Shown here: in pieces, positions 1-64,000 of the stretch | Numbering within the stretch: the stretch's first letter is position 1 | Layout: the number at the start of each line of letters is the position of its first letter | NCBI GenBank assembly: GCA_048939465.1 | Contig: JBHLPL010000001.1 | Coordinates: 23,562-87,561 of the forward strand | Length of the DNA stretch: 64,000 nt | DNA from: Promethearchaeota archaeon | Lineage (GTDB): Archaea; Asgardarchaeota; Odinarchaeia; Odinarchaeales; JBHLKK01 | Direction of reading: 5' to 3' | Program-made: the position numbers and the translations under genes | Notes under the pieces: generated by a model | The model's database searches: none | The model's input: the letters and a program-made list of their open reading frames with translations, nothing else | What the model was told of the DNA's origin: nothing

Positions 1-129
1 GAGATTGCCTCTCTCAGAGAAGTTAGACTGGTACGACTAATAAAGGCAATTTCGCCAGCTGGGGGGATTTAGATGTCAGGGATGACGAGGCAATCGCCGG
101 ACCGAGCATATATAAAATGAGTAATTGAG

Positions 130-1011
130 GTGGATCTGATGCCAGAATTCAAAACAATACAGGATTTGATTCAGCTAGCTGAGAACAAGAATACGTCGAT
201 GGGACAAATAGTCCTAGAATGGGAAGCTGAATCTGCAGAAAAACCCGTCGAGGAAATACGGACCAGAATGAGAAACTACTGGCAAGTAATGAAGCAGTCT
301 ATTGAACAAGGTCTCACTCAAAAAATAAGGTCTGTAACGGGTTTGACGGGCGGAGACGCAAAAAGAATGATGGACTCGAAGGCAAGGATTATTTGTGAAA
401 ACATGAAAGGGGCCATAGCTAGAGGTTTAGCTGTTGCAGAAGTCAATGCGGCAATGAAAAAGATCGTAGCTGCTCCTACAGCTGGCTCCAGTGGAATAAT
501 CCCGGCAACTCTTTCGGTGACAGCTGAAAAGCTAGGAGTATCTGAAAAGCAAGTTATCCAAGCCTTATTCACCGCCTCTGGTGTGGGGGTAGTCATTGCA
601 AATAATGCGACGATTTCTGGAGCTGAGGGAGGATGTCAAGCCGAATGCGGAGTAGCCTCGGCCATGGCCGCTGCCGCCGTCACAGAATTGGCTGGGGGAA
701 CTCCAAAGCAGGCTGGGCATGCAATCGCTATCGCTTTGACGAATACGCTGGGTTTGGTTTGCGATCCTGTGGCAGGACTGGTAGAAATCCCGTGCATTAT
801 GCGAAATGTCATTGGTGTTGTTAACGCTCTGATTTCCGCTGAGATGGCGTTGGCAGGAATAAGGAGTGTCATTCCAGTAGACGAGGTCATTCTTGCTCTG
901 GATGATGTAAGCAAACGTTTGCCGGAAGAACTGAAAGAAACCGCTTGTGGCGGTCTTGCTATAACCCCCACCGGGCTAAGAATAAAAGAGGAATTTCTGG
1001 GGAAAGAATAG
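130..1011 (+). CDS. sdaAA: L-serine dehydratase (Fe-S dependent), alpha chain
   Basis: 293 aa; Gly/Ala-rich with conserved Cys clusters (GGCQAECGVASAMAAA, CDPVAGLVEIPC) typical of SdaA alpha chain; beta chain not in window. Confidence 0.65.
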   Translation: MDLMPEFKTIQDLIQLAENKNTSMGQIVLEWEAESAEKPVEEIRTRMRNYWQVMKQSIEQGLTQKIRSVTGLTGGDAKRMMDSKARIICENMKGAIARGLAVAEVNAAMKKIVAAPTAGSSGIIPATLSVTAEKLGVSEKQVIQALFTASGVGVVIANNATISGAEGGCQAECGVASAMAAAAVTELAGGTPKQAGHAIAIALTNTLGLVCDPVAGLVEIPCIMRNVIGVVNALISAEMALAGIRSVIPVDEVILALDDVSKRLPEELKETACGGLAITPTGLRIKEEFLGKE

Positions 1012-1023
1012 CTGTGTGGTCAT

Positions 1024-1899
1024 TCAAATAACCTTCTCAAAAACTAAAAGGTTGTACTCATCGGAAGGTTCAAAACCCATTTCTCTCAATTTGCTCGGTA
1101 TGGGTTCAAAATTGCAAGCAAAAGCATGTATCTTCTCTAGCTTCCGTTTTAGGGCATAGTTAAGCAGAAACCCCATCATATCGCCAACTGATTCGGGGTC
1201 TCCACCAATATAGCATGTTTGTATGGCCTTTATGTTCCACGCTTGCTCAATTCTATCGTCGAGAAGAATCACACCTTTAATCTTACCTTCCTTCTCTGAG
1301 ATTATCACTCTCTTGTTTCTCGCGAACGTCTTTGTATCTTCTTCTTCCAATGAATACCAAACAAAGAGTATGGTGTAGAGCCCTGAAGACTTGTCGTAGA
1401 CTGCTGAGTTCTTCAAGAACTCGTTTATTTTTTCGACATCCTCCTTTTTACCCCATCGAGCATCCCCAACATCCTCGAAGTAGTATGGTTCGCACTCCAA
1501 ATGCACGAATTCTGTAATAGGTCTGAATCCCAACTTTCGGGCAAAACCCTGGGCTATCTTGTTAATAGATATTATGCAGGACCGGCCTATCTTGGCTCCT
1601 ACTTGTTTGGCGAAAGAAAAACATTCGCGGTTAAGCAAAGTGGCGATACCTTGTTCCCTGTATTGAGGATCCACCCTTAATCCTTGGAACCAAACTTCGC
1701 CGGGCTTAGTAAGCAAAACGTGACAAATCCCGACCGGCCTTTCGTTTATTAGTCCTACGAATAACCTTCCCCTATTATCCTGAATCCAAAGGTCCCATAC
1801 TTCGGAAATGTAGTCCCCCCATTCCCATGTGTTCTGACAGAATTCTAAAACAGTCTCCTTGTCCGAGTTCTTTGCTTTGCGAATCTTGACTTCCCGCAT
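1024..1899 (-). CDS. GNAT family N-acetyltransferase (two GNAT-like halves)
   Basis: 291 aa; acetyl-CoA-binding motif RVDPQYREQGIATLL (Q/R-x-x-G-x-A) in N-terminal half; second acetyltransferase-like half. Confidence 0.55.
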   Translation of the reverse strand: MREVKIRKAKNSDKETVLEFCQNTWEWGDYISEVWDLWIQDNRGRLFVGLINERPVGICHVLLTKPGEVWFQGLRVDPQYREQGIATLLNRECFSFAKQVGAKIGRSCIISINKIAQGFARKLGFRPITEFVHLECEPYYFEDVGDARWGKKEDVEKINEFLKNSAVYDKSSGLYTILFVWYSLEEEDTKTFARNKRVIISEKEGKIKGVILLDDRIEQAWNIKAIQTCYIGGDPESVGDMMGFLLNYALKRKLEKIHAFACNFEPIPSKLREMGFEPSDEYNLLVFEKVI

Positions 1900-1924
1900 T
1901 TTGATGCATACCTTATCAGATTTG

Positions 1925-3481
1925 CTAATAACTTAGCTCTGTGTGTCTTTGGAGATAGGGATGGGGATCCAAGCTAGACCAAGACAAGTCAATATCGCTA
2001 CGCTGAGACATCAACTCCTCAAGTAATCTCCCTGCTTTCTTTGTTTTCCACCAATAGTCACCGTAGTCATGCTCTAGCAATTGTTCGAGTTCAGCAACTC
2101 TTACTGACGCAATAACATAGCTTGGACTATAAAGGTTATAACTCGGCATAACATGATGTAATAGCCAATAGTCACCTGGCAGTCTGTGGAAGAACCTCGC
2201 AGTTAGTTCTTCATAACGCTCGGACGCTCCTTCTATGCTAAGATTATTCCGCCAATATTCAAGTTTCAAAATGCTGTTTGCTGCATAGAAGACCAGAAAC
2301 CAAAGATTCATGAAATGCCTTCTATTAATAATATCATTGGCTACTTCTTCATTGAATTTGAATACTTCGTTTAGAACGAGAGGATTTTCGACGATGTGTT
2401 CAAAGAGAATAGAAAATGTCTCATCAACTCCGATTGGCGTGAAATACCGGTTCCATATTGGTTTATCCGAACGTGCAGATACACCATGTATTGCATGTCC
2501 CATTTCGTGAAAAACGCTGCTTGTATCTTCAAAAGGATCACTTTGTCTAAAAAGAATACGAACATCATTTGGAATCTGAACGTAGAAGGTTACTGGACTT
2601 GGCGTTTTTCCTGGACGATCTGCATCGTCTACATTGACCCGAGATAGATCAAGACCCATTTCTTCAAAAACATCTTTAACAATTTCTATGGGATTTTTCA
2701 ATTTGGCAAAACGTCTTTTGAGGGGATGATAGACCCTACTCCTAAAAACATACATATCATCATAATAATCAAAGGGCTTTCCAAAGAGCTCCTCAGAGTA
2801 TCTCTCAGCACCTTTCATGAATGGTGATTTAGCTCGATCACCTAACATTTCAAGTAGTCTGTGAAGATCCTCGTATCGAACATCTTCCCACTCCAGATAT
2901 TTCTCAAGCGCGGTGGTATTGTACTTTGCATACGTTTGTCTGGAGATTTCAAAGAATTCCTCTATTAATGATTTGATTAAGGAAGCTTTCTGGATAAATT
3001 CATCAAAAACCGCCTTTCTTTTACTGGGCTCGGCTTCAGAATTGAATTGACGCCAATTTCCCCAGTTGACATTTTCTCCTCTGAATCTTTCCTTGCTGGA
3101 GATAACTCTATTGCGTTCTTCGTGTAATTTGTGTGTAACAGGAGTTTGCTCAGAGACAACAATGGACTCAACAAGTCCCTGCTTCAGCCTAAGATTTTCC
3201 GGTTGATGCCGTTGGAGGAACTCCCTTGATATTCGAATCATATCCTTGGCTGCTTTTTCCATCCTGTCCTTATTTACGTCCAAACCAGCGTATTGATTGT
3301 ACAACTCTTCGGCCTCTATGCTGTACAGCATTTCCCATTCTTTGTAGAATTTTGAAGGTTCCACGTTGATCCCCTCAATTGCCCTTCTGCTTTTTGAGAG
3401 ATAATCCTTACGATTATTTATGTTTTTCTTCCACAAGGAGACTCCATCCGCGGGGGTGGACGTGAATCGAGTTGTGTTCAA
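1925..3481 (-). CDS. pepF: M3 family oligoendopeptidase (PepF-like zinc metallopeptidase)
   Basis: 518 aa; zinc-binding HExxH motif HEMGHAIHG and overall M3B architecture. Confidence 0.7.
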   Translation of the reverse strand: MNTTRFTSTPADGVSLWKKNINNRKDYLSKSRRAIEGINVEPSKFYKEWEMLYSIEAEELYNQYAGLDVNKDRMEKAAKDMIRISREFLQRHQPENLRLKQGLVESIVVSEQTPVTHKLHEERNRVISSKERFRGENVNWGNWRQFNSEAEPSKRKAVFDEFIQKASLIKSLIEEFFEISRQTYAKYNTTALEKYLEWEDVRYEDLHRLLEMLGDRAKSPFMKGAERYSEELFGKPFDYYDDMYVFRSRVYHPLKRRFAKLKNPIEIVKDVFEEMGLDLSRVNVDDADRPGKTPSPVTFYVQIPNDVRILFRQSDPFEDTSSVFHEMGHAIHGVSARSDKPIWNRYFTPIGVDETFSILFEHIVENPLVLNEVFKFNEEVANDIINRRHFMNLWFLVFYAANSILKLEYWRNNLSIEGASERYEELTARFFHRLPGDYWLLHHVMPSYNLYSPSYVIASVRVAELEQLLEHDYGDYWWKTKKAGRLLEELMSQRSDIDLSWSSLDPHPYLQRHTELSY

Positions 3482-3742
3482 AACCCCTCTTGAGTGTTTA
3501 TGGCAAGGGTCTGTGACCCTGAAAGGAGAGTTGACATAGGTAACAGGCTCTTAGGCTATATGCTTAAAGAAGGGCTATCCCGCAGTCTGTGGCTGCTTGT
3601 GACGGGAATTTAACCGGCCCCAAACCTCCCCCAATGTTCGTTACTCTGAAAAGAGACTTGTTAGCGTTTCAAAGTCCGAGGGAGAAAACCCCTTGCGAAA
3701 GCTGGAGGTAGTTCACTCAGAGAAGAAGGATTTGTAAAACTT

Positions 3743-5008
3743 CTAGTAATTAGGCCTCGTTTCTTTTCTCAGATGTTTATTTGGTGGAACATCTTTCCAA
3801 ACCGTCAGATTGGGGTCAATTGTGCTGCTAGGACCGATCTTCAAACCAGGCATAATCATAACCCCTATCCCAGTTTTTACATCATCCCCCATAATCGCCC
3901 CCAGTTTACGACGTCCACTATCAACACGAATTCCCTTTAGAGTAACTGGGATGCTCCTTTCATCTAGACGAAGATTCGCAGTAATTGTACCTGCTCCAAA
4001 ATTGACGTTTTCTCCTATAATGCTATCTCCGGCATAAGAAAGATGTGCGATATGGCTCCCGTCCAGAATCACGCAATTCTTTATCTCACAGCCATTACCA
4101 ATTCGACATTCTTTTCCAATGTAGGTGTTTGGACGAATATAGCAATTAGGACCGATATCGGCCCCTTCATCTATTAGTGAAGGCCCTTCAATATAGGAGC
4201 CCGAACGGATAACAGCCCCTGTTTTCACCCCCACAGACCCAACTAGGACTGCTCCGGATTCAATCTTGCCTTCGACCTTCAATTCTTCTTTATTAAGAAG
4301 AATCTTGTTTGCCTCCAGTAGATCCCAAGGACGACCTATATCAATCCAAAAATCTGACAAAACGCAACCATAGACTGTTTTATTCTCCCTGATCATGATT
4401 TGAATGGAATCGGTTATTTCGTACTCATTCCTTCTTGATCGAGGAGTTTTCTTAATAGCATCGAAAATGTCCGTAGATAAAACCATAATGCCAGAACTTG
4501 CCAAGTTACCTGTCATTTCATCTGGCTTTGGCTTTTCGGCAATATCAGTTATTCTCTGTTCAGTGCCAAGTTTAACTACGCCATACAGTGAGGGATCCGA
4601 TACTTCTGCCAGTCCAATCGTGGCCTCGCATTCTTTCTTTTCGTGATGCTCAATAAGCCTCGGATAATTTCTTGAGTCAGTTAAAACATCACCGTTAGTA
4701 ACAATAAAGCTCTCCTGACCAACAAACTCTTCGGCCAGAGCTATAGCGTTTGCAGTACCCAGCACATCTCGTTGAACAGCATATTCAAGCTCTAACCCGA
4801 GATCATCACCGTCTCCGAATAACTCGATAATCTTCTCCTTGAAGTGCCCAACAATAAGCAAGGCCTTTCTTATCCCGGCTTGCTTAAATCCATTCAAGAT
4901 TATCTCCAAAAGCGGATGCCCCGCAACGGGAAGAATTTGCTTGGGACGTGTCAAAGTCAAAGGGTTAAGTCTTCTTCCTTCTCCAGCTGCGAGAACTACG
5001 CCTTTCAT
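3743..5008 (-). CDS. bifunctional sugar-1-phosphate nucleotidyltransferase/acetyltransferase (GlmU-like)
   Basis: N-terminal MKGVVLAAGEGRRLNPLTLTRPKQ nucleotidyltransferase signature; C-terminal left-handed beta-helix hexapeptide repeats (IGKECRIGNGCEIKNCVILDGSHIAHLSYAGDSIIGENVNFGAG). Confidence 0.7.
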   Translation of the reverse strand: MKGVVLAAGEGRRLNPLTLTRPKQILPVAGHPLLEIILNGFKQAGIRKALLIVGHFKEKIIELFGDGDDLGLELEYAVQRDVLGTANAIALAEEFVGQESFIVTNGDVLTDSRNYPRLIEHHEKKECEATIGLAEVSDPSLYGVVKLGTEQRITDIAEKPKPDEMTGNLASSGIMVLSTDIFDAIKKTPRSRRNEYEITDSIQIMIRENKTVYGCVLSDFWIDIGRPWDLLEANKILLNKEELKVEGKIESGAVLVGSVGVKTGAVIRSGSYIEGPSLIDEGADIGPNCYIRPNTYIGKECRIGNGCEIKNCVILDGSHIAHLSYAGDSIIGENVNFGAGTITANLRLDERSIPVTLKGIRVDSGRRKLGAIMGDDVKTGIGVMIMPGLKIGPSSTIDPNLTVWKDVPPNKHLRKETRPNY

Positions 5009-5089
5009 TTAATCACCAGATAAGAGGTAAGTCAATGAATTTAAATAAACAACGGTAGTTCTGGAATTATCCAACAAAAACTCAGGACT

Positions 5090-5755
5090 CTACCAAATCT
5101 CTTCGTCTTCTTTCTTATCATCGTATGTTTTGAAGTGCCTATCTCTGTCTGTTGTATCGAAGCTGGAACGATCCGCTGCGGTGTAGCGCCTGACACCTTC
5201 GGTTCTACGTTCAAGTTTCACGGCCTTTTCTATTGAATTGTGAACCATTTTTGTTGTCAGTGCATCAAATGCTTCTTCTACATGTTCCCCCGTCTTGGCA
5301 CTTGTTTCGATGTATTCACTTCCGATTTCGTTGGCAAACCATTCTGCATCTTCTTGTCTGACCTCTCTCAGGTGAGGCAGGTCCACCTTATTGCCAATTA
5401 AGACAACTGGAGCGTTGGGAGCTCCGTACTTGTATAGTTCCTCCAACCAACCCACTAGGTTTCTGAAGGTTACAATCCTCGTTAAATCAAAAACCAGCAA
5501 AGCTCCAGCGGTTCCTCCGTAGAATGCACTTCTAACCGCCTTAAACCTCTCTTGACCTGCTAGGTCCCATACAGACAGCTTTACCGTTCCTTCATCTGAA
5601 TTTACAGTCTTGGAGAATATGTCAACGCCTATGGTCATTTTGTAGTCTTTTTTGATAAATCCCTTGGTGAATTGAGAAATAAGGCTAGTCTTGCCGACAG
5701 CACCATCCCCCAGAAGCAATGTCTTGAATACGTAGATTGACTCTTTTTGGTTCAT
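5090..5755 (-). CDS. Rab-like Ras-superfamily small GTPase
   Basis: G1 GDGAVGKTSL; switch I Thr in YKMTIGVDIF; G3 WDLAGQERF; G4 GNKVDL; G5 ETSAKTG; charged C-terminal tail. Confidence 0.8.
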   Translation of the reverse strand: MNQKESIYVFKTLLLGDGAVGKTSLISQFTKGFIKKDYKMTIGVDIFSKTVNSDEGTVKLSVWDLAGQERFKAVRSAFYGGTAGALLVFDLTRIVTFRNLVGWLEELYKYGAPNAPVVLIGNKVDLPHLREVRQEDAEWFANEIGSEYIETSAKTGEHVEEAFDALTTKMVHNSIEKAVKLERRTEGVRRYTAADRSSFDTTDRDRHFKTYDDKKEDEEIW

Positions 5756-5830
5756 GTATCTTCACTCTCATGCCTACGACTACCCGCTTGTAGAGACCCT
5801 AAAGATATCTTATCTTTCATGTAAATAAAC

Positions 5831-6349
5831 TTAAGTCTTTTTCCTATATTCGAGCATCCTCCTAGTTATCGCCTTAAATGCTCCATTAACGTTCTTCCCT
5901 GTCTTGGCACTAGTTTCCGTGTATCCGTTACCAGTTGTCTTTGCATTCTGCCTCGCTTTTCGCGTAGATACCTTTCTCCGGTTTGTAAGATCTGTCTTGT
6001 TTCCTATGGTAACCACTGGCACTTTTCCTGCATACTCCTGCATTTCCTGCATCCATTCAGAAAGCGTCTCAAAAGTCGTTGGCCGAGTTACATCATAGAC
6101 AAGTAATGCTCCAGAGGCCCCCTCATAAAAGCCCTTTCTTATTATCTTAAAACGCTCTTGACCGGCAATGTCCCAGATTGTTAATTTGGTCTCGCAATCT
6201 CCTAGACGGATCTGTTTGGTGAAAAGATCCACACCTAGGGTCGGCTTATATTTGTGCCTAAAGCGATTTTCAACGTATTTCAGTGTCAACGTAGTTTTGC
6301 CAACAGAACCATCGCCGATTAGCAGCAGTTTTAAGTTGTACTTCTCCAT
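5831..6349 (-). CDS. Rab-like Ras-superfamily small GTPase (tandem paralog)
   Basis: G1 GDGSVGKTTL; YKPTLGVDLF; WDIAGQERF; GNKTDL; ETSAKTG. Confidence 0.8.
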   Translation of the reverse strand: MEKYNLKLLLIGDGSVGKTTLTLKYVENRFRHKYKPTLGVDLFTKQIRLGDCETKLTIWDIAGQERFKIIRKGFYEGASGALLVYDVTRPTTFETLSEWMQEMQEYAGKVPVVTIGNKTDLTNRRKVSTRKARQNAKTTGNGYTETSAKTGKNVNGAFKAITRRMLEYRKKT

Positions 6350-6478
6350 TTTTGAGGACCTCTCAATTTTTCCCTTCTTAAGTAATTCTTGGAAGCAGAT
6401 TACTTAAATATTTTGCAATTCTGACACTGATTATTTCCGATATGCTCAGAACCATTCCTAATGGCTTTTGTTTCATAA

Positions 6479-7204
6479 TTAAAGACTTCTGAGCTTCCTT
6501 ACAGCTTCTGTAACTGCTTTATCTGGCGTTGGGGCCCTCGAAGCATTATGTATCATTCTTTGATATGATTCAAACCGTTCTTCCGTAATACCGAATTTGC
6601 CGCAGATCTCGCTGACCAAGTCCCCTCGTTTTGTTGCTGAGCTTTTGTTTATAGCAAGCGTGATATCCAGAATTGTAGGAAGAAGCTTTGTTTCAGATTT
6701 GGGATCCCCAAAGCACGATTTCACGGCGTCATACAATTCTGGGCTGGTAACCGTTGCGGTGGTTAAAAAGGAGCTTCGCGTCTCTGTTAATGTCGGTATT
6801 ACCGTCAAAACCAGAGATTTGGAGGAATTACTTATTCTAATACCGCCACCTTCCTCCAATTTTCTAATAGTAATGTCGACTTTACTCTTAAGACAATCCA
6901 GGCTTTTTCTCACTACTTCATCCGAACTTATCTCATATTCCAGTCTTCTTTTCATTAGATTCACCCCAAGAGGCACTTTCGGCAACAGGTTCCTATTTGA
7001 TAGATACCTATTTAAGAGAATTCTCTTAACATAGCTAAAAACATACGGTGATATTAATGAAAAGAAGATTGGTTGTATTAGCGTTGATTGCGGCGTTATG
7101 TCTTTCGATGTACACCTTTGCATTCTCACAAGAAGGTTATGTAGATAATCAAAGACTCTTGGCGGCACCCGCGTTTGCACCAGAGATTTCAAGCTTTCCA
7201 TCAA
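6479..7204 (-). CDS. hypothetical protein (start uncertain; 5' end overlaps the PLD-like gene, internal Met near 6955 more plausible)
   Basis: longest ORF in the gap; no recognisable motif; the overlapping plus-strand ORF 6597..7034 looks compositionally like antisense noise. Confidence 0.3.
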   Translation of the reverse strand: MMESLKSLVQTRVPPRVFDYLHNLLVRMQRCTSKDITPQSTLIQPIFFSLISPYVFSYVKRILLNRYLSNRNLLPKVPLGVNLMKRRLEYEISSDEVVRKSLDCLKSKVDITIRKLEEGGGIRISNSSKSLVLTVIPTLTETRSSFLTTATVTSPELYDAVKSCFGDPKSETKLLPTILDITLAINKSSATKRGDLVSEICGKFGITEERFESYQRMIHNASRAPTPDKAVTEAVRKLRSL

Positions 7205-8397
7205 CTAAATTCACTGGAACAATGAATGTTACAGCTTACACATCGCCCGATTCAAGTTATGATCTGACCCTAGAATACCTACGGAGTGCCGAATTCGAGA
7301 TCGACATCGAGATTTATTCAATAAGTAACGGTTTCCTTGTAAAAGAACTAAATGATGCGCTGGCCAGAAACCATACTATGGAGATGAACGTCATAATCTC
7401 TGAGGGACACGCTTCGGGAGCCGAGACTCACTGGAGCCGAGCGACCATGTACAACCTGTCCCAAGCCAAAATAAGCATTCCAGCACCCAATCTCGATATT
7501 TTCGAATCAAATGGAACTGAATTCACCTTTACTCACGCCAAGTTCATAATCATAGATCGCGAAGTTGTTTTAGTTCAAAGCTGCAACTGGGCCAAGACCG
7601 GCGTTCCGCCTGATCCAAGCAGCGGCCATAGAGAATGGGGTGTTGCCATAAAGGACCAAGATGTAGTTGATTATTTCCTTGATGTGTTTACTAACGATAT
7701 GCTCATCGCAACACCGTATACACCTAACATAGCTCATCAAGACAATTTCGGTTCTTCAATTGATACTGGCCCGTATCCCCACCCATTCTCCTCTCAAACA
7801 TTCGTAGAATCCATGAGTATTCAGCCAGTTGTATCCCCTGATAATTCGAACGCCACTATCGGACAACTCCTAAGATCCGCTAATTCTACCCTGTACGTTC
7901 AACAAATGTATATCAAACGTTATTGGGACAGTGGAGATGACTACTTCCTTGAGGAATTAATAGCCGCAGCGGGAAGAGATGTAACTGTCAAGGTAATCAT
8001 AGATGGTGAAAGCAGTGGAATGACTGAAGTTGCCAACTATCTGATTGATAATGGCGTTGCAGTAGCTTTCGATAATGATACCTATTTCGATGAGCCGCTA
8101 TGGACCCACAATAAGGGCGTAATCGTGGATGGAAAAGTCGTTCTCGTCTCAAGTATCAATTGGTCCCATGAGTCAGTTAATGAAAACAGAGAGACTGGTG
8201 TATTAATATACAGTCAGAACATTGCTAGCTACTTCACTCAGGTCTTCCAATGGGACTGGGATGCTGCTGAATACCTCGGCGGTGGAAACGGCGGCGATGG
8301 TAACGGGTTGCAGATCCCAATTGAGTATTTGGCAATCGGTGGTGTAGTTGGAGTAATCATAATAGCAGTGCTGGCACTTCTTACCAAGAAGAAATGA
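7048..8397 (+). CDS. secreted, membrane-anchored phospholipase D-like protein with two HKD motifs
   Basis: N-terminal signal peptide (MKRRLVVLALIAALCLSMYTFAFS); HKD motifs FTHAKFIIIDREVVLVQSCNW and WTHNKGVIVDGKVVLVSSINW; many N-x-S/T sequons; C-terminal TM helix (IGGVVGVIIIAVLALL) plus KKK. Confidence 0.7.
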   Translation: MILMKRRLVVLALIAALCLSMYTFAFSQEGYVDNQRLLAAPAFAPEISSFPSTKFTGTMNVTAYTSPDSSYDLTLEYLRSAEFEIDIEIYSISNGFLVKELNDALARNHTMEMNVIISEGHASGAETHWSRATMYNLSQAKISIPAPNLDIFESNGTEFTFTHAKFIIIDREVVLVQSCNWAKTGVPPDPSSGHREWGVAIKDQDVVDYFLDVFTNDMLIATPYTPNIAHQDNFGSSIDTGPYPHPFSSQTFVESMSIQPVVSPDNSNATIGQLLRSANSTLYVQQMYIKRYWDSGDDYFLEELIAAAGRDVTVKVIIDGESSGMTEVANYLIDNGVAVAFDNDTYFDEPLWTHNKGVIVDGKVVLVSSINWSHESVNENRETGVLIYSQNIASYFTQVFQWDWDAAEYLGGGNGGDGNGLQIPIEYLAIGGVVGVIIIAVLALLTKKK

Positions 8398-8580
8398 AGA
8401 ACTCACTATAAGACCTTTCACCTTTTTCTATTCTCAACACTCCTGGATAAATCCATCACAATAAGGGGGGCCTTTTGCCGATAGAGTTAAAAGAATCTGC
8501 TCATCTGTCTTGTTGGGTAATTCACAGGCGTTTCAAATGACATATCTTTTTGGAGATATTGCTGTGTAGCGTGATTTCAG

Positions 8581-10164
8581 ATGAGAAAGATTATTGAAAT
8601 CAACGCCCTCAAGAAAGATTTTAAAAAGGTAGACTTACGTTTCGCTCTAGTCTATCCGAATCACTATCGTGCAGGGATGAGTAGCCTTGCTGTCCACCTT
8701 ATTTATGAATTGATAAACGATCGAGAAGACAGTTTGTGTGAACGTATTTTCATGTCTACTCGTCCGCTATCTGTTGAATCAAGACAACCATTGTCAAGGT
8801 TTGATGTCGTGGGTTTTTCTCTTCAATATGAGACTGACTATCTAAATGTCCTAAAGATTTTGAAAGCTTCTGACATACCGTTACGCTCAGCCGATCGAAC
8901 AAGAAGTAACCCTCTGGTAATCGCGGGAGGTCCTTGCGTATCTGAGAATCCAGAACCAATTGCTCATTTCGTTGATGTATTTGTGGTTGGAGAGCTTGAG
9001 CCGATTTTCAATGACCTAATGACAACACTTGTTCAAACTGAGCCTAAATCGAATTTGGAGGAACTTGCAGAAATCAAAGGAATATATGTTCCTTCTCTAA
9101 ATCCAGAATGTGTTGAACGAGTCTGGGCAAAGGACTTGGATTCAACCTACCATTCGATACGACAAATAATCCCTCAGGTTGAAAAAGATGATGAGTATTC
9201 CCCTGCGTTTGGCAAAGCTCTATTGGTGGAAGCATCGAGGGGATGCTGCCATCGGTGTCGTTTCTGTCTGATAGGCTACCAGTGCAACCCCTACCGGGAA
9301 CGCAACTTGAGTCAACTGGCGGCGATTATTGAAGACGGTATCAGAAGCACTGGCGTGAGAAAAATCGCATTAATAGGTCCTGCAATATCGGACTATACTC
9401 GGCTTGAAGATTTATGTTGGCAGATAGTAAACTCTGGATTGGAGCTATCAATTCCGTCTCTAAGGGCAGATCATGTCACCGAAAATATGATACAAGCCCT
9501 TGTTAACGGCGGCCAGAAAACAATTGCCCTTGCTCCTGAGGTAGCTTCTACTGCTCTTGCGGAAAGCATCAATAAGGGAATTACTAAAGATCATGTGCTC
9601 GATTCAGCTCAAACAGCACTAGCCAGCGGAATCAAGAATCTGAAACTCTACTTCATTATTGGCCTCCCGTCAGAAACCGACGACGATGCTCTCCAGATAG
9701 CGTATCTTTCAAAGGAAGTCGCAGATTTAGGATTCACCAAACATTCTGTACGACTTAGCGTAAATCCATTCATACCGAAGCCCCACACCCCCTTCCAATG
9801 GTTTGCGCAGCCACCATTGGATATCCTCAGAAAGAGACTAAGAATCGTCAAGACTCAACTCAAGCATGATTCGAGAATTGAGGTTGAAAACCTTGATCTT
9901 AAATGGGGGAGAATACAGACTGCCCTCTCACTTGGTGACCGCCGGCTCGGAAACGTTCTAGAATCTGCAGCCATGCTCAACGGCGGACTGGGTGATTGGA
10001 GACGCGCCTTTAGACTACATGGCCTGAGAATAGAAGATTACGTCAATAAGCCCAGATCAGTCGATGACAGACTACCATGGAATTTCATCAAAGTTGCGGA
10101 CTCTAATCTTCTTTTAAGGGAATATCGAAAGGCGCTCAATTATGTGGCCCGGTCTCCGAAATGA
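8581..10164 (+). CDS. B12-binding-domain radical SAM protein
   Basis: 527 aa; N-terminal B12-binding-like domain; radical SAM CxxxCxxC in ASRGCCHRCRFCLIGYQ. Confidence 0.7.
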   Translation: MRKIIEINALKKDFKKVDLRFALVYPNHYRAGMSSLAVHLIYELINDREDSLCERIFMSTRPLSVESRQPLSRFDVVGFSLQYETDYLNVLKILKASDIPLRSADRTRSNPLVIAGGPCVSENPEPIAHFVDVFVVGELEPIFNDLMTTLVQTEPKSNLEELAEIKGIYVPSLNPECVERVWAKDLDSTYHSIRQIIPQVEKDDEYSPAFGKALLVEASRGCCHRCRFCLIGYQCNPYRERNLSQLAAIIEDGIRSTGVRKIALIGPAISDYTRLEDLCWQIVNSGLELSIPSLRADHVTENMIQALVNGGQKTIALAPEVASTALAESINKGITKDHVLDSAQTALASGIKNLKLYFIIGLPSETDDDALQIAYLSKEVADLGFTKHSVRLSVNPFIPKPHTPFQWFAQPPLDILRKRLRIVKTQLKHDSRIEVENLDLKWGRIQTALSLGDRRLGNVLESAAMLNGGLGDWRRAFRLHGLRIEDYVNKPRSVDDRLPWNFIKVADSNLLLREYRKALNYVARSPK

Positions 10165-10253
10165 GAATTCTATCGTTGTCTGTTTTTCTATTTGGTCAGT
10201 GATTCCGATGCCTTTATTTATGGCCGTTTCGGTTAGTGACATAGGAAACCGAG

Positions 10254-10616
10254 GTGGGTGAGCGCATGGCTCTCAATCGGAGGGACATGAAAAAACACTT
10301 CCCTAAACTTGCGGAAGAGATCGAAAGCAGCAAGACCAGAAAGGTCGAAGTAGGAGGAGTCCGTTGGTCAGAAACAGATTACTATGAGGAACTTACTAAT
10401 CCTGATGTTATTAGCTTTTTGAGACGTTGTGATACCGAGAAACAAGGACAAGAGATAATAGACTACCTGGAGAATAGGGAAGAGATCACCCCCGAGTATG
10501 CTGACATCCTTCGACATCAATTGCAGACAAGAGGCGTTCGTTCCTTTGGCCCAAAAAAAACATGGGGCTACTTCGAGAAGGTGTACAGAAAGAAAGCAAA
10601 GCCTAAGAAGAAGTAG
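10254..10616 (+). CDS. hypothetical protein with Lys-rich C-terminus
   Basis: 120 aa ORF; basic tail KKAKPKKK; no recognised motif. Confidence 0.35.
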   Translation: MGERMALNRRDMKKHFPKLAEEIESSKTRKVEVGGVRWSETDYYEELTNPDVISFLRRCDTEKQGQEIIDYLENREEITPEYADILRHQLQTRGVRSFGPKKTWGYFEKVYRKKAKPKKK

Positions 10617-10724
10617 CGAGTTGAGAATCGCCGAAAAAGACCAGCAGGCAATGCCTAAAGTATCCTACATTACCTTTTTTTGGTTTGTTACTACATCTAA
10701 TATCAGGCCATTCAGATTTTCGAG

Positions 10725-11060
10725 GTGATATTAATGTGTGAATTCTCCGTTAAACTAGAAAAGAATGGAAATACTATGGTCATTGCAAAGGATATCGTAA
10801 GGGTGAGAATTTCTGATACAAAATGCGTTTTTCAGGACATCTTGAGGTCGAGCCAAGAGACTTCGCCGTATCTTATTGCGAAAGTTGATGTTCCTAACGA
10901 AGAGCTGATAGTTCGTGAGATTCCCATGCTCGGTCTATTGCTAAAGTTTGCTGATGAGTACGAGAAAGCTGAGTCAAGCGGAGAGCTGGCAAATCTAGAA
11001 AGAACGTGGACAAAAATCAAAAAATCGGGAGACGAATTGGTGAGCCAGCTGGCGAAGTAA
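10725..11060 (+). CDS. hypothetical protein
   Basis: 111 aa ORF, no recognised motif. Confidence 0.3.
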   Translation: MILMCEFSVKLEKNGNTMVIAKDIVRVRISDTKCVFQDILRSSQETSPYLIAKVDVPNEELIVREIPMLGLLLKFADEYEKAESSGELANLERTWTKIKKSGDELVSQLAK

Positions 11061-11616
11061 TCCTCTCCTTGAAGCTCAGGGATCGTTCATTCTCGTGCTT
11101 CTTCCTAAGAAATCCTTAGATTTGCTTTTTCTTGAGTAAAATCCATTTTCAATTTTCGATGAGCGAAGAGCAAAAAAAGACATGAGGAGAAGATTGGCTT
11201 TAAATCGGGCACTTGAACTCTGGCATTTTCTGGCCAGACTGATATTATATGATTCTTGAACCAAGATTTCAAAGGTTTTTGCTATCGATCAGAGCCTTAC
11301 AATCTTACGGGGTGAATATGATCCACTCAGCTTTTCTGTGGTTATTGAAGCTCATGATACTCAGAGTGGACAACTTCGGGAATCGTGATTCCATGAGAAG
11401 CAATGTGTATGGAGGTCATGTTTTACCCGCGGGCATTACTAATAGCGCGTTCGATGCAGACACTGCCCGTTAGTTCACCAACCTACTCCAAATTAGAATA
11501 GACGCAAATTGGATTTAAACCTTTCCATACGCTATGAATTATCTTCCGTATGACCAGGAGAACTTGTTGCTTACAATGTATCCTTCTGGGTAAAACATTT
11601 TAAGTCTTGGAAGTAA

Positions 11617-12585
11617 ATGCAGGATGGGAGGAAATCTGGAATGAAGTACTCTATTATAGTTCACGGCGGCGCCGGTACCGTTACACCGGAGAGATCGGAA
11701 GAAGCAAAAAAAGGCGTGCTTGCGGCCCTCCAGAAAGCATCCTCATTACTTGCAGAGGGTAGAGACGCTGTGACCGCAGTAGAAGAATCAGTAAAGATGA
11801 TGGAAGACAATCCAAACTTCAATGCCGGGAAAGGATCCACACTAACGATTGACGGCAGGGTTCAAATGGGAGCCTGTATAATGGATGGAAAAACGTTGGA
11901 TGTGGGTGCTGTCGCGCTGGTTTCAAATGTACGTTATCCTATCTCATTGGCCCGGATCGTCATGAGAGAAACCGATCACGTATTGATCACAGGCGACTTT
12001 GCTGAGCATTTAGCCAAGAAATTCGAGTTGGAAACTAGCGATCCTTTGACAAATAAGAGTGTAGAACGATGGAAACAACTACGCGAGAAGTTTATGAAAG
12101 GGGAACTCAGCTATCTGAAAAAGAATCCGAAGTTGATGAAGATGTTCCCGCGTCTGGTACAGCTTGGGACAGTGGGGGCGGTTGCGATAGATAACGATGG
12201 TAATCTGGCTGCAGCCACATCAACTGGCGGTATTCCCCTAAAATTACCCAATCGGATAGGGGACACCCCCCAAGTTGGGTGCGGAACTTACGCTGACAAC
12301 GCATCAGGAGCGGTTTCAGCCACAGGTGTGGGAGAAGTTATAGCCCGAGTATGTTTGGCAAAAACCGTATGCACCTTCATTGAAACTGGCGAATCCGCCC
12401 AAATGGCAGCCGGCAAGGCCATAGGGGTATTGACTTCGAGGCTAGGAGGGGAGACTGCAGGATGCATAGTCGTGGACAAGGACGGGCGCACCGGTATTTA
12501 TCATAATACCAAGAATCTTGTCTGGGCAAGATTGACACATAAAATGAAAAAGCCAGAAGTTGGGACTGAATATTCATCGGTGTGA
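11617..12585 (+). CDS. isoaspartyl peptidase / L-asparaginase (Ntn-hydrolase, plant-type asparaginase family)
   Basis: N-terminal IIVHGGAGT; autoproteolysis/nucleophile region GTVGAVAIDNDGNLAAATSTGG. Confidence 0.8.
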   Translation: MQDGRKSGMKYSIIVHGGAGTVTPERSEEAKKGVLAALQKASSLLAEGRDAVTAVEESVKMMEDNPNFNAGKGSTLTIDGRVQMGACIMDGKTLDVGAVALVSNVRYPISLARIVMRETDHVLITGDFAEHLAKKFELETSDPLTNKSVERWKQLREKFMKGELSYLKKNPKLMKMFPRLVQLGTVGAVAIDNDGNLAAATSTGGIPLKLPNRIGDTPQVGCGTYADNASGAVSATGVGEVIARVCLAKTVCTFIETGESAQMAAGKAIGVLTSRLGGETAGCIVVDKDGRTGIYHNTKNLVWARLTHKMKKPEVGTEYSSV

Positions 12586-14392
12586 GGGAGAATCTGTGCC
12601 ACGGATAGCAGTAATAAACATAGACAAATGCAAGCCCAAAGACTGCGGGAAACCATGTATGACCTTCTGCCCCGGAGTAAGGATGGGAGAGGAAACAGTG
12701 ACCTTCCCCGACCCTGCGAAACATCCAATAATATCCGAGAGTCTATGCACCGGATGTGGAATCTGTATAAAGAAATGTCCTTACGGCGCTATAAAAATAG
12801 TTAATACTCCAGAGCAATTGGAAGGCGAGGCCAGCCATAGGTACGGAGCTAATGCGTTTGTCTTATACAGACTGCCTGTTCCGAAAATCGGAAAGGTGAC
12901 CGGAATAGTAGGTCAAAATGGTGCGGGAAAGACTACTACCCTAAGAATACTGGCGGGAGAGATAAAACCGAATCTAGGGCACTATGATGATCCCCCCTCT
13001 TGGAATGAAATCGTCACTTTCTACAGGGGATCTGAACTCCAGCTCTATTTCGAAAGAATTGCAAATAATGAAATCAGAGTAAGCTATAAACCTCAGTATA
13101 TAACCGACCTGCCTCAAGTTACAAAAGGCGTAGTTGGTGACCTTCTGGAAAAAACCGACCAGCGAGAAGTTATGGAGGATCTGAAAAGACAGTTAGACTT
13201 GGAGAGCGTATGGGATCATGAGCTTCCAAAACTGTCTGGTGGTGAATTACAGCGGGTGGCGATAGCGGCAGCCTCCGCTAAGGATGCTGATGCATACCTA
13301 TTTGATGAACCAACAAGCTACCTTGATATATTCCAGAGAACCAAGATTGCCAAAGTCATACGCGCGCTTGCAGGAGAAAACAAGACTGTAATAGTAGTGG
13401 AGCACGATCTGGCTATTAACGACTATGTTAGTGACTACACTAGCGTAATCTTCGGAGAACCTGGTGTCTATGGCATAGTCTCCCATCCTTATGGAGTGCG
13501 AGAGGGGATAAATGCTTTCCTTAATGGATACCTAGTGGATGAAAACATTCGCTTCAGAGATCGGAGTATCACATTTCCTTTACATCCACCAACACCGAAA
13601 ACTGCACTTATAGAGACACCGTTAGTATTAGAATTTGGAGCCATGAAAAAGAAGCTGAATGGCTTTAAGCTTGCAATTGGCGGGGGAGTAATTCATCAAG
13701 GAGAAATCATCGGTGTTTTGGGACCAAACGGAATAGGAAAAACAACATTTGTAAAAATCCTTGCTGGGCTTCTCGAAATTGACAAAGGCGAACCTCCCAA
13801 AGTGGAACTAACTGTTTCCTACAAACCTCAGTATATAAGCGCAGAATATGACGGTACTGTTAGAGAGTATCTAAATGAAGCTTCGGGGAGAAAGATCTCC
13901 ACGAGTATCTACAAAACCGAGATAATCGGCCCACTTGGACTGAAAGAACTGCTTGATAGGCGAGTAGACAGTCTTAGCGGCGGAGAACTTCAAGCGGTTA
14001 CCATAGCTGGCTCACTGTCTAGAAAAACTGATCTCCTGCTCATAGACGAACCAAGCGCTTTTCTAGATGTGGAGCAAAGACTTGCTTCTGCAAAGACAAT
14101 AAAGCGAACAGTTGAGAGATATAAAAACGCCGCATTTGTTGTTGAGCATGACGTGGTTTACATCGATACCGTGGCTGATCACCTGATGGTTTTCGAGGGT
14201 GTGCCAAGCCTAGCAGGTCAAGTTGGTCCGCCGGTTAATATGCGTAGCGGCATGAACAAGTTTCTAAAGACAGTTGGCATTACCCTAAGAAGAGATGCGC
14301 GTACGGGGAGACCAAGGGTTAACAAGTCAGGTTCACGCCTCGACCAGGAGCAGAAGGCATCTGGAGAGTATTACTACGCACCGGCGAAGTAG
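12560..14392 (+). CDS. abcE1: ABCE1 / RNase L inhibitor (ribosome-recycling ABC ATPase)
   Basis: N-terminal Fe-S domain (CKPKDCGKPCMTFCP, CTGCGICIKKCP); two ABC domains (Walker A GQNGAGKTT and GPNGIGKTT, signature LSGGELQ twice); 5' end overlaps preceding gene by ~26 nt. Confidence 0.9.
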   Translation: MGLNIHRCEGESVPRIAVINIDKCKPKDCGKPCMTFCPGVRMGEETVTFPDPAKHPIISESLCTGCGICIKKCPYGAIKIVNTPEQLEGEASHRYGANAFVLYRLPVPKIGKVTGIVGQNGAGKTTTLRILAGEIKPNLGHYDDPPSWNEIVTFYRGSELQLYFERIANNEIRVSYKPQYITDLPQVTKGVVGDLLEKTDQREVMEDLKRQLDLESVWDHELPKLSGGELQRVAIAAASAKDADAYLFDEPTSYLDIFQRTKIAKVIRALAGENKTVIVVEHDLAINDYVSDYTSVIFGEPGVYGIVSHPYGVREGINAFLNGYLVDENIRFRDRSITFPLHPPTPKTALIETPLVLEFGAMKKKLNGFKLAIGGGVIHQGEIIGVLGPNGIGKTTFVKILAGLLEIDKGEPPKVELTVSYKPQYISAEYDGTVREYLNEASGRKISTSIYKTEIIGPLGLKELLDRRVDSLSGGELQAVTIAGSLSRKTDLLLIDEPSAFLDVEQRLASAKTIKRTVERYKNAAFVVEHDVVYIDTVADHLMVFEGVPSLAGQVGPPVNMRSGMNKFLKTVGITLRRDARTGRPRVNKSGSRLDQEQKASGEYYYAPAK

Positions 14393-14514
14393 TTTTGTTC
14401 TTGATTTTTTACGCCTTCAGAAAAGCTTTTATACTCTTGCATTAATCGAGTTTCTGCGAGTTAGAACTGGTTTTGTCATGCTCGCACTGATCATAAGAGG
14501 TCAAGAATAGAGGG

Positions 14515-16497
14515 TTGAGAAAGAACATGCCGAGAACTAAAGCCATTAAGTGGGTTGTTAAGGACCCCAAGAAAGACATGTATTGGCCGAGTGAAGAAAA
14601 CAAAAAGAAAGCGTGGGTCAACGACGAATCAATCTATGATGAGGCAAATAGAGACCCGGTCGCTTTTTGGGAAAAGCTGGCAAGAGAAGGGCTGGATTGG
14701 TACAAGGAATGGGACAAAGGGTATGAATGGAACCCGCCGTTCTATAAGTGGTTTGTGAATGGGAAAATCAATGCATGCTATAATGCTGTTGATCGACATG
14801 CAATGACGTGGAGGCGGAACAAAGCCGCAATAATCTGGGAACCAGAGCCAATTGGGGAAATGCCCCGAATACTCACTTATTATGACCTATATAGAGAAGT
14901 CAACAAGTTCGCCAACGTACTAAAGGATTTTGGCGTGAAGAAAGGAGATAGAGTGGGAATATATTTACCAATGATTCCAGAAGTTCAAATCGCCATGTTA
15001 GCGTGCGCTCGAATCGGAGCCGTTCACAGTGTGGTTTTCTCAGCGTTCAGCGGAGAATCTCTTAAGACAAGAATGATAGACGCTAAAGCCAAGGTTGTAA
15101 TTACGGCAGATGGCTACTATCGAAGAGGAAAGCTCATCGATCTCAAAAAGAGCGCAGATATTGGTGTAGAAGGAGCCGAAGTGAATAAGGTTGTTGTAGT
15201 AAAGAGAGCCGGAAATGATGCGAGAATGGTAGCAGGCAGAGACTTTTGGTGGCATGAACTGATGAAAAACGTGGAAGAGAAATATTGTGAACCCGAAGTG
15301 ATGGATAGTGAAGACTTGCTCTTTCTACTCTACACAAGCGGTACTACCGGACGTCCAAAAGGTGTCATGCACACTACGGGAGGCTATTTGACACAAGCAT
15401 ACTGGACATCTAAGTGGGATTTTGACCTTCATGATGAAGATGTATATTGGTGTACGGCAGATATCGGCTGGGTAACAGGCCACACTTATGCTTGCTACGG
15501 ACCGCTGCTGTGTGGTGCAACCATCCTGATCTTTGAAGGGTCGCCAGATTATCCACAATATGATCGATGGTGGGAGATAGTTGAAAAATACGGTGTGAAT
15601 AGCTTTTACACCGCTCCAACTGCAATAAGGATGTTCATGAAGCAGGGCAAAGAATGGCCTCTGAAACACGATTTAAGCAGTCTTCATGTTTTGGGCACGG
15701 TAGGTGAACCCATCAATCGAGAGGCGTGGATGTGGTACTTCGAGAATATCGGCGGCGGAAGATGCCCAATAATCGACACGTGGTGGCAGACTGAGACTGG
15801 AGGGAATCTGATTACTGCGCTACCTGGCGTCGGGCCGTTCATTCCGACAGTTGCGGGAAGGGGATTTCCGGGGACTGTCATGGAAGTGCTAGATGAAGAA
15901 GGAAAACCAGTAGGAATCGGCGAAGGTGGTTACCTGGTTCAGAAAAGTCCATTTGCCCCCGGAATGCTACGAGGGGTCTACGGCAACCCCCAAAGGTACA
16001 AGGATACCTACTGGAGTGAATATGGTGAGAAGATATACTATACAAGTGATGGTGCGCGATGGTACGATGAGAAGAATATACGTATCACGGGTAGGGTTGA
16101 CGACGTACTGAAAGTTGCCGGCCATAGAATGGCTACAGCAGAAGTTGAAAATGCGCTGACTGAACATGAAGCTGTTGCAGAGGCAGCAGTCGTCGGAGCG
16201 CCTCACGACATCAAAGGTGAAGTTCCAATTGCGTTCGTTTGCCTAAAGGGAGTTAAACCGTCTGATGAGTTACGAAAGCAATTGATGGACAAAGTACGGG
16301 AAATGATAGGACCAACTGCAAGACCTGAAAAGATTTACTTCACACCGGATTTGCCCAAAACAAGGAGTGGGAAAATCATGCGGAGAGTCCTGAAGAAACT
16401 TCTGATCAACGAATCGCTAGGAGATATAACAACTCTAAGCAATCCTGAGAGTGTAGAACTGCTCAAAAAAGAGGTAGGGTATTCAGGACCTAGCTAG
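14515..16497 (+). CDS. acs: acetyl-CoA synthetase (AMP-forming)
   Basis: 660 aa; AMP-binding motif YTSGTTGRPKGV; canonical Acs N-terminus; C-terminal Lys in PKTRSGKIMRR. Confidence 0.9.
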   Translation: MRKNMPRTKAIKWVVKDPKKDMYWPSEENKKKAWVNDESIYDEANRDPVAFWEKLAREGLDWYKEWDKGYEWNPPFYKWFVNGKINACYNAVDRHAMTWRRNKAAIIWEPEPIGEMPRILTYYDLYREVNKFANVLKDFGVKKGDRVGIYLPMIPEVQIAMLACARIGAVHSVVFSAFSGESLKTRMIDAKAKVVITADGYYRRGKLIDLKKSADIGVEGAEVNKVVVVKRAGNDARMVAGRDFWWHELMKNVEEKYCEPEVMDSEDLLFLLYTSGTTGRPKGVMHTTGGYLTQAYWTSKWDFDLHDEDVYWCTADIGWVTGHTYACYGPLLCGATILIFEGSPDYPQYDRWWEIVEKYGVNSFYTAPTAIRMFMKQGKEWPLKHDLSSLHVLGTVGEPINREAWMWYFENIGGGRCPIIDTWWQTETGGNLITALPGVGPFIPTVAGRGFPGTVMEVLDEEGKPVGIGEGGYLVQKSPFAPGMLRGVYGNPQRYKDTYWSEYGEKIYYTSDGARWYDEKNIRITGRVDDVLKVAGHRMATAEVENALTEHEAVAEAAVVGAPHDIKGEVPIAFVCLKGVKPSDELRKQLMDKVREMIGPTARPEKIYFTPDLPKTRSGKIMRRVLKKLLINESLGDITTLSNPESVELLKKEVGYSGPS

Positions 16498-16534
16498 ACA
16501 CACCATTTCTCCGTTCATTTATTCCAAATAAGGT

Positions 16535-16548
16535 CCTCTCTTTTTTCA
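16535..16548 (+). terminator. T-rich tract immediately downstream of acs (putative archaeal terminator)
   Basis: cctctcttttttc 38 nt after the acs stop; archaeal terminators are oligo-T runs. Confidence 0.3.
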
Positions 16549-16574
16549 TCGAAAAACCTCATTTTCTTGATCCA

Positions 16575-17837
16575 TTGCGTAAGATTTATAACTTATCTGT
16601 ATTTAGGAATTGGAAAAAGTCTTCATCCAATAATGGCCCGCAACTTCGGCCGCAAAGGCGGGGCAAGATAAGGTGTCTGCCGTTGAAAGCCCGAAAATCA
16701 TGGAATGATGCGGCACTTATACTTGAAGACGGGACTGCTTTTGTAGGGCAGGGATTTGGCTCCCAAAAAAAGGTAACAGGTGAGGTTGTTTTCAATACCG
16801 GGATGGTTGGGTATCCTGAGTCAATTACCGATCCGTCTTACTATGGACAAATCCTCACTTTGACATATCCCCTGATTGGAAATTATGGAGTACCTTCTTT
16901 TGGTGAAACGGAGCACGGAATACCCAGATTCTTCGAATCAGATTCTGTGAAGGTTAGAGGGCTTGTCGTCCACGAGCACTGTTATCTGCCGAGCCACTGG
17001 TCTTCCACTAGAACCTTAGATCAATGGTTGAAAAACGAGGGTGTGCCGGCCATCATGAATGTTGATACCCGCAAACTCACAAAAAGACTGCGTGAACACG
17101 GCGTAATGCTGGGTATTCTACAGGTGTGTAGCGAAGAAGAAAAAATCGATATATCTGGGCTTCGTGAAGAGGCAAGAAATATCGAAAATCCCAACAAGAG
17201 GAATCTTGCCGGAGAAGTTGCAACAGACAAACCAATTACTTATGATTGTCACGGTAAAGGAACAGTTCTAATTCTGGATTGTGGCGTAAAGTACAACATC
17301 CTGAGAAGTTTTTTGAAAAGAAATCTGAATGTTGTTCGGGTTCCTTATAATACCTCAATCTCAGAGATACTTGATTATCAACCGAATGGCGTTGTAATCA
17401 GCAATGGACCCGGCGACCCCAAGAGGATTCCGAGTATTACTCAGACTGTTACTGAAATAATTGGAGAAGCTCTTCCTCTTCTTGGAATCTGTCTTGGAAC
17501 TCAGATTCTGTCACTTGCCTGCGGTGGGGATACCTACAAACTGAAGTATGGCCACCGCTCTCAGAATCAGCCAAGTATGAACCTAGAAACTGGTCGCTGT
17601 TTTATTACAAGCCAAAATCACGGCTATGCTGTTGATCCGACTTCTTTGAAAGAGACAGATCTGGAAATCTGGTTTGTTAATGCAAATGATAAGACCATAG
17701 AAGGGATTAAACACAAAAGGGTCAATGCATTCGCAGTTCAGTTTCATCCTGAACATGCACCCGGACCTGTTGATACTGAATATATATTCTGGCAATTTAT
17801 CAAAGCCATGGGGGGTCAAAAGTCTGCCCAGATTTGA
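16575..17837 (+). CDS. carA: carbamoyl-phosphate synthase small (glutaminase) subunit
   Basis: ALILEDGTAFVGQGFG N-terminal CarA motif; GATase catalytic Cys in GICLGTQIL; His in FHPEH; true start probably downstream of 16575 (conserved core begins near aa 45). Confidence 0.85.
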   Translation: MRKIYNLSVFRNWKKSSSNNGPQLRPQRRGKIRCLPLKARKSWNDAALILEDGTAFVGQGFGSQKKVTGEVVFNTGMVGYPESITDPSYYGQILTLTYPLIGNYGVPSFGETEHGIPRFFESDSVKVRGLVVHEHCYLPSHWSSTRTLDQWLKNEGVPAIMNVDTRKLTKRLREHGVMLGILQVCSEEEKIDISGLREEARNIENPNKRNLAGEVATDKPITYDCHGKGTVLILDCGVKYNILRSFLKRNLNVVRVPYNTSISEILDYQPNGVVISNGPGDPKRIPSITQTVTEIIGEALPLLGICLGTQILSLACGGDTYKLKYGHRSQNQPSMNLETGRCFITSQNHGYAVDPTSLKETDLEIWFVNANDKTIEGIKHKRVNAFAVQFHPEHAPGPVDTEYIFWQFIKAMGGQKSAQI

Positions 17838-20800
17838 ATGGATACGTAAAACCCTAGTACTGGGAAGCGGGGCCATCCAAATAGGCCAGGCTGGAGAATT
17901 TGACTATTCTGGAAGCCAAGCGCTCAAAGCCCTTCGCGAAGAAGGAATAAAGTCCGTTCTAATAAACTCAAACATCGCTACAATTCAGACAGACCCCAGG
18001 TTGGCGGGGGATGTATATTTGCTGCCCGTAACTCCAGAATTCGTCGAGAAGGTAATTCAGAAGGAAAAGCCTGATAGTATTCTCCTCAGTTTTGGTGGTC
18101 AAACCGCTCTAAACTGCGGTGTCGAACTTGCAGCACAGGGTATCTTGGAGAAATACGATGTAAAGGTGTTGGGAACGCCGATTGAGGCTATTGAGAAAAC
18201 TGAAGATCGAGAATTGTTCAAAAAATCCATGCGGCAAGCCGGTGTTGACGTTCTAAGGAGCAAGATTGCGAAGACGGTCAAACATGCCGTTTCCATAGGC
18301 GATGAGCTTGATTATCCCGTAATCATTCGTGCGGCCTATACTCTGGGTGGCAGAGGATCAGGAGTAGCCAGGACCAAAAGCGAATTGAAGGAAATAGCCG
18401 CGCGAGGTCTGGCTCAGAGTATGATACACCAAATCTTGGTTGAAGAGTATGCCAAACATTGGAAAGAAATTGAATATGAGGTTGTTCGCGACCACGAAGA
18501 CAATTGTATTACCGTATGCAACATGGAGAATTTGGATCCTATGGGTGTACATACTGGGGAGTCCATTGTTGTTTCCCCCTCACAAACCTTGACTAACCGT
18601 GAGTATCATCTGCTGAGGGGTGCCTCGATAAGGGCTGTTCGATCAATAGGGGTAGTGGGGGAATGCAATATCCAATATGCCCTTCATCCCTATTCAGAAG
18701 CCTTTAGGGCAATAGAGATTAACGCCCGCTTATCACGTTCATCTGCGCTCGCATCTAAAGCAACTGGCTATCCTCTGGCATATGTCGCAGCTAAGCTAGC
18801 ACTTGGCCATACCCTTCCAGAGCTCGTAAACAATGTTACTCATGTTACCACAGCTTGCTTCGAACCCGCCTTGGACTACATAGTTGTGAAAATACCTAGA
18901 TGGGATCTCCAAAAGTTCAAAAGTGTTAGCAGACGGATTGGGACCCAGATGAAGAGCGTTGGCGAAGTTATGGGCATTGGAAGGTGCTTTGAAGAGGCTC
19001 TGCAAAAGGCAGTTCGAATGCTTAACATCGGAAGAATCGGGATCGTTGGGAACGGGGAAGAAAGCATCCCAAATGAAGAACTGGCTGAATTATTGAAGGA
19101 ACCAACTGACAAGAGATTGTTTGACATAGTTAGAGCCATGAAAGCCGGCATATCTGTTGACAGAATCTATGAGTTAACCGGCATTGACAAATGGTTTCTC
19201 TTCAAAATCCACAATATTATTCGTACTGAAAATGCACTGATGGAGATAGGCAAGCAAACCGTTATCGAAAGAACTGGTGATGATTATCTGAGTCACGTCG
19301 TAAGAGAAGCAAAGAGATTGGGCTTTTCTGATGATCAAATTGCCAGGTGTTTGGGAATCTCAGCCCCAGAAGCGCGTGAGTACAGGAGGAAAAGGGGCAT
19401 AGTTCCTGTAGTGAAGCAGATTGATACTCTAAGTGCAGAATGGCCTGCCCAAACGAACTATTTGTACGTAACCTATGGAGGAGAAGAAAACGATGTATCG
19501 TCTGATGTGAGATCTTTAAAGAAAGTAATAGTGTTGGGTTCAGGATCCTATAGGATCGGGAGTAGCGTCGAATTCGATTGGTGCGGTGTAAACATGGTAT
19601 GGGCCCTAAAAGAAGCAGGAATAGAAGAAGTCATAATGGTAAATTGTAATCCTGAAACTGTTTCAACCGATTTCGATATTGGCGACAAATTGTATTTTGA
19701 GGAACTGTCCGTCGAAAGAGTCCTAGATATTTGTGAGATGGAATATCCCTATGGAGTAGTTGTGTCTGTTGGAGGACAAATACCCAACAATCTGGCACTG
19801 GAGCTCGCAGGAGCTGGAGTCAGAATATTAGGAACATCGGCAGATGATATTGATCGTGCCGAAGATCGGTCGAAATTTAGCCAGCTTCTTGATGAGCTCA
19901 AGATCCCTCAGCCTCAATGGAGGGAGATAACTTCAATGGCGTCTGCAGAAACGTTTTCAAAGAGAGTGGGTTTTCCGGTACTCATACGCCCATCTTATGT
20001 GCTTTCTGGAGCAGCCATGAGGGTTGCTTATAATGAAAAGCAGCTTAGGGAGTTCCTAGGACTAGCGGAAAGAGTATCTAAAGAACATCCCGTAGTTTTA
20101 AGCAAGTTCATGCGAGACGCTAAGGAGGTTGAAGTTGACGGGGTCTCAGACGGTGAGTCCGTATTGATTGGGGCGATCATCGAGCACGTTGAACACGCAG
20201 GAACTCATAGCGGGGACGCTACTATGGTTATTCCGCCGCAAACATTAGCCAGCAAAATCTTGGAGAAAATAAGAGACCATACAAAGAATATAGCTACTGC
20301 CCTAAACATAAAGGGGCCTTTCAATATTCAGTTTCTCGTCAAGAATGGGTCTGTATACGTCATAGAATGCAATCTCAGAGCTTCCAGATCAATGCCCTTT
20401 GTTTCCAAAATTAGAGGCTTAAATCTAATGACCATGGCGGCTCCTGCAATACTGGGTCATAGGCTCACCAACATTCCTGAAGAGGTTTATTCAGAGTTTG
20501 CTGGAGTGAAGGTTCCCCGATTCTCTTTTATGAGACTAGAGGGAGCCGACCCCGTTCTGGGCGTTGAAATGATGTCTACAGGTGAAGTAGCATGTATCGG
20601 AAGAAACTTCGAGGAAGCTTTCATTAAAGCACTCCTGTCTGCGGAAATGAAGATTCCGCTTAGTAGGGGGAGAGTATTGATAACAGTTGGCGGGATTGAG
20701 CTGAAAAAGAGAATACTCCCTGTCGCCAAAATGTTCTCAGACCTCGGATACGAAATATTCGCAACCGAACATACAGCCGAACCTCTGGAAAAAGAAGGAA

Positions 20801-21105
20801 TTAAGACAAAGATTCTTTATAAGCTCATGGAAGATCGTGAACCTAACCTTCGCAACTTCATTATCAGGAGGAAACTCGATTTAATCATTAACATCCCTGC
20901 GACGACGACTCTCGAAAAGTATGTTCAGATGCTTGAGGATGAATACAATATGCGAAGAAATGCAGTTGAGTATAATATACCCCTTATAACCAGCTTAGAG
21001 CTTGCTAATGCTCTGGCAGCTGCTCTCAAGAGAATCAAGAAAGAGAAATTGACGATAATCTCTCTTAATGAGTACATTGATATGTTGACCCAAAAAAAAT
21101 GGTAG
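17725..21105 (+). CDS. carB: carbamoyl-phosphate synthase large subunit
   Basis: KTLVLGSGAIQIGQAGEFDYSG and second-half VIVLGSGSYRIGSSVEFDWCG ATP-grasp duplications; MGS-like C-terminus; ORF start overlaps carA by >100 nt and no ATG/GTG/TTG lies near the expected start (~17842). Confidence 0.88.
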   Translation: MHSQFSFILNMHPDLLILNIYSGNLSKPWGVKSLPRFEWIRKTLVLGSGAIQIGQAGEFDYSGSQALKALREEGIKSVLINSNIATIQTDPRLAGDVYLLPVTPEFVEKVIQKEKPDSILLSFGGQTALNCGVELAAQGILEKYDVKVLGTPIEAIEKTEDRELFKKSMRQAGVDVLRSKIAKTVKHAVSIGDELDYPVIIRAAYTLGGRGSGVARTKSELKEIAARGLAQSMIHQILVEEYAKHWKEIEYEVVRDHEDNCITVCNMENLDPMGVHTGESIVVSPSQTLTNREYHLLRGASIRAVRSIGVVGECNIQYALHPYSEAFRAIEINARLSRSSALASKATGYPLAYVAAKLALGHTLPELVNNVTHVTTACFEPALDYIVVKIPRWDLQKFKSVSRRIGTQMKSVGEVMGIGRCFEEALQKAVRMLNIGRIGIVGNGEESIPNEELAELLKEPTDKRLFDIVRAMKAGISVDRIYELTGIDKWFLFKIHNIIRTENALMEIGKQTVIERTGDDYLSHVVREAKRLGFSDDQIARCLGISAPEAREYRRKRGIVPVVKQIDTLSAEWPAQTNYLYVTYGGEENDVSSDVRSLKKVIVLGSGSYRIGSSVEFDWCGVNMVWALKEAGIEEVIMVNCNPETVSTDFDIGDKLYFEELSVERVLDICEMEYPYGVVVSVGGQIPNNLALELAGAGVRILGTSADDIDRAEDRSKFSQLLDELKIPQPQWREITSMASAETFSKRVGFPVLIRPSYVLSGAAMRVAYNEKQLREFLGLAERVSKEHPVVLSKFMRDAKEVEVDGVSDGESVLIGAIIEHVEHAGTHSGDATMVIPPQTLASKILEKIRDHTKNIATALNIKGPFNIQFLVKNGSVYVIECNLRASRSMPFVSKIRGLNLMTMAAPAILGHRLTNIPEEVYSEFAGVKVPRFSFMRLEGADPVLGVEMMSTGEVACIGRNFEEAFIKALLSAEMKIPLSRGRVLITVGGIELKKRILPVAKMFSDLGYEIFATEHTAEPLEKEGIKTKILYKLMEDREPNLRNFIIRRKLDLIINIPATTTLEKYVQMLEDEYNMRRNAVEYNIPLITSLELANALAAALKRIKKEKLTIISLNEYIDMLTQKKW

Positions 21106-21139
21106 GTTGATGATTGGAGCAATTTATCCCGTAGTCACC

Positions 21140-21646
21140 TTATAGGTGTTGAAAACCATCGAGTAACTCTCTGGATTGCTCCTTGAAATCCTCCAAATCT
21201 CTATCGACGATTTCGTGGGATTCCAGCTCTTTTGCCTTCTCTATCTCTTTTCCTATGGCTTCATTGAGCGTAGGAGCGGCCATGGGTGCTTCTTCTTTGG
21301 CAAATGCTTTGGCAAACACAAGCGATTTGAGCCTGCCATAAGCATACTTCCTAAACTCATCTTCCTTCCTCTTTGATAGCCAGGCCCGTCCCAGATACGC
21401 GACGGTGTTTGCCGCTCCCGATATCCCCTCAAATTTCTCAGCTTGTATCAAAGCAAGGCCGGATAATCCCTTATCTTCAATACCAATAAGCACTGGTCGT
21501 TCCGAGGTCCTCAATATGGCAATTGATGACGCGAAACCAAATAGATCTATGTACTCAATTTCGTAACCTACGCCTCTCCGGCGCAACATGCGTATAGCAT
21601 CTTCGAAGTTTTCGGGCTTTTCAGACATCTTCCTCTCAACTAGCAA
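21140..21646 (-). CDS. hypothetical protein (downstream of gelsolin-domain gene, same strand)
   Basis: 168 aa ORF, no recognised motif. Confidence 0.35.
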   Translation of the reverse strand: MLVERKMSEKPENFEDAIRMLRRRGVGYEIEYIDLFGFASSIAILRTSERPVLIGIEDKGLSGLALIQAEKFEGISGAANTVAYLGRAWLSKRKEDEFRKYAYGRLKSLVFAKAFAKEEAPMAAPTLNEAIGKEIEKAKELESHEIVDRDLEDFKEQSRELLDGFQHL

Positions 21647-21686
21647 TTCAAAATTCTGTTAATTGATACTCCAAATCTCGTTTGAA

Positions 21687-22541
21687 TTAGTTCGTGGGTA
21701 AGTTCTTGGCCACTTCGACGAATATCTTTTGAATTCTTATCTTCTTTTCCTCGCCGCCAAAAGTTGATTCGGGAGATATGATCAACTTTGAACCATCTAC
21801 CCTAAACTTGCATACTGTACCATCGGGCGCTTCCAGTTCATATTCTTCGCTTTCTTTTGCTGATCGACAATTCACATATAGCTCGGGGTATTCTTTCATC
21901 ACGCTTGTGATTAGGATACCTGTTTTGATACTGCCCAAAACGTCGCTTAAACTCTCCTTGGGGGCCGAAGGAGTCTCGCTCGCATTACTCACTTGGCTCA
22001 TTATCTCTTGGGGAGTTATTTTCAAGACCGCTGGTGTTGATGGTTCAGGCTGTACGTTCACATCAACTTCCGGGGAAGCTTGCGGTTCAGGAGGTTGAGG
22101 AGCAGGCTGAATTATTGTTTCAACTTCAGGCAAGCCCACAGGTTTGGCAGCAATAGCCTTATCTCCAAAAGAGACAAGGAATTTGCCAACAGGTGAAAAA
22201 TCCGACTGTACCAATCTCTTCAGTTTTTCGTATTTCTCCTTCATATCGGATTCTCCCAAGAGACTTTCCTCGATAACCTCTAGTGTCTTAATGCCTTTGC
22301 CTACAAGGATATTCTGAACCTCGTATCCGAATCGTTTGATAGAATTAGCAATCCGACTTGCTGCTCTTTTCCGGACAAAACTGATCTGCTGGCCGATCCA
22401 AAGCCAGACCACCTCATTCGGCTCATCAATTACAACTACCACATTTTCTCCCTTTAGACTTTCCTCGGAAAATGGTATCAGTACACTTTCTCCACTCTCA
22501 TCTAAGCTGAGCATCAGACTGTATCTTGATATCTTTGACAT
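21687..22541 (-). CDS. gelsolin-domain protein (gelsolin/villin fold N-terminal, Pro-rich linker, C-terminal extension)
   Basis: N-terminal ~90 aa VVVVIDEPNEVVWLWIGQQISFVRKRAASRIANSIKRFGY matches the gelsolin repeat pattern (hydrophobic strand-D-x-G-x-hydrophobic-W-x-G-x-x-S..E/K..A); followed by PQPPEPQ linker. Confidence 0.5.
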   Translation of the reverse strand: MSKISRYSLMLSLDESGESVLIPFSEESLKGENVVVVIDEPNEVVWLWIGQQISFVRKRAASRIANSIKRFGYEVQNILVGKGIKTLEVIEESLLGESDMKEKYEKLKRLVQSDFSPVGKFLVSFGDKAIAAKPVGLPEVETIIQPAPQPPEPQASPEVDVNVQPEPSTPAVLKITPQEIMSQVSNASETPSAPKESLSDVLGSIKTGILITSVMKEYPELYVNCRSAKESEEYELEAPDGTVCKFRVDGSKLIISPESTFGGEEKKIRIQKIFVEVAKNLPTN

Positions 22542-22632
22542 ATTAATTCACCAATCCATCCGCAAGGAAGCCCACAATTTCAGTCGTGATTTCTTGACTA
22601 ATTAACTTTTTCTACATTTTCGCTATAAAATG

Positions 22633-24399
22633 TTAAGATTGTTTTTTCTTTCTTAGCTTCATTTTATACATTTGTGTTATCTCCTCTTCGGTTGTAGCAT
22701 CTTCAGGGGCCTTATCTTGACGCCAATTGCCGGTAAACCTTGGAAATCTTATGGCAAGCCCGCTTCCTTTTGCTACTTTATCAAAACCGCATGTGTGAGT
22801 TGGACTCAATGTGATCTCAGCCCCTTTCACTTCTAACACTGAGTTGGGCACGAACCAAACATCTGCATCCTGCTGCGAATTAACTCGGGAATGTATATGA
22901 TCTATCTTGTATTTTCTTAACTTTGATGGTAATGCCTCGAGTTCCTCGTCACTGAATCCGCTTCCAACTCTTGCTACAGTCTTAAAAACATCGTTCTCCG
23001 GGTCGTAACATGCAAGCAGTAATGCTCCATAGGTTCCAGCCCTTCTTCCACGACCCATGAAAGCACCAACAACCACTAAATCAACAGTATCTGCCAGTTC
23101 ACTTATGGCTTCTCTTTTGAACTTTATCCAAAGCCAGCCTCTGGCACCCGCTTGATATATGGAATCGGGATTAATTGATTTTGCCATTAGACCTTCACAG
23201 CCTGCTTCAACAGCCTCATCAAAGAAATCTTCCAGATCTTTCGGAGATTCCACGGTCCTCTGGTTCGCGATTCTGATCCTCTTATTGCCTTTCACAATTC
23301 TTATTAGCTCCTCTCTTCTCCTGGGGTATGGCTCCTTAATTAAATCCTTTCCATTGATCAGAAGGCTATCAAAAAGGAATAAGCTTACGGGATACTCTTC
23401 CATAGCCCTTTTTACTTCGTATTTTCTTCTCCTATGCATGAGTTCTTGAAATGGTCTGAACTCATCCGTATCCAAATCAATTGCAACAACCTCACCCTCA
23501 ATGATTGCCTCCCTAGCCTTTATGTTACTACGGATTAAGGCGACTATATCGGGGTATTGTTGAGTAATATTCTCAAGTCTCCTTGAAAAAATCCTTATAA
23601 TATTCTCCTTCTTATGTATTTGAAGCCTTTCGCCGTCGTATTTGTATTCTGCTGCAAGCCTTCCTCCCAACTTCTCCAATATCCCCTCAGGATCTGTAAG
23701 TCTCTGAGCAGCCATCATACGGATTGGTTTACCTACCTCTATTGAGAACTTCTTTATGGCTTTGATTCCTTCCTTTGCCAATGCTTTTGCCACATATCCC
23801 AGGTCAGAACTCAGGTTATATGCTTCTTCGATTGGAGGACGATTCTCTTTGCCTCCGGCAAAGGCTTGAGCCAAAGTGTCTAGTATGGTCATATCGGCTA
23901 TTCCAAGTCTGAGCGTCCCTGTTACGGTCCTTGCCAAGAATTTTGCCTCAATGGGCCTGGCGCTAAGCAGCAATCCTGAGAAGAGTCTCTTCTTCAACCC
24001 GACAGAACCTGCCCCGCTCGCGGCAGCAATCTTATCTAGTCTATTATAGACCTCATCAATAGTCAAGGGTTTAGCAAGAAGAGATCTCTGTTTTTTCTCT
24101 CTCGTTTCATATTCGGCAGTTAACCCTATGTCACCCATTTTCAATAGGGTCTTTTCTATGTGGCTATTCCTAACTCCGACTGCGATTGATATGGCATCAA
24201 CGACCATTTTTTCGGCCATGCCTATTTCGGGCAGCCCCATCCAGTCTGGATGCAGTTTTCCTTGCGTAAGATAAATAACCTTGTCTATGATTTGTATGGG
24301 AGTCTTCTCAAACAAGTCCGTTAGCAAATCAATCATTTCTAGTCTTTTTGATGTGTCCTCAATCTTTGAGTAGTATTCACACAAAGTCTCATATCTCAT
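22633..24399 (-). CDS. lig: ATP-dependent DNA ligase
   Basis: 588 aa; adenylation motif I EYKYDGERLQIH (KxDG); archaeal/eukaryal Lig architecture. Confidence 0.9.
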   Translation of the reverse strand: MRYETLCEYYSKIEDTSKRLEMIDLLTDLFEKTPIQIIDKVIYLTQGKLHPDWMGLPEIGMAEKMVVDAISIAVGVRNSHIEKTLLKMGDIGLTAEYETREKKQRSLLAKPLTIDEVYNRLDKIAAASGAGSVGLKKRLFSGLLLSARPIEAKFLARTVTGTLRLGIADMTILDTLAQAFAGGKENRPPIEEAYNLSSDLGYVAKALAKEGIKAIKKFSIEVGKPIRMMAAQRLTDPEGILEKLGGRLAAEYKYDGERLQIHKKENIIRIFSRRLENITQQYPDIVALIRSNIKAREAIIEGEVVAIDLDTDEFRPFQELMHRRRKYEVKRAMEEYPVSLFLFDSLLINGKDLIKEPYPRRREELIRIVKGNKRIRIANQRTVESPKDLEDFFDEAVEAGCEGLMAKSINPDSIYQAGARGWLWIKFKREAISELADTVDLVVVGAFMGRGRRAGTYGALLLACYDPENDVFKTVARVGSGFSDEELEALPSKLRKYKIDHIHSRVNSQQDADVWFVPNSVLEVKGAEITLSPTHTCGFDKVAKGSGLAIRFPRFTGNWRQDKAPEDATTEEEITQMYKMKLRKKKQS

Positions 24400-24500
24400 A
24401 TTCAGTTCCCTACAACAGATTAATCATTAACTCCTTGTGAGTTTCTCTTTATTTTACTTTCCCCCGCCCTCCGGCATTTGACGTTAAAGATAAATACGGT

Positions 24501-25763
24501 TTGTTTGTAATAGATATGCGTGGTGATACTTTGGCCAATGAACCACCATCTTCACTTTCTGAATCGCAGAATTCTAGAATGCACGAACATGGCGAGGTCA
24601 AAATTGGTAAGGGCGAGATAGCCATAATTATGTGCGTGGCAGCGATATACGTTTATCTTCGTTTCTTCTATGCAGCGGATACCCTTTTTGGTTTCCCTAT
24701 GGATTACTTACTACTGCCTATAGGATTCACTATAGGTGTTTGGCTTGCACTTAGAATGAGTGATCTGGCTATCAAGGGACTGGCTGCAACAGCTATATAC
24801 TTCGGCCTAAGCCTATATGTAGTAGGAGTCCTATCCAGCATTGCATCTAACACACCGGAACTCGTAGTCGGGCTTTTGATGTCATGGAGGGGTTACACAC
24901 ACCCAGATCCGGTTCTAGGTTTGACTCTAACTGAGACTTCTATCTTGACGGTTCTTACAGCCTCTGGTTTCAACACCCTTCTTCTAAGCCTAATAATCCT
25001 TTTGGGCTCAAGGAAGAGTGGATATGTTAAAGTGCCTCGAGAACTAATTCTTAGCGAATCTGAGCTCATAAGGAGCACGTTTATTGCAATAATGATGATT
25101 TTTACGTTTGGTCTTATACTCCATGTTTTTCCGATAGGCGGGGGTGAAGGCGGAATCGGATATATCCCCCCCTTAGTTGCATTCTGCTTATTGCTGATAT
25201 ACCTTTTCTACGTCGTTCAGCTGTTGAGAAGAAAAGAACATGATTTGATGGTTTCGCCAGCAAGAACTGAATCTCCAAAACCTTCAGAAAACGAACGCCG
25301 TGAACGCACCGCCGGTATTTCTATGAAAATGGCGGTCGTTTTCATGATTGTGTCTTTTCTTGGGATTTTTGCTGCTGGAGAGGTGATCACAAGCACAGTG
25401 GAACTTACTATTGAACACTTCGAGCTTGAGGTTCCCGTTGTCGCTCTCATAGTGGGTGCCTGTGGTTCGATACCTGAGCATGGCATCGCACTGGTTGCTG
25501 CGAGGAGAGGGCAACTTAATGTAGCTCTGGGCAATATCATTGGCGGATTGGCGCAGATAGTGTTGATGGTCTTGGGTGTTGTGGGTATTGTTGTTCCGAT
25601 ACCACTCGACGCCTTTGTTTTGTTTCAACTGATAGTAACCGGCTGGGTCCTATACTATGTCAAACGTGCAATACTTGATGACGAACGTCTCGACTTCATG
25701 GAGGGATTCATAATCCTGATCTTCCAAATAATTGCGTTCTCACTACTACTGGGACTTCTATGA
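24501..25763 (+). CDS. Ca2+/cation antiporter (CaCA family, Na+/Ca2+ exchanger-like)
   Basis: two alpha-repeats with the CaCA signature (SSIASNTPELVVG and CGSIPEHGIALVAA); ~10 TM helices; start likely downstream of 24501. Confidence 0.6.
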   Translation: MFVIDMRGDTLANEPPSSLSESQNSRMHEHGEVKIGKGEIAIIMCVAAIYVYLRFFYAADTLFGFPMDYLLLPIGFTIGVWLALRMSDLAIKGLAATAIYFGLSLYVVGVLSSIASNTPELVVGLLMSWRGYTHPDPVLGLTLTETSILTVLTASGFNTLLLSLIILLGSRKSGYVKVPRELILSESELIRSTFIAIMMIFTFGLILHVFPIGGGEGGIGYIPPLVAFCLLLIYLFYVVQLLRRKEHDLMVSPARTESPKPSENERRERTAGISMKMAVVFMIVSFLGIFAAGEVITSTVELTIEHFELEVPVVALIVGACGSIPEHGIALVAARRGQLNVALGNIIGGLAQIVLMVLGVVGIVVPIPLDAFVLFQLIVTGWVLYYVKRAILDDERLDFMEGFIILIFQIIAFSLLLGLL

Positions 25764-25786
25764 TCCTAGATCGCTTAAAAAAACTC

Positions 25787-26503
25787 TCACTTCTTCATCA
25801 TGATTGCAATCGGCACGCTTGCCTCGCGCCATTTGGCATACTTCCCCTCGTATTCGATCTGAATCTCGTGCCGTCCATGATCCCCGAGTACAATCAATAG
25901 AGTTCCAGGTATGGCTTGCTTAAAGAGAGACAGAATCCAGTTATCCGTACGTGTAATTAATTTCTGGGCTATTTCTTCTGGTGGCTGAGTGCTGTATTTT
26001 TGATACATGGCCTCAAAATCCAGAAAGTGGAGCCAAATGAAGTCCACCCTGTTAATCACTTTTATCGCTTCAATATACGTTCTCATGTCATCCTCGGCTG
26101 CTTTTGCTTTGGTTTTTCCCATGAACATTACTAAATCCTCTGCCCTCCCGATCATGGTAACGTTTTTCCTGCTCTTAGCCAAGAAATCCAACAAATGGAA
26201 CTTCTTCTTTGAGGCACTTCCGTAGACTATCTCGTTTAAGACATTGAACGTATGAGGGTCTTCTGTATTTAATACCAGTATCGCCTCTGAGGTTTTTATC
26301 AAAAACTTGGGCTTATAATATGTACATTCGAAAAGTCCAAAGTTGTCGAAGATGGCCAATATTACATGGTCTGATCTGAATTCATCTATTCCCGTAATGG
26401 GTGGAGGGATTTTCTTTGGAGGTTGCAGTCCTAGCAAATGGGATAGAGTAGCGGGAATTTGTGTCATGTTCCCTTCAAACGTAGGTAATTCCTCTTTGGC
26501 CAT
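25787..26503 (-). CDS. alkaline-phosphatase-superfamily (metalloenzyme/phosphodiesterase-like) protein
   Basis: 238 aa; C-terminal LLIVLGDHGRHE resembles the conserved DHG metal-binding motif of the AP/type-I phosphodiesterase superfamily. Confidence 0.35.
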   Translation of the reverse strand: MAKEELPTFEGNMTQIPATLSHLLGLQPPKKIPPPITGIDEFRSDHVILAIFDNFGLFECTYYKPKFLIKTSEAILVLNTEDPHTFNVLNEIVYGSASKKKFHLLDFLAKSRKNVTMIGRAEDLVMFMGKTKAKAAEDDMRTYIEAIKVINRVDFIWLHFLDFEAMYQKYSTQPPEEIAQKLITRTDNWILSLFKQAIPGTLLIVLGDHGRHEIQIEYEGKYAKWREASVPIAIMMKK

Positions 26504-26595
26504 TGGACTTCATCTACCGATACCTGAACGATAAGTAAGTATTAGCTTTAAATAACTTCTTTCATATATTAAATTACACACTGCGAGGGACACAC

Positions 26596-26691
26596 ATGTC
26601 CAGGAGATGGAGAAGAATATTAGGTGGGCTCTTCTTTGTTATCCTCATGTTGGCTGGGCTTTTTACATACCTAGTACTCTACTTCTTGTAA
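26596..26691 (+). CDS. possible small single-TM protein (31 aa), absent from the ORF track
   Basis: MSRRWRRILGGLFFVILMLAGLFTYLVLYFL: positive N-terminus plus one hydrophobic helix; sits in an otherwise empty 200-nt gap. Confidence 0.2.
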   Translation: MSRRWRRILGGLFFVILMLAGLFTYLVLYFL

Positions 26692-26711
26692 TGATTAATT
26701 ATTAATCGTGC

Positions 26712-28097
26712 TTGCAGGATTTTGTTTGTAAAACCTGCGAACGAAAGCAGATAATTGAGGGATTGAAATTGCCGGGACTTGAAATTACTTTGCTTGGTGG
26801 TGCCCGTGAAGTTGGCCGATCTTGCATCTTGATATCTGGGGGGAGTTCACATTTGCTATTAGATGCAGGCATAAAACTGGGTGTAGATCCTCCAGAGAAA
26901 TACCCGCTAATTCCGCCTGAAACACCTGATGCCATAATAAACTCTCATGCGCATCTCGATCACACAGGTTTTGTGCCCGCTTTTGTGAAGAGGTATGATT
27001 GCCCGGTGTATGCTACACCGCCCACGCAAGATATATCTGAGCTGCTGTTTATGGACTCAATCAAAATCTCTAAGGAGGCTGATGAAGAACCACCTTATGA
27101 CGTAGAGGATGTTATGGCCGTAAGAAGACGCGCCATTGATTTGTATTATAACGTTCCTATTGAAATGCAGGATGCAAGAATCGTGCTGTACAGAGCCGGA
27201 CATATCTTAGGCTCAGCCATGATAAAGCTTGAACTTGCAGGGATCTCCATTCTCTACACTGGAGATTTCAGTATGAGAAATACGCGTACGCTTCAAATGG
27301 CGGATTTCAACGTAGGAAAAATCGATGTTCTTGTAATAGAATCCACCTATGGGTCACCCTCAGATAAGCATCCGAGCCATAAAAGAATTGGTCGTGAATT
27401 TGCCAATGCCGTAGACAGGACAACAAAACGCGGGGGAAAAGTAATCATTCCAGTTTTTGCCGTCGGACGAGCTCAGCAGGTAATGCTAATGCTGGAAGAT
27501 TATATGCGGAGCAACTATATCGATCAAGTGAATATCTTTGTTGATGGGCTTGTCAGAAGAGTAAATAGAGTCTATGAACTCTATTGGGAGTGGTTGAAAC
27601 CGGAGATTCAGAAAAGGATACGATATACTCATAGTAGTCCATTAGAATCTGAGATCTTTCATGTTGTGGGAGACCGCGATGAACCGATAGAATATGATGG
27701 ACCATGCATAATCATCACTACTTCAGGAATGGTTGAGGGAGGACCGGTCTTACATTACCTTAAGGAGTTAGGTAACGATCCCAGTAACTTGATATGCTTA
27801 ACTGGCTATCAGGCCCCAAAGACTCGTGGAAGAGCTCTTCTTGATGGTTCGAGAGAACTAACGGTTCACAATAACACAAAAATCGACATTTCTGCAGAGG
27901 TTTTAACCTTTGAATTTAGCGCTCATGCTGATCGGTCAAACATTCATAGGTTTGTCTCCATGCTTAACGGGGTGAGGCATGTTCTATGCGTCCACGGTGA
28001 AGAAGCGAAAACGATAGCGTTGGCAAATAGCATAAAGAAATTGAAAAAAGTAGATGCATACGCTCCAAAAATTGGAGAGACTATTGATTTAGTATGA
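26712..28097 (+). CDS. beta-CASP family metallo-beta-lactamase ribonuclease (aCPSF2/RNase J-like, no KH domains)
   Basis: MBL motif INSHAHLDHTG (HxHxDH); further His/Asp motifs (FSAHAD, VLCVHGE); ~460 aa. Confidence 0.8.
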   Translation: MQDFVCKTCERKQIIEGLKLPGLEITLLGGAREVGRSCILISGGSSHLLLDAGIKLGVDPPEKYPLIPPETPDAIINSHAHLDHTGFVPAFVKRYDCPVYATPPTQDISELLFMDSIKISKEADEEPPYDVEDVMAVRRRAIDLYYNVPIEMQDARIVLYRAGHILGSAMIKLELAGISILYTGDFSMRNTRTLQMADFNVGKIDVLVIESTYGSPSDKHPSHKRIGREFANAVDRTTKRGGKVIIPVFAVGRAQQVMLMLEDYMRSNYIDQVNIFVDGLVRRVNRVYELYWEWLKPEIQKRIRYTHSSPLESEIFHVVGDRDEPIEYDGPCIIITTSGMVEGGPVLHYLKELGNDPSNLICLTGYQAPKTRGRALLDGSRELTVHNNTKIDISAEVLTFEFSAHADRSNIHRFVSMLNGVRHVLCVHGEEAKTIALANSIKKLKKVDAYAPKIGETIDLV

Positions 28098-28358
28098 TTC
28101 TACCGGTTTTCTAACTGTTGCAATAGTCCTGTCTGAATGACCATTGCTTTTCATCTCATCTATGTTTAGCCACACTTCATTCTCCGGGATGTCCGGATTG
28201 GCAAGAGCACTAAAAGAAAACCGTCTCTTGTTAACGACGATCTCAATAGTATTGCCGACATTCACTCCTATGCTTCTGAGGATCTTTGCGTTCAAAACAG
28301 CTTCACCGGTCTTAACCTCTGTTTTCTGCATTAGTCTCATTCTCTTTTCCATATCCAA
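28089..28358 (-). CDS. small AbrB/MazE-like (swapped-hairpin) domain protein
   Basis: 89 aa; GEAVLNAKILRSIGVNVGNTIEIVV resembles the SpoVT/AbrB fold pattern. Confidence 0.3.
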   Translation of the reverse strand: MDMEKRMRLMQKTEVKTGEAVLNAKILRSIGVNVGNTIEIVVNKRRFSFSALANPDIPENEVWLNIDEMKSNGHSDRTIATVRKPVESY

Positions 28359-28400
28359 ACCTCAGTTAAGCAGTACTATAGGGAACCTCCAGGCTTAAAT

Positions 28401-30137
28401 CTATATGGTTTTTCCGAGCTCTTCAAACCCGATTCTTTCCTTGAAAAACTCGCCAAAAAGCTTGCCTAGATCTTCTATTTTGTTTCGCAACTGCTGCCAG
28501 CTATCTCGATTTCTTATCGTTACCGTATCATCCTCCAGAGTTTGATAGTCTACCGTTACTGCTACTGGAGTCCCGATTTCATCCGACCTGGCATATCTAC
28601 GTCCGATGCTTCCAGACACATCCAATTCTGCCCTAAATCCTTCTTCAAGTAACATGTTATAGATGTCTTGTGCGACTTCGGGGAGTTTGTCTCTTTCCAA
28701 TAGAGGAAATACTGCAATCTGTATTGGCGTAATGGCCGGAGGAAGCCTCAATATGATCCTCTTCTCTCTCTCAGAGTAAGCACATTCCAAAGCCGAATAT
28801 ACGAGTCTATCCGCCCCAAATGAGGGTTCTATGACGTGTGGAATGAATCTGGAACCAGATGCCTTCTCCGTTCTCTCATCAAAAGTTAAGAGTTCAGAAC
28901 CTACGCGGTTTTCTCCTATTAAATAAAAACCGTCCTCTCTTACAGATTTCTGGACAATCTCGGGATCACTTCCTTTCAGAGAAGAAAGAATCTCTCCTGT
29001 TGCGTTACCGAACTTCTCTCTTATCGCCTTTACGTGTGGCTTAATTATGGTTCTCTTTACAATCTTAGGCTGTTCGTATTGTTTGAAAGCACGAAGATCG
29101 GTTCCACTAAATTTCATATGTCTGCCTAGGTCCCAGTCAGTCCTGTAAGCGTGTCCCGCTACCTCTGACCAACCAAATCTCTCCAAAAGAACTTGATGGT
29201 CTATAGTCTGTTTGGAATAATGCGCTCTTTCCCATGGAAGTTGCTCCCTAAATCGCTGTTTCTCTGGAGGGACACCAAGACTTGAAACGAAAGACTTTGA
29301 TATAACTAGAAAATAAGCTATCCACTCACTGACAACTACTCCCCTTTTAACAGCTTCTCTTGCTGTAATGACTTCTGTATCGCCTTCCTTTTGCTGGGCA
29401 TCCGACGTCAGAATAGCCAGTTCCTCATTCTCTACATCAACTAACCTAGCACATGAAGCCAACTCGCTCGGATCAATGAAGACTTCAACTTCCATAATGG
29501 TGAACTCACGAAGGCGGATTACCCCCTTTCTGGGTGAAATTTCGTTTCTAAACGTACGACCAATCTGAGCAATACCTAGAGGCAGTTGTTCACGCTTTGC
29601 ACTAAATATGCGCTTGAAGTCTACGAACATTCCCTGAGCTGCTTCCGGTCTAGCGTAACCAACATTCCCTCCGTACGGGCCAATTGTCGTTCTAAACATC
29701 AGATTGAATAGTTCAACTTTGCCCAGAGATCCACCGCAATCCGGGCAGGTAATGTTATTCTCTTTTATCAAACTATCGAGTTCTTCTGTGGTAAGCCCTT
29801 CAACGATCTTACCTATAGCGTTCTCGACCAAATGATCTGCTCTATACTGTTTCTTGCAATCCAGGCAGCCAACCATTGGGTCCGTGAAGTGATCTGAATG
29901 TCCGCTTGCCTTGAAAACCACTTGAGGCATAATTATGGGAGAATCTATCTCCACAAACTCTTGTTTAGTTATAAACCACTCACGCCACTTATCTTCCACA
30001 TTCCTTTTGAGTATGGCTCCGATCGGTCCATATGTTACGAATCCACTCAATCCGCCATATATCTCGAAACTTGGCCAAAGTATACCGCGTCTTCTACAAA
30101 GCTCCATGACTTTCTCGTATTTATCCAACGTCTTCAC
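28401..30137 (-). CDS. glyS: glycine--tRNA ligase (archaeal/eukaryal-type class II)
   Basis: 578 aa; N-terminus KVMELCRRRGILWPSFEIYGGLSGFVTYGPIG and class II motifs typical of dimeric GlyRS. Confidence 0.9.
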   Translation of the reverse strand: MKTLDKYEKVMELCRRRGILWPSFEIYGGLSGFVTYGPIGAILKRNVEDKWREWFITKQEFVEIDSPIIMPQVVFKASGHSDHFTDPMVGCLDCKKQYRADHLVENAIGKIVEGLTTEELDSLIKENNITCPDCGGSLGKVELFNLMFRTTIGPYGGNVGYARPEAAQGMFVDFKRIFSAKREQLPLGIAQIGRTFRNEISPRKGVIRLREFTIMEVEVFIDPSELASCARLVDVENEELAILTSDAQQKEGDTEVITAREAVKRGVVVSEWIAYFLVISKSFVSSLGVPPEKQRFREQLPWERAHYSKQTIDHQVLLERFGWSEVAGHAYRTDWDLGRHMKFSGTDLRAFKQYEQPKIVKRTIIKPHVKAIREKFGNATGEILSSLKGSDPEIVQKSVREDGFYLIGENRVGSELLTFDERTEKASGSRFIPHVIEPSFGADRLVYSALECAYSEREKRIILRLPPAITPIQIAVFPLLERDKLPEVAQDIYNMLLEEGFRAELDVSGSIGRRYARSDEIGTPVAVTVDYQTLEDDTVTIRNRDSWQQLRNKIEDLGKLFGEFFKERIGFEELGKTI

Positions 30138-30388
30138 ATTCCTGGCCGTCTTTATCCTGCAAAGAAATTCAGCCAGCAGGGATGGCGACAGACTACACTG
30201 AGTTAAATATGATTCTGGATATTAAATTTTGGGTAAAGAGACAAGAATCGAACTCCGTTAGTTTTTTCGACGGAAAACCCCTCCGCGGAAGCACGTGGGC
30301 AGAATCATCCATTTTCTGTCTCATATTCTAAACGTTAGCTAAACCTTATTCATAGTAACAATTGAGACAAATCAAGAAAGATTTTTGA

Positions 30389-31555
30389 ATGTCCGGTAAT
30401 TTAAATATTAGAGCCACTGAGGTGTTATGGATGCAAGTCTCGGCACAAAGGTTAGAGAGCATCAGGAGAATAATGACCAGAGAAGGAATAGATGTCTTGT
30501 TTTCTACAAAAACAGAAAACATATTCTACCTAGCTGGATTTGCCCCCTCAATAGTACCCTCTCTCGCGATCATCGTACCCGTGGATAATGAGGCAACTCT
30601 AATAGCCCCCTCTAATGTGCTGGCCCTAGCAGATGAGCCCTCAAAAATCAAAAGCATAAGACCCTACTTTCTGCATCCGACAGAAGGTGAAAGTGAAAGA
30701 AAGAGACCGGGCTTTCTTGATACTATTAAAACTGTACTGGGTGAAAACGGTCTGGAAAAAGGAATCATCGGGTTAGAATATGACGATATCTCGCTTTCTG
30801 TTTTTAATAGATTGAAGGATACACTGCCCGATGCTGGTTTCAAAGACTCATCCCCTCTAATTTGGGAAATGAGAATGATCAAAGAAGAATCTGAGCTCGA
30901 AACGATGTCTAAGACTATAGAGGTCGCTGAAATCGGATTAAGGACTGCCATCGAGATCATACAACCGGGTATTACAGAACTTGAAGTTGCTCTGGAGCTC
31001 CGGAATACAATGATCAGAGCCGGTGCCTCAAGAGACTTGTGCCTAGGCAGCGTGACATCTGGTCCACGCGCAGGTTCTCCCCGTGCGGCCACAGAGTCTA
31101 GAAAGATCGAGAAAGATGAGTTTGTGGTTATTAATGTCTGCATAATGTTTGACAATTACTGTGGACATGTAGCACGCACGATTTTCACAGGTACACCCAG
31201 AAAGGAGTGTAGAACACTCTTCAACGCAGCAAAGAACGTACTAAACGTCGCTTTGAAAGAAGCCAGACCTGGAACTACTGCCGGCGATCTTACTGTCGCA
31301 GTCTGCAAGAGGATAAGTAAACTGGGGTATATTGACTATCACAATTATCCGATAGGCTATGGTGTTGGCTTGAATCCACGTGAACCTCCGATCCTCGAGA
31401 CTGGTGATAATACACTTCTTCGCCCGGGAATGGTCTTGCACGTATATTCTAATATTTACATTCCTGAAGTATGGGGAATCAAGATTGGAGGACAGATACT
31501 TGTTGCTGAAGGAGAGTCGAAGATTATGGAGAAACTGCCCTTGGAGATGATTTGA
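30389..31555 (+). CDS. M24 family metallopeptidase (Xaa-Pro aminopeptidase/prolidase-like)
   Basis: creatinase N-domain plus pita-bread C-domain; metal ligand motifs HYPIGYGVGLNPREPP and DNYCGHVARTIF. Confidence 0.8.
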   Translation: MSGNLNIRATEVLWMQVSAQRLESIRRIMTREGIDVLFSTKTENIFYLAGFAPSIVPSLAIIVPVDNEATLIAPSNVLALADEPSKIKSIRPYFLHPTEGESERKRPGFLDTIKTVLGENGLEKGIIGLEYDDISLSVFNRLKDTLPDAGFKDSSPLIWEMRMIKEESELETMSKTIEVAEIGLRTAIEIIQPGITELEVALELRNTMIRAGASRDLCLGSVTSGPRAGSPRAATESRKIEKDEFVVINVCIMFDNYCGHVARTIFTGTPRKECRTLFNAAKNVLNVALKEARPGTTAGDLTVAVCKRISKLGYIDYHNYPIGYGVGLNPREPPILETGDNTLLRPGMVLHVYSNIYIPEVWGIKIGGQILVAEGESKIMEKLPLEMI

Positions 31556-31564
31556 TTTGGAGGT

Positions 31565-32266
31565 TTGAGAGTGCTCAAGGCTGTTGCGACTGACATTGAC
31601 GGAACCATAACGTACGCTAACAAGCACCTAAGCTTCGAAGCAATAGATGAGATAAGACGACTCGAAGAAAACGGAATACCCGTTATCTTGGTAACCGGAC
31701 ATATGCTTTGTGTAGCCGGGGCTTTAAGCGAATATATCGGGACTTCTGGTCCGCTAGTATGCGAAAATGGCTCCATTGTGACTTCGAAGCGATGGAAAGC
31801 TCCGATGATTTTAGGATCCAGAAGGAAGACAGATGAAGCTCTTGCCGTCTTAAAAAGGGAATTAGGGAAGCAAGTAGAAGTGAAACCTCACATAGATTAC
31901 CGTGTAGTTGATATCTCTCTACAAAGAACTTTTGATGTAAACAAGGGAAATCTGATTCTGGAGAAATACAAGTTGGGGGTGTACCTCACTGACAGCGGCT
32001 ATGCAATACACATTACGGACAGTGATGTGAATAAGGCCAAGGGCTTGAGGAAAGCTGCTGAAATGATAGATATTGAGACTAGTGAAATCGCTGGCATTGG
32101 AGACGGCAAAAACGATATCCCCCTGCTTGAGGAAACCGGATACAGTATAGCTTTAAACAACGCTCCTGAAGAGCTAAAAAGGTTTGCGGACTACGTTACA
32201 AGAAATAGCTACGGAAAAGGATTTGCTGAAGCCGTAAACCATCTAAGGCAAAATCGCCTAATATGA
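31565..32266 (+). CDS. HAD-superfamily phosphatase (archaeal phosphoglycolate phosphatase/Cof-like)
   Basis: motif I ATDIDGTIT (DxDGT); motif IV GIGDGKNDIPLL; likely TTG start. Confidence 0.7.
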   Translation: MRVLKAVATDIDGTITYANKHLSFEAIDEIRRLEENGIPVILVTGHMLCVAGALSEYIGTSGPLVCENGSIVTSKRWKAPMILGSRRKTDEALAVLKRELGKQVEVKPHIDYRVVDISLQRTFDVNKGNLILEKYKLGVYLTDSGYAIHITDSDVNKAKGLRKAAEMIDIETSEIAGIGDGKNDIPLLEETGYSIALNNAPEELKRFADYVTRNSYGKGFAEAVNHLRQNRLI

Positions 32267-32336
32267 GCCAATATTGCGAACATAGGCAACAATACGCCAA
32301 CTCAAAAAAATGAGAATGAGAATCAATCATGAACTC

Positions 32337-32744
32337 TCAAATGATCTTATTAATCTCTCTTGCGGCCCTGTCAGCTGCAATATATGCTGTTTGTGGAGAG
32401 CCTTGGCTTGTAATATAGCACATAAATAGTGCTTTTTGTCCTACGGCCGCAACAACTAAGTGCCCCATACCTTTCATGTTGGTTGCAATGAACCTATCTT
32501 GAGTAGCATTGATTGTTGAATACTTTATGCCCTGAACTACAACACTGGGCGTTTTGTTTGTAAAAGCTGAAACAATATCGGGTCCTTGAACTGTCCAGTT
32601 TTGTGTTTGGTGGATTATTCCCCCATTCATGCCAACTAATGCTGTGGCTGTTATGTTTGGATCAGACTGCATCAGGTTACTAGATATAGACGCAACATCT
32701 GCCATTATTATACCTCCGAGACCTTTCAGCTGTTTCGTTCTCAA
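32337..32744 (-). CDS. profilin
   Basis: 135 aa; alignable block-by-block to eukaryotic profilin: ATALVGMNGGIIHQTQNW ~ AAAIVGHDGSVWAQSASF; VVVQGIKYSTINATQDRFIATNMKGMGHLVVAAVGQKALFMCY ~ [42 protein letters not shown]; C-terminal helix. Confidence 0.6.
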   Translation of the reverse strand: MRTKQLKGLGGIIMADVASISSNLMQSDPNITATALVGMNGGIIHQTQNWTVQGPDIVSAFTNKTPSVVVQGIKYSTINATQDRFIATNMKGMGHLVVAAVGQKALFMCYITSQGSPQTAYIAADRAAREINKII

Positions 32745-32777
32745 TTGAATATAATCTCTCTTTAGTCATTTAAGTTT

Positions 32778-33245
32778 TTGGCAAGTTGCAAAGGGGTAAA
32801 ATATTGTTTGGCCAACAGTCCTTCTGAGAAGTTCAATCTGCCGAATAACTTACAAAATGGAAAGACATGTTCCGTGAGACTTATAAGAAACCAGGAAACA
32901 GATTGCTCAACGAGGGCAGCTATCTTGCAGGAAAGTCAGGAGATTGAAAAACGAGAAGAAGAGAAAACAAGTCCAATATCGGTACTTTCTTTTATTCTCT
33001 TCTGCGCCGTTGTAGTCTATCTGCTTCAAGCTCAGTATATTGGATTATTCCCTTTCCGACCATTAGATTTTCCTGACCGAGGCACCATGTTGATCTCCCC
33101 ATCTGGTCTCTATCTGATATATTGGGTCGGCATGATGGGATTGCTTTTGGGGCTTTATAGGGAAACAAAGGATAAACTGCTTCTCGGAGTGGTATTCTTC
33201 TTTGCGTCTCTGATATTCCTTTTCATCCTAATCTCCACATTATGA
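32778..33245 (+). CDS. hypothetical small membrane protein (start uncertain)
   Basis: C-terminal half has 3 hydrophobic helices; N-terminal part may be untranslated. Confidence 0.3.
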   Translation: MASCKGVKYCLANSPSEKFNLPNNLQNGKTCSVRLIRNQETDCSTRAAILQESQEIEKREEEKTSPISVLSFILFCAVVVYLLQAQYIGLFPFRPLDFPDRGTMLISPSGLYLIYWVGMMGLLLGLYRETKDKLLLGVVFFFASLIFLFILISTL

Positions 33246-33316
33246 CAGCTGAAGCTGATAATAACGCAACCTTAAAACGTTAGGCCTTATTAGTAAAAAG
33301 ACGGGATGGATAAAAC

Positions 33317-34276
33317 ATGACTCTTGAAGAAATGATCCTCAAGAAAAGATTGAAATATATTCTGTTTGGAGGAAAAGGCGGTGTGGGGAAAACAACCGCT
33401 GCTGCTGCGTGCTCAGTATGGGCCGCTCAACAAGGAAGAGAGACACTCATAATAAGCACCGATCCTGCACATAGCTTATCGGACAGCCTAGCTCAGGATC
33501 TAAGTGGCGGAGACATCAAAGAAGTTCGAGGGGTACCTGATCTTTATGGATTGGAGGTGAATCCTCAAAAGGAGTTCTCAAAATATCAAAAAAGCCTTGA
33601 GTCGGCTTCTGATTCTTCTGAAATCGCAGGTATCCCGGGTTCTGAATTACTTGAGGATTTGGGAGGACTTACCCCACCAGGTGCAGATGAGGCCCTAGCA
33701 TTTGCAAAAGTGCTAGAATTCATCGAAAAAAGTGAGCACGACCTCATCATATTTGATACAGCACCCACGGGTCACACCCTGCGCCTACTGAGTCTGCCCG
33801 ACCTCCTGAATAGCTTCTTTGGCAAACTTCTCACTTTTAGGCTCAGGCTGTCCAGAGTCTGGGGAAGGATTAAGAGACTCTTTGGCCGAGGGGAGGAAGA
33901 GGAGGACAGGACTCTTGAGACTTTAGAAAGACTTAAAACCACCATTGATGCGGCTGGCAAAGAACTCAAGGACGAAACGAAGACAAACTTCGTCATAGTC
34001 ATGATTCCCGAACTCATGGCTATCTATGAGACTGAGAGGCTGCTTTCGGCATTGTACGAATACGAGATTCCTGCAAGTTTTATTCTTGTAAATATGGTCT
34101 ATCCAGATATACCAGATTGTTGGTTCTGTAAGTCCAGAAAATCGATGCAGGATAAACATCTGAAGGAGATTAGAGAACTTTACGACGAGTTTACGATCAT
34201 AGAGATTCCCTTGGCTGAAACAGAGATTCGAGGAATAGAAGGATTAGAAAGGATCGGCAAAATCCTTTTCATCTAA
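33317..34276 (+). CDS. Get3/ArsA-family ATPase (tail-anchored-protein targeting factor homolog)
   Basis: P-loop GGKGGVGKTT; A-loop/switch DTAPTGHTLRLL; conserved CxxC pair (DIPDCWFCKSR) characteristic of Get3 dimer zinc site; single ATPase domain (319 aa). Confidence 0.8.
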   Translation: MTLEEMILKKRLKYILFGGKGGVGKTTAAAACSVWAAQQGRETLIISTDPAHSLSDSLAQDLSGGDIKEVRGVPDLYGLEVNPQKEFSKYQKSLESASDSSEIAGIPGSELLEDLGGLTPPGADEALAFAKVLEFIEKSEHDLIIFDTAPTGHTLRLLSLPDLLNSFFGKLLTFRLRLSRVWGRIKRLFGRGEEEEDRTLETLERLKTTIDAAGKELKDETKTNFVIVMIPELMAIYETERLLSALYEYEIPASFILVNMVYPDIPDCWFCKSRKSMQDKHLKEIRELYDEFTIIEIPLAETEIRGIEGLERIGKILFI

Positions 34277-34301
34277 TTTACTCTTTGAAAGGGGATGTGA
34301 A

Positions 34302-34712
34302 TTGACTGTATACACTAAATCGTTTGAAGTCAAGACAAAGAACCGTATAGAATGGGTTGACATCACAGAAAGCATCAGAGATATTGTTAAGAGTTCAAAT
34401 ATTCTGAATGGGACTGTCGCTATCTTCACAAAACACACGACCACAGGGATCACGATTAATGAGCATGAAAGCGGCCTACTCCATGATTTACGCTCCAAAC
34501 TTTCCGAACTCATTCCACGAGGAGCTGGTTATCTCCATGACAGGGTCGATGACAATGCTGACTCTCATCTTAAGTGTTCGATACTGGGAAATTCGGCAAG
34601 TGTACCTTTGGTTGACGGGTCCCCCGCCCTAGGTACGTGGCAATCTGTCCTATTTGGAGAGTTTGATGGGCCAAGAACTCGAACTGTTTTGGTCGTTGTT
34701 TCTGGAGATTAA
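34302..34712 (+). CDS. YjbQ/UPF0047 family protein (secondary thiamine-phosphate synthase-like)
   Basis: 136 aa; WVDITESIRDIV, TKHTTTGITINEHESGLLHDL, HLKCSILGNSASVPLVDG match UPF0047. Confidence 0.7.
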   Translation: MTVYTKSFEVKTKNRIEWVDITESIRDIVKSSNILNGTVAIFTKHTTTGITINEHESGLLHDLRSKLSELIPRGAGYLHDRVDDNADSHLKCSILGNSASVPLVDGSPALGTWQSVLFGEFDGPRTRTVLVVVSGD

Positions 34713-34715
34713 GAA

Positions 34716-35951
34716 CTAAGACTTGATTCCATGTATCGGAAAAACATCATCTTTAATTCTCTTGACCATTTTCTTTGTGTAACCAAATATGGCTCTCCGC
34801 ATGCTGGGGCTCACTTTCATGGTCGGCGTATATTGGTCAAATATTGTTTCTGGAGCTTCCTCTCCTGTCAATTCTCTGTACTCTTCACGCCAGGTGGCAG
34901 GAGCTGCTTTTGGAATAGCTGTTTCAGAAACTACAGAAACTATAATCGTCCAGACTCTTGTGGTTGCATTAATACTATAGCCGCCGCCGCCCGTTGCCAA
35001 ATACCTACCCTTTGAATGTTTATGTGCCAGGAAATGCATTGTTGCAGCAATCTCTGCATAGGCTGTTGTGGTAAGCCCTAGGTGAGCAAGCCTATCCAAG
35101 AAGTGCGCATCAGCACCGCACTGATGTACGATTACTTCCGGTTTGAATGCATCAACAAGGGGCGGAACGATTTCTCTAAACGCGTAGAGATACTCCTTAT
35201 TTGAAGTGTAGGGTTGAAGGGGAACATTCACTGAATAACCCTTCGCGTCACTCTCTCCAATATCATCGACAAAGCCTGTGCCTGGAAAAATATAGCTTCC
35301 GCTTTCATGAAGTGATATTTTCAATACTTGTGGGTTCGAGTTGAATATTCTTTGAACACCATCAGCGTGATGCGCATCTATGTCTAGATATAGAACCCGC
35401 GATATGTTGAATTTCTCAATTAAATACTGAATTGCGATCGCCACGTCATTAAAAATACAGAATCCTGATGCCTGTTCTCTTGAAGCGTGATGGAACCCAC
35501 CACCTGGATTCCACGCGTAATCGACTTCCCCGTCCATGATTAGATCAGCTGCCTTAAGTGTTGCCCCCACAGCCATCTTCCCGGCTTCATACATCCCCTT
35601 GAAAGCAGGCGTATCTCCCGTATCTAGGTAGCCCGTTCCGGAGAGACTGCCTTTGCGAATTCTCTCTATATACCTCTTACTGTGGACAAGTTCTATCTCT
35701 TCGTCAGTTGCAATTCTTGGCTCGTATAAGAAGATTCTTGGCTCATATAGGAAGACATCCGATCTTTCGAATCCTCCAATCTCCCTAAAGAGCTTATAAT
35801 GAAGTGGTATTCTCACTTGGTTTAACGGATGTAGTTTTCCGAAATCGTATTTTACAAAATCATCGCTGTAAATGAACGCGGTCTTATCACGCATTGTCTT
35901 TTCTTCAATTTTGTCGCTGTCGATGAAGGCTTTATTATACATATTCTTCAC
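34716..35951 (-). CDS. histone deacetylase-family enzyme (HDAC/AcuC/acetylpolyamine amidohydrolase-like)
   Basis: GGGFHHA, charge-relay DIDAHHADG, zinc ligands; contains an in-frame 7-aa tandem repeat FLYEPRI-FLYEPRI. Confidence 0.85.
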   Translation of the reverse strand: MKNMYNKAFIDSDKIEEKTMRDKTAFIYSDDFVKYDFGKLHPLNQVRIPLHYKLFREIGGFERSDVFLYEPRIFLYEPRIATDEEIELVHSKRYIERIRKGSLSGTGYLDTGDTPAFKGMYEAGKMAVGATLKAADLIMDGEVDYAWNPGGGFHHASREQASGFCIFNDVAIAIQYLIEKFNISRVLYLDIDAHHADGVQRIFNSNPQVLKISLHESGSYIFPGTGFVDDIGESDAKGYSVNVPLQPYTSNKEYLYAFREIVPPLVDAFKPEVIVHQCGADAHFLDRLAHLGLTTTAYAEIAATMHFLAHKHSKGRYLATGGGGYSINATTRVWTIIVSVVSETAIPKAAPATWREEYRELTGEEAPETIFDQYTPTMKVSPSMRRAIFGYTKKMVKRIKDDVFPIHGIKS

Positions 35952-36078
35952 TTTTCCATGATGAACCGATTCTACTCTCCACTTGAATGGATATAAACCC
36001 GCTGATTTGAATCACAATGCTAAATTGACAGAAAAAACTTATCAACCTTTGTGTCGAAACATTTCTTGAGGTAATAAG

Positions 36079-36864
36079 ATGAAGTGTCCCCGATGCGATT
36101 ATGAGATTTCAGCAGATCAATTAACATGCCCGCAATGTGGTTTTAGAATGACGATTGAAAAACTTGAACGCGTAATTCCCTTGCTTAGACGCCCCGTTAG
36201 AACAACTGTAGAACCGTTATCTACCCTGCAGAGACTGAAAGGGACGTTCATTTCTCCAGCTTTGACCTTCTGGAACATTTCCAAAATCCCTGACAAAAAG
36301 GGATTCTTGTTCATTTTATTCTTCAATGCACTCCTTATTTCTCTCAATTACCCCATCTTATGGACGCACATAAATGTAATAGGATCTGAAACCTTCGTCG
36401 GAATTGTAAGTCTCCACATATGGGGGAGCTTTATTGGCTTGTTTCTATCTGGCCTTGGCATATTATTGCTCGCGTGGATTCTGATCGTTTTTGCATTCTG
36501 GACAATCTCCAGAGTGACTGGAGGAAAAGGATCATATCGAGCAACCTTTCTGGTCACAAGCTATGCCTTTGCCCCTCTTATAATCGCAAGGTTAATTTCT
36601 CTGGTTGTCTTGGCAGGTGGACTCCCAAGCGTTACCATTACCGAAGCCATGGCTCCTGGAGAATTGGGCACAGCACTGATACCTTTACTCAATTCTGTAG
36701 TCTGGACTTATTCCCTTGGTGTTGAGACTTTCTTTTGGCTTTGGTCTGCACTGCTTTCTTCATTGGCAATAAGAGAAACTCAGAATACGTCAACTCTCAA
36801 AGCGGTAGTAATGGCTTACGCTGTTATCATATGCTCTCTACTAATACTTTGGACAATTCATTGA
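36079..36864 (+). CDS. zinc-ribbon-containing polytopic membrane protein (possibly Yip1-like)
   Basis: N-terminal CPRCDYEISADQLTCPQCGF zinc ribbon followed by ~5 TM helices; family assignment tentative. Confidence 0.35.
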   Translation: MKCPRCDYEISADQLTCPQCGFRMTIEKLERVIPLLRRPVRTTVEPLSTLQRLKGTFISPALTFWNISKIPDKKGFLFILFFNALLISLNYPILWTHINVIGSETFVGIVSLHIWGSFIGLFLSGLGILLLAWILIVFAFWTISRVTGGKGSYRATFLVTSYAFAPLIIARLISLVVLAGGLPSVTITEAMAPGELGTALIPLLNSVVWTYSLGVETFFWLWSALLSSLAIRETQNTSTLKAVVMAYAVIICSLLILWTIH

Positions 36865-36931
36865 AGATAGGTCTGGGAACTGGCTTGGTCCATATTTGAA
36901 AGTCCTGTAATCTCTGAAGGGCTCAAGTAGG

Positions 36932-37954
36932 TCATCGGATCATCACTATGAGTTTGATGGGACTGGCCAGATTCTTATCATTAACAAAAATGAGATCTCC
37001 TTCTTTCACTCCGGTATCTTTCAATACGATGCTATCCGGGACAATCTTGCCCTCGATAATAATCTCAGGATTCTGAAGGCCATAGGTCATTATCAGCCTG
37101 TTTTTTAATTCTTGAATGGGTTCTTCCAGGTTCACGACATATTTGACGCCTACGGTGCGGTACTTAGGACTGCAAACAACACAGCTCGGATTACGGACAA
37201 GCCTAATCTTTGTAAAAGACTGGCTCAATCCATCGTAAAATAGATAGTTGTCAAGCAGATCCTTGCGTTCTAAAATAATCTTTAGCGTTTCTTGTGCTTG
37301 GATTCCTCCGACTACTGTAGTTGTTGTGGAAATCATTGGAAATTTCTCCTTCTCTTGCTCTTTCTCTTTTCGCGCCTCTCCAGGAAGAGTACAGGCCTTC
37401 TGTAATCTTTCTTTTGGTATCAATGGTTGGCATTCCAGGCAGGGCGTTTCAAAGGGGATGATTACCTGAACGTTCCCCCACCAGCCAAATAATCCTCCAT
37501 GAATTAGAGGCTTATTCAAGTGAACACACATGGAATTCAGCCATCTGCGTGCCTCAAAAGTATCTAAGCCTTCCACGATGACCGAACTTCTCTGGTAGAC
37601 TTCTTTATCTATCGACCGCATATCCTTCATATAGGTACTTACCTTGACTTCCGGATTGAGTTTCTCAAGGAATTCCTCAGCAGCCTCCACTTTCAATCTT
37701 CCAATATCTTCTTCTCTGAAAAGTATTTGTCGGTTCAAATTCGAAAGCTCAATTGTGTCGTTGTCTATAAGAATCAACTTTCCTATTCCCATCAACGCCA
37801 GATCAAGAGCAACTACCGAGCCTAAAGCCCCCACTCCTACGACCAAAACCGTTGAATTGCGAATCAATCCTTGGTCCCATTCTTCGAGAAGTTCCTGTCT
37901 ATGATAACGACCTTCTCCTTCTTTCAAGCCTGCCCCCTCCTGAGGTGTTTCCAA
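36932..37954 (-). CDS. ubiquitin-activating E1-like enzyme (ThiF/MoeB/UBA family) with C-terminal beta-grasp-like extension
   Basis: Rossmann nucleotide motif VLVVGVGALGSVVALDLALMGIGKLILIDNDTIELSNLNRQ; catalytic region; two CxxC zinc pairs (TPCLECQ, PSCVVCSP); ~90-aa C-terminal extra domain. Confidence 0.8.
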   Translation of the reverse strand: METPQEGAGLKEGEGRYHRQELLEEWDQGLIRNSTVLVVGVGALGSVVALDLALMGIGKLILIDNDTIELSNLNRQILFREEDIGRLKVEAAEEFLEKLNPEVKVSTYMKDMRSIDKEVYQRSSVIVEGLDTFEARRWLNSMCVHLNKPLIHGGLFGWWGNVQVIIPFETPCLECQPLIPKERLQKACTLPGEARKEKEQEKEKFPMISTTTTVVGGIQAQETLKIILERKDLLDNYLFYDGLSQSFTKIRLVRNPSCVVCSPKYRTVGVKYVVNLEEPIQELKNRLIMTYGLQNPEIIIEGKIVPDSIVLKDTGVKEGDLIFVNDKNLASPIKLIVMIR

Positions 37955-38364
37955 GTAGCATACCTTTTGATATACTCTTTTACTTTCTCCTTGAATTCTC
38001 TTGGCGACTCACGCATTTCCTTTGCAGCCACTCGATTCAGAGGGTCGTGAGGGTTGGGAAAGCTCAGGACGTTTCTTATGGCCTCGATTACGCCAACTAA
38101 ATTTATGCTTGGAGACCAATCTTTCCCCAGAATGCCCAGACATATTCTTCCCTCCCTGGTGATATTTGGATGCCAAATTGGAGTCAAGAACCGAGCTTTG
38201 GGAGGTTTAAATGGATAGCTTCTGTCTACTTCTAACTCGATTTGGAAGACCCCTCCATCGTAAACACTGGTACCTAGAATGAATCCACGCCATTTTGTGA
38301 GGTCTCCACTTAGCGGTTGAAATGAAGGTTCCTCCTCCTCTATGCTCTTAGCTTCAAGTGCCAA
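37924..38364 (-). CDS. ubiquitin-conjugating enzyme E2 (UBC fold, catalytic Cys present)
   Basis: FKPPKARFLTPIWHPNITREGRICLGILGKDWSPSINL: canonical HPN motif and active-site Cys; overlaps E1 by 31 nt. Confidence 0.8.
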   Translation of the reverse strand: MALEAKSIEEEEPSFQPLSGDLTKWRGFILGTSVYDGGVFQIELEVDRSYPFKPPKARFLTPIWHPNITREGRICLGILGKDWSPSINLVGVIEAIRNVLSFPNPHDPLNRVAAKEMRESPREFKEKVKEYIKRYATWKHLRRGQA

Positions 38365-38540
38365 GCGCTCTAAGAATGCCTCTCTGTCTAAAATCTTTCC
38401 ATACCTCCCTCTGAATATGTAAAATCACAAAGAAATAAGTATGTGAAAAATATTAAAACCTTATAGTTCAGGATCGATCCTCCTGAATGATACGGCCTTC
38501 TATCCTCCAGATGAAAGATCCTAAGCGAAATAGAAAGTAT

Positions 38541-38783
38541 TTAAGGATCTCCTCCTTCGGTTCTAGTAATAAGATACACCTTATCTCTTTCGACGCACCC
38601 TGCTTCTTTAAGTGTCGTACTATCCAGCTGTTCCATACCTTTGAATGCAAGGACAAAGGTTGCTTCTGGTATACGTCTCTGTCTGGCAATTATTCTCTTG
38701 AGTTCACCGAATGAAATATTAGGCGCCACATCAAGTGTGGTCTTCATTCCACCAATTGCAGAGACAATCTCTACCTCCATCAT
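38541..38783 (-). CDS. ubiquitin-like beta-grasp protein with C-terminal GG-DP (pro-ubiquitin)
   Basis: alignable to ubiquitin over its length (MEVEIVSAIGGMKTTLDVAPNISFGELKRIIARQRRIPEATFVLAFKGMEQLDSTTLKEAG..LITRTEGG) and ends ..TEGGDP. Confidence 0.65.
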   Translation of the reverse strand: MMEVEIVSAIGGMKTTLDVAPNISFGELKRIIARQRRIPEATFVLAFKGMEQLDSTTLKEAGCVERDKVYLITRTEGGDP

Positions 38784-38798
38784 AAATCACCCCAATTA

Positions 38799-39038
38799 CT
38801 ATTTTACCATAAGATGTCTAGTGGAGAGTTTTCTTTTGCAGAAGGGACATTGGCCCTTCGTCTTAACCCATTCCAGCAGTTCAATCTTGTGAGCTTGGCT
38901 TCCGCAGTATGGACAGTATATTGTCTTCTCGCCGGGTCTTATTGGCAGAAGGCAAACGATGCACCTTTCTGGCTCCCAAAGCCACTCTCCTAAGACTCTA
39001 ACTTGCTTTATTACGAATCTGTCAGCTGCCTTCGACAT
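38799..39038 (-). CDS. Cys-rich RING-like zinc-finger protein (candidate E3)
   Basis: CIVCLLPIRPGEKTIYCPYCGSQAHKIELLEWVKTKGQCPFCK: CxxC-x12-CxxC-x4-H-x15-CxxC; paralogous to N-terminus of the next gene. Confidence 0.5.
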   Translation of the reverse strand: MSKAADRFVIKQVRVLGEWLWEPERCIVCLLPIRPGEKTIYCPYCGSQAHKIELLEWVKTKGQCPFCKRKLSTRHLMVK

Positions 39039-39181
39039 TTAGTATCTCCAAAGAAGATTAATTAAGAACACTATTAAATACTTTTGCGAATGCCCCCACT
39101 CGGGGCAGTTCAGACTCTTTGCTCTGAATTGATCATCTCCTACAGCCTTGGAATTGCAGATTAGTCGAAAAACCAACAGAG

Positions 39182-39913
39182 CTAACCCCCCAAAACCTCT
39201 TCAAACATATCAAGCAAAACATAGCGAGTTGAGGGATCAATGGCAACAGTTCCATAAGTTGGCACACCCAATAGTCTTCCCACAAGTTCTGGGTCCAATG
39301 AGTGGGGAAGGTCTTGTTTGTTTGCAATTGCAACAACCTTTGCATCAGGAACACGTTCTTGGACGAGGCTCATGATTCTCTTCCTGGTCCTGGCTACACT
39401 CGTTACAGACGAGTCCGTAACAACGATGATAATATCTGAGCCCCTGATCATTACGTCCCAGAATCGACCAAATCGTTCTTGTCCAGCGAAATCCCACACG
39501 ATCACTTTTACTGGCGTTTCCACCCCTTCGAGATTTTTGATATTGACCATTAGGGTAGGAGTATGGTTTATGGGAACTTCTTCATCAAAAAGCAATTTCA
39601 GCAGTGTTGTCTTGCCTGCACCGCCAAATCCCAAAAAGGAGACCTTAATGATCCTCATTAGCTGGCTTACGGAAAGTCTCATCTTACAGAAGGGACATTT
39701 ACCTTTGGTCTTAACCCATTCAAGTATTTCTCTTCTGTGAGCAATACATCCACAGTTTGGGCAGTCTATTGTCTTATCGTTAGGTCCTATTGGCAGAAGG
39801 CATACTATGCAATTCTTCGCTCCCACTTTTTCCACCCAGTCTTCCGATCTGTGGATATTGCAGAGCGTCAAATCGATTAGGAAATCCTGTCTCTCTTCAC
39901 TGGGCCACCTCAA
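39182..39913 (-). CDS. RING-like zinc finger fused to small GTPase
   Basis: N-terminal CIVCLLPIGPNDKTIDCPNCGCIAHRREILEWVKTKGKCPFCK; GTPase G1 GFGGAGKTTL, G3 WDFAGQERF, G4 ANKQDL. Confidence 0.7.
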   Translation of the reverse strand: MRWPSEERQDFLIDLTLCNIHRSEDWVEKVGAKNCIVCLLPIGPNDKTIDCPNCGCIAHRREILEWVKTKGKCPFCKMRLSVSQLMRIIKVSFLGFGGAGKTTLLKLLFDEEVPINHTPTLMVNIKNLEGVETPVKVIVWDFAGQERFGRFWDVMIRGSDIIIVVTDSSVTSVARTRKRIMSLVQERVPDAKVVAIANKQDLPHSLDPELVGRLLGVPTYGTVAIDPSTRYVLLDMFEEVLGG

Positions 39914-40074
39914 ATCTTACAAGATTTTGTAGCCTAACTACATAATTGACACTTGTAGTATAAAAGATTTGTGATGCGCTATTAATTCACAGCAAAGAAG
40001 TGTGTAAAACACGGTAACCCGCGGTTTCTTTGTTTAGAGTGAGTTGAAGGTACGATTAAATCTCCTTTGAGTAA

Positions 40075-40623
40075 TTGAGTACTACGAATGTTTTTAAGTA
40101 TTCTACTACAAATATGTATTGCGTTTGTGAGGGACTGAATTTGAGCAGTTCAAAGCGGAAGCAATTTGAGATAAAGCTTGAAGTAATCAAAACTCCTAAG
40201 GGTGAAGTTCCCACGGTCAAAAGCTTAAGGCAGGTAGTTATGGGTCTAAATGAATTGAATAGTGATATCGTTAATGTGAGGTCTCAGATTATGGGGGAAA
40301 TAAAGGATTTAAAGCGTGATGTTACCGCAGTAAAGAAGTTGCTTGCCGAAGAGGCGGTTACTTTTGATGCCATCAATGAGAAGTTCACAGACCTTAACAA
40401 CAGCTTGGAGTCTCTATTAAAGCAAAAAACAGATGATAAAACCCTGAAGGCTGTTAAGGGGGTAGGGGCTACTCTAAACTCTCTTGAGACTCAGCTTTCT
40501 GAAATGGCGAAAAATGTGAAAGATGGACTTGCGGAACAGGCCAAAAATGTTGCTAATGCCGTAGGCAAACTCTACCTTTTCCTTGAAAAGGCAGAAGAAG
40601 GAAAGAAGAAAAAGACCTCCTAG
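40075..40623 (+). CDS. coiled-coil protein of unknown function (start uncertain)
   Basis: heptad-rich, K/E-rich sequence; no motif recognised. Confidence 0.35.
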   Translation: MSTTNVFKYSTTNMYCVCEGLNLSSSKRKQFEIKLEVIKTPKGEVPTVKSLRQVVMGLNELNSDIVNVRSQIMGEIKDLKRDVTAVKKLLAEEAVTFDAINEKFTDLNNSLESLLKQKTDDKTLKAVKGVGATLNSLETQLSEMAKNVKDGLAEQAKNVANAVGKLYLFLEKAEEGKKKKTS

Positions 40624-40633
40624 GCCTCTCTTA

Positions 40634-41689
40634 TTATGTGTAAAATCTATCTCTCTGTCTTTGTCTCTCTTCTAAGAAACTCACAAAGTCACTTAGGGTC
40701 GGATCATTCTCAAGTTCGTCGTGAATCAGTTCGGCTACGCTCAGAATTGATGCTGCAACATGTGCCTTGACTTGTTGTGTTTTCTTGTCGTCGGGCTTCA
40801 GGAAACTCATTATTCTTTTTTGAAACTGCTGTAGAGTCAGCAACCTATCAACCAAAAGACCGAATGATTTCATAATGTTCTCTCTTGTGGCTGAAGCATC
40901 CTCCTTTATTCCTACTGCTTCCATGGCACGAAGACATGGATATAATATCTCAGAGCCAAACCAATTTACCAGAAGGCCTCTTTTGTCTATGGTCTTGAGA
41001 AAAACCGATAGTGGAATCCCAAGTTCTTTTATTCTATTCTTCGCCAGCTGGGCCGCTTTTTCTAGCCCTACTTCATGTGTGGCCTTAAGAACCCCTACCA
41101 TGATTGAACTGACGGCAATGGAAAGAACCCTCCTGAGATTGTTGGCTTCCAACAGCTTGTTGATTAGCTCCTTTGCTTCATCCAGATTAATGTCTGATAT
41201 GACAAATGATTTTACGATTTCCAAAAGCTGACCTCTGACCTCTAAGCTTTTCCCGTAACCTGTTCCGTCCAGGGCAAGTAGAGTATAGGCAGTCTCAAGT
41301 ATTTCTTTATCAAACCATTGCACGACCAGGTATTCATTTGTAACCCTTCTCAAATCTGTGGCGGTCTTAACGTCTTTGAGTATATGTGCTAGCCGTTCAA
41401 TAAACGTTTCAAAAATCGCAACTATGTATTCTTGGACATTTGCGTCTATTCCGTATCTCTTCAACTCTTTTTTTATAATCTTTCTAAAGCCGGACTCGGT
41501 TATCTCTCCCTTCAAGTATTTAATGAACGGAGCAAAAAGATCTTTTTTGAGATTGTCCAAAGAGGGCGGCTTGAGTTCCCTGACTAGCCTCTCAGTCATT
41601 CCCCACACTATGAAATAGTAGAAGTCTCCCATTGCCTTATAGTATTCGCTAGCGAATTCCTCACCCAATTGCTGCTCACCTCTCATCAA
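40634..41689 (-). CDS. hypothetical all-alpha protein (operonic partner of HerA-like ATPase)
   Basis: 351 aa; overlaps upstream ATPase gene by 14 nt, suggesting co-translation. Confidence 0.4.
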   Translation of the reverse strand: MMRGEQQLGEEFASEYYKAMGDFYYFIVWGMTERLVRELKPPSLDNLKKDLFAPFIKYLKGEITESGFRKIIKKELKRYGIDANVQEYIVAIFETFIERLAHILKDVKTATDLRRVTNEYLVVQWFDKEILETAYTLLALDGTGYGKSLEVRGQLLEIVKSFVISDINLDEAKELINKLLEANNLRRVLSIAVSSIMVGVLKATHEVGLEKAAQLAKNRIKELGIPLSVFLKTIDKRGLLVNWFGSEILYPCLRAMEAVGIKEDASATRENIMKSFGLLVDRLLTLQQFQKRIMSFLKPDDKKTQQVKAHVAASILSVAELIHDELENDPTLSDFVSFLEERQRQRDRFYT

Positions 41690-44282
41690 TGAGGTTTATC
41701 AGAGTATTCAAGAGTTCGCAGAACTTCCTGGCGTCTTCTTCGCTAGATGATACACCGACAAGAGATGCGATAGCGATTCTGTTGTTCTTTGCCGAAGTAA
41801 TGGCAATTCTCAAGTTTCCCTTTCCAGCCAAAATTACAGGTATCTCCTCATCTGATGGCACACTATCGATTGTCCAATTCTTGGATTTCAGTAAATCATG
41901 GATCTCCTGCAGGACTACTTGAGGTTCCTTGGATACTTTCTTGTGACAAGTCTTGGAATATACCTTGATATCACTTGGGAACAAATGTTCGTGATATCTA
42001 TACCTCATAAGTCTATTTAGAAATCTTTTTAACATGTCATCTGGAACATCAAGGGTCTTCGGTGCTGGTATTTCATAAGATCCGGCCGCTGCCACTTTTT
42101 CTGAGTCTTCGGGGTTGGCCCCTTCTTCAATGACTTCTTCGTCAGGTATTGCATATTCAATAAGCTTTGGAGATGCTTCTCTTCCGGCATGCTGACTTGT
42201 TCTGGGTCGAATTCTCAAAACAAATCCCCGGTTCGTAGTTAGTCTGGTTGACTGATCCATTATTATGGGGGTTCCAACTGGAAGGCTTCTTATGAAACTC
42301 GACTTTGAAATTTCTTTGGGAATCTCTGCCGGGGATCTTTTCATGAGTGCCTTAATATCATCTGCATAAGTCAAGTTGTGAGCAATCAGAATATCTACTT
42401 GAGAGAGGATACGGGCGTCAGTTGCTGCTGGTTGTTGGGTACACAACAACAGCCCACATCCCGGTTTTCTGCCTTCTTTAGCGTAATCAATGAGGGGCTC
42501 AGAAGCAATTGTCTCTCCATCTGAAGGGACTACTTGCTGGGCTTCGTCTATTAGAAGCCAGGTTACTGGTATCTTTTCTTCTATATCCCCATATCCGAGA
42601 TGTTTTGCCTCAATCGTTCTGGAGATCTTCTTTCGCTCTCTTAGGATCTTCCGTGCAAGAATCCCAACTACCAACTCCCGGATACTGTCCCCCAGAAAGC
42701 TTACATCTACTATAGTAATCTGATTTGGAACAACTATTTCGTTGAATGCTGTCCCTTTCTTAGAGAATATCCCCCATTGTTTGGCGGATTCCAGTCTAGA
42801 AATAACGGCTCTTCGAGTATCAAGTCTGAATCCTCCTTCCTTGGAAAGGATTTCCGTATCATCTTGAACGCACTTTATCATATCGTCAATAGTGTAATCT
42901 TCTCCTTTACCATCAATACGCATTCGGTTTCCATAGGCATCCACCACGGAATAGCCGTCTCTAACCTTATTGACTACTCTTCCGGTCAGAAAACCTCTTG
43001 GACTGGACTGCTCCAGTTTAAAGAGATAACACCAATCATCTGCAGTAAGCTCACCAGGCTTTATCGAGAATGCATCATCTCTTGTTTGTTCTGGAATCTG
43101 ATGGAATAATCCTACAGGAACTAGGACCTGAACGTTTGAATATCCCTCTGGGTCTAGTTTCCATTCCCCAAGATTCTCTAGCTCGTCCTTCTCCCAGTTC
43201 GGATATTTCATGCTCCAAAATATGCCCATCGGATCAACTATCACAACAGCTATCCCGAGACCACATCTAGCTAGTTCTTCAGCAATGACTCCGAGTGTGT
43301 ATGATTTTCCGGATCCCCGATGGCCGCATATGAAAATAACGTGGGGTTTCACTGCGTCTACCAGTACCTTACGGCCGAAATACCCTTTACCGCCAGCAGG
43401 TTTTTCGCAGATCCTCCCAATATACAAAGTCCCACGACATCCAAATTTCTCTTGAAATTGCTTGGTCCTCCCAACAATAACTGACTCTCCGAGACAGTCA
43501 TCAAGGAGTCTCAGCTCCTCCTTCATTGCGGGGCTGTATTCAACAGGAAACGATTCCTCCTTGAGGACTCTCATCTCCCCCCTTACGTGGTTGATGAGCA
43601 TCTGCAGTTCTTCTATACTTCTCGGAGGTATGGTCAGCATGCTTTCTATATATTTCCGAAGCTTATCCTTCTTTGGATAGTGCCCAGAGGAATATCCTGA
43701 GAGTTCCCACAGCATAAGCTCGATAGTCTCTTCTTTCGTCAGCCCCTCAAAAGGCACTGCGTCAACTGAAGCGGTGTCCAGAAATTTTGAATCACCCAAC
43801 GCGAGGTACAAAAGGAGGGACGCATTTATCCTATCGTTTCCGTCGAATTCCTTCAGCATACTGATAGCATTCTCTAGGTATCTCGGTTCTTTTTTCACGT
43901 TATATGCCTGAAGAAGTATGCGAAATCGATGTACGTCTATCTTGTTGTTAGATAGTGCGTAATCATATACCTTCTTCTCAGCCTCGTCAATATTTATTTC
44001 TAAGGCTCCCGAGGCTCCTTTCAATGCTTGAATGGTTTCCCAGGTATTCTTCAAAGGATCATCCTGAAATGCCCATTCCCCGGATGGTAATTGTGAGGAG
44101 AGAATGTCTTCGACAATGATTGATGCTATTTCCAGAAAGACAAGGTCTTTTGTCATCTGATAGACTCGTACGCATGCATCGACGAGGAACGGTCTATCAA
44201 CAGCTCTTGCGGATTCGGCACTGAAACTTGTTATGTAGTCTAGGATATGTGGTAATATTTCACATAGAGGTCTTCCATGCAA
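41676..44282 (-). CDS. HerA/DUF87-like P-loop ATPase with large novel N-terminal domain
   Basis: Walker A HVIFICGHRGSGKSYTLGVIAEEL, then VVIVDPMGIFW (HerA-like DphGEY equivalent); Walker B LLIDEAQQVVP; N-terminal ~290 aa with repeat-like SGEWAF..WETIQAL segment. Confidence 0.55.
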   Translation of the reverse strand: MHGRPLCEILPHILDYITSFSAESARAVDRPFLVDACVRVYQMTKDLVFLEIASIIVEDILSSQLPSGEWAFQDDPLKNTWETIQALKGASGALEINIDEAEKKVYDYALSNNKIDVHRFRILLQAYNVKKEPRYLENAISMLKEFDGNDRINASLLLYLALGDSKFLDTASVDAVPFEGLTKEETIELMLWELSGYSSGHYPKKDKLRKYIESMLTIPPRSIEELQMLINHVRGEMRVLKEESFPVEYSPAMKEELRLLDDCLGESVIVGRTKQFQEKFGCRGTLYIGRICEKPAGGKGYFGRKVLVDAVKPHVIFICGHRGSGKSYTLGVIAEELARCGLGIAVVIVDPMGIFWSMKYPNWEKDELENLGEWKLDPEGYSNVQVLVPVGLFHQIPEQTRDDAFSIKPGELTADDWCYLFKLEQSSPRGFLTGRVVNKVRDGYSVVDAYGNRMRIDGKGEDYTIDDMIKCVQDDTEILSKEGGFRLDTRRAVISRLESAKQWGIFSKKGTAFNEIVVPNQITIVDVSFLGDSIRELVVGILARKILRERKKISRTIEAKHLGYGDIEEKIPVTWLLIDEAQQVVPSDGETIASEPLIDYAKEGRKPGCGLLLCTQQPAATDARILSQVDILIAHNLTYADDIKALMKRSPAEIPKEISKSSFIRSLPVGTPIIMDQSTRLTTNRGFVLRIRPRTSQHAGREASPKLIEYAIPDEEVIEEGANPEDSEKVAAAGSYEIPAPKTLDVPDDMLKRFLNRLMRYRYHEHLFPSDIKVYSKTCHKKVSKEPQVVLQEIHDLLKSKNWTIDSVPSDEEIPVILAGKGNLRIAITSAKNNRIAIASLVGVSSSEEDARKFCELLNTLINLIDER

Positions 44283-44324
44283 ATGGTTTCCCCCATTGGC
44301 AGATTCAGATGTTTTCAGAAGGAA

Positions 44325-44939
44325 TCATGACCTGCTTTCCTTTAGTTTCTTAATTTCTTTTTCCAGCTCTGAGACCTTCTTCTCCGGTGCTGGAAGAGCA
44401 ATACCTGTTTCAACAGTTATCTCCTGATCGATTTCGGTCAACGTTTTTTCAATTTCCTTATCACTAATCTCTTGCGAAACCGTGATTTCGAGTCCTGATT
44501 CAGCGATCTCTTTCGACACCTCAAATTGCTGTAGCTGACCTTCAACTTCTTTAATCAATTTGGCTATCTTTGGTACCTTCACAGCGTTCTTAAGTCCCCC
44601 AAGGACGTTACGGAGACTACCTAATATTTTGGACAAATCAGTAACAGATTCGCTTTGTCTGAGTTTTACAATTAGTCCCTCTATGGTCAATCTGTAGTTG
44701 TCAATGCCAACTGCCCACTTCTGAAATTGCAGGTAATGCTTTGCGTACGTCTTTGCAGCCTCATTATTGCCCTTGATACGTTGAGTTCGAGCTTTAGTAC
44801 GGCTCTTGTCGCCTTCTCTTTCCAGTTGCATCCTTTGTCTATCGAGTTTCCGTGTGAGCAAATCCAACTGAAAAATGGCCTTCTCAAGCCTTTTTCTCTT
44901 AGACCCCCCTAACCAGTCAAACAAACGGCCTAACGACAA
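44325..44939 (-). CDS. ESCRT-III (Snf7/CHMP family; Vps2/24/46-like)
   Basis: 204 aa; basic N-terminal helices (KRKRLEKAIFQLDLLTRKLDRQRMQLERE...KGNNEAAKTYAKHYLQ) and acidic C-terminal helices with E/I-rich tail; Snf7-like charge asymmetry. Confidence 0.6.
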   Translation of the reverse strand: MSLGRLFDWLGGSKRKRLEKAIFQLDLLTRKLDRQRMQLEREGDKSRTKARTQRIKGNNEAAKTYAKHYLQFQKWAVGIDNYRLTIEGLIVKLRQSESVTDLSKILGSLRNVLGGLKNAVKVPKIAKLIKEVEGQLQQFEVSKEIAESGLEITVSQEISDKEIEKTLTEIDQEITVETGIALPAPEKKVSELEKEIKKLKESRS

Positions 44940-45100
44940 CTATTACACCTCATTAGTCACTGAAAGGTTGTACAACACACACAATTAAAGCTTACGAAAT
45001 TACATCAAATACGGCTTTTCATCACCTAAGTTTTTTAGGTTTGTTCTTCTAATAGTTAACTAGCCTATCGCAATGTCTACAGAATCCTATTTTCCTGAGG

Positions 45101-46264
45101 TTGGGATTGATGTCTGATAAGCTGTTCAAATACGCCACCCAGATGGCGAAGGAAGCTGTGAAACTTGACAAGCAAGGCAAACAGAAGCTGGCTGTACAGA
45201 AATATATTCATGCGGCCGATATCTTGATGAGGTTTCTGAAATTAACCGAGAATCCCGCACTGAGAAAAGTATGTTATGAAAAGGCGGAGCAGTATGTGCA
45301 AAGAGCTAAAGAACTACAAGGTGTAACACCAGGTCTGCCGGCAGTATCAGAAAAAGCAGCGGGGAAAGCGCTGACCAAGGAAGATCAAGCCCTCCAAGAA
45401 GCAATCTCGGATACCATAATCACTGAGAAACCAAGTGTTGAATGGGAAGACGTAGCAAATCTAGAGACGGCAAAACAAGCCTTGAGAGAGGCTGTTATCT
45501 TACCGATGCTCAGACCAGATATTTTTACTGGTGCAAGGGAACCTTGGCGTGGATTATTGTTGATCGGACCACCCGGATGTGGAAAAACACTGCTCGCAAA
45601 AGCTGTGGCGAACGAATGCAACGCAACATTCTTCAGCGCTGACGCAGCCTCTTTGGTTTCAAAGTGGCTGGGAGAATCGGAAAAACTTGTAAGCACATTA
45701 TTTACCGTTGCACGAAGTAGCTCCCCTTCCGTTGTGTTCATCGACGAAGTGGATGCTTTGGCAACAGTTAGATCGGGTGATGAGGTTGGAGGTGAGCGGA
45801 GAATGAAGACGCAGCTATTAATAGAAATGGATGGGGTTCGAAAACGAAAGGGAGAGCAAGTAGTAGTTCTTGGCGCCACGAACAGGCCATGGGATCTTGA
45901 CCCGGGTTTTCGTAGAAGGTTCGAAAAAAGAATTTATGTGCCCCTTCCTGATAAGGAAGGCCGTCGCGAGATATTTAAGATTCACGTCAGAGGAATTGAA
46001 ATAGCTTCAGATGTTGATTTTGATGAACTAGCGACTCTTACTGAGGGATACTCCGGCTCAGATATTGCGCTGATATGTAGGGATGCTGCCATGATGCCAA
46101 TACGTGAACTGGATACCGCAGGCACGTTGACTAGGAAAGATATCAAAGTTCGATCGGTAGATCGTGAGGATTTTCTGAAGTCCATGAAAAAGGTTAGGCC
46201 AACTGTTTCACCAGACGAACTGGAGAAATACGAGGAATGGACCAAAGAATTCGCATCAGAATGA
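45101..46264 (+). CDS. vps4: Vps4-like AAA ATPase (N-terminal MIT domain)
   Basis: MIT-like three-helix N-terminus (LDKQGKQKLAVQKYIHAADILMRFLKL...AEQYVQRAKELQ); AAA Walker A GPPGCGKTLLAKAVA; Walker B VVFIDEVD; second region of homology. Confidence 0.85.
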   Translation: MGLMSDKLFKYATQMAKEAVKLDKQGKQKLAVQKYIHAADILMRFLKLTENPALRKVCYEKAEQYVQRAKELQGVTPGLPAVSEKAAGKALTKEDQALQEAISDTIITEKPSVEWEDVANLETAKQALREAVILPMLRPDIFTGAREPWRGLLLIGPPGCGKTLLAKAVANECNATFFSADAASLVSKWLGESEKLVSTLFTVARSSSPSVVFIDEVDALATVRSGDEVGGERRMKTQLLIEMDGVRKRKGEQVVVLGATNRPWDLDPGFRRRFEKRIYVPLPDKEGRREIFKIHVRGIEIASDVDFDELATLTEGYSGSDIALICRDAAMMPIRELDTAGTLTRKDIKVRSVDREDFLKSMKKVRPTVSPDELEKYEEWTKEFASE

Positions 46265-46278
46265 ACTGGTGATATATA

Positions 46279-47025
46279 TTGTCGGTAAGGGAAAAGCCAC
46301 GTAAAAAAGCTGGGAAGTCTCAAAAGGAAGAAACTGACAAGAAGGAGCGAATCAAAGAAGAGCTTGAGGAACTCAAGGAAGAAGTTGAAACAATGGTGGA
46401 GGCAGAAGAAGCTGAGACAATAGAAGAGGTTGAGAAAATCCAAGAGCCTAGCGCTAGGCAACTTCCGAAGGCGGTTGCTGAGGAAATCTCCTCTGAATTG
46501 GAGAAGATCTGTAACTTATATGAATGGGTTGCAAATCCTGAACAAGTCAGATGGATGTATTGGATGCCCTCCAATAAAGAGCATATTGATTCATGGAGAG
46601 ACGAATGGGCTGATTTCTTGTTTCAATGGGCCCGAGCAAAAATCCTTCATATAGTAACACTGGTCTTGCTTATGGGTGAACACCCATTTGATAAGTTATC
46701 TCCAAAGGTGGATTCGCTGAGAGTTATTATGAAAACCCTAGCTGAGAAGGATCTTGCTGAATTCTTGGATAATAAAGAAACCAGATTGCGAATATACTGG
46801 AGGACTCTTAATGAGTGGGCAGAAATAATCTATAACTGGGCACTCAATACCGGAAGAATGGATATAAGTGTTTTTGATGTTATTAATGACAGAGGGGAAA
46901 AGTGGGGCTTTCACACGCTGCCAGCGAAAGAAATTAGACTCATCTTCAGGATTATGGTAGAGCGTGGGTTGGCCCGTTGGATGGACGAGAAGAGAGGCCA
47001 TATTGAGATAAGAGTAGACTTTTGA
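46279..47025 (+). CDS. Vps25-like ESCRT-II subunit (tandem winged helix) with acidic N-terminal extension
   Basis: IYWRTLNEWAEIIYNWALNTGRMDISVFDVIND ~ human VPS25 IMWRRPEEWGKLIYQWVSRSGQNNSVFTLYEL; C-terminal HTLPAKEIRLIFRIMVERGLARWMDEKRGHIEI ~ HGLDEATLLRALQALQQEHKAEII..DGRGVKF. Confidence 0.6.
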   Translation: MSVREKPRKKAGKSQKEETDKKERIKEELEELKEEVETMVEAEEAETIEEVEKIQEPSARQLPKAVAEEISSELEKICNLYEWVANPEQVRWMYWMPSNKEHIDSWRDEWADFLFQWARAKILHIVTLVLLMGEHPFDKLSPKVDSLRVIMKTLAEKDLAEFLDNKETRLRIYWRTLNEWAEIIYNWALNTGRMDISVFDVINDRGEKWGFHTLPAKEIRLIFRIMVERGLARWMDEKRGHIEIRVDF

Positions 47026-47145
47026 CCTGTCTTTCGCGGTTATGCACCATCTAAGCGGATTATCTTGCGAAAATCTTAAATCTTTTTATGTGAATATTAT
47101 AACAGATCACGCGTAACTCCGATTCATGGATTAGATTAAGATGAA

Positions 47146-50100
47146 GTGGTCGTCATGCAAGCCAAAAGAAAAAATCTGCTAATATCTCTGGTCTTCACAC
47201 TATTTCTGATCTCAACGCTCTCATCAATTACAGTTCCACCCGTCACAGCTTCTCCAGATACTGCTGACTGGTGGAATTATAACTGGAATCAGAGGGTTCC
47301 AGTGATGATAAACACAACAGGTCACAACACATCCGACATACCGATAAAGATCGAAGGAATTAATTTCACTCAGCTTCTACTGGATCTGGGTGTCGGCTCT
47401 CCCCACGATAATAACTCGGTAAGAGTCGTGGAGTGGAACGTAGCATCGGAACTGAACACTGAATTACCGAGCTTATTTGCTCCTGCAGGCACGTATGACA
47501 GCTCCAGCAATGCTGTAGGTGATGTTTACTGGACAATGAATGGAACAACACTTGAAAACACAAACAGAACCTTCTATGTATACTTCGATACTACTGATGC
47601 TCCTGGTGGTCCCAAGAGCCCACCAAGCTACAGTGTGGATCCTCGTCTACCTGAAGGAATAGCCTATGTAAGAAACGCTAAGGACGATATATCTTATGAA
47701 TCGGCCCAACAACTTGCTGCGGAATATGGGCTCGCCCAAGCTGCACTGTTCAATGAAAGCGTGAAATCAGGAAGTCATTACAGGAGCGGATCGGGTTGGC
47801 AAAACAACAGTATAGATCTCGTACCTGATGACTACTCAATGATAATACTTGGGTCAGACTCCCTAGACGGTGGCGAAATACCTGGAAAACTCGATATAGA
47901 CTCCCAATTCAGATCAAACTTGGAAGCTTTCATTGCTGGCGGCGGGATACTTGTTATTCAACAGATAACGTCAAGCGATCCTGCCCAGCCACTGACTGGA
48001 ATTCAGTTCACAAGCTCTCACGGAGAAAGCTATAAGAAACCACTGCAACAGCACGAAATCACAACTAATCCAAACAATATTCGAACTGAAAATCTCAATT
48101 CGCTTTCAGATGGATTTGATAAAATTACGGACTCTACTCGCTACTCTTCGATAGCCAACGTGACAGATAACGGCGGAGGTCCAACAGGCCATCGAATCAG
48201 AATCATTCAGAGAGGAGCAGGCTATGTTATTGTAGAGGTACTGGGATGGACCTCAACTGGCGATATAGATAAGTGGAAACAGATCTTTGAAAACTATCTG
48301 AATTATCATATCAACCACACAAAGGATAGTCTGGCCATAACCGTTGGCAGCCAAGCAGAATATAGTCTGATTAACGATGTTACCGTAGTTGTAACAAATC
48401 ATGAAGGATTATTCGTTCCTGACGCAAATGTTACTATGGTCAACACGACAGCCCAGGCAAACAATCTTAGTGGCTACAACCAATGGGCATTAACAGATAG
48501 CAACGGCCAAGTTTTCTTCCCGGATGTACCAGATAACAACTATAATGTTACGGCAACTTACGTAACTAACATGGGAGATAGCACCGGAATTCTGAACGAT
48601 ACATTTTCAAACTTCAACATCAATTATACTCAAACCCTCAATCTTAAAGTAAACATTACAAGGCTATTAGTGAACATCACTGATGTAGATAATATGACCC
48701 AGTATGATCTGATACCTAACTGGGCAGAACATTATATCGTTGGCCTTTTCAACCAGTCCGATGGGAGTCCGATGGCCAACACAACGACAACAACCTTGTA
48801 CGAGTCTGGTGGTATTAACTGGCTTGTAGGAGAACTCTGGTGGCATAATTCATCGGACAATCATGTGATCAAAGTATTGTATGAGCATCCTGATTATTCG
48901 AATACACTGACTCTTAACGAGACTAGTAACATACAACTTGATGTTTCGACTTCCTTCAACGTCAACGTCAGTATGACAAGGCTGACTGTTTTTGCCCGTG
49001 GGTATCCGACCATCGATCCGCTTGTTAATGTGGTTCTTGAGTTGAGCAACGATACGCAAGCAATAGCTAATGTCACAGCAGACGATTCAGGAGCGGTAGT
49101 CTTCTACTGGAGGACTCAACCCTCGCAGAATTACTCTATACGCGCATTCTACTTCGATACACTGGTCTCATTCATCAAATTCCATGAAAGCTGGTCTGAT
49201 TGGAATGAAAGCGTTAGCCTACCACTTCCAAATGCTACCGAAAAGCTGATTGATATTCAGCTGGGTGCGGAGTATGAGACGGATCTTGTACTAACTGCTT
49301 TTACCCCCGACGTCACGTATGGGGATAACGTAACGGTCACCGTGTATTTCAATGTCACAAGTCCTTCGCCAAGACCCGTAACTGGAGCAACCGCCAGATG
49401 CTACCTCAGAGTGGGAACAACAGATATCTTTATGGAAACAATGACTGAGGCAGGTTCCGGATATTATACACTGACATTCAACACGACTCACTACGGTGGC
49501 ATAATAGGCGATGAAAACATAGAATATCGTATCTTAGTAATTGTTGAAAAATCAGGGTATACCTCTCCTACGCCGATATTCACCGACCTGACAATCAGGG
49601 GGCTCGCAACAACTTTGGATTGTTCAATCTCACCAGAAACCATTTACTGGGGCGACCTCATAACAGTAGACGTTACGTACGAGGATTTGGAGGACGCAAC
49701 AGTCTCATACATAATTGGAAGTTGGGATTCTGGCGTATTCAGTGATCTTGGAAATGGAAACTACCGCACCTCGATAGACACCTCTAAATCGTCCTTCTGG
49801 GGAGACTACATATTAAAAATAACTGCCGAAAAGCCGAATTATGAAATGAAGTACGCAGAAATAGCTCTTAGAATCAATCAGATACAGACTCTGATAAACG
49901 GATCTCGTATACTTGTCACATCACCCATCAGCGTGTATGCAATGGAAGACAGTTTAATACACTTCAACTACACAACAGCTGGCAATATCGGCATCAACTC
50001 GACAGTCCATCAGTACTACTGGGAGAGCATATCAAGCGGTAGTGGCTACGGAGACTTGTCTTATCTTGGGAACGGTATGTATGGGCTGGATTTTGATACT

Positions 50101-51102
50101 TCGAACAGATTTGTTGATGAATACACAATTGCTGTTATATTTGAGAAATCGAATTATGAGGCAAGAACTGCTACATTCAATCTGAAGGTACTCGGGAGAC
50201 CCGCAGATTTTGAAACCGTCAGTTCATCCGTTTCAGCTGCTCACGGTAATGAGGCAACATTCAGCTTCCACATTTCAGATGCTCTAACCGGTCTTCCTCT
50301 TGAAAATGTGTCCATAGTCCTAGACTGTAGCATAAATCCGGCATATTTGTCTTGGATTAATGGTAGTGGATGGTATAACCTAACCATACTCACTGCAAAT
50401 CTTTCGCCCGGTTCATACGATATCAAATTGGTCATTACTCAATCAAACTACACAACTGAAGTCGAAAACGTTCATATGACCGTTGAATATGAAAGAATCC
50501 TTGGGATGCCTTGGCCTTCATTTATTCTAATGATTTCATTCATAGCTGGTGCCGTTGCTGCTACTGGGGGCCTTTTCAGATTCTACACTTGGAAGAAAGT
50601 ACCGCCTCTTGTCAGGAACATCAATAAGAGCCTCAAACACATGCAGCAAGGAGAAGTTGTAAACATAAAAAAGACGTTTCCAGACACAAAGGATAGGGAC
50701 TATGTTCTCGGAGAATTCCTGAACGAAGAGCTGGAGATTCTGGGAATAAGATCTGCAGCCTATGGGGAAGAAGGTTCTCAACTGCTCTCCATAGTTTCGG
50801 CGGCGACTTCATCCGAAACCGAAACAACGGAGTCTGAAACGCAGGTTATCAGGGCAGCGGAATCTGAGACTTTGCCTGAACCGGAAGCAACACAACCTGA
50901 AATGAAGGAATCTGAAGCAATGCCAAAAGAACCAGTCGAAGAACTTGAGGTAACCAAGGAACCTGAAATAGAGAAACCGGAGAAGAAAAAGCCTTACTCG
51001 GCAAAAGCCGGACCTAAGAGGCTAAAGACCAAGAAAACAGAAAAGAGAGAATCGAAATCAAGGTCAGGGAAGTCAAAGGCAAAAAACAAGGTGCAGAAAT
51101 AA
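47146..51102 (+). CDS. large N-glycosylation-sequon-rich surface protein (type I membrane topology, long cytoplasmic tail)
   Basis: signal peptide (LLISLVFTLFLISTLSSITVPPVTASP); >60 N-x-S/T sequons; beta-rich repeats; single TM (ILMISFIAGAVAATGGLF) near aa 1115; ~200-aa acidic then Lys-rich tail. Confidence 0.6.
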   Translation: MVVMQAKRKNLLISLVFTLFLISTLSSITVPPVTASPDTADWWNYNWNQRVPVMINTTGHNTSDIPIKIEGINFTQLLLDLGVGSPHDNNSVRVVEWNVASELNTELPSLFAPAGTYDSSSNAVGDVYWTMNGTTLENTNRTFYVYFDTTDAPGGPKSPPSYSVDPRLPEGIAYVRNAKDDISYESAQQLAAEYGLAQAALFNESVKSGSHYRSGSGWQNNSIDLVPDDYSMIILGSDSLDGGEIPGKLDIDSQFRSNLEAFIAGGGILVIQQITSSDPAQPLTGIQFTSSHGESYKKPLQQHEITTNPNNIRTENLNSLSDGFDKITDSTRYSSIANVTDNGGGPTGHRIRIIQRGAGYVIVEVLGWTSTGDIDKWKQIFENYLNYHINHTKDSLAITVGSQAEYSLINDVTVVVTNHEGLFVPDANVTMVNTTAQANNLSGYNQWALTDSNGQVFFPDVPDNNYNVTATYVTNMGDSTGILNDTFSNFNINYTQTLNLKVNITRLLVNITDVDNMTQYDLIPNWAEHYIVGLFNQSDGSPMANTTTTTLYESGGINWLVGELWWHNSSDNHVIKVLYEHPDYSNTLTLNETSNIQLDVSTSFNVNVSMTRLTVFARGYPTIDPLVNVVLELSNDTQAIANVTADDSGAVVFYWRTQPSQNYSIRAFYFDTLVSFIKFHESWSDWNESVSLPLPNATEKLIDIQLGAEYETDLVLTAFTPDVTYGDNVTVTVYFNVTSPSPRPVTGATARCYLRVGTTDIFMETMTEAGSGYYTLTFNTTHYGGIIGDENIEYRILVIVEKSGYTSPTPIFTDLTIRGLATTLDCSISPETIYWGDLITVDVTYEDLEDATVSYIIGSWDSGVFSDLGNGNYRTSIDTSKSSFWGDYILKITAEKPNYEMKYAEIALRINQIQTLINGSRILVTSPISVYAMEDSLIHFNYTTAGNIGINSTVHQYYWESISSGSGYGDLSYLGNGMYGLDFDTSNRFVDEYTIAVIFEKSNYEARTATFNLKVLGRPADFETVSSSVSAAHGNEATFSFHISDALTGLPLENVSIVLDCSINPAYLSWINGSGWYNLTILTANLSPGSYDIKLVITQSNYTTEVENVHMTVEYERILGMPWPSFILMISFIAGAVAATGGLFRFYTWKKVPPLVRNINKSLKHMQQGEVVNIKKTFPDTKDRDYVLGEFLNEELEILGIRSAAYGEEGSQLLSIVSAATSSETETTESETQVIRAAESETLPEPEATQPEMKESEAMPKEPVEELEVTKEPEIEKPEKKKPYSAKAGPKRLKTKKTEKRESKSRSGKSKAKNKVQK

Positions 51103-51175
51103 GGGACGCCTAAGGTGCCCCCTGAATCAATTTAAACCTCGGAGCGAACCCCCTCATTCCTATTTTCCTGTTTAC

Positions 51176-51922
51176 TTATGAGTTTTTACTTGCCTTGCCT
51201 CCTAGCCCGGGAAAGTAGTACTTTTCTCCTCTTGAATAGCTAGGATCCATTCTGGTAACCTTGGCTTTTTTTAATGCCTCTAATGCTCTTTTGACTCTGG
51301 TCTCGTTCCACCCGGTTTTCACCATGATTTCCTCAGGAGTCGTCCAGCCTTTCTCGCTTGCAATGTTCAATATCTCATTCTGATCATTTCCCAGCTCCAC
51401 AGAAATGAATTGAACAACCTTCACGTCTGACTTCAACTTCATGATTCCTGGTATCATATCTTCTTCTTCCATTTTCCTTATGGCCTTCATAACATCCTCT
51501 ACTGATATCTTTCCCTTGATCATTCCTGTGTTGACCAATAAAACAGCTTCTGGAATTGTCATAATTCCACCTGTTTCTTGCCTTCTCATCAGGGCTCTCT
51601 GATAAAGAAGCAAACCCAGTTTCTCATGATCAACTTTAGTTCTGAAAAATCCCTTCCTCACCACATCCTCTTCTCTCACAATCTGGGTAATAATAGCGCT
51701 TTTGGGAATACCGAACTTCTTTCTAATCTTTTCAACTTCCGAGCGGAACTCGGGATTTATGTCGAGCAGGATTCCATACTTCTTGACTATCTCTACCAGC
51801 TTTTCCCTCGTACGCTTGGCCATTTCAAGCTCGCTTGCCATATTCTGAAGTCTCAACTCAACGCCTTTTTCTTCCAAGGCTCGTTTTGCTCTCATCTCCT
51901 TCTCAATTTCGTAAAGACCCAA
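51176..51922 (-). CDS. Vps22-like ESCRT-II subunit (EAP30 domain)
   Basis: tandem winged-helix EAP30-like pattern: GGIMTIPEAVLLVNTGM...ISVEDVMKAIRKMEE...ILNIASEKGWTTPEEIMVKTGWNETRVKRALEALKKAKVTRMDPSYSRGEKYYFP. Confidence 0.55.
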   Translation of the reverse strand: MGLYEIEKEMRAKRALEEKGVELRLQNMASELEMAKRTREKLVEIVKKYGILLDINPEFRSEVEKIRKKFGIPKSAIITQIVREEDVVRKGFFRTKVDHEKLGLLLYQRALMRRQETGGIMTIPEAVLLVNTGMIKGKISVEDVMKAIRKMEEEDMIPGIMKLKSDVKVVQFISVELGNDQNEILNIASEKGWTTPEEIMVKTGWNETRVKRALEALKKAKVTRMDPSYSRGEKYYFPGLGGKASKNS

Positions 51923-52729
51923 TCAAACGCCCCCCTCGGACACTTCCTTCAGCTTAGCTTCAAAGTCTTTAAGCCATCTATCCGCTTGGAACCCAAGCCT
52001 TTCGGCCTCCTCTTCACTGACAGTCTCGCTTGGTTTTCGAGACTTAAGCCTGTCGCGCCATTCTTCAATCTCCTTGATAACCCAGTACTTCGCATTGAAT
52101 CCAGGAAATCTCTTCATAATACTCAGAAGCTCGTCTAGTCGTGGAACAAGCATATCAACTCTTGCTACGTCCTTCAGTCTTGTAAGATCCATCACAGTAA
52201 TCAGATTCGTTGTGATGTCGAGCGTTTTAGAAGCGACTGTTGCAGGAGAAGCTGTCAAAATCTCTAGAAGAGCGCCTGTCTCACCCTCTGCAAGTTTTAG
52301 TTTATTGATCGCCAAAGGAAACTCCCTTACTATTCCTTCATCTTCCAAGAACTTGGCAACGTCGATATTCAGTTCTTCCAATCTGCCTTTAGCCTTGAAT
52401 GCGCCTGTCATTAGCGCTCGGACTTGACGCTTGTACATTGCTGGCTCTATTCTGGCTTCCTTGAAACTCTCGATTATGGATTCCAGTGTTGCGATGCATG
52501 CATAGAGTTCTGCCTGTTTGTCAAGAACGTATTTTCTCTGGGAAGGACTGAGCCTCTGAAGTGCTTCAGACTCCCCCCCTCGAACCGACTCGCTTAGTGT
52601 CGATTTGTATTCCGACGCAGTTGAGCTGTTTTCAAGGGGCTCTTTTGGGGCTTCTTCTTTTTTCTTTTCCTTTCTTTTCTTTTCTGCCTCGGATGTTTCA
52701 CGCTTTCTGGTTACTTCCATCCCGTTCAC
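51923..52729 (-). CDS. Vps28-like ESCRT-I subunit
   Basis: AELYACIATLESIIESFKEARIEPAMYKRQVRALMTGAFKA ~ human VPS28 [42 protein letters not shown]; C-terminal ITVMDLTRL ~ ITVMDKLRL four-helix-bundle region. Confidence 0.6.
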   Translation of the reverse strand: MNGMEVTRKRETSEAEKKRKEKKKEEAPKEPLENSSTASEYKSTLSESVRGGESEALQRLSPSQRKYVLDKQAELYACIATLESIIESFKEARIEPAMYKRQVRALMTGAFKAKGRLEELNIDVAKFLEDEGIVREFPLAINKLKLAEGETGALLEILTASPATVASKTLDITTNLITVMDLTRLKDVARVDMLVPRLDELLSIMKRFPGFNAKYWVIKEIEEWRDRLKSRKPSETVSEEEAERLGFQADRWLKDFEAKLKEVSEGGV

Positions 52730-52750
52730 CAGCGAGTGAGAAAAAGAATA

Positions 52751-53548
52751 TTACTTCTTCAGTTCCTCAAGCTTCTTGGTAACCAAATACAAGTCTTTCT
52801 TATAACGTTTATAGAGCTTACCATACTCTACGTCGCTGATTTCGCCCGATTCGTACTTCATCTCGAGGTTTTGCAGGAGGTCCTCAGTTGCGATCTTTTC
52901 ACCCTCAAGGTCCAATATCCTCTCTTCTTTTGGGTCGCCAAGTTTGGGGGCCTCATGTTGGCCTGAAAGCGAAATGCTTCGAGCGTCCATCGCTCCGCGT
53001 ATTCTGGCCAGTTCCTCGTCCTTTTTCTGCATAACATCTCTCAATCTTAACGTTTCTCTCTCAAGGTTCAGAACCTTTGATTGGAGTTGTCTAACGCCTT
53101 CCGAAACCGCGGCTGTAGGTTCCAGAGCAGTTGTGGCTGTTGCGGGGGCAGAAACATATATGGGTCTGGGCGGCTTACGTGCAAAGAGACCTTTCAGTGT
53201 ATTGACAACCTGATGGATGTGATATTCTGGACGCCATTCGGAGAGTATTTTCAGGCTAACTTCTCCGGATTGCCTATTGATCTGGGGGTGATCTGTCGGC
53301 GTAATCATTTTCACACTAGGCGCTGACCTTGGAAAGTCATCAGGTAATGCTATCTCAACTTCGAATCTCCTCTTCGCGTGTTGTCCTCTACCCGGTATGG
53401 AACCTCTCCAAAGCCTCAGGTTTCCTCTGACTGGAGTAAATTCCTGCGCTCGTCTGTACATGAGTTGGGCTTCTTTAGCAACAATCAATTCAGCATCTTC
53501 AGACAAGTGATTGCCTCCCTTTTGGGTTTTTTCAAGAATAATTATCAA
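52751..53548 (-). CDS. UEV-domain protein (Tsg101/Vps23-like ESCRT-I subunit; catalytically inactive E2 fold plus coiled-coil stalk)
   Basis: UBC-fold region FPRSAPSVKMITPTDHPQINRQSGEVSLKILSEWRP with HP(N) motif but the E2 catalytic Cys replaced by Ser (EVSLKIL vs RICLGIL in the true E2 at 37924..38364); C-terminal coiled coil. Confidence 0.55.
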   Translation of the reverse strand: MIIILEKTQKGGNHLSEDAELIVAKEAQLMYRRAQEFTPVRGNLRLWRGSIPGRGQHAKRRFEVEIALPDDFPRSAPSVKMITPTDHPQINRQSGEVSLKILSEWRPEYHIHQVVNTLKGLFARKPPRPIYVSAPATATTALEPTAAVSEGVRQLQSKVLNLERETLRLRDVMQKKDEELARIRGAMDARSISLSGQHEAPKLGDPKEERILDLEGEKIATEDLLQNLEMKYESGEISDVEYGKLYKRYKKDLYLVTKKLEELKK

Positions 53549-53602
53549 GAACAGACATAAAAACTCTTGCCATATTGTGCTTCTCAGAAGGAAAAGGAAT
53601 GA

Positions 53603-54946
53603 TTATTTCAGAAACTTCTTTTCAAACGAATTGACTACTTCTTCAAGGTTTGGTCTACCAATCTCTTGGAGTTCGTACCTGACCCTTACAGTCGGTTTGT
53701 CAATTCTGATAATCCTGGTTAAATCTATTGGCGTTCCTATTACAACAACATCACAGTCGGCCGCATTGATCGTGTCCTCAAGATCTTTTATTTGCTCTTC
53801 GCCGTAGCCTACAGCAGGCAGCACTTTACCTATGTGTGGGTATTTCTCAAAAATCCTTTTGATAGATCCAGTGGAATAAGGACGGGGGTCAATAACTTCT
53901 GCTTCAAGTTCTCGAGCCATGATCATGCCCGCGCCGTAAGCCATACCGCCGTGTGTTACGCTCGGACCGTCTTCGATGACCAAAACCCGCCTTCCTTTTA
54001 TCGACTGATCTTTATCTATGGACTTCTTCATAACCGCCCTAATTATCGTTGCCTTTGGATTCACGTGTTCTATATTATTCCTCACATATTCTACGTTTTT
54101 TTGGGCCGCAGTATCTACCTTATTGATTATTACCACGTCTGCCATCCTGAGATTTGCCTCGCCAGGATGATAAGTAATCTCATGGCCTGGTCTGTGAGGA
54201 TCTGTTATCACGATATGTAAGTCGGGTTTGATAAATGGCAAGTCATTATTGCCTCCATCCCAAATAATTACGTCTGCCTCTGCCTCTGCCTCTCTCAGAA
54301 TCCTTTCATAATCTACGCCGGAATAAACTACAATTCCTTGTTCTATGTGTGGGGCATAATCTTCCCTTTCCTCAATTGTGCAGTCATATTTATCCAGATC
54401 TTCGAAAGTCGCAAATCTCTGACTTATTTGGTTTATTAAGTCTCCATAAGGCATTGGGTGCCTTATGACAACAGTGCGATATCCCTTACTCCGCAATATC
54501 CTACTCACTCTCCGCGTTGTTGGTGATTTTCCGGCTCCGGTTCTGACTGCGCACACAGAAATAACCGGTTTTCTGGATGTCAGTGCTGTGCTTTTGAGAC
54601 CCATCAGTCTGAAATCTGGGCCACATGAAAGCACGATAGAAGCTTTATGCATTACTTCCACATGAGAAAGATCACTGTATGCCAGAACTACTTGGTCTAC
54701 ATCATGTTCTTTTATTAGATTTGGCAAATCCTCCTCGGGATATATAGGAATCCCATTGGGGTAATTCGGACCAGCTAACTTGGGATGATACAATCTGTTG
54801 GCAATATTGGGTATTTGAGACGCTGTAAATGCGATGACGCGATATCTTTTGTCGTTCCTGAAGTATACGTTGAAATTGTGGAAGTCCCTTCCCGCAGCAC
54901 CCATTATGACTACTTTTATCTGTTTCACCAACCTCACCAACTTCAA
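53603..54946 (-). CDS. P-loop NTPase of the COG2403 / cyclic 2,3-diphosphoglycerate-synthetase-like family
   Basis: 447 aa; Walker A VCAVRTGAGKSPTT; family assignment from recollection, not verified. Confidence 0.4.
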   Translation of the reverse strand: MKLVRLVKQIKVVIMGAAGRDFHNFNVYFRNDKRYRVIAFTASQIPNIANRLYHPKLAGPNYPNGIPIYPEEDLPNLIKEHDVDQVVLAYSDLSHVEVMHKASIVLSCGPDFRLMGLKSTALTSRKPVISVCAVRTGAGKSPTTRRVSRILRSKGYRTVVIRHPMPYGDLINQISQRFATFEDLDKYDCTIEEREDYAPHIEQGIVVYSGVDYERILREAEAEADVIIWDGGNNDLPFIKPDLHIVITDPHRPGHEITYHPGEANLRMADVVIINKVDTAAQKNVEYVRNNIEHVNPKATIIRAVMKKSIDKDQSIKGRRVLVIEDGPSVTHGGMAYGAGMIMARELEAEVIDPRPYSTGSIKRIFEKYPHIGKVLPAVGYGEEQIKDLEDTINAADCDVVVIGTPIDLTRIIRIDKPTVRVRYELQEIGRPNLEEVVNSFEKKFLK

Positions 54947-55266
54947 CCCTATTTGATAGGAGACGGTCTACCAAAGATTGGGGATGAAAATTGCCGAGTA
55001 TTTATGTCCTTCTTCTTTATATATTTTTGACACTTGAAATTCCGGGCATTTCTAATTCCGAAATAGGAGAATCAGATCCTTGATCGGTAATCAGTGTATA
55101 TGGATTCGATCTATCAAGATTCCAAAAAAAGGAAAATCTTCTTGACGCTCTTCCCTATCGGCGGGTAGAATTGGCGCAGTCTGCGCACCCAGAAAAGAAG
55201 CAAACTACTCCCCCCTTCAGGAAGGAGTCTCCTTGAGGTGGTTTAGATGGATTCTCCAATTAATGA

Positions 55267-55791
55267 CTACTCACTCTGGGTTTTCAACTTCGTAAAAAGT
55301 TGCTTTAACTCCATGTTTAGTGCTCTTCGGACATTTACTGGACTGATAGGTATTGCGGGTCTGGGCGGCTCAGCTGCTCCTTGTGCGGCCACAGGAGTAG
55401 CTCCGCCTGTAGCTGCGGGTGCAACTCCAGGAGCAGTAGCGGGGGTAGGTGACGGTGAAGCTGAGGCAGACGTAGAGGCTGGAGCCGTTGGCGATACTGC
55501 TGAAGGTCTTATTGCGGTCTCTGCAGGTTTCCCAGCGGCCCCTTGGGAAACGGTACTTGCAGTGACTGGAAGAGAGACTCGAGACTCAATCGAGTTAATC
55601 CTACTCTCTATTACGCCTATTTTGATTTCGAGGTTCTTGGACAGACTATTCAGGTTTTGCTCCAGCATATCAATGGCGTTTATAACGATTTCCATAACTC
55701 TGCTTAGTATCGTACTAATTTCCTGGATACGCTTTGGTTGTGACAGCGTTTCATCAATAAGCCTTACGAAGTCTTCTCCCATATCGAACAC
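55267..55791 (-). CDS. coiled-coil protein with Ala/Pro/Thr-rich low-complexity segment
   Basis: N-terminal heptad pattern (LEQNLNSLSKNLEIKIGVIESRINSIESRV); APAST-rich middle; competing plus-strand ORF 55247..55810 covers the same biased DNA. Confidence 0.35.
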   Translation of the reverse strand: MFDMGEDFVRLIDETLSQPKRIQEISTILSRVMEIVINAIDMLEQNLNSLSKNLEIKIGVIESRINSIESRVSLPVTASTVSQGAAGKPAETAIRPSAVSPTAPASTSASASPSPTPATAPGVAPAATGGATPVAAQGAAEPPRPAIPISPVNVRRALNMELKQLFTKLKTQSE

Positions 55792-55806
55792 CGTCTATGA
55801 TTATCA

Positions 55807-56649
55807 CTAAACTTTGCGGTTTATAATCTTTTCTTTTGTATGACTAATAATCATCGCTGTCTTTTTCCCTTCTTCTTTCCTCCTGTCCGAGGCAACCTCG
55901 TGGTTAGTGTTTTGGGTCTCTTTTGCTTCCATCTTCTCCCCCGAGATCTCTTCCTTTCTTTTCTCCTTGGTTATGAATGAACCCCAATCTATTCTGAGCA
56001 TCAGATAGACCAATAGAATCGTTCCCAAAATTCCTATCACGGTACCTGCTGTGCCCCCGCCTCCAAATAATGCTTCAACCAGCGGCCGGAAAAACCTCCC
56101 TCCGTAAGCCAAGATTGCGCATAGAACTATCTTCCCCAAAATGGCTGCGACAACCGCTTTGACAATGCTATACTTCATTACGCCTACAGGGATAAGAAGC
56201 ATATCATCAGGTAAAGGCGTAGCTGCGAACAAGAATATTGCTGCAAATCCATACTTCTCAATTAACTTCTTCATGGATTCTATTCTCTTACCGTATTTTT
56301 CTTCGATTAGCTCCCTTCCTCCCCGCCCTATCGCATAGGCGCTCAATTCTCCAATAGCTGCGCCAAATCCGCAGACTAATGCAAGTATCAGCGGCTCAAT
56401 AAACTCCTGGGTTCCCAGAAGGATTACAGCCAGAGCGTAGGGAACGGGTAGGAAAACTGTGAAGTTGCCAAAGGTGGATATTAGGAAGGCCCCGAAATAG
56501 ACAGACAGTGGACTTCCCACAGCAAAGTTGAACATCCCAATCGTTAAGCTGTCAAAGAAATTGGCAATAGCTTCTATTGAAAACAGAACCACCAATGCTA
56601 TTCCGGTGATTACAAAAGCTATTATGAAAATAATGTCTCGACGTTCCAT
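55807..56649 (-). CDS. DedA/TVP38 family membrane protein
   Basis: DedA core: AYAIGRGGRELIEEKYGKRIESMKKLIEKYGFAAIFLFAATPLPDDMLLIPVGVMKYS (G-R-x-x-G ... re-entrant P-containing helices); ~6 TM. Confidence 0.55.
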   Translation of the reverse strand: MERRDIIFIIAFVITGIALVVLFSIEAIANFFDSLTIGMFNFAVGSPLSVYFGAFLISTFGNFTVFLPVPYALAVILLGTQEFIEPLILALVCGFGAAIGELSAYAIGRGGRELIEEKYGKRIESMKKLIEKYGFAAIFLFAATPLPDDMLLIPVGVMKYSIVKAVVAAILGKIVLCAILAYGGRFFRPLVEALFGGGGTAGTVIGILGTILLVYLMLRIDWGSFITKEKRKEEISGEKMEAKETQNTNHEVASDRRKEEGKKTAMIISHTKEKIINRKV

Positions 56650-56719
56650 GCTTCATCCGCTCGGTCTGCATCGCGATATGTATAACGTGATGTATAGTAA
56701 TATAAGCCAATAAGCATAT

Positions 56720-57685
56720 ATGACTATTTCCACTCCGAATTCTCCGTTAACCTTGATGGAGGATATACTGCTGGCAGAGCTTAAGGCCCTTGTAGAAATA
56801 ATTCGGTTGCCCAATTGCCTCATGGGTAGCTTGACCACGTCGATTTCCGTATTGACAGTAGACAGCATCCTAGACCTGACAGCCGGAGTAAGCCTGTCCG
56901 CTGTTAGCCTCATCTGGTTGCTTGTTATTGCCTATATTACTTACGTCTTTGCAGCGGCTGCAGGGAACGTTGTAAATGACGTATTCGATATCGAAGTAGA
57001 CAGGATAAATCGGCCAAATCGGGTGCTTCCAAGAAGAGCACTAACTGTGCGTCAAGCTAAGATATACACAATTCTGCTTTGGCTGGCCTGTTCATTCTGC
57101 GCCTTCTTAACAAGCATCCCGGCTGGAATTATTGCTACAACCTTTTCACTAGTTGGTTTCGGTTATGCATCAAGGGCCAAACTGCTAGGAATATGGGGGA
57201 ACTTCACCGTTTCGTTTTCTTTTGCCTTTGGTTTGATTTACGGCTCTCTAATAACTTATTATGCCGCTTTGGGCACGCTGGGTCTCCCCCTCCTAATATG
57301 GCTTTACTTCTTCACGGCGTTCTTTATCCTTCAGGGCAGAGAAGTGATTAAGGGGATGGAGGATGTTGAGGGTGACCGAGTGAGGGGTGTGAAAACCGTA
57401 GCTTTGGTTTACGGCTTTAGGAGGGCATCTATCGTGGCTGCTCTTTTCAATATCATAAGCATGATTTGCTTCACAGCCGCGTGGTTTCTGAGTTGGTCCG
57501 GCTGGTCGTCCTTACCAAATATCTGGTACACCGTTTTTCTATTACCCGGCGATGGTATTGTGCTGGCTTCTACAATCTTGATCTTAATGAAATCATCTTC
57601 ATCTTCAGCTCAGAATAGAGCCAGTTTCTATTCCAAAATAGGAAGTCTCCTAGGTCTGTTGGCATTCTTGGTAGGAGCACTATAA
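56720..57685 (+). CDS. UbiA-family prenyltransferase (DGGGP-synthase-like)
   Basis: Asp-rich motif NDVFDIEVDRINRPNRVLP (NDxxDxxxD); 8-9 TM helices; second Asp-rich region EDVEGDRVRGVKT. Confidence 0.8.
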   Translation: MTISTPNSPLTLMEDILLAELKALVEIIRLPNCLMGSLTTSISVLTVDSILDLTAGVSLSAVSLIWLLVIAYITYVFAAAAGNVVNDVFDIEVDRINRPNRVLPRRALTVRQAKIYTILLWLACSFCAFLTSIPAGIIATTFSLVGFGYASRAKLLGIWGNFTVSFSFAFGLIYGSLITYYAALGTLGLPLLIWLYFFTAFFILQGREVIKGMEDVEGDRVRGVKTVALVYGFRRASIVAALFNIISMICFTAAWFLSWSGWSSLPNIWYTVFLLPGDGIVLASTILILMKSSSSSAQNRASFYSKIGSLLGLLAFLVGAL

Positions 57686-57902
57686 ACGGTTTTCTGAGAG
57701 TCTGCGCATCTCGAATTGCGTAGTTCTCAACATAAAGCTGATTTCATTAAAGATTCAACATTAAAACCTACTGCGTCTCGTAATGTTTTTATACTATTAT
57801 GACAATAATTTATGTAGCTAAACTACAAAATTGGGAACCTCTCGATGATGTGTCTGCTGAGTGACCTAGAAACTCTACACTAATCATTGTGAGGGATATG
57901 CA

Positions 57903-58760
57903 ATGATTCATTCGGTTTATGTAATCCGAAGGACAGGAGAATGCCTATTCTCCAGAGTATATGATAAGAACGGAATCGACGAAGCCCTAATATCCGGCTT
58001 CTTAAGCGCTCTACAATCTTTCATAAATGAAATCAGTGGAGATTATGTAAGGACTCTGAAAACTGGAAATGTGAAATTTGTCTATAATTTACTGGATGAT
58101 CTGATATTCGTATTCTGCGTCGATCTAGAAGAAGATGAGGAAAAACTGAGAAAGAAGATAAATCTCACTCAGAGTGTCTTCGTAAGGAGATTTGGCAGCA
58201 TAATAGAAGGCTGGAATGGTCAAACCAGCATCTTCGAATCCTTCAATGTAACAGTAGATGACATTGTTACAGATCTCGTAAAGGTATCCGTAATTGGATT
58301 TGGGGGTGTCGGTAAGACGACTCTCCTCAAGCTTATTCTAAGGGAAGAAGTTCCCGTACAACACATTCCAACAATAGCGGTTGATATCAAAGATCTTAAC
58401 GGTGTAAAATCCCCGGCAAAGGTGGTCATGTGGGATTTTGCTGGACAACAGCGTTTTGAATCCCTTTGGGATGTGATGATTAAAGGCTCAGACGTTATTC
58501 TAATTGTTACGGATTCTTCCATGTTAAATATAGTAAAGACCAAGAAAAAAATCATCTCCCTCATTAAAGAGCATAATCCCGGCGCGAGAGTTATTGCTAT
58601 TGCAAACAAACAAGACCTTCCGAATTCGATAAAGCCAAGAGCAATTAGTGACCTTCTAGGCGTACCGGTTTATGGAATTGTCGGCATAGACCCTTCAAAT
58701 CGAGGGCAATTGCTTGAGATAATAGGCGATACTGTTAATAGCTGGCTAGAATATTCATAA
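57903..58760 (+). CDS. roadblock/longin-like domain fused to small GTPase
   Basis: N-terminal ~100 aa MIHSVYVIRRTGECLFSRVY...ISGFLSALQSFINEISGDY (roadblock/LC7-longin-like); GTPase G1 GFGGVGKTTL, G3 WDFAGQQRF, G4 ANKQDL; ~60% identical to GTPase core of 39182..39913. Confidence 0.7.
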   Translation: MIHSVYVIRRTGECLFSRVYDKNGIDEALISGFLSALQSFINEISGDYVRTLKTGNVKFVYNLLDDLIFVFCVDLEEDEEKLRKKINLTQSVFVRRFGSIIEGWNGQTSIFESFNVTVDDIVTDLVKVSVIGFGGVGKTTLLKLILREEVPVQHIPTIAVDIKDLNGVKSPAKVVMWDFAGQQRFESLWDVMIKGSDVILIVTDSSMLNIVKTKKKIISLIKEHNPGARVIAIANKQDLPNSIKPRAISDLLGVPVYGIVGIDPSNRGQLLEIIGDTVNSWLEYS

Positions 58761-58806
58761 ACTATCCACTAGGCCGTTTGTTCATTCGCCGCTGGAGTAG
58801 GGCTTA

Positions 58807-59559
58807 ATGTTTCTTGTGGGGGCCGTAGGAGACATTCATGGACCGAAGTATCTATACCTGTTTAAGAATGGACTAAGCTCACTAAAAGGAAATGTCTTAG
58901 ACGATATTAATTGTCTATTTTTTGCCGGCGATATCATATCAAAAGGCCATACTGAAGATCTCCAAGCGGTAATAAGGACCATCGATGACTTTGAAGTTAG
59001 ATGTCCTTTGATCTCCTGCTTCGGTAACGAGGAGTATGAAGAAACGCATAACATAATACGAGAGAAATTCGGCAGTAGGGTTACATTCCTGGATGATGAG
59101 TCTTTTGTCTTGAACCTGAAAGACGATAGGACACTAGGGATTGTGGGATCTAAAGGGAGTCTAGATCGACCCACATGGTGGCAAAGTAGGAATATTCCAA
59201 ACATCCTTCAGATATATTCTCAGAGAATCAGTGTAATAGGTGGTCTCCTTCAGAAATTGAAGACTGATTTCAAGATCTTACTCCTACATTATGCTCCGAC
59301 TTTCAAAACATTAGGTGGCGAAGGAAGAACTTTTTACCAGCAATTAGGAAGCAAAAAGCTTGAGACTATAATCAGCAGAAGCAAACCGGACGTAGTTATC
59401 CATGCCCATGCCCACAATGGACGCAGATTTGCCCTTTTGGGTGAGATTCCTATATACAACGTTTCTCTTCCTCTTACCCGGACAATCACAGTCATAAAAC
59501 TACCGGGATTTGCTATCTCCGATTCCTCGGAAGATAATAAGGAAGAATATACATCATGA
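58807..59559 (+). CDS. calcineurin-like metallophosphoesterase
   Basis: motifs GDIHG, FFAGDIISKGH, GNEEYE, HAHAHN. Confidence 0.6.
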   Translation: MFLVGAVGDIHGPKYLYLFKNGLSSLKGNVLDDINCLFFAGDIISKGHTEDLQAVIRTIDDFEVRCPLISCFGNEEYEETHNIIREKFGSRVTFLDDESFVLNLKDDRTLGIVGSKGSLDRPTWWQSRNIPNILQIYSQRISVIGGLLQKLKTDFKILLLHYAPTFKTLGGEGRTFYQQLGSKKLETIISRSKPDVVIHAHAHNGRRFALLGEIPIYNVSLPLTRTITVIKLPGFAISDSSEDNKEEYTS

Positions 59560-59838
59560 ATACTTCAGTGTTATTTATGTTTATATGACTTAAAAAACAT
59601 CTAACTCCTTGTTGTGCAAAACGACTTTATCCCTTTCACCGTCGCTTAGTCCGGCGAGACACGATTCTGATAAGCTAATCTGATTGCTGTTGCCGATTGG
59701 ATAAGGTCTTGTAGATCGCTTCAATCTGATGAAAATGTGAGGGTCAAATCCTTTAATCTGAAAATGCTGCCCTTGAGAGCGACCAGAATAGCCCGACTCC
59801 TCGTGAGGTCAAACAACCCGTTTGCTTGAGGGAGTTTC

Positions 59839-61644
59839 ATGAAGACTGTGAGAATCTGCAATTTTTGTGGAAGCAGAGAAGCAACTCATTATTGTGAGGA
59901 GTGTGGAGCCTCATTCTGCAGCAGGTGCGCAAGAAAGAAGAAGATCCAAATTAGCATATGTGTAAATTGCGGTGCATCTGTTGACAAACTCAGAAAACAG
60001 AGTAGTATTACGGCCTGCAATGACTGTAATCCGTCAAGCACAAAATCTGCGATAAAATACATAACCCTATGCCCTGATTGCTCTTCAAAGACGGTAGTAC
60101 GCATCAAGAAAAAAAACCATGATTTGTTGATCAAACTCAAAAGTGCAGTTTCAAGTCTTATATCCGGCTACTATATCCTAAAACAATTTTTGGCTGAAGT
60201 GAATACCGTACGGCGCAGGATAGTAGCAATGAGGTATTATGGATTTAGACAGTATCCTGAACTCGAAAAGACATTGATTGCTGTCTATTCTGAAGTTCAT
60301 ACGTTGGGTCAGAACTTTGTCAATACAGTATTCAAAACATTACAGGGAGTAGATTCTGAATTGCTTGTGGTTCTAAGGAAGAGACCATGGGACTCCAAAG
60401 ATTTTCCCTCGGTAGAATCTCTGACAGAACAACTTAGAAAAGATGGACAGATGACTCAGAAAGACTTGATGAACAGACTAACTGATTTAAGACAGCTATT
60501 TATCGACCTTCTTCCTCTAATTGGGTCTCTGGAGTACTTCAGACAAGTGTACGATAGCATAGGGGAGCATTTAATCCTTGATAAGTATGAGAGAATCATC
60601 TGTGCGTTTAGCAAGGTGTCTCTGTCATCGAACTCATCCAAGCGGAGCAAGAATAACGGAACCTTGGTTCTTACAAACCGCAGAATAGTTCTTCATCAAC
60701 AAGCAAAGGGAAAAGGGGCTTTCAATGTAATTGGGGCAAGATTGACTGATTTAAACTCCTATCATGTCGATGAAACAGATGGAAGAATAACTCTGGAAAC
60801 AACGAATGGTAGAACGGAGTTCCTTGTTTCACAGAATGCTGCGAGTTTATTCAAGAGATCTCTAGAGGTAACCGACCGATACGACGGGAATTTAGTAGAT
60901 TTGGATCGCTTAAATCGTCTCATTAATATCCAGTGGGTTTCTTCGGAGTTATATCGTCTGAATAAGAAACTGCAGCTAGAGGTTCTCAATGTGCTGGGGG
61001 AGAAACCCAGACTTCTCGATTCAGCAGTTGTTGCTACATCTGTCTTTAGAGAGTACTCAAATGACACTCCTGAGCCACCGCAGGAGGGGCCAAATGTCTC
61101 GTTTGGGATCAAGAAAGACGATCCCAAAGAGGCCATGAATTCGGAATCTTATAAGGGAACCAAGCCGGCAGGCGTTATTCGTCGCATTGTGAATTTATTT
61201 AAGAATAATAGAAATCGTGAATTATCCGATCTAGTTCTGGAAATTGGCAGAAAGAACAGAACCAATACGGGCGGGATGGTTCCTTTAGCTGAAGTGTACC
61301 TATCGATAAAAGAACTCAGACCTAATCGGAACATCGATGTTGAGGAAGTTGAAAAAGCAATTGAAACACTTAAAGAAAAAGGACTTATAGTTGATTTTAG
61401 GGAACATAACTCTGGAATAAAAGTTGTTGAGTTCTTTCCATTAGAGTTCAGTAGTGATAAGAATACTGTTATAGATTTGGCAGCAGAAAGAGGTCACCTG
61501 ACGCTTGAGGATGTCATACGCAATACGGGATGGTTAGGGGTCAGAGCTGCAAGAGCACTTAAAGGGTTAGAGAAAATTGGGATAGCCAAGCTTGACCCTA
61601 CATATTCTAGGGGAAAGCGTTGGTATTTCCCATACCTGAAATGA
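59839..61644 (+). CDS. Vps36-like ESCRT-II subunit (N-terminal zinc ribbons, GLUE/PH-like domain, C-terminal EAP30-like winged helices)
   Basis: CNFCGSREATHYCEECGASFCSRCA / CVNCGAS / CNDCNPS / CPDCSSK zinc-ribbon pairs; GRAM/GLUE-like GTLVLTNRRIVLHQQAKGKGAFNVIG...ITLETTNGRTEFLV; C-terminus TLEDVIRNTGWLGVRAARALKGLEKIGIAKLDPTYSRGKRWYFP paralogous to 51176..51922 C-terminus. Confidence 0.55.
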   Translation: MKTVRICNFCGSREATHYCEECGASFCSRCARKKKIQISICVNCGASVDKLRKQSSITACNDCNPSSTKSAIKYITLCPDCSSKTVVRIKKKNHDLLIKLKSAVSSLISGYYILKQFLAEVNTVRRRIVAMRYYGFRQYPELEKTLIAVYSEVHTLGQNFVNTVFKTLQGVDSELLVVLRKRPWDSKDFPSVESLTEQLRKDGQMTQKDLMNRLTDLRQLFIDLLPLIGSLEYFRQVYDSIGEHLILDKYERIICAFSKVSLSSNSSKRSKNNGTLVLTNRRIVLHQQAKGKGAFNVIGARLTDLNSYHVDETDGRITLETTNGRTEFLVSQNAASLFKRSLEVTDRYDGNLVDLDRLNRLINIQWVSSELYRLNKKLQLEVLNVLGEKPRLLDSAVVATSVFREYSNDTPEPPQEGPNVSFGIKKDDPKEAMNSESYKGTKPAGVIRRIVNLFKNNRNRELSDLVLEIGRKNRTNTGGMVPLAEVYLSIKELRPNRNIDVEEVEKAIETLKEKGLIVDFREHNSGIKVVEFFPLEFSSDKNTVIDLAAERGHLTLEDVIRNTGWLGVRAARALKGLEKIGIAKLDPTYSRGKRWYFPYLK

Positions 61645-61689
61645 TGTTGAAGAAATCTCTTGAGAAAGCCCATCAGCCTGGCTTTTGGT

Positions 61690-62238
61690 TCATCGCCTTC
61701 CCTCGCGGGAACGGCGGTAAGATCCCCTACTGTAGGGTCTTCGTCTTGGTCTAAATCGGTCCTGTTCATATTGTTTTTCGGAGAGATTGTTCTCTGTGTT
61801 TACATCGCCAAACTCGGCATCCTCAAATGACTCAATCGTACCATATCTACCGATATTTAATCGCAAGGATCCCTTGAATACTGTACAGTATCCGTTGTTG
61901 ATTTTGTATATCTGATCTATTTCCACCTTGTCAATGTCCTGATTCCAAAGAGTTAAGTACACGCTACCAGTCTCGTCACCCACCAGAGCTTCGGTGACTC
62001 TTAGTTGTTCACCTGTCTTTCTTGAGAATACCTCTCTTGCCTCATTCTTAGAGGCTACCTTAACTTTTACGTTTACACCTCTAGAGTTCGGATTTAGCTC
62101 TTCTACGACTACAAATTCCTCAGATTCGCTCATTTTAGTTACATCTCTATTCATATACTTTGTTCGTTTAACAAGGATAGCAAAACAAGTCCCTAGAGCA
62201 AGTTTTACATCCTTAAGCGGTATCGGGTTAGATTCCAA
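61690..62238 (-). CDS. OB-fold single-strand nucleic-acid-binding protein (SSB/RPA-like) with Arg-rich tail
   Basis: VNVKVKVASKNEAREVFSRKTGEQLRVTEALVGDETGSVYLTLWNQ...YKINNGYCTVFKGSLRLNIG OB-fold pattern; C-terminal RRRPYSRGSYRRSREGRR. Confidence 0.5.
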   Translation of the reverse strand: MESNPIPLKDVKLALGTCFAILVKRTKYMNRDVTKMSESEEFVVVEELNPNSRGVNVKVKVASKNEAREVFSRKTGEQLRVTEALVGDETGSVYLTLWNQDIDKVEIDQIYKINNGYCTVFKGSLRLNIGRYGTIESFEDAEFGDVNTENNLSEKQYEQDRFRPRRRPYSRGSYRRSREGRR

Positions 62239-62279
62239 GATATTTAAACCTTACTATATGGAAGAAATAGCTTTCTCGA

Positions 62280-62927
62280 TTACTCTTTTTCTTTTTCCTC
62301 TTCTGGTATGTCTTCTTTAAGCCCTTTCTTAATATCTTCAAGTTCCTTCCGTATTTTGTCCTTCTTCTTTTCAGCGACAGCCTTCTCTTTTTCGGTGGGA
62401 ATCTCAGGTAACTCTTCTTCTATGGCCACTTCCTCTTGAAGTTTTGCTAACTCCCTCTCTACGTCAATGTCTTCGCCTTCATCCAAAGCTGTGGCACTTA
62501 ACATCTCACTGGTTTTCTCTATCTCATCAACCAGTTGTTCAGTTTTTAGCATAACTTCAGTAGCTTTCTCACTTGACATAAGTCTTCTTGCTTCTTCAAG
62601 TTGTTCAAGACCAACTTCAAGGGCACGTCCCATGTCGGCAGTATCTCTAGCAGTCTCGATCATATCAATAACATCTTCTAGGCTGCCTACCTGTCTATGA
62701 TAACGATTCATCCATGTGGTATATCTTTTCCATTTTCGAAGATGTGTCCTTGCCCCATCTGTGTTTCCTTGCCTTACAAGCTCTCTTGCTCTCTGCTTGC
62801 TTTCTCCTGCCTTTCTTTCAAATCCACGAACTCTGAGTGTCATCTTGTTGATTGTTGCACGCATTTCTGTAACTGCTTCGTCTCTGCTTTCCTTTTTCTT
62901 GGGGAATAGCTTCCTCAGAAAACCCAA
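62280..62927 (-). CDS. ESCRT-III (Snf7/CHMP family; Vps20/32/60-like)
   Basis: 215 aa; N-terminal MGFLRKLFPKKK basic start, basic helices (ARELVRQGNTDGARTHLRKWKRY), acidic C-terminal half ending in EEL..EKEKE; Snf7 organisation. Confidence 0.6.
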   Translation of the reverse strand: MGFLRKLFPKKKESRDEAVTEMRATINKMTLRVRGFERKAGESKQRARELVRQGNTDGARTHLRKWKRYTTWMNRYHRQVGSLEDVIDMIETARDTADMGRALEVGLEQLEEARRLMSSEKATEVMLKTEQLVDEIEKTSEMLSATALDEGEDIDVERELAKLQEEVAIEEELPEIPTEKEKAVAEKKKDKIRKELEDIKKGLKEDIPEEEKEKE

Positions 62928-63636
62928 ACAACTTCACCTCATCAATACTAGAATTGACATTTTGAGCTTATTATACTTTACTTTTTAGTTCTCCTATTTC
63001 TAAACCTTATGCTCTGTCGAAAGGAGCACTGAGTCTCCTCATTCTTTCTTATCGTCTTTGCCTATTTCCCTTATTAGCGGCTTTTCCTCCTTCAGTCCGA
63101 GAATTCTGAACTTGGGGTATTGCTTTTCCAATTGTTCTCTCAGTCTTTCTTTATTTACGTTTCCGTGCGTTTCAACATTAACAATCGGTCTGTCGCCTTC
63201 GTATGTTACTTGAATCGGATAACCGCCTGCACCGCCAAAATCGTCGTTCAGAAATCTCTTTTCTAAGGCCTCAGATAATCCGAAATCTTCATCAAATGGA
63301 TCAGAAATGGTTCCCTTTTTTTTCTTTTTGCCTAAAGGGTTCCCCCCCTGCTGAAAAATATACCCAATTATCTTATGATTTACGGAAAAATAAAAAACTA
63401 ATGGTTTCCGATAAGGTTTATCGTTTGAGGGTTAGGTATGGTTTCCTAGAAATGCTTTTCATCAGGGAATTCGCATACTTCCCGCATGTGGGTGGTTTTG
63501 CTGTCACTGAAGGGAAAATCGAGGAAGCACGGGAGAGGAGATTGAGAAGGCTTGGGAAATAAGTTCACGAGGGCTGTCAAGAGGGATTGTTATACGTCTA
63601 TGATCGACTCAATGAGTTGAAGGACCAGGAGGAATT

Positions 63637-64000
63637 ATGTTGGTTGGCAAAAAATACTCATCGCTCAAAAAGAAAATCGTAGAAATAGAAAAAAAGCTCC
63701 TTGAAAAGGGTTTTGTTGTTGGCCCTGCAGGAAATGTAAGTGCTAGGACTCCCGAAGAGGACAAGATCCTCATAACTCCAAGTGGAGTAACTCATGATAG
63801 GATTAAGACTGAGGATATCCTGATCGTAGATTTTAAAGGTGATATCTTAGATGGTGAGCTTGCCCCCTCGAGTGAAATAGAAATGCACTTGTCTATATAC
63901 CGAACGCAAGAAGATGCTGGTGCAGTAATCCACTCTCACCCACCCTTTTCCACAGCTTTGGCAGTCGTTGGGGAAACTATTCCTCCTCTTACGGATGAAT
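63637..64000 (+). CDS. class II aldolase/adducin-family protein (partial, runs off window end)
   Basis: GFVVGPAGNVSAR...ILITPSGV...EIEMHLSIYRTQEDAGAVIHSHPPFSTALA matches class II aldolase N-domain (fuculose-P aldolase/MTRu-1-P dehydratase-like). Confidence 0.6.
   Translation, partial: MLVGKKYSSLKKKIVEIEKKLLEKGFVVGPAGNVSARTPEEDKILITPSGVTHDRIKTEDILIVDFKGDILDGELAPSSEIEMHLSIYRTQEDAGAVIHSHPPFSTALAVVGETIPPLTDE

Follow-up and report, generated by a model that had tools for sequence, protein, structure and literature searches.

Five co-directional minus-strand ORFs lie at one end of a group of ESCRT genes in the window, a 64-kb stretch of DNA from an uncultured archaeon, and all were found where an initial annotation had placed them. 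They encode an E1 activating enzyme, an E2 conjugating enzyme, a ubiquitin precursor, a small RING finger and a second RING finger fused to a small GTPase (Table 1). Profile searches matched ThiF, UQ_con, ubiquitin, zf-RING_2 and Arf models to the respective ORFs, and Pfam put each protein in the family originally named for it. The region is 99.8-100% identical across four independent public assemblies, therefore the locus is not an assembly artefact. The nearest genomes are Hodarchaeota/Promethearchaeota MAGs, in agreement with the earlier attribution to Asgard archaea. Identical gene order was found in four related MAGs, and a core module (RING-Ub-E2-E1-Yip1) was also found in more distant Asgard contigs. 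Measured against two relatives, dN/dS is 0.04-0.16 for all five genes, a range that indicates purifying selection on each of the coding sequences.

Table 1. Features of the ubiquitin cassette and its surroundings (positions in the window).
Feature	Position	Strand	Evidence or detail
Yip1-family membrane protein, N-terminal zinc ribbon	36079..36864	+	Pfam Yip1 57 bits, Zn_Ribbon_1
E1 ubiquitin-activating enzyme, 331 aa	36932..37927	-	Pfam ThiF, 228 bits, E 1.1e-67
C-terminal ubiquitin-fold domain of E1	36935-37156	-	
ThiF adenylation domain of E1	about 37178-37888	-	Pfam
Crossover-loop Cys179 of E1, invariant	37391-37393	-	
E2 ubiquitin-conjugating enzyme	37924..38394	-	Pfam UQ_con 130 bits, E 6e-38
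TATA-like box upstream of E2	38445..38460	-	conserved in relatives
Pro-ubiquitin, 80 aa	38541..38783	-	Pfam ubiquitin 29.0 bits (gathering cut-off 25.4)
Small RING-H2-like E3 (putative), 79 aa	38799..39038	-	Pfam zf-RING_2 29.5 bits (cut-off 27.3)
TATA-like box upstream of small RING	39071-39087	-	conserved in relatives
RING::small-GTPase fusion, 214 aa	39182..39826	-	Pfam Arf 73, Roc 60, Ras 49, zf-RING_2 25.5 bits
GTPase domain of fusion	39185-39655	-	G1 GFGGAGKTT, switch-I T91, G3 WDFAGQ, G4 NKQD
RING domain of fusion	39671-39817	-	ligands C6, C9 / C22, C25 / H30, E33 / C44, C47
TATA-like box upstream of fusion	39958-39973	-	conserved in relatives
351-aa protein without family match	40634-41689	-	
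868-aa HerA/DUF87-like ATPase	41676-44282	-	Pfam DUF87 52 bits; PADLOC HerA-type matches only
Snf7	44325-44939	-	Pfam Snf7
Vps4	45101-46264	+	Pfam MIT+AAA+Vps4_C
Vps25	46279-47025	+	Pfam ESCRT-II
1318-aa protein in ESCRT block	47146-51102	+	
Vps22/36 EAP30	51176-51922	-	Pfam EAP30
Vps28	51923-52729	-	Pfam VPS28
UEV-Vps23-like	52751-53548	-	Pfam UQ_con/UEV + CdvA-like coil
longin::GTPase, closest paralogue of fusion GTPase	57903-58760	+	BLASTP 59% identity
Vps36-like protein	59839-61644	+	Pfam
Second Snf7	62280-62927	-	Pfam

The longest E1 ORF (36932-37954) would encode 340 aa. Relatives begin the protein at a TTG homologous to window position 37927 (LKEGEGRYH), with GGAGG 8 nt upstream, and this TTG, giving 331 aa, is most likely the start. 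The 31-nt overlap of E1 and E2 given in the initial annotation arose because the longest ORF was taken; with the start used in relatives it most likely shrinks to 4 nt (TTGA). Eukaryotic E1s are the closest solved relatives of the protein, which contains two CxxC zinc motifs, has a Cys pattern invariant across 56 Asgard homologues and bears a UBA3-type E2-binding domain. It resembles the NEDD8 E1 (UBA3) and canonical eukaryotic E1s in joining an adenylation domain to a C-terminal, E2-recruiting ubiquitin-fold domain. Unlike the canonical enzymes, it lacks separate catalytic-cysteine (FCCH/SCCH) domains and a second, inactive adenylation subunit; like MoeB, Uba4 and Uba5-type enzymes, it carries its candidate catalytic Cys on the crossover loop, and it presumably forms a homodimer.

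The E2 had been listed as an ORF of 146 aa with a TTG start (37924-38364), in which the HPN motif occupies residues 65-67 and the catalytic Cys is residue 75. Its description as an E2 with both motifs was borne out by the UBC fold, and UBE2E1 (E 5e-27 in PDB) and UbcH5 are its closest solved relatives. The start is probably an ATT ten codons further upstream (38394-38392), a conserved AUU/AUA codon that would give 156 aa. The upstream ILDREAFLER codons show only synonymous changes in contigs L005 and L008, N-termini reading MLSEEDYW in more distant orthologues line up with this extension, and a GGAGG motif is present 9 nt upstream.

The ubiquitin precursor ends in TRTEGGDP, matching the GG-DP terminus reported for it. 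The Gly-Gly pair is formed by residues 77-78, and a two-residue tail after it (DP here; HP, HT in relatives) is common to all relatives' ubiquitins. The closest solved structure is the ubiquitin-like protein of Caldiarchaeum subterraneum (Aigarchaeota), which is the best PDB match (2mqj/6fj7/6fnn/5zew, E about 2e-11); for single-copy ubiquitin chains E is about 1e-3 to 1e-2, the lower E-values listed for ubiquitin chains being sums over polyubiquitin repeats. For this gene dN/dS is 0.04-0.10.

The small RING also matches Prok-RING_1 (23.5 bits), and its zinc ligands (C26, C29 / C42, C45 / H50, E53 / C64, C67) follow the cross-brace order in the family alignment. The protein has the linchpin K68 and the E2-contact residues I27, W57 and P65, together with a conserved N-terminal extension (RF[VI]I..V..G.W.W). 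The family profile matches solved RING-H2 ligases in PDB, namely RNF24 (8e-8), EL5, Arkadia, RNF165 and RNF38, and among 1146 representative relatives a zf-RING_2 match was found in 115 of the best 150. The finger of the fusion had been called the same one, and the two indeed share 67% identity over 54 residues (E 5e-25). In both, Glu occupies the sixth zinc-ligand position, which is His in other Asgard orthologues, and this difference could weaken the first zinc site.

The architecture assigned to the fusion, a RING joined to a small GTPase, stood up to analysis; its length did not. The longest ORF runs to 39913 and gives 243 aa, but the 29-codon extension upstream of GTG 39826 is interrupted by stop codons in relatives, so that this GTG is taken as the start of a 214-aa protein. 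Motifs G1-G4 are near-invariant over 62 aligned sequences. The AF2 model (pLDDT 79.8) predicts a fold that is Arf/Arl-like, with Arf1, Arl1 and the Asgard proteins GerdArfR1 and HodArfR1 as the top Foldseek PDB matches. The G domain resembles the Asgard longin::GTPase ("Rag-like") and ArfR small GTPases (bioRxiv 10.1101/2020.10.19.343400; 10.1101/2024.02.28.582541; PDB 8oum, 8ouk) and is 59% identical to the longin::GTPase of the window, with the RING finger replacing the N-terminal longin domain or the amphipathic helix of Arf. Such fusions are rare: five of the best 120 listed homologue clusters bear the RING, and one of the best 150 RING relatives carries the GTPase. No description of the architecture was found in the literature searched. 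The only well-known eukaryotic precedent for a RING and a GTPase in one protein is TRIM23/ARD1, a RING-B-box-coiled-coil-ARF E3 whose N-terminal RING and C-terminal Arf-like GTPase likewise share one polypeptide (PMC6724607). However, the archaeal protein lacks B-boxes and coiled coil, has 214 aa against 574 aa, has hardly any linker between its RING and strand beta-1 of the G domain, and has a GTPase nearest to Asgard longin::GTPases rather than to eukaryotic Arfs. The two are most likely independent, convergent fusions.

Further analysis of the surroundings placed the cassette beside an ESCRT block (44325..53548), with additional ESCRT-linked genes at 57903..62927. Between the cassette and ESCRT-III, a pair formed by the 351-aa protein and the HerA-like ATPase (40634..44282) is also found in L001 and L005-L007. 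On the other side, the Yip1 gene is convergent with E1 and is likewise placed in L005-L008, L018 and L019. Clustering of ubiquitin and ESCRT genes has been described in Asgard archaea (Hatano et al., 2022, PMC9192718; Makarova et al., 2024, PMC10936438; bioRxiv 10.1101/2023.07.25.550441), and the parts list is the same: a short-tailed pro-ubiquitin, an E1 of roughly 330 aa, a UBC E2 and a small N-loop RING, linked to UEV-Vps23, Vps28, Vps22/36, Vps25, Snf7 and Vps4. In the Hodarchaeia cluster, Yip1 and a "Rab-like GTPase" were also noted (bioRxiv 10.1101/2023.07.25.550441). The cassette is therefore of a known type, part of a far larger published cluster, and less surprising than initially held. 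This locus differs from the published clusters in its second RING fused to a GTPase, the Glu in place of His in both RINGs, the apparent AUU/AUA start of E2 and the HerA-like ATPase and 351-aa protein between the ubiquitin genes and ESCRT-III. The fusion, a lineage-specific addition, is the sole unusual feature of the cassette itself.

Taken together, the genes very probably make up a complete eukaryote-type ubiquitin conjugation system of a Hodarchaeota-like Asgard archaeon, at the end of a ubiquitin-ESCRT supercluster. The analysis establishes domain identities, catalytic motifs, the ubiquitin-fold domain of E1, conservation, synteny and the link to ESCRT; we infer enzymatic activity from homology, and also infer targets, the processing protease and GTP gating. 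The GG-DP precursor would be trimmed by a protease encoded outside the window, exposing Gly-Gly, a step proposed because the Caldiarchaeum and Helarchaeia systems are homologous. The E1/E2/srfp cascade of Caldiarchaeum has been reconstituted, and its pro-ubiquitin is processed by Rpn11 (Hennell James et al., 2017, PMC5654768). However, its operon has an adjacent Rpn11 and its ubiquitin a tail of nine residues after GG instead of two, while our cassette is linked to ESCRT-I/II genes and an extra RING::GTPase. In line with the initial annotation, a search of all reading frames of the window for the JAMM motif gave none, and Pfam scans of about 57 window ORFs found no deubiquitinase family; the trimming step thus lacks a matching enzyme gene there, which counts against this mechanism. 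The MoeB-like domain of E1 would then adenylate the C-terminal Gly and form a thioester on Cys179, E2 would be docked by the ubiquitin-fold domain, and ubiquitin would pass to the E2 Cys after HPN. Through I27, W57, P65 and K68, the small RING may bind E2~Ub and promote transfer to lysines. If the Helarchaeia system is a guide, a likely target would be the ESCRT-I subunit UEV-Vps23, encoded 14 kb away, and the N-terminal extension would be the substrate-binding loop; in that lineage E1, E2 and RING E3 ubiquitylate the steadiness box of UEV-Vps23 in vitro, and the RING N-loop binds the UEV domain (bioRxiv 10.1101/2023.07.25.550441). The fusion may be a second, lineage-specific ligase that arose when the RING was duplicated and joined, almost without linker, to a GTPase of the longin::GTPase family. 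From its architecture and short linker, it is proposed to let the GTP/GDP state govern where the ligase sits or how active it is, possibly at membranes by way of its conserved neighbour Yip1. Yip1-Rab interactions in eukaryotes provide the analogy for this last link.

That the fusion is instead no ligase, its zinc finger serving as a docking or dimerisation module of a trafficking GTPase and possibly tethering it to E2, ubiquitin or the small RING without catalysis, is unlikely. Its RING scores just under the Pfam cut-off (25.5 vs 27.3 bits), has Glu at a position for His or Cys and lacks the N-terminal extension. Moreover, at the sequence level the gene evolves faster than the other four (68-70% vs 86-91% amino-acid identity; dN/dS 0.15), and more distant Asgard cassettes lack it, so that the pathway can do without it. 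However, the same Glu occurs in the small RING, the only other E3 candidate of the conserved module, and the 86%-identical orthologue P0002 exceeds the cut-off (29.1 bits). All E2-contact positions are kept (Ile after the first Cys, the helix Trp, Pro after the seventh ligand and Lys after the last Cys), and the site directly upstream of the cassette is conserved in the four MAGs. Somewhat less probable still is a cassette serving mainly proteasomal degradation or general turnover, with ESCRT proximity incidental. Caldiarchaeum, without the Asgard ESCRT-I/II set, has such an operon beside its Rpn11 homologue (PMC5654768), and ESCRT genes are absent within 8 kb of the module in Hodarchaeota contig L018. 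Conversely, ESCRT-I/II/III and Vps4 genes adjoin the cassette here and in L001, L005-L007 and L019, Pfam scans found no proteasome gene in the window, the most constant neighbour, Yip1, is of a membrane-traffic family, and ESCRT-I is what the Helarchaeia cascade modifies in vitro.

Two further readings are highly improbable. A sulfur-carrier or SAMP-type system, in which a MoaD/ThiS-like protein and a MoeB/ThiF/UbaA-type E1 would serve molybdopterin, thiamine or tRNA thiolation, is effectively refuted by the UBC-fold E2 with HPN and Cys, the two RINGs and the E2-binding ubiquitin-fold domain of E1. The modifier belongs to the ubiquitin family, and searches of Pfam and NCBIfam with an E limit of 0.1 matched it to neither ThiS nor MoaD. 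NCBIfam scores of E1 are far under the cut-offs (MoeB 164 vs 449, ThiF 155 vs 275, SAMP E1 UbaA 137 vs 450), and the adjacent genes include none for Moco or thiamine. Equally remote is an anti-virus system of bacterial type (CBASS Cap2/Cap3, Bil or 6A-MBL), suggested by PADLOC E1-E2 (Cap2) and BilD matches, with E down to 9e-25, to the adenylation domain of E1, a weak NCBIfam 6A-MBL cap2_3 match (52.6 bits) and the adjacent HerA-like ATPase. The PADLOC matches span only the generic ThiF core, no PADLOC model was matched by E2, ubiquitin or either RING, and the 6A-MBL score is far under its cut-off of 320. Furthermore, the locus lacks a JAB protease, makes its E1 and E2 as two proteins, and has ESCRT genes, rather than nuclease or cyclase genes, as neighbours.

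The full pathway set does occur in one block, as originally described, but a single operon is doubtful. Three TATA-like blocks are near-identical in the window, L005 and L008, with the remainder of each spacer diverged. These conserved blocks are putative archaeal promoters and suggest up to three transcription units.

The initial annotation described five co-directional minus-strand genes for an E1, an E2, a ubiquitin-like protein, a small RING protein and a RING::GTPase fusion. All five ORFs were found at exactly the coordinates claimed (see table), and Pfam placed each product in the family that had been named for it. The five cassette genes are real and under selection. The stretch from 36001 to 47100 is 99.8-100% identical to contigs independently assembled from four public sequencing runs, and dN/dS is 0.04-0.16 for every gene (against two relatives, at a synonymous divergence of ~0.8-1.4). 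The closest homologues carry the names Hodarchaeota or Promethearchaeota archaeon. The original observation is confirmed and its interpretation supported: this is a eukaryote-like E1/E2/RING ubiquitylation cassette of the Aigarchaeota/Asgard type, a kind of system that is already known. A tRNA scan and an Rfam scan of the window returned no matches.

Coordinates of the cassette genes, putative promoter elements and other genes of the window
Feature	Position	Strand	Match or remark
E1, longest ORF	36932-37954	-	Pfam ThiF, E 1.1e-67
E2, listed ORF	37924-38364	-	Pfam UQ_con, E 6e-38, 130 bits
Ubiquitin	38541-38783	-	Pfam ubiquitin, 29.0 bits (cut-off 25.4)
Small RING	38799-39038	-	Pfam zf-RING_2, 29.5 bits (cut-off 27.3)
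Fusion, longest ORF	39182-39913	-	Pfam Arf, 73 bits (cut-off 22.3), Roc, Ras; N-terminal zf-RING_2, 25.5 bits
TATA-like box, conserved	39958-39973	-	upstream of fusion
TATA-like box, conserved	39071-39087	-	upstream of small RING
TATA-like box, conserved	38445-38460	-	upstream of E2
351-aa protein	40634-41689	-	no family match
868-aa HerA/DUF87-like ATPase	41676-44282	-	
1318-aa protein	47146-51102	+	CarboxypepD_reg domain (sole match)
Longin::GTPase, 285 aa	57903-58760	+	Fuz_longin_1 and Arf/Roc/Ras domain
Yip1-family membrane protein	36079-36864	+	N-terminal zinc ribbon
Ras/Rab-like small GTPase	5090-5755	-	Pfam Ras, E 2e-50
Ras/Rab-like small GTPase	5831-6349	-	Pfam Ras, E 2e-54
Profilin	32337-32744	-	
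Get3/ArsA-type ATPase	33317-34276	+	
Histone-deacetylase-family protein	34716-35951	-	
VTT-domain (DedA/VMP1-like) membrane protein	55807-56649	-	

The reading with the best support is that these genes encode a functional E1-E2-RING ubiquitylation pathway linked to ESCRT sorting, in which the small RING would act as the E3. For the homologues from Caldiarchaeum and Helarchaeia, ATP-dependent thioester relay from E1 to E2 and RING-stimulated isopeptide formation have been shown (PMC5654768; bioRxiv 10.1101/2023.07.25.550441). A sulfur-carrier (MoaD/ThiS-MoeB/ThiF) or SAMP-UbaA system was considered and rejected. E1 stays below the NCBIfam cut-offs for MoeB (164 vs 449), ThiF (155 vs 275) and UbaA (137 vs 450), the modifier has no ThiS or MoaD match in Pfam or NCBIfam, and the locus encodes an E2 and two RINGs. 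One outcome named in the initial annotation as fatal to its reading, a MoaD/ThiS-family modifier with no E3-like partner, was tested and is not what was found. The bacterial anti-phage Ubl systems (CBASS Cap2/Cap3, Bil, 6A-MBL) were also rejected. PADLOC models matched nothing in E1 beyond its generic ThiF core and gave no matches for the E2, ubiquitin or either RING, and their JAB protease was not found in the window.

The modifier had been described as a ubiquitin-like protein ending in GG-DP, and it does match Pfam ubiquitin above the cut-off and end in GGDP. Its closest solved relative is Caldiarchaeum ubiquitin (PDB, E ~2e-11). The Gly-Gly at residues 77-78 is followed by DP here and by DP, HP or HT among relatives, a variability that is expected for a removed tail. 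The reported absence of a JAMM protease also stood, as no H.H.{5,10}[SAT]..D motif occurs in any window frame of at least 80 aa. Moreover, Pfam detected none of the JAB/MPN, UCH, USP, OTU and C48 families among the ~57 window ORFs scanned. An Rpn11/JAMM protease is frequent, but not universal, near such cassettes. Here the ubiquitin would be processed by a protease encoded outside the window; since several window ORFs lack any family match, a novel processing protease may also be among them. The Caldiarchaeum cascade that was reconstituted in vitro included Rpn11 trimming of pro-ubiquitin (PMC5654768).

In the E1, the ThiF adenylation domain, the conserved Cys and a C-terminal UBL/ubiquitin-fold domain are all present, the last clearly of UBA3 type on a minimal 331-aa enzyme. 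The 31-nt overlap of E1 and E2 that had been claimed was revised. In related MAGs with the same gene order (L005-L008), E1 begins at a TTG homologous to window position 37927 (LKEGEGRYH), so the window E1 is 331 aa long and shares just 4 nt (TTGA) with the 3' end of E2. A GGAGG lies 8 nt upstream of this TTG. The two genes do not overlap in the relatives, where 2 nt lie between them.

The E2 is bona fide, as proposed, with HPN at residues 65-67 and the catalytic Cys at 75. It is a stand-alone UBC-fold protein whose PDB match is UBE2E1 (E 5e-27). Its N-terminus is probably longer than listed. Ahead of the listed TTG, a further 10 codons of the E2 frame are conserved (within 38365-38409, minus strand), encoding ILDREAFLER with only synonymous differences among three genomes (the window, L005 and L008). 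The ATG of the orthologues on two more distant Asgard contigs (L018, L019) aligns exactly with an ATT/ATA codon at 38394-38392, and a GGAGG lies 9 nt upstream of that codon. From these alignments, E2 probably initiates at a non-canonical AUU/AUA, giving a 156-aa protein that regains the N-terminal end of helix alpha-1. The same region overlaps a 4-codon out-of-frame mini-ORF (ATG GAA AGA TTT TAG), and could instead be explained by this upstream mini-ORF or by a programmed frameshift. However, the out-of-frame NTG varies (ATG, TTG or CTG) across the three genomes, and it is the in-frame Ile codon that lines up precisely with the Met in the distant orthologues; for these reasons the AUU/AUA start was ranked as the more likely. 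The Pfam UQ_con score changes only from 130.0 to 130.3 with the 10-residue extension and does not discriminate the 146-aa from the 156-aa form. Expressed from the listed start, the E2 would probably be truncated by 10 residues at its N-terminus and lose the beginning of helix alpha-1.

A GTDB genome scan with the E2 alignment used N-terminal patterns and retrieved mostly UEV-Vps23 paralogues (L012-L017); synteny in distant lineages therefore came from the E1 homologues (L018, L019). An E2 orthologue at 51% identity was found on a 7.6-kb contig of Heimdallarchaeota CSMAG_823 (L011). No E1, ubiquitin, RING or Yip1 gene is detectable beside it on that contig, so the module is not always kept together.

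The small RING (79 aa) gave a single candidate when searched against a collection of 5.8 billion proteins, short queries being limited by the word index, and its relatives were found by a full HMMER scan with a RING profile. This yielded a family of 1146 representative proteins; zf-RING_2 matches 115 and Prok-RING_1 matches 105 of the best 150. The family profile matches solved RING-H2 ligases (top match RNF24, E 8e-8), and alignment to these places the ligands in cross-brace order: C26, C29 / C42, C45 / H50, X53 / C64, C67. At the sixth position, X53, the two RINGs found in this clade have Glu, and other Asgard orthologues His. Eight zinc ligands are expected of a cross-brace E3 finger; the small RING has only seven Cys/His residues at these positions, and its standing as a zinc-binding RING E3 is putative. 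Ile27, Trp57 and Pro65, the usual E2-contact residues, are kept, as is a basic residue following the final Cys. At the N-terminus of the small RING there is a conserved motif, RF[VI]I..V..G.W.W, the counterpart of the N-loop that binds UEV in Helarchaeia (bioRxiv 10.1101/2023.07.25.550441). The corrected start sites (that of E2 most of all), the sixth-ligand Glu and the ubiquitin-fold domain of E1 should be useful to anyone reconstituting such systems.

The cassette forms one end of a ubiquitin-ESCRT cluster that extends beyond it. Genes for ESCRT-I (Vps28, UEV-Vps23), ESCRT-II (Vps22/36, Vps25), ESCRT-III and Vps4 share the neighbourhood of the ubiquitin genes, and between 44.3 and 62.9 kb Pfam identified Snf7 (two genes), Vps4 (MIT+AAA+Vps4_C), ESCRT-II, EAP30 (two genes), VPS28 and UEV/UQ_con. 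From the cassette outward, the order is the HerA/DUF87-like ATPase, Snf7, Vps4, Vps25, the 1318-aa protein, Vps22/36 (EAP30), Vps28 and a UEV-Vps23-like protein with a CdvA-like coil. Farther along this neighbourhood (40634-63000) are the longin::GTPase, a Vps36-like protein with a GLUE-type match and the second Snf7. Clustering of ubiquitin and ESCRT genes in Asgard archaea has already been published (PMC9192718; PMC10936438), and the reconstituted Helarchaeia cascade showed RING-dependent ubiquitylation of UEV-Vps23 in vitro (bioRxiv 10.1101/2023.07.25.550441). An alternative in which the main role of the pathway is proteasomal turnover and not ESCRT sorting is unlikely. The core cassette is a further well-preserved, Hodarchaeota-like case of a ubiquitin-ESCRT linkage thought to predate eukaryotes, and is confirmatory rather than surprising. 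What makes the locus interesting is chiefly the rare RING::GTPase fusion, together with the practical gene-model corrections.

Several neighbours recur in relatives. The genes for the 351-aa protein and the HerA/DUF87-like ATPase overlap by 14 nt, and related MAGs also have them between the ubiquitin genes and those for ESCRT-III; the 1318-aa protein occupies the same place, between Vps25 and Vps22/36, in L005-L007. The Yip1 gene is convergent with E1 and is the most constant neighbour of RING-Ub-E2-E1, even where no ESCRT genes are adjacent (L018). A Hodarchaeia cluster has been reported with Yip1 and a 'Rab-like GTPase' (bioRxiv 10.1101/2023.07.25.550441).

The fusion starts at a GTG at 39826 and is 214 aa long; the 29-codon extension of its longest ORF is broken by stop codons in relatives. 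Its finger, initially reported as the same as that of the small RING, is 67% identical to it (E 5e-25) and shares the clade-specific Glu. The combination is rare. Homologue clusters of the fusion reaching E <= 0.001 numbered 535, and among the 120 best-listed only five (P0001-P0005) carry a RING; conversely, a GTPase domain occurs in only 1 of the 150 best-matching RING relatives. L018 and L019 keep RING-Ub-E2-E1-Yip1 without the fusion. Over the G domain, the fusion shares 59% identity with the longin::GTPase, whose family is the likely donor on this comparison. The simplest history would be a local RING duplication joined to a G domain of that family. No description of a RING::GTPase architecture was found in the literature searched.

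The GTPase motifs of the fusion (G1 GFGGAGKTT, switch-I T91, G3 WDFAGQ, G4 NKQD) are intact and nearly invariant, and the domain is an Arf/Rab-like small GTPase of the Ras superfamily. An Arf/Arl-like fold was predicted for the fusion (pLDDT 79.8), with Foldseek probability 1.00 to Arf1 and Arl1 and further matches to Asgard ArfR structures; the PDB fold search of the whole model was dominated by the GTPase and is uninformative on the RING. The last zinc ligand is followed by strand beta-1 after only ~10 residues, which puts the RING where Arf proteins have their N-terminal helix. Membership of the Arf family proper was rejected, as the RING occupies the N-terminus and leaves no room for an amphipathic helix; moreover, G3 reads DFAGQ (Rab/Ras-like), whereas the Arf family proper has DVGGQ. 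In TRIM23/ARD1-type ligases, a RING precedes one or more B-boxes, a coiled coil and, at the C-terminus, an ARF domain. The fusion shares only the order of RING and Arf-like domain, without B-box or coiled-coil family matches in Pfam, and is an analogue of TRIM23/ARD1, not a member.

Within this pathway, the fusion would act as a second E3, possibly under GTP control. Because the RING replaces the Arf N-terminal helix or longin domain, it was proposed that nucleotide state would control either access of the RING to E2~Ub or recruitment of the protein to membranes, perhaps via the conserved neighbour Yip1. A GTP-switched ubiquitin ligase of this kind, an independently evolved archaeal counterpart of TRIM23, is a tentative suggestion; that its zinc finger is a docking module and not a catalytic RING is a less likely alternative. 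If the former were true, small-GTPase signalling would have been wired directly to ubiquitin-dependent ESCRT sorting near the eukaryotic stem, before eukaryotes. An active, nucleotide-regulated E3 would also make the fusion a simple two-domain model for the coupling of GTPases and ubiquitylation in membrane trafficking. The window fusion ends in ...EEVLGG (39182-39190, minus strand), resembling a ubiquitin-like Gly-Gly end. The terminal GG is probably coincidental, as a 99.5% identical copy (L001) ends in LGV and more distant relatives in FGI.

The five genes had been called an operon-like block, and they are indeed contiguous and co-directional. The conserved TATA-like boxes upstream of the fusion, the small RING and E2 nevertheless suggest up to three putative transcription units: [fusion], [RING-Ub] and [E2-E1].

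Elsewhere, the window holds several Ras/Arf-like GTPases besides the longin::GTPase, and the two adjacent Ras/Rab-like genes are typical of the Asgard small-GTPase expansion. Profilin and the Get3/ArsA-type ATPase are eukaryote-signature genes, among which the VTT-domain protein, adjoining a UbiA prenyltransferase, is also counted. The histone-deacetylase-family protein contains an exact seven-residue tandem duplication (FLYEPRI FLYEPRI, residues ~66-79), which suggests a recent 21-nt duplication.

Follow-up and report, generated by a model that had tools for sequence, protein, structure and literature searches.

Does an archaeal E1-like enzyme carry, beyond its adenylation core, the ubiquitin-fold domain (UFD) by which eukaryotic E1s recruit their E2? 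The question is raised by a gene in a 64,000-nt stretch of a Promethearchaeota archaeon genome of the Odinarchaeia (GCA_048939465.1, contig JBHLPL010000001.1, positions 23,562 to 87,561 of the forward strand; hereafter the window), for which a first-pass annotation had proposed a MoeB/ThiF core followed by a small, possibly UFD-like domain. Possession of a UFD helps to tell eukaryotic ubiquitin-type E1s apart from the bacterial MoeB and ThiF. The UBL (ubiquitin-like) domain at the C-terminus of E1s was once thought to be a eukaryotic innovation, until Koonin & Yutin (2014) found it in archaeal E1s, and Cluster III and bacterial homologues lack it (PMC5654768). C-terminal UBL domains on Asgard E1s were described by Hennell James et al. 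(2017), who found the E1 tail of Caldiarchaeum to be nearest to ubiquitin by sequence (PMC5654768). For the present protein, we consider it probable (roughly 0.75) that it is the E1 of an Asgard ubiquitylation operon, a minimal 'eukaryote-type' enzyme whose UFD docks the cognate E2. This reading draws on direct observations of the protein architecture, the fold of the tail and its structural relatives, the cysteine alignment, the conservation and the operon context.

The genes for ubiquitin, a UQ_con-type E2, a ThiF-type E1 with a C-terminal UBL domain and a small RING protein lie on one strand between 36932 and 39038, the gene complement of an Asgard/Aigarchaeota 'Cluster I/II' ubiquitylation operon. 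Coordinates of these genes and of the features discussed below are collected in Table 1. The RING-Ub-E2-E1 order is kept in about 40 Asgard loci recovered by a genome scan. The head of the gene string that the E1 closes is a RING finger fused to a small GTPase, whose zf-RING_2 match (25.5 bits) falls slightly under the cut-off of that family; a second RING match occurs at the equivalent relative position in the related loci L003 and L004. Neither the ORF list nor Pfam revealed a second ThiF gene in the operon. Ubiquitin C-termini were compared across loci; the protein encoded here ends in ...TRTEGGDP and is thus a precursor with two residues beyond Gly-Gly. A regex scan of all window ORFs of at least 90 aa found no JAMM motif (HxH...SxxD), so the protease that would remove 'DP' after Gly-Gly was not identified in the window. 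Pfam assignments in the surroundings include Yip1, a histone-deacetylase-family protein, a HerA-like ATPase, Snf7, Vps4, an ESCRT-II subunit, profilin and an ArsA/Get3-type ATPase. Such a set of genes indicates an Asgard archaeon, as does the genome scan, in which each of the 50 related loci came from Asgard-type MAGs except for two contigs titled Thermoproteota and Deferrimicrobium, which we take to be mis-binned. The nearest loci carry the labels Hodarchaeota DZ1B.307 and Promethearchaeota H2M.176 and share 86% identity with the window sequence.

Table 1. Genes and sequence features of the ubiquitylation operon (positions in the window)
Feature	Position	Strand	Details
E1-like ubiquitin-activating enzyme gene	36932..37927	minus	331 aa + stop; Pfam ThiF E=1.1e-67
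C-terminal domain of E1	36935..37171	minus	S253-R331, 79 aa; starts right after second CxxC
Adenylation (ThiF/MoeB-type Rossmann) core of E1	37172..37927	minus	residues 1-252; Pfam ThiF
Second CxxC pair, CVVC	37172..37183	minus	C249/C252; directly before C-terminal domain
Crossover loop of E1	37334..37420	minus	residues 170-198; flexible, charged
Candidate catalytic Cys179 codon	37391..37393	minus	in crossover loop
First CxxC pair, CLEC	37430..37441	minus	C163/C166; presumed structural zinc site
GxGxxG nucleotide loop	37820..37837	minus	GVGALG, residues 31-36
Shine-Dalgarno-like GGAGGGGG	37933..37940	minus	5 nt upstream of E1 TTG; read directly from sequence
E2 ubiquitin-conjugating enzyme gene	37924..38394	minus	156 aa; Pfam UQ_con E=6e-38
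Catalytic Cys85 codon of E2	38140..38142	minus	HPN...C motif
HPN motif of E2	38164..38172	minus	HPN...C motif
Ubiquitin gene	38541..38783	minus	80 aa; Pfam ubiquitin 29 bits vs cut-off 25.4
Small RING-finger protein gene, E3 candidate	38799..39038	minus	79 aa; Pfam zf-RING_2 29.5 bits
RING finger fused to Arf/Roc-type small GTPase	39182..39913	minus	243 aa; Pfam Arf 2.3e-20, Roc 2.5e-16

Both the E1 and the E2 genes required corrected boundaries. The first-pass annotation gave no strand for the E1, which lies on the minus strand, and the peptide that it quoted is present exactly in the translation of this ORF. The longest E1 ORF spans 36932..37954 and would encode 340 aa from its first TTG. 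In L003 and L004 (86% identical), an in-frame TAG separates this upstream TTG from a downstream TTG, at which translation reads MKK(N/G)EGRYH; the equivalent codon here is TTG 37927, with MKEGEGRYH. Because of this stop codon and the start of homologue P0002, we place the E1 start at TTG 37927, and all E1 residue numbers refer to the resulting 331-aa form. The E2 stop codon TGA (37926..37924) overlaps the start codon as TTGA; the 31-nt overlap of the two genes reported initially was an artefact of the longest ORF and shrinks to 4 nt, and the E1 is translationally coupled to the E2 directly upstream.

The earlier E2 boundaries (37924..38364) proved too short, as the conserved coding sequence goes on to 38394. 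In 45 Asgard loci, the ten codons that precede TTG 38364 (ILDREAFLER) are conserved; they show only synonymous changes relative to L003 and L004, and align with MLSDEDFWAR of relatives that start at ATG. No in-frame ATG, GTG or TTG is available for this extended 5' end. The codon aligned with the ATG of the relatives is ATT (38394..38392), located 9 nt past GAGGGAGG, and the E2 appears to start at this non-canonical codon. Over 46 loci, the codon at this position is ATG in 24, ATA in ten, ATT in six and TTG in one; the other five have a TTG one codon upstream of it. An AUU or AUA start seems to recur among Asgard E2 genes, and our literature search returned nothing on such starts in these genes. 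With 156 aa, the E2 regains the first helix of its fold, the helix that makes the main contact with the UFD when eukaryotic E1s and E2s form complexes; the corrected boundaries are needed by anyone who wishes to express these proteins.

Within the E1, the ThiF family (PF00899) covers residues 23-259 with a score of 228 bits against a cut-off of 28.1 (E=1.1e-67), and Pfam assigns nothing to the last ~80 residues. The best PDB sequence matches are the active adenylation domains of UBA7, UBA1 and UBA3 (E about 1e-36 to 1e-33) and of UBA6, followed by ThiF, SAE2, MoeB and UBA5. By sequence similarity, the protein is assigned to the E1 superfamily, which unites the ThiF, MoeB and UBA adenylation domains. 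All four cysteines of the two CxxC pairs, together with C179, are invariant in the alignment (36 of 36 homologues), and the two pairs are presumed to form a structural zinc site as in UBA3 and SAE2. The MoeB/ThiF core with two CxxC pairs named in the first-pass annotation was therefore retained.

The region around C179 shows how far this enzyme resembles its eukaryotic counterparts. The residues KACTLP align with PICTLK of UBA1 and PGCTIR of SAE2, and the local alignments set PKERLQKACTLP opposite PPEKSIPICTLK (human UBA1) and PTQRTFPGCTIR (SAE2). As these alignments end at UBA1 residue 635 (9mc4_A) and SAE2 residue 176, C179 falls opposite C632 and C173, which we take to be the catalytic cysteines of their enzymes. 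Cys179 is accordingly placed at the homologous position and considered a candidate catalytic cysteine. It lies in a crossover loop that is modelled as disordered, with pLDDT below 50 at residues 170-179 and 188-198 in the full-length AlphaFold2 model. Only ~14 charged residues (GEARKEKEQEKEKF) intervene between CTLP and the PMISTTT helix, compared to 200-250 in UBA1 and SAE2, and the next conserved element, FPMISTTTTVVGG, is equivalent to IPAIATTT. From this difference in spacing, the E1 has the canonical cysteine but no Cys domain. Aligned with UBA1 and SAE2, it has no separate SCCH/CYS domain insertion after the catalytic cysteine, and its 331-aa chain contains a single ThiF domain in place of an inactive/active adenylation pair. 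The protein thus lacks two defining features of canonical eukaryotic E1s, namely the Cys domain and the pair of adenylation domains.

The extra domain, for which a length of ~90 aa had been proposed, is indeed present but comprises 79 aa (S253-R331). It is kept in the best 120 of 1939 homologues (E <=1e-10), and in all 50 genome loci the tblastn match extends to residue 323-331 of 331. When the window was compared to three close relatives, dN/dS was 0.10-0.14 for the tail versus 0.065-0.07 for the core; the identity of the tail is 27-53%, versus 49-60% for the full-length protein. The C-terminal domain is not a chance feature. In homologues of the Helarchaeota type, ~85 further residues were observed beyond the tail.

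Structure prediction was carried out for the C-terminal segment both alone and within the full-length protein. The tail modelled alone reached a pLDDT of 92.1 and consists of a strand, a helix, a strand, a short strand, a 3_10 turn and two further strands. The full-length AlphaFold2 model, built from a 36-sequence alignment, has a mean pLDDT of 86.5. Most of the core exceeds 90, and low confidence is confined to the N-terminus and the crossover loop. Residues 261-331 have 10-residue block means of 84-95, and within the C-terminal region confidence is lowest in the linker, with a block mean of 75. The confidence of these models and the fold rule out a tail that is disordered or rhodanese-like, which would have spoken against a UFD. 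In Foldseek searches against the PDB, the top ranks of the tail were occupied by the UFDs of UBA3 (3fn1_A, 2nvu_B, 3gzn_B, 1y8x_B and 2lq7), human SAE2 (5fq2_B and 4w5v_B) and Arabidopsis SAE2 (6gum_B). The TMq values of these matches range from 0.71 to 0.78, save for 6gum_B (0.63), whereas ubiquitin and SUMO modifiers mostly reached 0.58-0.65 and engineered ubiquitin variants up to 0.70. The UFD matches also cover additional residues, which correspond to an additional C-terminal strand, a feature of UFDs and not of ubiquitin. The models therefore support the UFD-like beta-grasp domain suspected at the outset, with the E1 UFDs as its closest structural relatives.

The full-length model adds information on how the domain may be positioned. 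Its best Foldseek match was UBA3 in the trapped complex with bound Ubc12 (2nvu_B, TMq 0.73). SAE2 in a double-loaded E1-E2 complex (9dqb_B) gave a TMq of 0.75 and UBA7-UBE2L6 (8oif_A) 0.70, compared to 0.60-0.65 for E2-free structures of UBA3 and SAE2. Given this better fit to E2-bound E1s, the modelled position of the UFD resembles the E2-engaged state. The orientation, as a property of the model only, resembles that expected of a UFD presenting an E2.

Sequence comparisons gave a different picture of the relatives of the tail. The E1 tail scored 14.2 bits against the ubiquitin family PF00240 (cut-off 25.4; E=0.039) and 13.5 bits against E2_bind (PF08825; gathering score 33.2; E=0.077), while the C-termini of homologues P0030, P0101 and P0107 pass the PF00240 cut-off with 26.5-29.2 bits. 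Among 29 non-redundant family tails, 25 match PF00240 at E <=0.1 (best 7.6e-9), three match E2_bind and one matches UAE_UbL, the latter weakly. A profile of these 29 tails searched against the PDB retrieved ubiquitin, designed ubiquitin variants and the UBLs of Rad23, Dsk2 and BAG6 (E 1.8e-6 to 1e-2) but no UFD among its matches; the best of them, ubiquitin and the Rad23 UBL, had E values of about 1e-6 to 1e-5. A PDB profile search with the UFD together with full-length homologues returned adenylation-domain matches only and is uninformative on the tail. In a single BLASTP comparison, the tail and the operon's own ubiquitin are 23% identical (E=0.071), a suggestive value that falls short of significance. 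When the 79-aa tail was searched as a single sequence against 1.84 billion representatives, 13 matches were obtained, a number too small to analyse the distribution: apparent C-terminal fragments of E1s, a 338-aa protein hit at its C-terminal end and multi-repeat proteins that we take to be polyubiquitin-like. A protein search with a UFD-only profile yielded one 53-aa fragment, the word prefilter probably being limiting. The tail is thus a UFD by fold and nearest to ubiquitin by sequence. As it is nearer to ubiquitin and the Rad23 UBL than to the eukaryotic UFD families, common ancestry with the eukaryotic UFDs is not proven.

These sequence affinities are what would be expected if the tail were a generic UBL signalling domain, either a ubiquitin mimic that tethers the E1 to ESCRT-I/II or proteasome receptors or an autoinhibitor occupying the E1's own ubiquitin site. 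Besides the profile matches to ubiquitin and UBLs, the 25 family tails that match PF00240 and the presumed polyubiquitin-like proteins that the single-sequence search retrieved besides apparent E1 fragments, the genomic setting also points in this direction, with Snf7, Vps4 and ESCRT-II genes within 10 kb of the operon and ESCRT-I/II genes adjoining it in locus L001. However, in structure the tail matches UFDs better and over a greater length than any UBL, it is placed like the UFD of UBA3 and SAE2 right after the second CxxC, and the whole chain superimposes best on E2-bound E1s. We therefore regard a generic UBL role as unlikely, although it and E2 docking are not mutually exclusive.

With an E2-docking UFD as the preferred reading, the steps of ubiquitin transfer can be outlined by analogy with established E1 enzymology, from which homodimerisation, the thioester chemistry and the binding of the E2 to the UFD are inferred. 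With its single ThiF-like adenylation domain, the enzyme presumably acts as a homodimer, as do MoeB, ThiF and UBA5. Ubiquitin would be trimmed after Gly-Gly by removal of 'DP', after which the E1 would adenylate its C-terminus and take it over as a thioester on Cys179. The UFD, held on a short linker, would then dock the cognate E2, probably via the E2 N-terminal helix and beta1-beta2 loop, and swing it towards Cys179 for transthiolation to E2 Cys85. Finally, the RING proteins would direct the transfer of ubiquitin to substrates.

The residues available for such a contact differ from the eukaryotic pattern. In all 45 E1/E2 pairs compared, many of which are near-identical, the E2 begins with 24 residues that are acidic overall, with a net charge of -3 to -7. 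On the side of the UFD, basic residues are among the most conserved: R277 is invariant, and K275 and K325 are each K or R in 42-44 of the 45. Together with the operon and the E2-engaged-like orientation of the UFD, this complementarity of charge lends indirect support to E2 binding. Eukaryotic E2 alpha1 helices are usually basic, so that the interface, if any, would be no simple copy of the eukaryotic one. As a hypothesis only, the charges suggest an E2-UFD interface of reversed polarity compared to eukaryotes.

The same residues bear on whether the tail is mainly a structural cap, which would stabilise the zinc site or the dimer and be kept for folding without recruiting any partner. Its location directly after the second CxxC and its somewhat faster evolution relative to the core are compatible with such a role. 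On the other hand, conserved surface-type residues (K275, R277, K325, D298 and D317) suggest an interaction surface, the pLDDT of 75 in the linker is more in keeping with a mobile domain than with a packed cap, and E1s of bacteria and of the UBA5 type need no such domain to form the same zinc site or dimer. A purely structural cap therefore appears even less likely than a generic UBL domain.

When compared with known systems, the E1 is closest in layout to the archaeal enzymes. The E1 of Caldiarchaeum subterraneum (CSUB_C1476) and the 'Cluster I/II' E1s of Loki- and Heimdallarchaeota belong to the same operon type (Ub, E1, E2, small RING) and share the ThiF core, the zinc site and the C-terminal ubiquitin-like domain (Nunoura 2011; Koonin & Yutin 2014; PMC5654768). 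In PHYRE2 analyses (Supplementary Table 2 of PMC5654768), the E1 tails of Loki- and Heimdallarchaeota matched 2nvu, 3gzn and 3kyc with 10-97% confidence. For Caldiarchaeum, the E1/E2/RING cascade was shown to work in vitro, and a stable complex forms between E1 and E2, whose contact was not mapped to the UBL domain (PMC5654768). In our literature search, we found neither a solved structure of an Asgard E1 UFD nor a study devoted to it.

Eukaryotic E1s with a UFD are more elaborate. UBA3 (NEDD8 E1; UFD = E2_bind PF08825; 1Y8X, 2NVU, 3FN1) forms a heterodimer with NAE1 and carries its catalytic cysteine in a Cys-domain insertion, unlike the present E1, and the two UFDs have only 15-17% sequence identity. 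SAE2/UBA2 (SUMO E1; UFD = UAE_UbL; 5FQ2, 4W5V, 6GUM, 3ONG) likewise differs in its Cys domain of ~200 residues, its partner SAE1 and a tail after the UFD. The bacterial Bil and CBASS E1s (BilD, Cap2) resemble this E1 in being prokaryotic, in acting together with a genuine E2 and a ubiquitin-like protein, and in having a four-Cys zinc site. However, the Bil E1 combines an inactive with an active adenylation domain and has a CYS domain, which the present E1 does not. That bacterial E1s have no UFD, as had been assumed at the outset, agrees with its absence from Bil E1s such as BilD (PMC10557695).

The simplest E1s resemble this enzyme in their core. UBA5 (UFM1 E1), MoeB and ThiF, like this E1, have one adenylation domain of ~250 residues, with the catalytic cysteine, where present, on a short crossover loop; all three are strong fold and sequence matches to the core but have no UFD. 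UBA5 recruits its E2 by a short C-terminal peptide, and we know of no E2 for MoeB and ThiF. This kinship also brings up the alternative that the tail is a fused sulphur carrier or modifier of the MoaD, ThiS or SAMP type, making the protein a MoeB-like E1-Ubl fusion that would serve either sulphur transfer or self-contained conjugation. The ThiF/MoeB-like core, the good sequence and fold matches to E. coli ThiF and MoeB, and the fact that beta-grasp carriers are the natural partners of these enzymes are in line with such a fusion, which we nevertheless consider very improbable. All three alternatives, the generic UBL domain, the structural cap and the sulphur carrier, rank lower than a UFD that docks the E2.

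A C-terminal UFD on archaeal E1s was already described between 2014 and 2017, and the present case is a confirmation and not a discovery. What is added here is the high-confidence structural evidence from the models that the domain is specifically UFD-like and not merely ubiquitin-like, its universal presence in those Asgard E1 loci that the genome scan yielded, its pairing with a minimal catalytic loop in one E1 and the corrected gene boundaries.

More tentatively, and with some doubt on our part, the E1 might represent a surviving evolutionary intermediate that combines a cysteine at the position of UBA1 C632 with a UFD of ubiquitin-like sequence and precedes both the insertion of the Cys domain and the domain duplication. 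If so, the UFD would have arisen by fusion of a ubiquitin-gene copy to an E1 before the other elaborations of eukaryotic E1s. The basic residues K275, R277 and K325 of the UFD would then contact the unusually acidic E2 alpha1 with a polarity reversed relative to eukaryotes, and the AUU/AUA starts, seemingly present in many Asgard lineages, would hold E2 levels low. Independently of this scenario, the presence of a UFD on Asgard E1s supports the point made by Koonin & Yutin (2014) and Hennell James et al. (2017) that the hand-off from E1 to E2 already existed in the archaeal ancestor.

The ubiquitin operon is headed by a RING-Arf/Roc GTPase fusion, and two relatives that are 86% identical (loci L003 and L004) carry a second RING match at the same relative position. 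This fusion could be a GTP-regulated E3. The Pfam-annotated eukaryotic-signature cluster around the operon includes a HerA-like ATPase (868 aa), Snf7/ESCRT-III, Vps4 (MIT+AAA+Vps4_C), an ESCRT-II subunit, profilin and an ArsA/Get3-type ATPase. At the related locus L001, genes for UEV/E2-like, Vps28 and EAP30 proteins lie next to the ubiquitin operon. Linkage between ubiquitin and ESCRT genes has already been described (PMC9192718). A gene for a Yip1-family membrane protein with an N-terminal zinc ribbon faces the E1 gene in convergent orientation, both in the window and at L001 and L002, two relatives of 59% and 91% identity. The Yip1-E1 arrangement is a conserved neighbourhood.

Features of the ubiquitin operon and its surroundings (window coordinates unless a locus is named)
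Feature	Position	Strand	Basis or remark
Yip1-family membrane protein, N-terminal zinc ribbon	36079..36864	+	convergent to E1 gene
Yip1-family gene, L001	7020..7781		convergent to E1 gene
Yip1-family gene, L002	1443..2228		convergent to E1 gene
E2-E1 junction	37924..37940	-	TTGA overlap and upstream motif, read from sequence
E2 residues 1-24	38323..38394	-	acidic segment
Apparent non-canonical E2 start	38392..38394	-	start-codon alignment; also L003, L004, L009-L014, L021, L026, L035, L040, L045, L047, L048
Ubiquitin gene	38541..38783	-	short precursor, ending ...TEGG-DP
RING finger-Arf/Roc-type small GTPase fusion, 243 aa	39182..39913	-	Pfam
Eukaryotic-signature gene cluster	41676..47025 and 32337..34276		Pfam

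Comparison of ubiquitin C-termini across loci revealed similarly short precursors in the closest relatives, with GGHT and GGHP ends; in most other Asgard loci the protein ends exactly at Gly-Gly. A regular-expression scan found no JAMM-motif ORF within the 64-kb window, and the ubiquitin-processing enzyme thus lies elsewhere or is of another type.

At the junction of the two downstream genes, the E2 stop is overlapped by the E1 start TTG at 37927 (TTGA), and GGAGGGGG sits 5 nt upstream of this TTG. Together, the overlap and the motif suggest that E2 and E1 are translationally coupled. L003 and L004 lack the overlap; their E2 stop is placed 5 nt ahead of the E1 TTG.

Three basic residues (K275, R277 and K325) are among the best-conserved positions of the ubiquitin-fold domain (UFD) at the C-terminus of E1. 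In each of the 45 Asgard pairs the N-terminal segment of E2 is acidic, with a net charge of -3 to -7. The usual eukaryotic charge pattern is the opposite. Several E1 homologues (P0024, P0027, P0032, P0039, P0044 and others), partly labelled Helarchaeota, are about 425 aa long, with ~85 extra residues C-terminal to the UFD that form a basic tail ending ...RKIRYKLK...; a Pfam search of P0032 gave no match in this ~85-residue stretch.

The start codon of E2 itself seems to be a non-canonical ATT. Upstream of the first ATG, GTG or TTG there is conserved coding sequence for the N-terminus (ILDREAFLER), which differs from that of relatives only synonymously. Aligning this codon over 46 Asgard loci gives ATG in 24, ATA in 10, ATT in six and TTG in one, with a TTG one codon upstream in the five others; an in-frame canonical start further upstream is usually lacking, and a G-rich Shine-Dalgarno-like motif is located 7-10 nt 5' of the aligned codon. 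A literature search returned nothing on non-canonical ATT or ATA starts of Asgard E2 genes. Such starts would mean that gene callers annotate E2 without its complete first helix.

Follow-up and report, generated by a model that had tools for sequence, protein, structure and literature searches.

A gene joining a RING-like domain to an Arf-like GTPase beside the ubiquitin cluster of an Asgard archaeon

The minus strand of the 64,000-nucleotide stretch of archaeal DNA analyzed here (the window) holds two open reading frames (ORFs) next to genes of a ubiquitin system, of which one encodes a small Cys/His-rich protein and the other appears to place the same module ahead of a small GTPase. This locus raises the questions of whether the longer frame is a true fusion gene, from which genes its two parts derive, and what a protein of this architecture may do. 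The coordinates of the features discussed are compiled in Table 1.

Table 1. Features of the ubiquitin-RING locus and of the related GTPase gene, in window coordinates
Feature	Coordinates	Strand	Description	Basis
E1-like activating enzyme (ThiF)	36932..37954	-		Pfam ThiF, 228 bits
E2 ubiquitin-conjugating enzyme	37924..38364	-		Pfam UQ_con, 130 bits
Ubiquitin	38541..38783	-	ends in ...GGDP, two residues past the di-glycine	Pfam ubiquitin, 29 bits
Solo small RING finger E3 (srfp ortholog)	38799..39038	-	79 aa	Pfam zf-RING_2, AF2 and Foldseek, synteny
N-terminal beta-hairpin region of solo RING	38967..39038	-	residues 1-24, motif RF[IV]I...G.W.W	alignment with Asgard solo RINGs
TATA-like element AAAGTATTTAATA	39072..39084	-	about 35-45 nt ahead of the ATG of the solo RING	conserved in window, L001, and L004
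RING-GTPase fusion gene	39182..39826	-	214 aa, GTG most likely start, stop codon 39182..39184	
Arf-like G domain of fusion	39185..39652	-	residues 59-214	Pfam Arf, Arl2 alignment, Foldseek
RING domain of fusion	39686..39811	-	residues 6-47, C-x2-C-x12-CPxC-x4-H-x2-E-x10-CPxC	Pfam, profile matches
Promoter-like element ATCACAAATCTTTTATA	39959..39975	-	about 135 nt upstream of the fusion start	identical in window, L001, and L004
Longin-GTPase paralog	57903..58760	+	285 aa, closest relative of the fusion's G domain	

Profile searches with zf-RING_2 and Arf detected an N-terminal RING followed by an Arf-like G domain in a single chain, and both zf-RING_2 and Arf/Ras were present in all of the homologs P0001 to P0005 (213 to 214 aa). 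Additional members of the P0002 cluster came from Logan and ENA. A preliminary description of this DNA had given the extent of the fused ORF as 39182..39913, which requires correction. Fusion orthologs have an ATG 4 or 5 residues ahead of the first Cys and in-frame stops further upstream; the 243-aa version starting at TTG 39913 is therefore over-extended and was ruled out, and the start is most likely GTG 39826, resulting in a protein of the same length as the 99%-identical P0001. An uninterrupted ORF in an identical gene order was found in six independent assemblies (window, L001 to L004, L013, and L014). The 214-aa gene is a confirmed fusion of a RING and an Arf-like GTPase. There is next to no probability that the fusion results from faulty assembly or annotation or is a pseudogene in decay, with two separate genes in reality. 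The mechanically defined ORF of the window was indeed over-extended at its 5' end, and the window sequence has a Met directly ahead of the G domain, but the frame is unbroken in one Logan assembly as well as in NCBI MAGs that originate from different samples, this Met is not conserved in P0002 to P0005, and omega is below 1 for the RING and for the G domain. The lack of conservation of the internal Met also ruled out a separate translation of the G domain.

The RING identity of the Cys/His-rich module was examined in both copies. The top Pfam match was zf-RING_2, with 29.5 bits for the solo RING and 25.5 bits for the fused RING, the latter being slightly under the gathering threshold of 27.3 bits. 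The solved RING-H2 domains of EL5 and RNF24 were matched in profile searches with E values reaching 1e-5. In the alignment with these two domains, the cysteines and the His fall on known zinc ligands, and the CPxC cysteine replaces ligand 4, as is also the case in Caldiarchaeum subterraneum srfp (PMC5654768). The pattern C-x2-C-x12-C-x2-C-x4-H...C-x2-C, which covers ligands 1 to 5, 7, and 8 in cross-brace spacing, was invariant in all nine solo and fused sequences. Zinc ligand 6 is an invariant Glu in both copies; at this position, 136 related RING cores contain His (123), Glu (6), Asp (5), or Cys (2). As a carboxylate, this Glu could bind zinc; with neither His nor Cys as ligand 6, the first zinc site of the fused RING is a putative one. 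Residues I7, W37, and P45 of the fused RING are invariant in all orthologs, and the same Ile, Trp, and Pro are invariant in the solo copy. The Ile after ligand 1, the helix Trp, and the Pro after ligand 7 correspond to hydrophobic E2 contacts (PMC5654768; established RING-E2 structures).

The preliminary description had named structure prediction as the way to distinguish a RING from a simple zinc ribbon, and the predicted fold, like the sequence, was RING-like. For the solo RING, the AF2 model (pLDDT 82.5) had TRIM37, RNF24, EL5, Rad18, RNF165, TRAF6, and Ring1b as top Foldseek matches, with 47 to 60 aligned columns and rmsd values of mostly 1.1 to 1.6 Å (2.3 and 5.4 Å for the NMR models of EL5 and RNF24, respectively), and the best 50 matches consisted almost entirely of E3 domains of the RING/U-box type and of the RING-like zinc domains found in GATOR2/IFT-A subunits. 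The model of the fused protein contained the same secondary-structure elements, with low confidence in the first zinc knuckle (pLDDT 41 to 66). These models support a predicted RING with a beta-beta-alpha cross-brace fold. We consider it very improbable that the module is a generic zinc ribbon, involved for example in nucleic acid binding and without an E3 role, as might be suggested by weak, sub-threshold Pfam matches to DZR, Zn_ribbon_3, and zf-Di19 and by a homolog titled "Zn-ribbon RNA-binding protein" in one JGI record. This reading is contradicted by the zf-RING_2 top match, by the RING-H2 E3s as best sequence matches among solved structures, by the fold matches and their best rmsd values, and by the conserved Trp and the location ahead of Ub-E2-E1, both of which are shared with the archaeal srfp shown to be active in experiments.

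That both ORFs share this module, as had been described, is evident from a gapless BLASTP alignment of the solo and fused RING proteins (36 of 54 residues identical, 67%; E 5e-25). The similarity of the underlying DNA had been judged by eye to be about 75%, and we measured 73.5% (119/162, ungapped) between the cores at 38808..38969 and 39656..39817, close to the positions first proposed (38820..38990 and 39660..39840). On both strands of the window, the runner-up 162-nt match of the solo core had 66 identities (41%), at a background mean of 40.8 and a standard deviation of 5.6. Among 155 RING cores, which belong to a family recovered by exhaustive HMMER searches (word-indexed searches, whether queried with the solo RING or with an alignment of nine RING sequences, returned only one protein), the nearest neighbors of the fused RINGs were the solo RINGs of the same clade (64 to 72%), and all others reached at most 59 to 61%. 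The His-to-Glu replacement at ligand 6 is a derived change common to both copies. These comparisons support the view that the cluster's solo RING and the fused RING are paralogs that arose through local duplication.

Several data relate to the age of this event. Identity of the two cores at third codon positions was 29/54 (54%) and dS was about 1, indicating that the duplication is old and not recent. Solo and fused RINGs formed separate ortholog groups in all genomes compared, which, together with the dS, ruled out a recent tandem duplication; a recent gene conversion between the copies was ruled out since the identity of the paralogs within a genome (68%) does not exceed that between genomes. 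As judged from sequence divergence, the duplication is ancient and occurred inside a small clade. The solo RING contains an N-terminal hairpin (strands at residues 10 to 15 and 18 to 23 in the AF2 prediction), and the alignment with Asgard solo RINGs showed that this region is missing from the fused copy. In a Helarchaeia E3, the equivalent region aids UEV-Vps23 binding (bioRxiv 10.1101/2023.07.25.550441).

The second half of the protein was analyzed by alignment to Arl2, and the integrity of the G motifs, on which the preliminary description had made the GTPase assignment depend, was found to be preserved: G1 (GFGGAGKTT), the PT of switch I, G3 (WDFAGQ, including the catalytic Gln), G4 (NKQD), and G5 (TVA) are all present, and the motif residues are invariant in six orthologs. 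Of the Pfam GTPase families matched, Arf (PF00025) scored best with 73.2 bits (cut-off, 22.3 bits), followed by Roc (60.4 bits) and Ras (48.6 bits). All PDB sequence matches listed for the G domain were Arf/Arl, and the top Foldseek matches were Arf1, Arl1, Arl2, and Asgard ArfR. Neither the sequence nor the AF2 model of the fusion contained an Arf-type N-terminal amphipathic helix or a myristoylated Gly2; the N-terminus is the RING, and a short helix (residues 53 to 57) is the sole element between the RING and strand beta-1. The G domain shares 88 of 149 residues (59%; BLASTP E 2e-67) with that of the longin-GTPase encoded 18 kb away. Homologs of the latter (P0006 to P0012) contain a PF19036 longin domain and Arf, and its gene neighborhood is the same in L005 to L007. 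A Pfam search of the fusion did not detect the PF19036 longin. The alignments thus identify the fusion gene as a chimera of two local duplications, one of the RING and one of the G domain. Through this paralogy and an Arf-like domain with intact G motifs, the initial proposal of a local duplication that placed one copy N-terminal to a Ras-superfamily GTPase was upheld.

The genes for ubiquitin, E2, and E1 are located directly downstream of the solo RING, which occupies the same place upstream of Ub-E2-E1 in other Asgard lineages. Since E1 orthologs have 331 aa, the true E1 start is probably a few codons inside the ORF in Table 1. The locus had been termed a ubiquitin operon; the genes are indeed part of a ubiquitin/E2/E1 cluster, but a single operon is not established, since the fused gene and the solo RING-ubiquitin pair are each probably driven by a promoter of their own. 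ATCACAAATCTTTTATA is the putative promoter element of the fusion gene, and AAAGTATTTAATA, which is followed by a GGAG ribosome-binding site ahead of the solo RING, would be that of the solo RING. An Rfam search of the whole window gave no match.

The fusion was detected in 2 of 185,579 GTDB species representatives, and a scan of JGI metagenome contigs revealed no additional members of the fusion family. MAG records of the fusion-bearing lineage are labeled either Hodarchaeota or unclassified Promethearchaeota. At the same position, other Asgard lineages contain the solo RING alone without the fusion, which is therefore a derived insertion. The papers examined on Asgard ESCRT/ubiquitin systems and Asgard GTPases (PMC10936438, PMC9192718, PMC10933270, bioRxiv 2024.02.28.582541, PMC12962969) do not mention the fusion; for the Hodarchaeia cluster, only a "Rab-like GTPase" and Yip1 were noted (bioRxiv 10.1101/2023.07.25.550441). 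The RING-GTPase fusion in Asgard archaea is real, rare, and, in these papers, undescribed.

Parts of this architecture are found in known systems. (i) In archaeal srfp E3s of C. subterraneum and Helarchaeia, as at this locus, a solo gene of about 80 aa with a RING-H2-like domain and a conserved N-terminal region lies directly upstream of ubiquitin-E2-E1, and the additional "C3B" cysteine (CPxC knuckle) of C. subterraneum srfp is also present in the solo RING (PMC5654768). Archaeal srfp/E1/E2 cascades are active in vitro (PMC5654768; bioRxiv 10.1101/2023.07.25.550441). In contrast to these E3s, the clade of the window has Glu instead of His at zinc ligand 6, and in its fused copy a G domain is added and the N-terminal hairpin is missing. 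(ii) Asgard longin-GTPase fusions of the Arf/Rag-like class (Tran et al. 2024, PMC10933270) also have an N-terminal accessory domain attached straight onto strand beta-1, but in the window fusion a RING takes the place of the longin. (iii) The Asgard ArfR proteins GerdArfR1 and HodArfR1 (PDB 8oum and 8ouk) are similar to the G domain in both sequence and fold (E about 1e-12 to 1e-10), but bind membranes through an N-terminal amphipathic helix, in the place of which the fusion has its RING.

(iv) The architecture had been considered unknown among characterized proteins, yet the metazoan TRIM23/ARD1 is a precedent: its single polypeptide starts with a RING E3 and ends with a G domain of the ARF family, and the activities of the two are functionally coupled (PMC8358228, PMC5794181). 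TRIM23 differs in that its two domains are separated by two B-boxes and a coiled coil, for which the archaeal fusion, with a connector of about 10 residues, showed no Pfam matches. Moreover, TRIM23 originated within Metazoa from an Arf1-like gene (PMC8358228), whereas the archaeal gene combines a local srfp copy with a copy of the longin-GTPase; the two are thus convergent and not homologous as fusions. In TRIM23, auto-ubiquitination of the G domain is reported to drive or permit GTP/GDP cycling (PMC5794181). The archaeal RING may likewise act mainly on its own G domain, so that ubiquitin would regulate the GTPase. This is the reported mechanism of the characterized RING-ARF protein compared here, and it would be compatible with the tight joining of RING and G domain; considering that the fusion lacks the B-boxes and coiled coil that serve higher-order assembly in TRIM23 and that TRIM23 is of independent origin, we regard it as improbable.

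The model that we slightly favor, at somewhat better than even chances, is that of a maintained chimera, in which the RING recruits E2~Ub, the G domain provides targeting, and the nucleotide state may gate the RING. The fusion would have arisen in one small Asgard lineage, where a copy of the RING E3 shed its N-terminal substrate-binding hairpin and its last helix became joined straight to a G domain that stemmed from a duplicated longin-GTPase, the RING thereby replacing the longin. The RING would recruit the neighboring ubiquitin-charged E2 via the conserved Ile/Trp/Pro surface. The Arf-like G domain would assume targeting, its GTP/GDP state setting the place and partners of ubiquitin transfer, the latter probably being membrane or ESCRT associated. 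Neither the sequence nor the AF2 model shows an apparent flexible linker at the junction, which puts the RING at the place of the nucleotide-sensitive N-terminal helix of Arf; for this reason, the RING may itself be gated by the nucleotide state as well. For the fusion, we infer E3 activity, dependence on GTP, and targets; GTP-regulated or GTPase-targeted ubiquitin ligation is plausible.

The rates of evolution bear on whether the fused RING is itself a ligase. Omega amounted to 0.35 to 0.43 for the fused RING, 0.09 to 0.12 for the G domain, and 0.04 to 0.07 for the solo RING, values that are rough since dS is near saturation. These data point to purifying selection on both halves of the fusion. 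The dN was 0.22 to 0.25 for the fused and 0.05 to 0.06 for the solo RING; the fused copy thus evolves about 4 to 5 times faster at non-synonymous sites, which could mean a relaxed function. In line with the difference in omega, the fused RING may be a weak or inactive partner that heterodimerizes with the solo RING E3, as in BARD1-BRCA1 and Bmi1-Ring1b, and the GTPase would then regulate or localize the solo E3. The fusion always co-occurs with and adjoins the solo RING, and its RING lacks the N-terminal hairpin and scores slightly below the Pfam cut-off. We nevertheless consider such a partnership unlikely, since the zinc-ligand positions, including Glu at ligand 6, and the Ile/Trp/Pro positions for E2 contact are invariant in the fused copies. 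Beyond the maintained chimera proposed above, it is conceivable, although rather doubtful, that a Hodarchaeota-like Asgard lineage independently evolved a minimal TRIM23-like, GTP-switched ligase that ubiquitinates ESCRT or membrane targets in one nucleotide state only.

For the pre-eukaryotic rise of ubiquitin-dependent sorting, no better model is available than the ubiquitin-ESCRT clusters of Asgard archaea. At this locus, a single small protein, encoded next to its own E1, E2, and ubiquitin, unites two eukaryote-like hallmarks, namely a RING E3 and an Arf-like switch. Due to its very narrow distribution in a handful of related MAGs, the fusion says little about the ancestor of eukaryotes, but it documents domain shuffling between neighboring paralogs in an archaeon and shows that the RING-Arf combination known from animal TRIM23 originated independently a second time. 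The four proteins form a compact, expressible system in which GTPase control of ubiquitination is directly addressable. If the GTP-switched ligase were real, a direct coupling of small GTPases and ubiquitin sorting could arise in archaea that possess a eukaryote-like Ub-ESCRT toolkit.

Five consecutive minus-strand genes at 36.9 to 39.9 kb of the window encode, in this order, a RING-GTPase fusion, a solo RING protein, ubiquitin, E2, and E1; they are followed by a Yip1 gene and then by a gene of the histone deacetylase family. The gene of the two-domain protein, a RING joined to an Arf-like switch, thus neighbors a full set of E1, E2, and ubiquitin genes as well as ESCRT genes. Judging from the Pfam labels on syntenic loci, an Asgard-type ubiquitin-ESCRT supercluster occupies the wider window.

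Features of the window around the RING-GTPase gene
Feature	Position	Strand	Remarks
E1	36932..37954	-	Pfam ThiF, 228 bits
E2	37924..38364	-	Pfam UQ_con, 130 bits
Ubiquitin	38541..38783	-	
Solo RING protein	38799..39038	-	79 aa
TATA-like element AAAGTATTTAATA	39072..39084	-	conserved, upstream of solo RING
RING-plus-GTPase gene (ORF)	39182..39913	-	
Small palindrome	39929..39941		
TATA-like element ATCACAAATCTTTTATA	39959..39975	-	conserved, upstream of fusion
Coiled-coil protein	40075..40623	+	ORF of 182 aa
351-aa protein	40634..41689	-	no Pfam match
HerA/DUF87-type ATPase	41676..44282	-	868 aa
Snf7	44325..44939		supercluster member
Vps4	45101..46264		supercluster member
ESCRT-II-like gene	46279..47025		supercluster member
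EAP30 gene	51176..51922		supercluster member
Vps28	51923..52729		supercluster member
UEV-Vps23	52751..53548		supercluster member
Longin-GTPase	57903..58760	+	285 aa
601-aa protein	59839..61644	+	N-terminal CxxC motifs
Second Snf7	62280..62927		supercluster member

Several neighbors deserve mention. The window ubiquitin ends in RTEGGDP, i.e., the di-glycine and two further residues, and is probably a pro-ubiquitin requiring a protease; protease-dependent pro-ubiquitin has been shown in other archaeal systems. The ATPase, which has a long N-terminal extension, and the 351-aa protein are encoded between ESCRT-III and the RING-GTPase, and both are kept in four of the fusion loci (L001-L003 and L013). 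The coiled-coil protein, whose gene is oriented divergently to the ubiquitin cluster, has orthologs of about 160 aa, and in L010 and L012, which belong to other Asgard lineages, a similar-sized gene takes its place beside the solo RING; it may be asCOG005522, an uncharacterised protein mentioned in bioRxiv 10.1101/2023.07.25.550441. The 601-aa protein, with several zinc-ribbon motifs, appears to have an unusual, long ESCRT-II-related architecture, since its ortholog in the longin-GTPase locus L005 is labelled EAP30 (Vps22/36-like).

The preliminary description had delimited the fusion gene as the entire ORF; the gene is present, with its 5' end placed too far upstream. The orthologs in loci L001 and L004 start with an ATG located 4 to 5 residues before the first Cys and have several in-frame stops upstream, which marks the 243-aa ORF from TTG 39913 as a mechanical over-extension. 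The window has a GTG at the equivalent position (39826), preceded by GGGTGG, and P0001, a 99% identical database protein, is called from the equivalent start, with a length of 214 aa. The G domain is not a separate gene, because the window's Met ahead of it has no conserved counterpart in the homologs P0002-P0005. A GGAG site and a conserved TATA-like element precede the solo RING, and a distinct element is found ~135 nt upstream of the fusion start; on this evidence, the cluster is probably transcribed as more than one unit. The fusion leader of ~135 nt (39827..39975, minus strand; alike in L001 and L004) is strongly conserved in its first ~50 nt, which include the palindrome GTAGTT(A/G)(G/A)GCTAC. 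It had no match in Rfam and could be a regulatory 5' UTR.

Pairwise alignments confirmed that the Cys/His module is duplicated and that the DNA of the copies is similar: 36 of 54 residues are identical without gaps (E 5e-25), as are 119 of the 162 nucleotides (73.5%) of the cores 38808..38969 and 39656..39817. The runner-up match to the solo core in the whole window reached 66/162, over a background mean of 40.8 (sd 5.6). Third codon positions agree in just 54%, and dS between the copies is ~1, indicating that the duplication is old.

By sequence and predicted fold, the module is RING-like, as proposed, rather than a plain zinc ribbon. (i) zf-RING_2 is the top Pfam match of both copies (solo, 29.5 bits; fused, 25.5 bits; cut-off, 27.3). 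(ii) A profile of nine modules matches the solved RING-H2 domains of EL5 (E 1.3e-5), RNF24, Arkadia, and RNF165. (iii) AF2 models the solo protein (pLDDT 82.5) with a beta-beta-alpha core, and the 50 best PDB matches of this model in Foldseek are, with few exceptions, RING/U-box E3 domains or GATOR2/IFT-A RING-like zinc domains, including TRIM37, RNF24, EL5, Rad18, RNF165, TRAF6, and Ring1b (best rmsd, 1.1-1.6 Å over 47-55 residues). Alignment to solved RING-H2 domains assigns ligands 1 and 2 to C-x2-C, ligand 3 to the second Cys of CPxC, ligand 5 to His, and ligands 7 and 8 to the terminal CPxC, the CPxC knuckle's first Cys taking the place of the canonical His at ligand 4. The window's clade has Glu as ligand 6; since 136 related cores have His (123), Glu (6), Asp (5), or Cys (2) there, the family is effectively C4H2C2 with recurrent carboxylate substitutions. 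The classical E2-contact residues do not vary: an Ile follows ligand 1, a Trp lies in the helix, and a Pro follows ligand 7. The experimentally active srfp of C. subterraneum shows the same ligand displacement with an extra "C3B" cysteine (PMC5654768). The srfp-type RING (C4H2C2, CPxC knuckle) is a large family with 1146 representatives at E<=1e-3. In relatives P0122-P0270 the RING is often C-terminal in longer proteins, some with 2-4 tandem RING or zinc-ribbon repeats; P0131 (755 aa) has it fused to leucine-rich repeats, and P0269 from Baldrarchaeia combines an N-terminal RING with an unknown 170-aa tail.

The assignment of the second half to the Ras superfamily was equally borne out. The fusion matches Pfam Arf with 73.2 bits, above Roc and Ras, and in alignment with Arl2 the P-loop, the Thr of switch I, the WDFAGQ motif carrying the catalytic Gln, and NKQD can all be recognized. 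Six orthologs keep these residues unchanged, together with TVA of G5. The AF2 model of the fusion (pLDDT 78.6; G domain mostly >85 outside switch I-interswitch, where blocks 81-120 have 54-59) matches Arf1, Arl1, Arl2, and Asgard ArfR structures in Foldseek. The Arf N-terminal amphipathic helix is missing, and the last RING helix leads directly into strand beta-1.

Solo RINGs are 87-90% identical between genomes, and the fused RINGs form a group of their own (DCP[NK]CG[GC][IL]AH versus [YF]CPYCGSQAH in solo RINGs). An exhaustive profile search supplied 155 RING cores, of which those closest to the fused RINGs are the solo RINGs of their clade (64-72%, versus <=59-61% for others). In both copies Glu has replaced His at zinc ligand 6, a shared derived state; in other Asgard solo RINGs this ligand is His. 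The fusion G domain is 59% identical (88/149, E 2e-67) to that of the longin-GTPase, its closest paralog, with subsequent relatives at <=49% among the matches listed. The RING/G-domain junction corresponds to the extreme end of the solo reading frame (HLMVK-stop in the solo versus QLMRIIKVSF in the fusion). Two local paralogs have thus contributed to the fusion gene, a chimera with a RING in place of the longin domain. The longin-GTPase neighbors, namely, a VTT-domain membrane protein, UbiA, a metallophosphoesterase, the 601-aa EAP30-domain protein, and the second Snf7, are the same in L005-L007. The fused copy lacks a 24-residue N-terminal beta-hairpin (RF[IV]I..G.W.W) common to all solo RINGs; the equivalent region of a Helarchaeia ortholog helps to bind UEV-Vps23 (bioRxiv 10.1101/2023.07.25.550441).

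The chimera is real, conserved, and confined to few related Asgard genomes. A GTPase-wide search retrieved 535 relatives, and among the 120 matches listed zf-RING_2 was combined with Arf/Ras only in five 90%-identity clusters (P0001-P0005; 213-214 aa, 68-99% identical). Scanning GTDB with a single genome for each of 185,579 species revealed the fusion in two species representatives only, and none was found in a JGI metagenome scan. The sources of the fusion loci are NCBI MAGs, with the label Hodarchaeota or unclassified Promethearchaeota, and one Logan assembly. The order of the five genes is constant in all recovered loci (L001-L004, L013, and L014), with an opposite-strand Yip1 next wherever the contig is long enough. 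In a further Promethearchaeota lineage and in one from Helarchaeota, the order is unknown minus-strand gene, solo RING, ubiquitin, E2, and E1, the opposite-strand Yip1 following E1 only in the Promethearchaeota loci. Since the RING-GTPase is absent there, the fusion is a derived insertion beside an ancestral E3.

The two fusion halves are each under constraint. Comparison of the window with L001 and L004 gave omega values of 0.04-0.07 for the solo RING, 0.35-0.43 for the fused RING, 0.09-0.12 for the G domain, 0.04-0.05 for ubiquitin, and 0.08-0.09 for E2, which are rough figures because dS is near saturation. The non-synonymous rate of the fused RING is ~4-5 times that of its solo paralog, and this fast-evolving domain might alternatively pair with the solo E3 as a non-catalytic heterodimer subunit. 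Against the same loci, dS is ~0.6 for the fused RING part (39656..39826) versus 1.6-2.2 for the G-domain part (39185..39652); the low value, from 56 codons, could be due to noise, to constraint on the nucleotide sequence, or to an earlier gene conversion. Paralog identity within genomes gave no sign of recent gene conversion.

As for an active ligase, archaeal srfp proteins engage E2~Ub in vitro (PMC5654768; bioRxiv 10.1101/2023.07.25.550441), and by analogy the fusion RING would engage the neighboring E2~Ub. The G domain would stand in for the N-terminal substrate-binding hairpin and now provide nucleotide-dependent targeting. It possibly also gates the RING, which sits where Arf proteins have a nucleotide-sensitive N-terminal element. 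Alternatively, the RING may ubiquitinate its own G domain and drive GTPase cycling, as in TRIM23 (PMC5794181). The preliminary description knew of no characterised protein with this architecture, but it does exist: metazoan TRIM23/ARD1 has an N-terminal RING E3 and a C-terminal ARF, and its function needs both activities (PMC8358228, PMC5794181). The archaeal fusion lacks the B-boxes and coiled coil of TRIM23, and its halves arose locally and independently of that protein. It stands outside the TRIM23 family, as a far smaller analogue produced by convergence. In eukaryotes, Arf-family proteins have repeatedly been recruited into ubiquitin circuits (Vargova et al., PMC8358228). We found no description of this RING-Arf fusion in the papers searched on Asgard GTPases and Asgard Ub-ESCRT systems, one preprint noting a "Rab-like GTPase" and Yip1 in the Hodarchaeia cluster with the RING unmentioned, and the chimera is apparently undescribed. 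Its narrow distribution limits its significance; the fusion, a putative ligase, is attractive as a compact, testable system.
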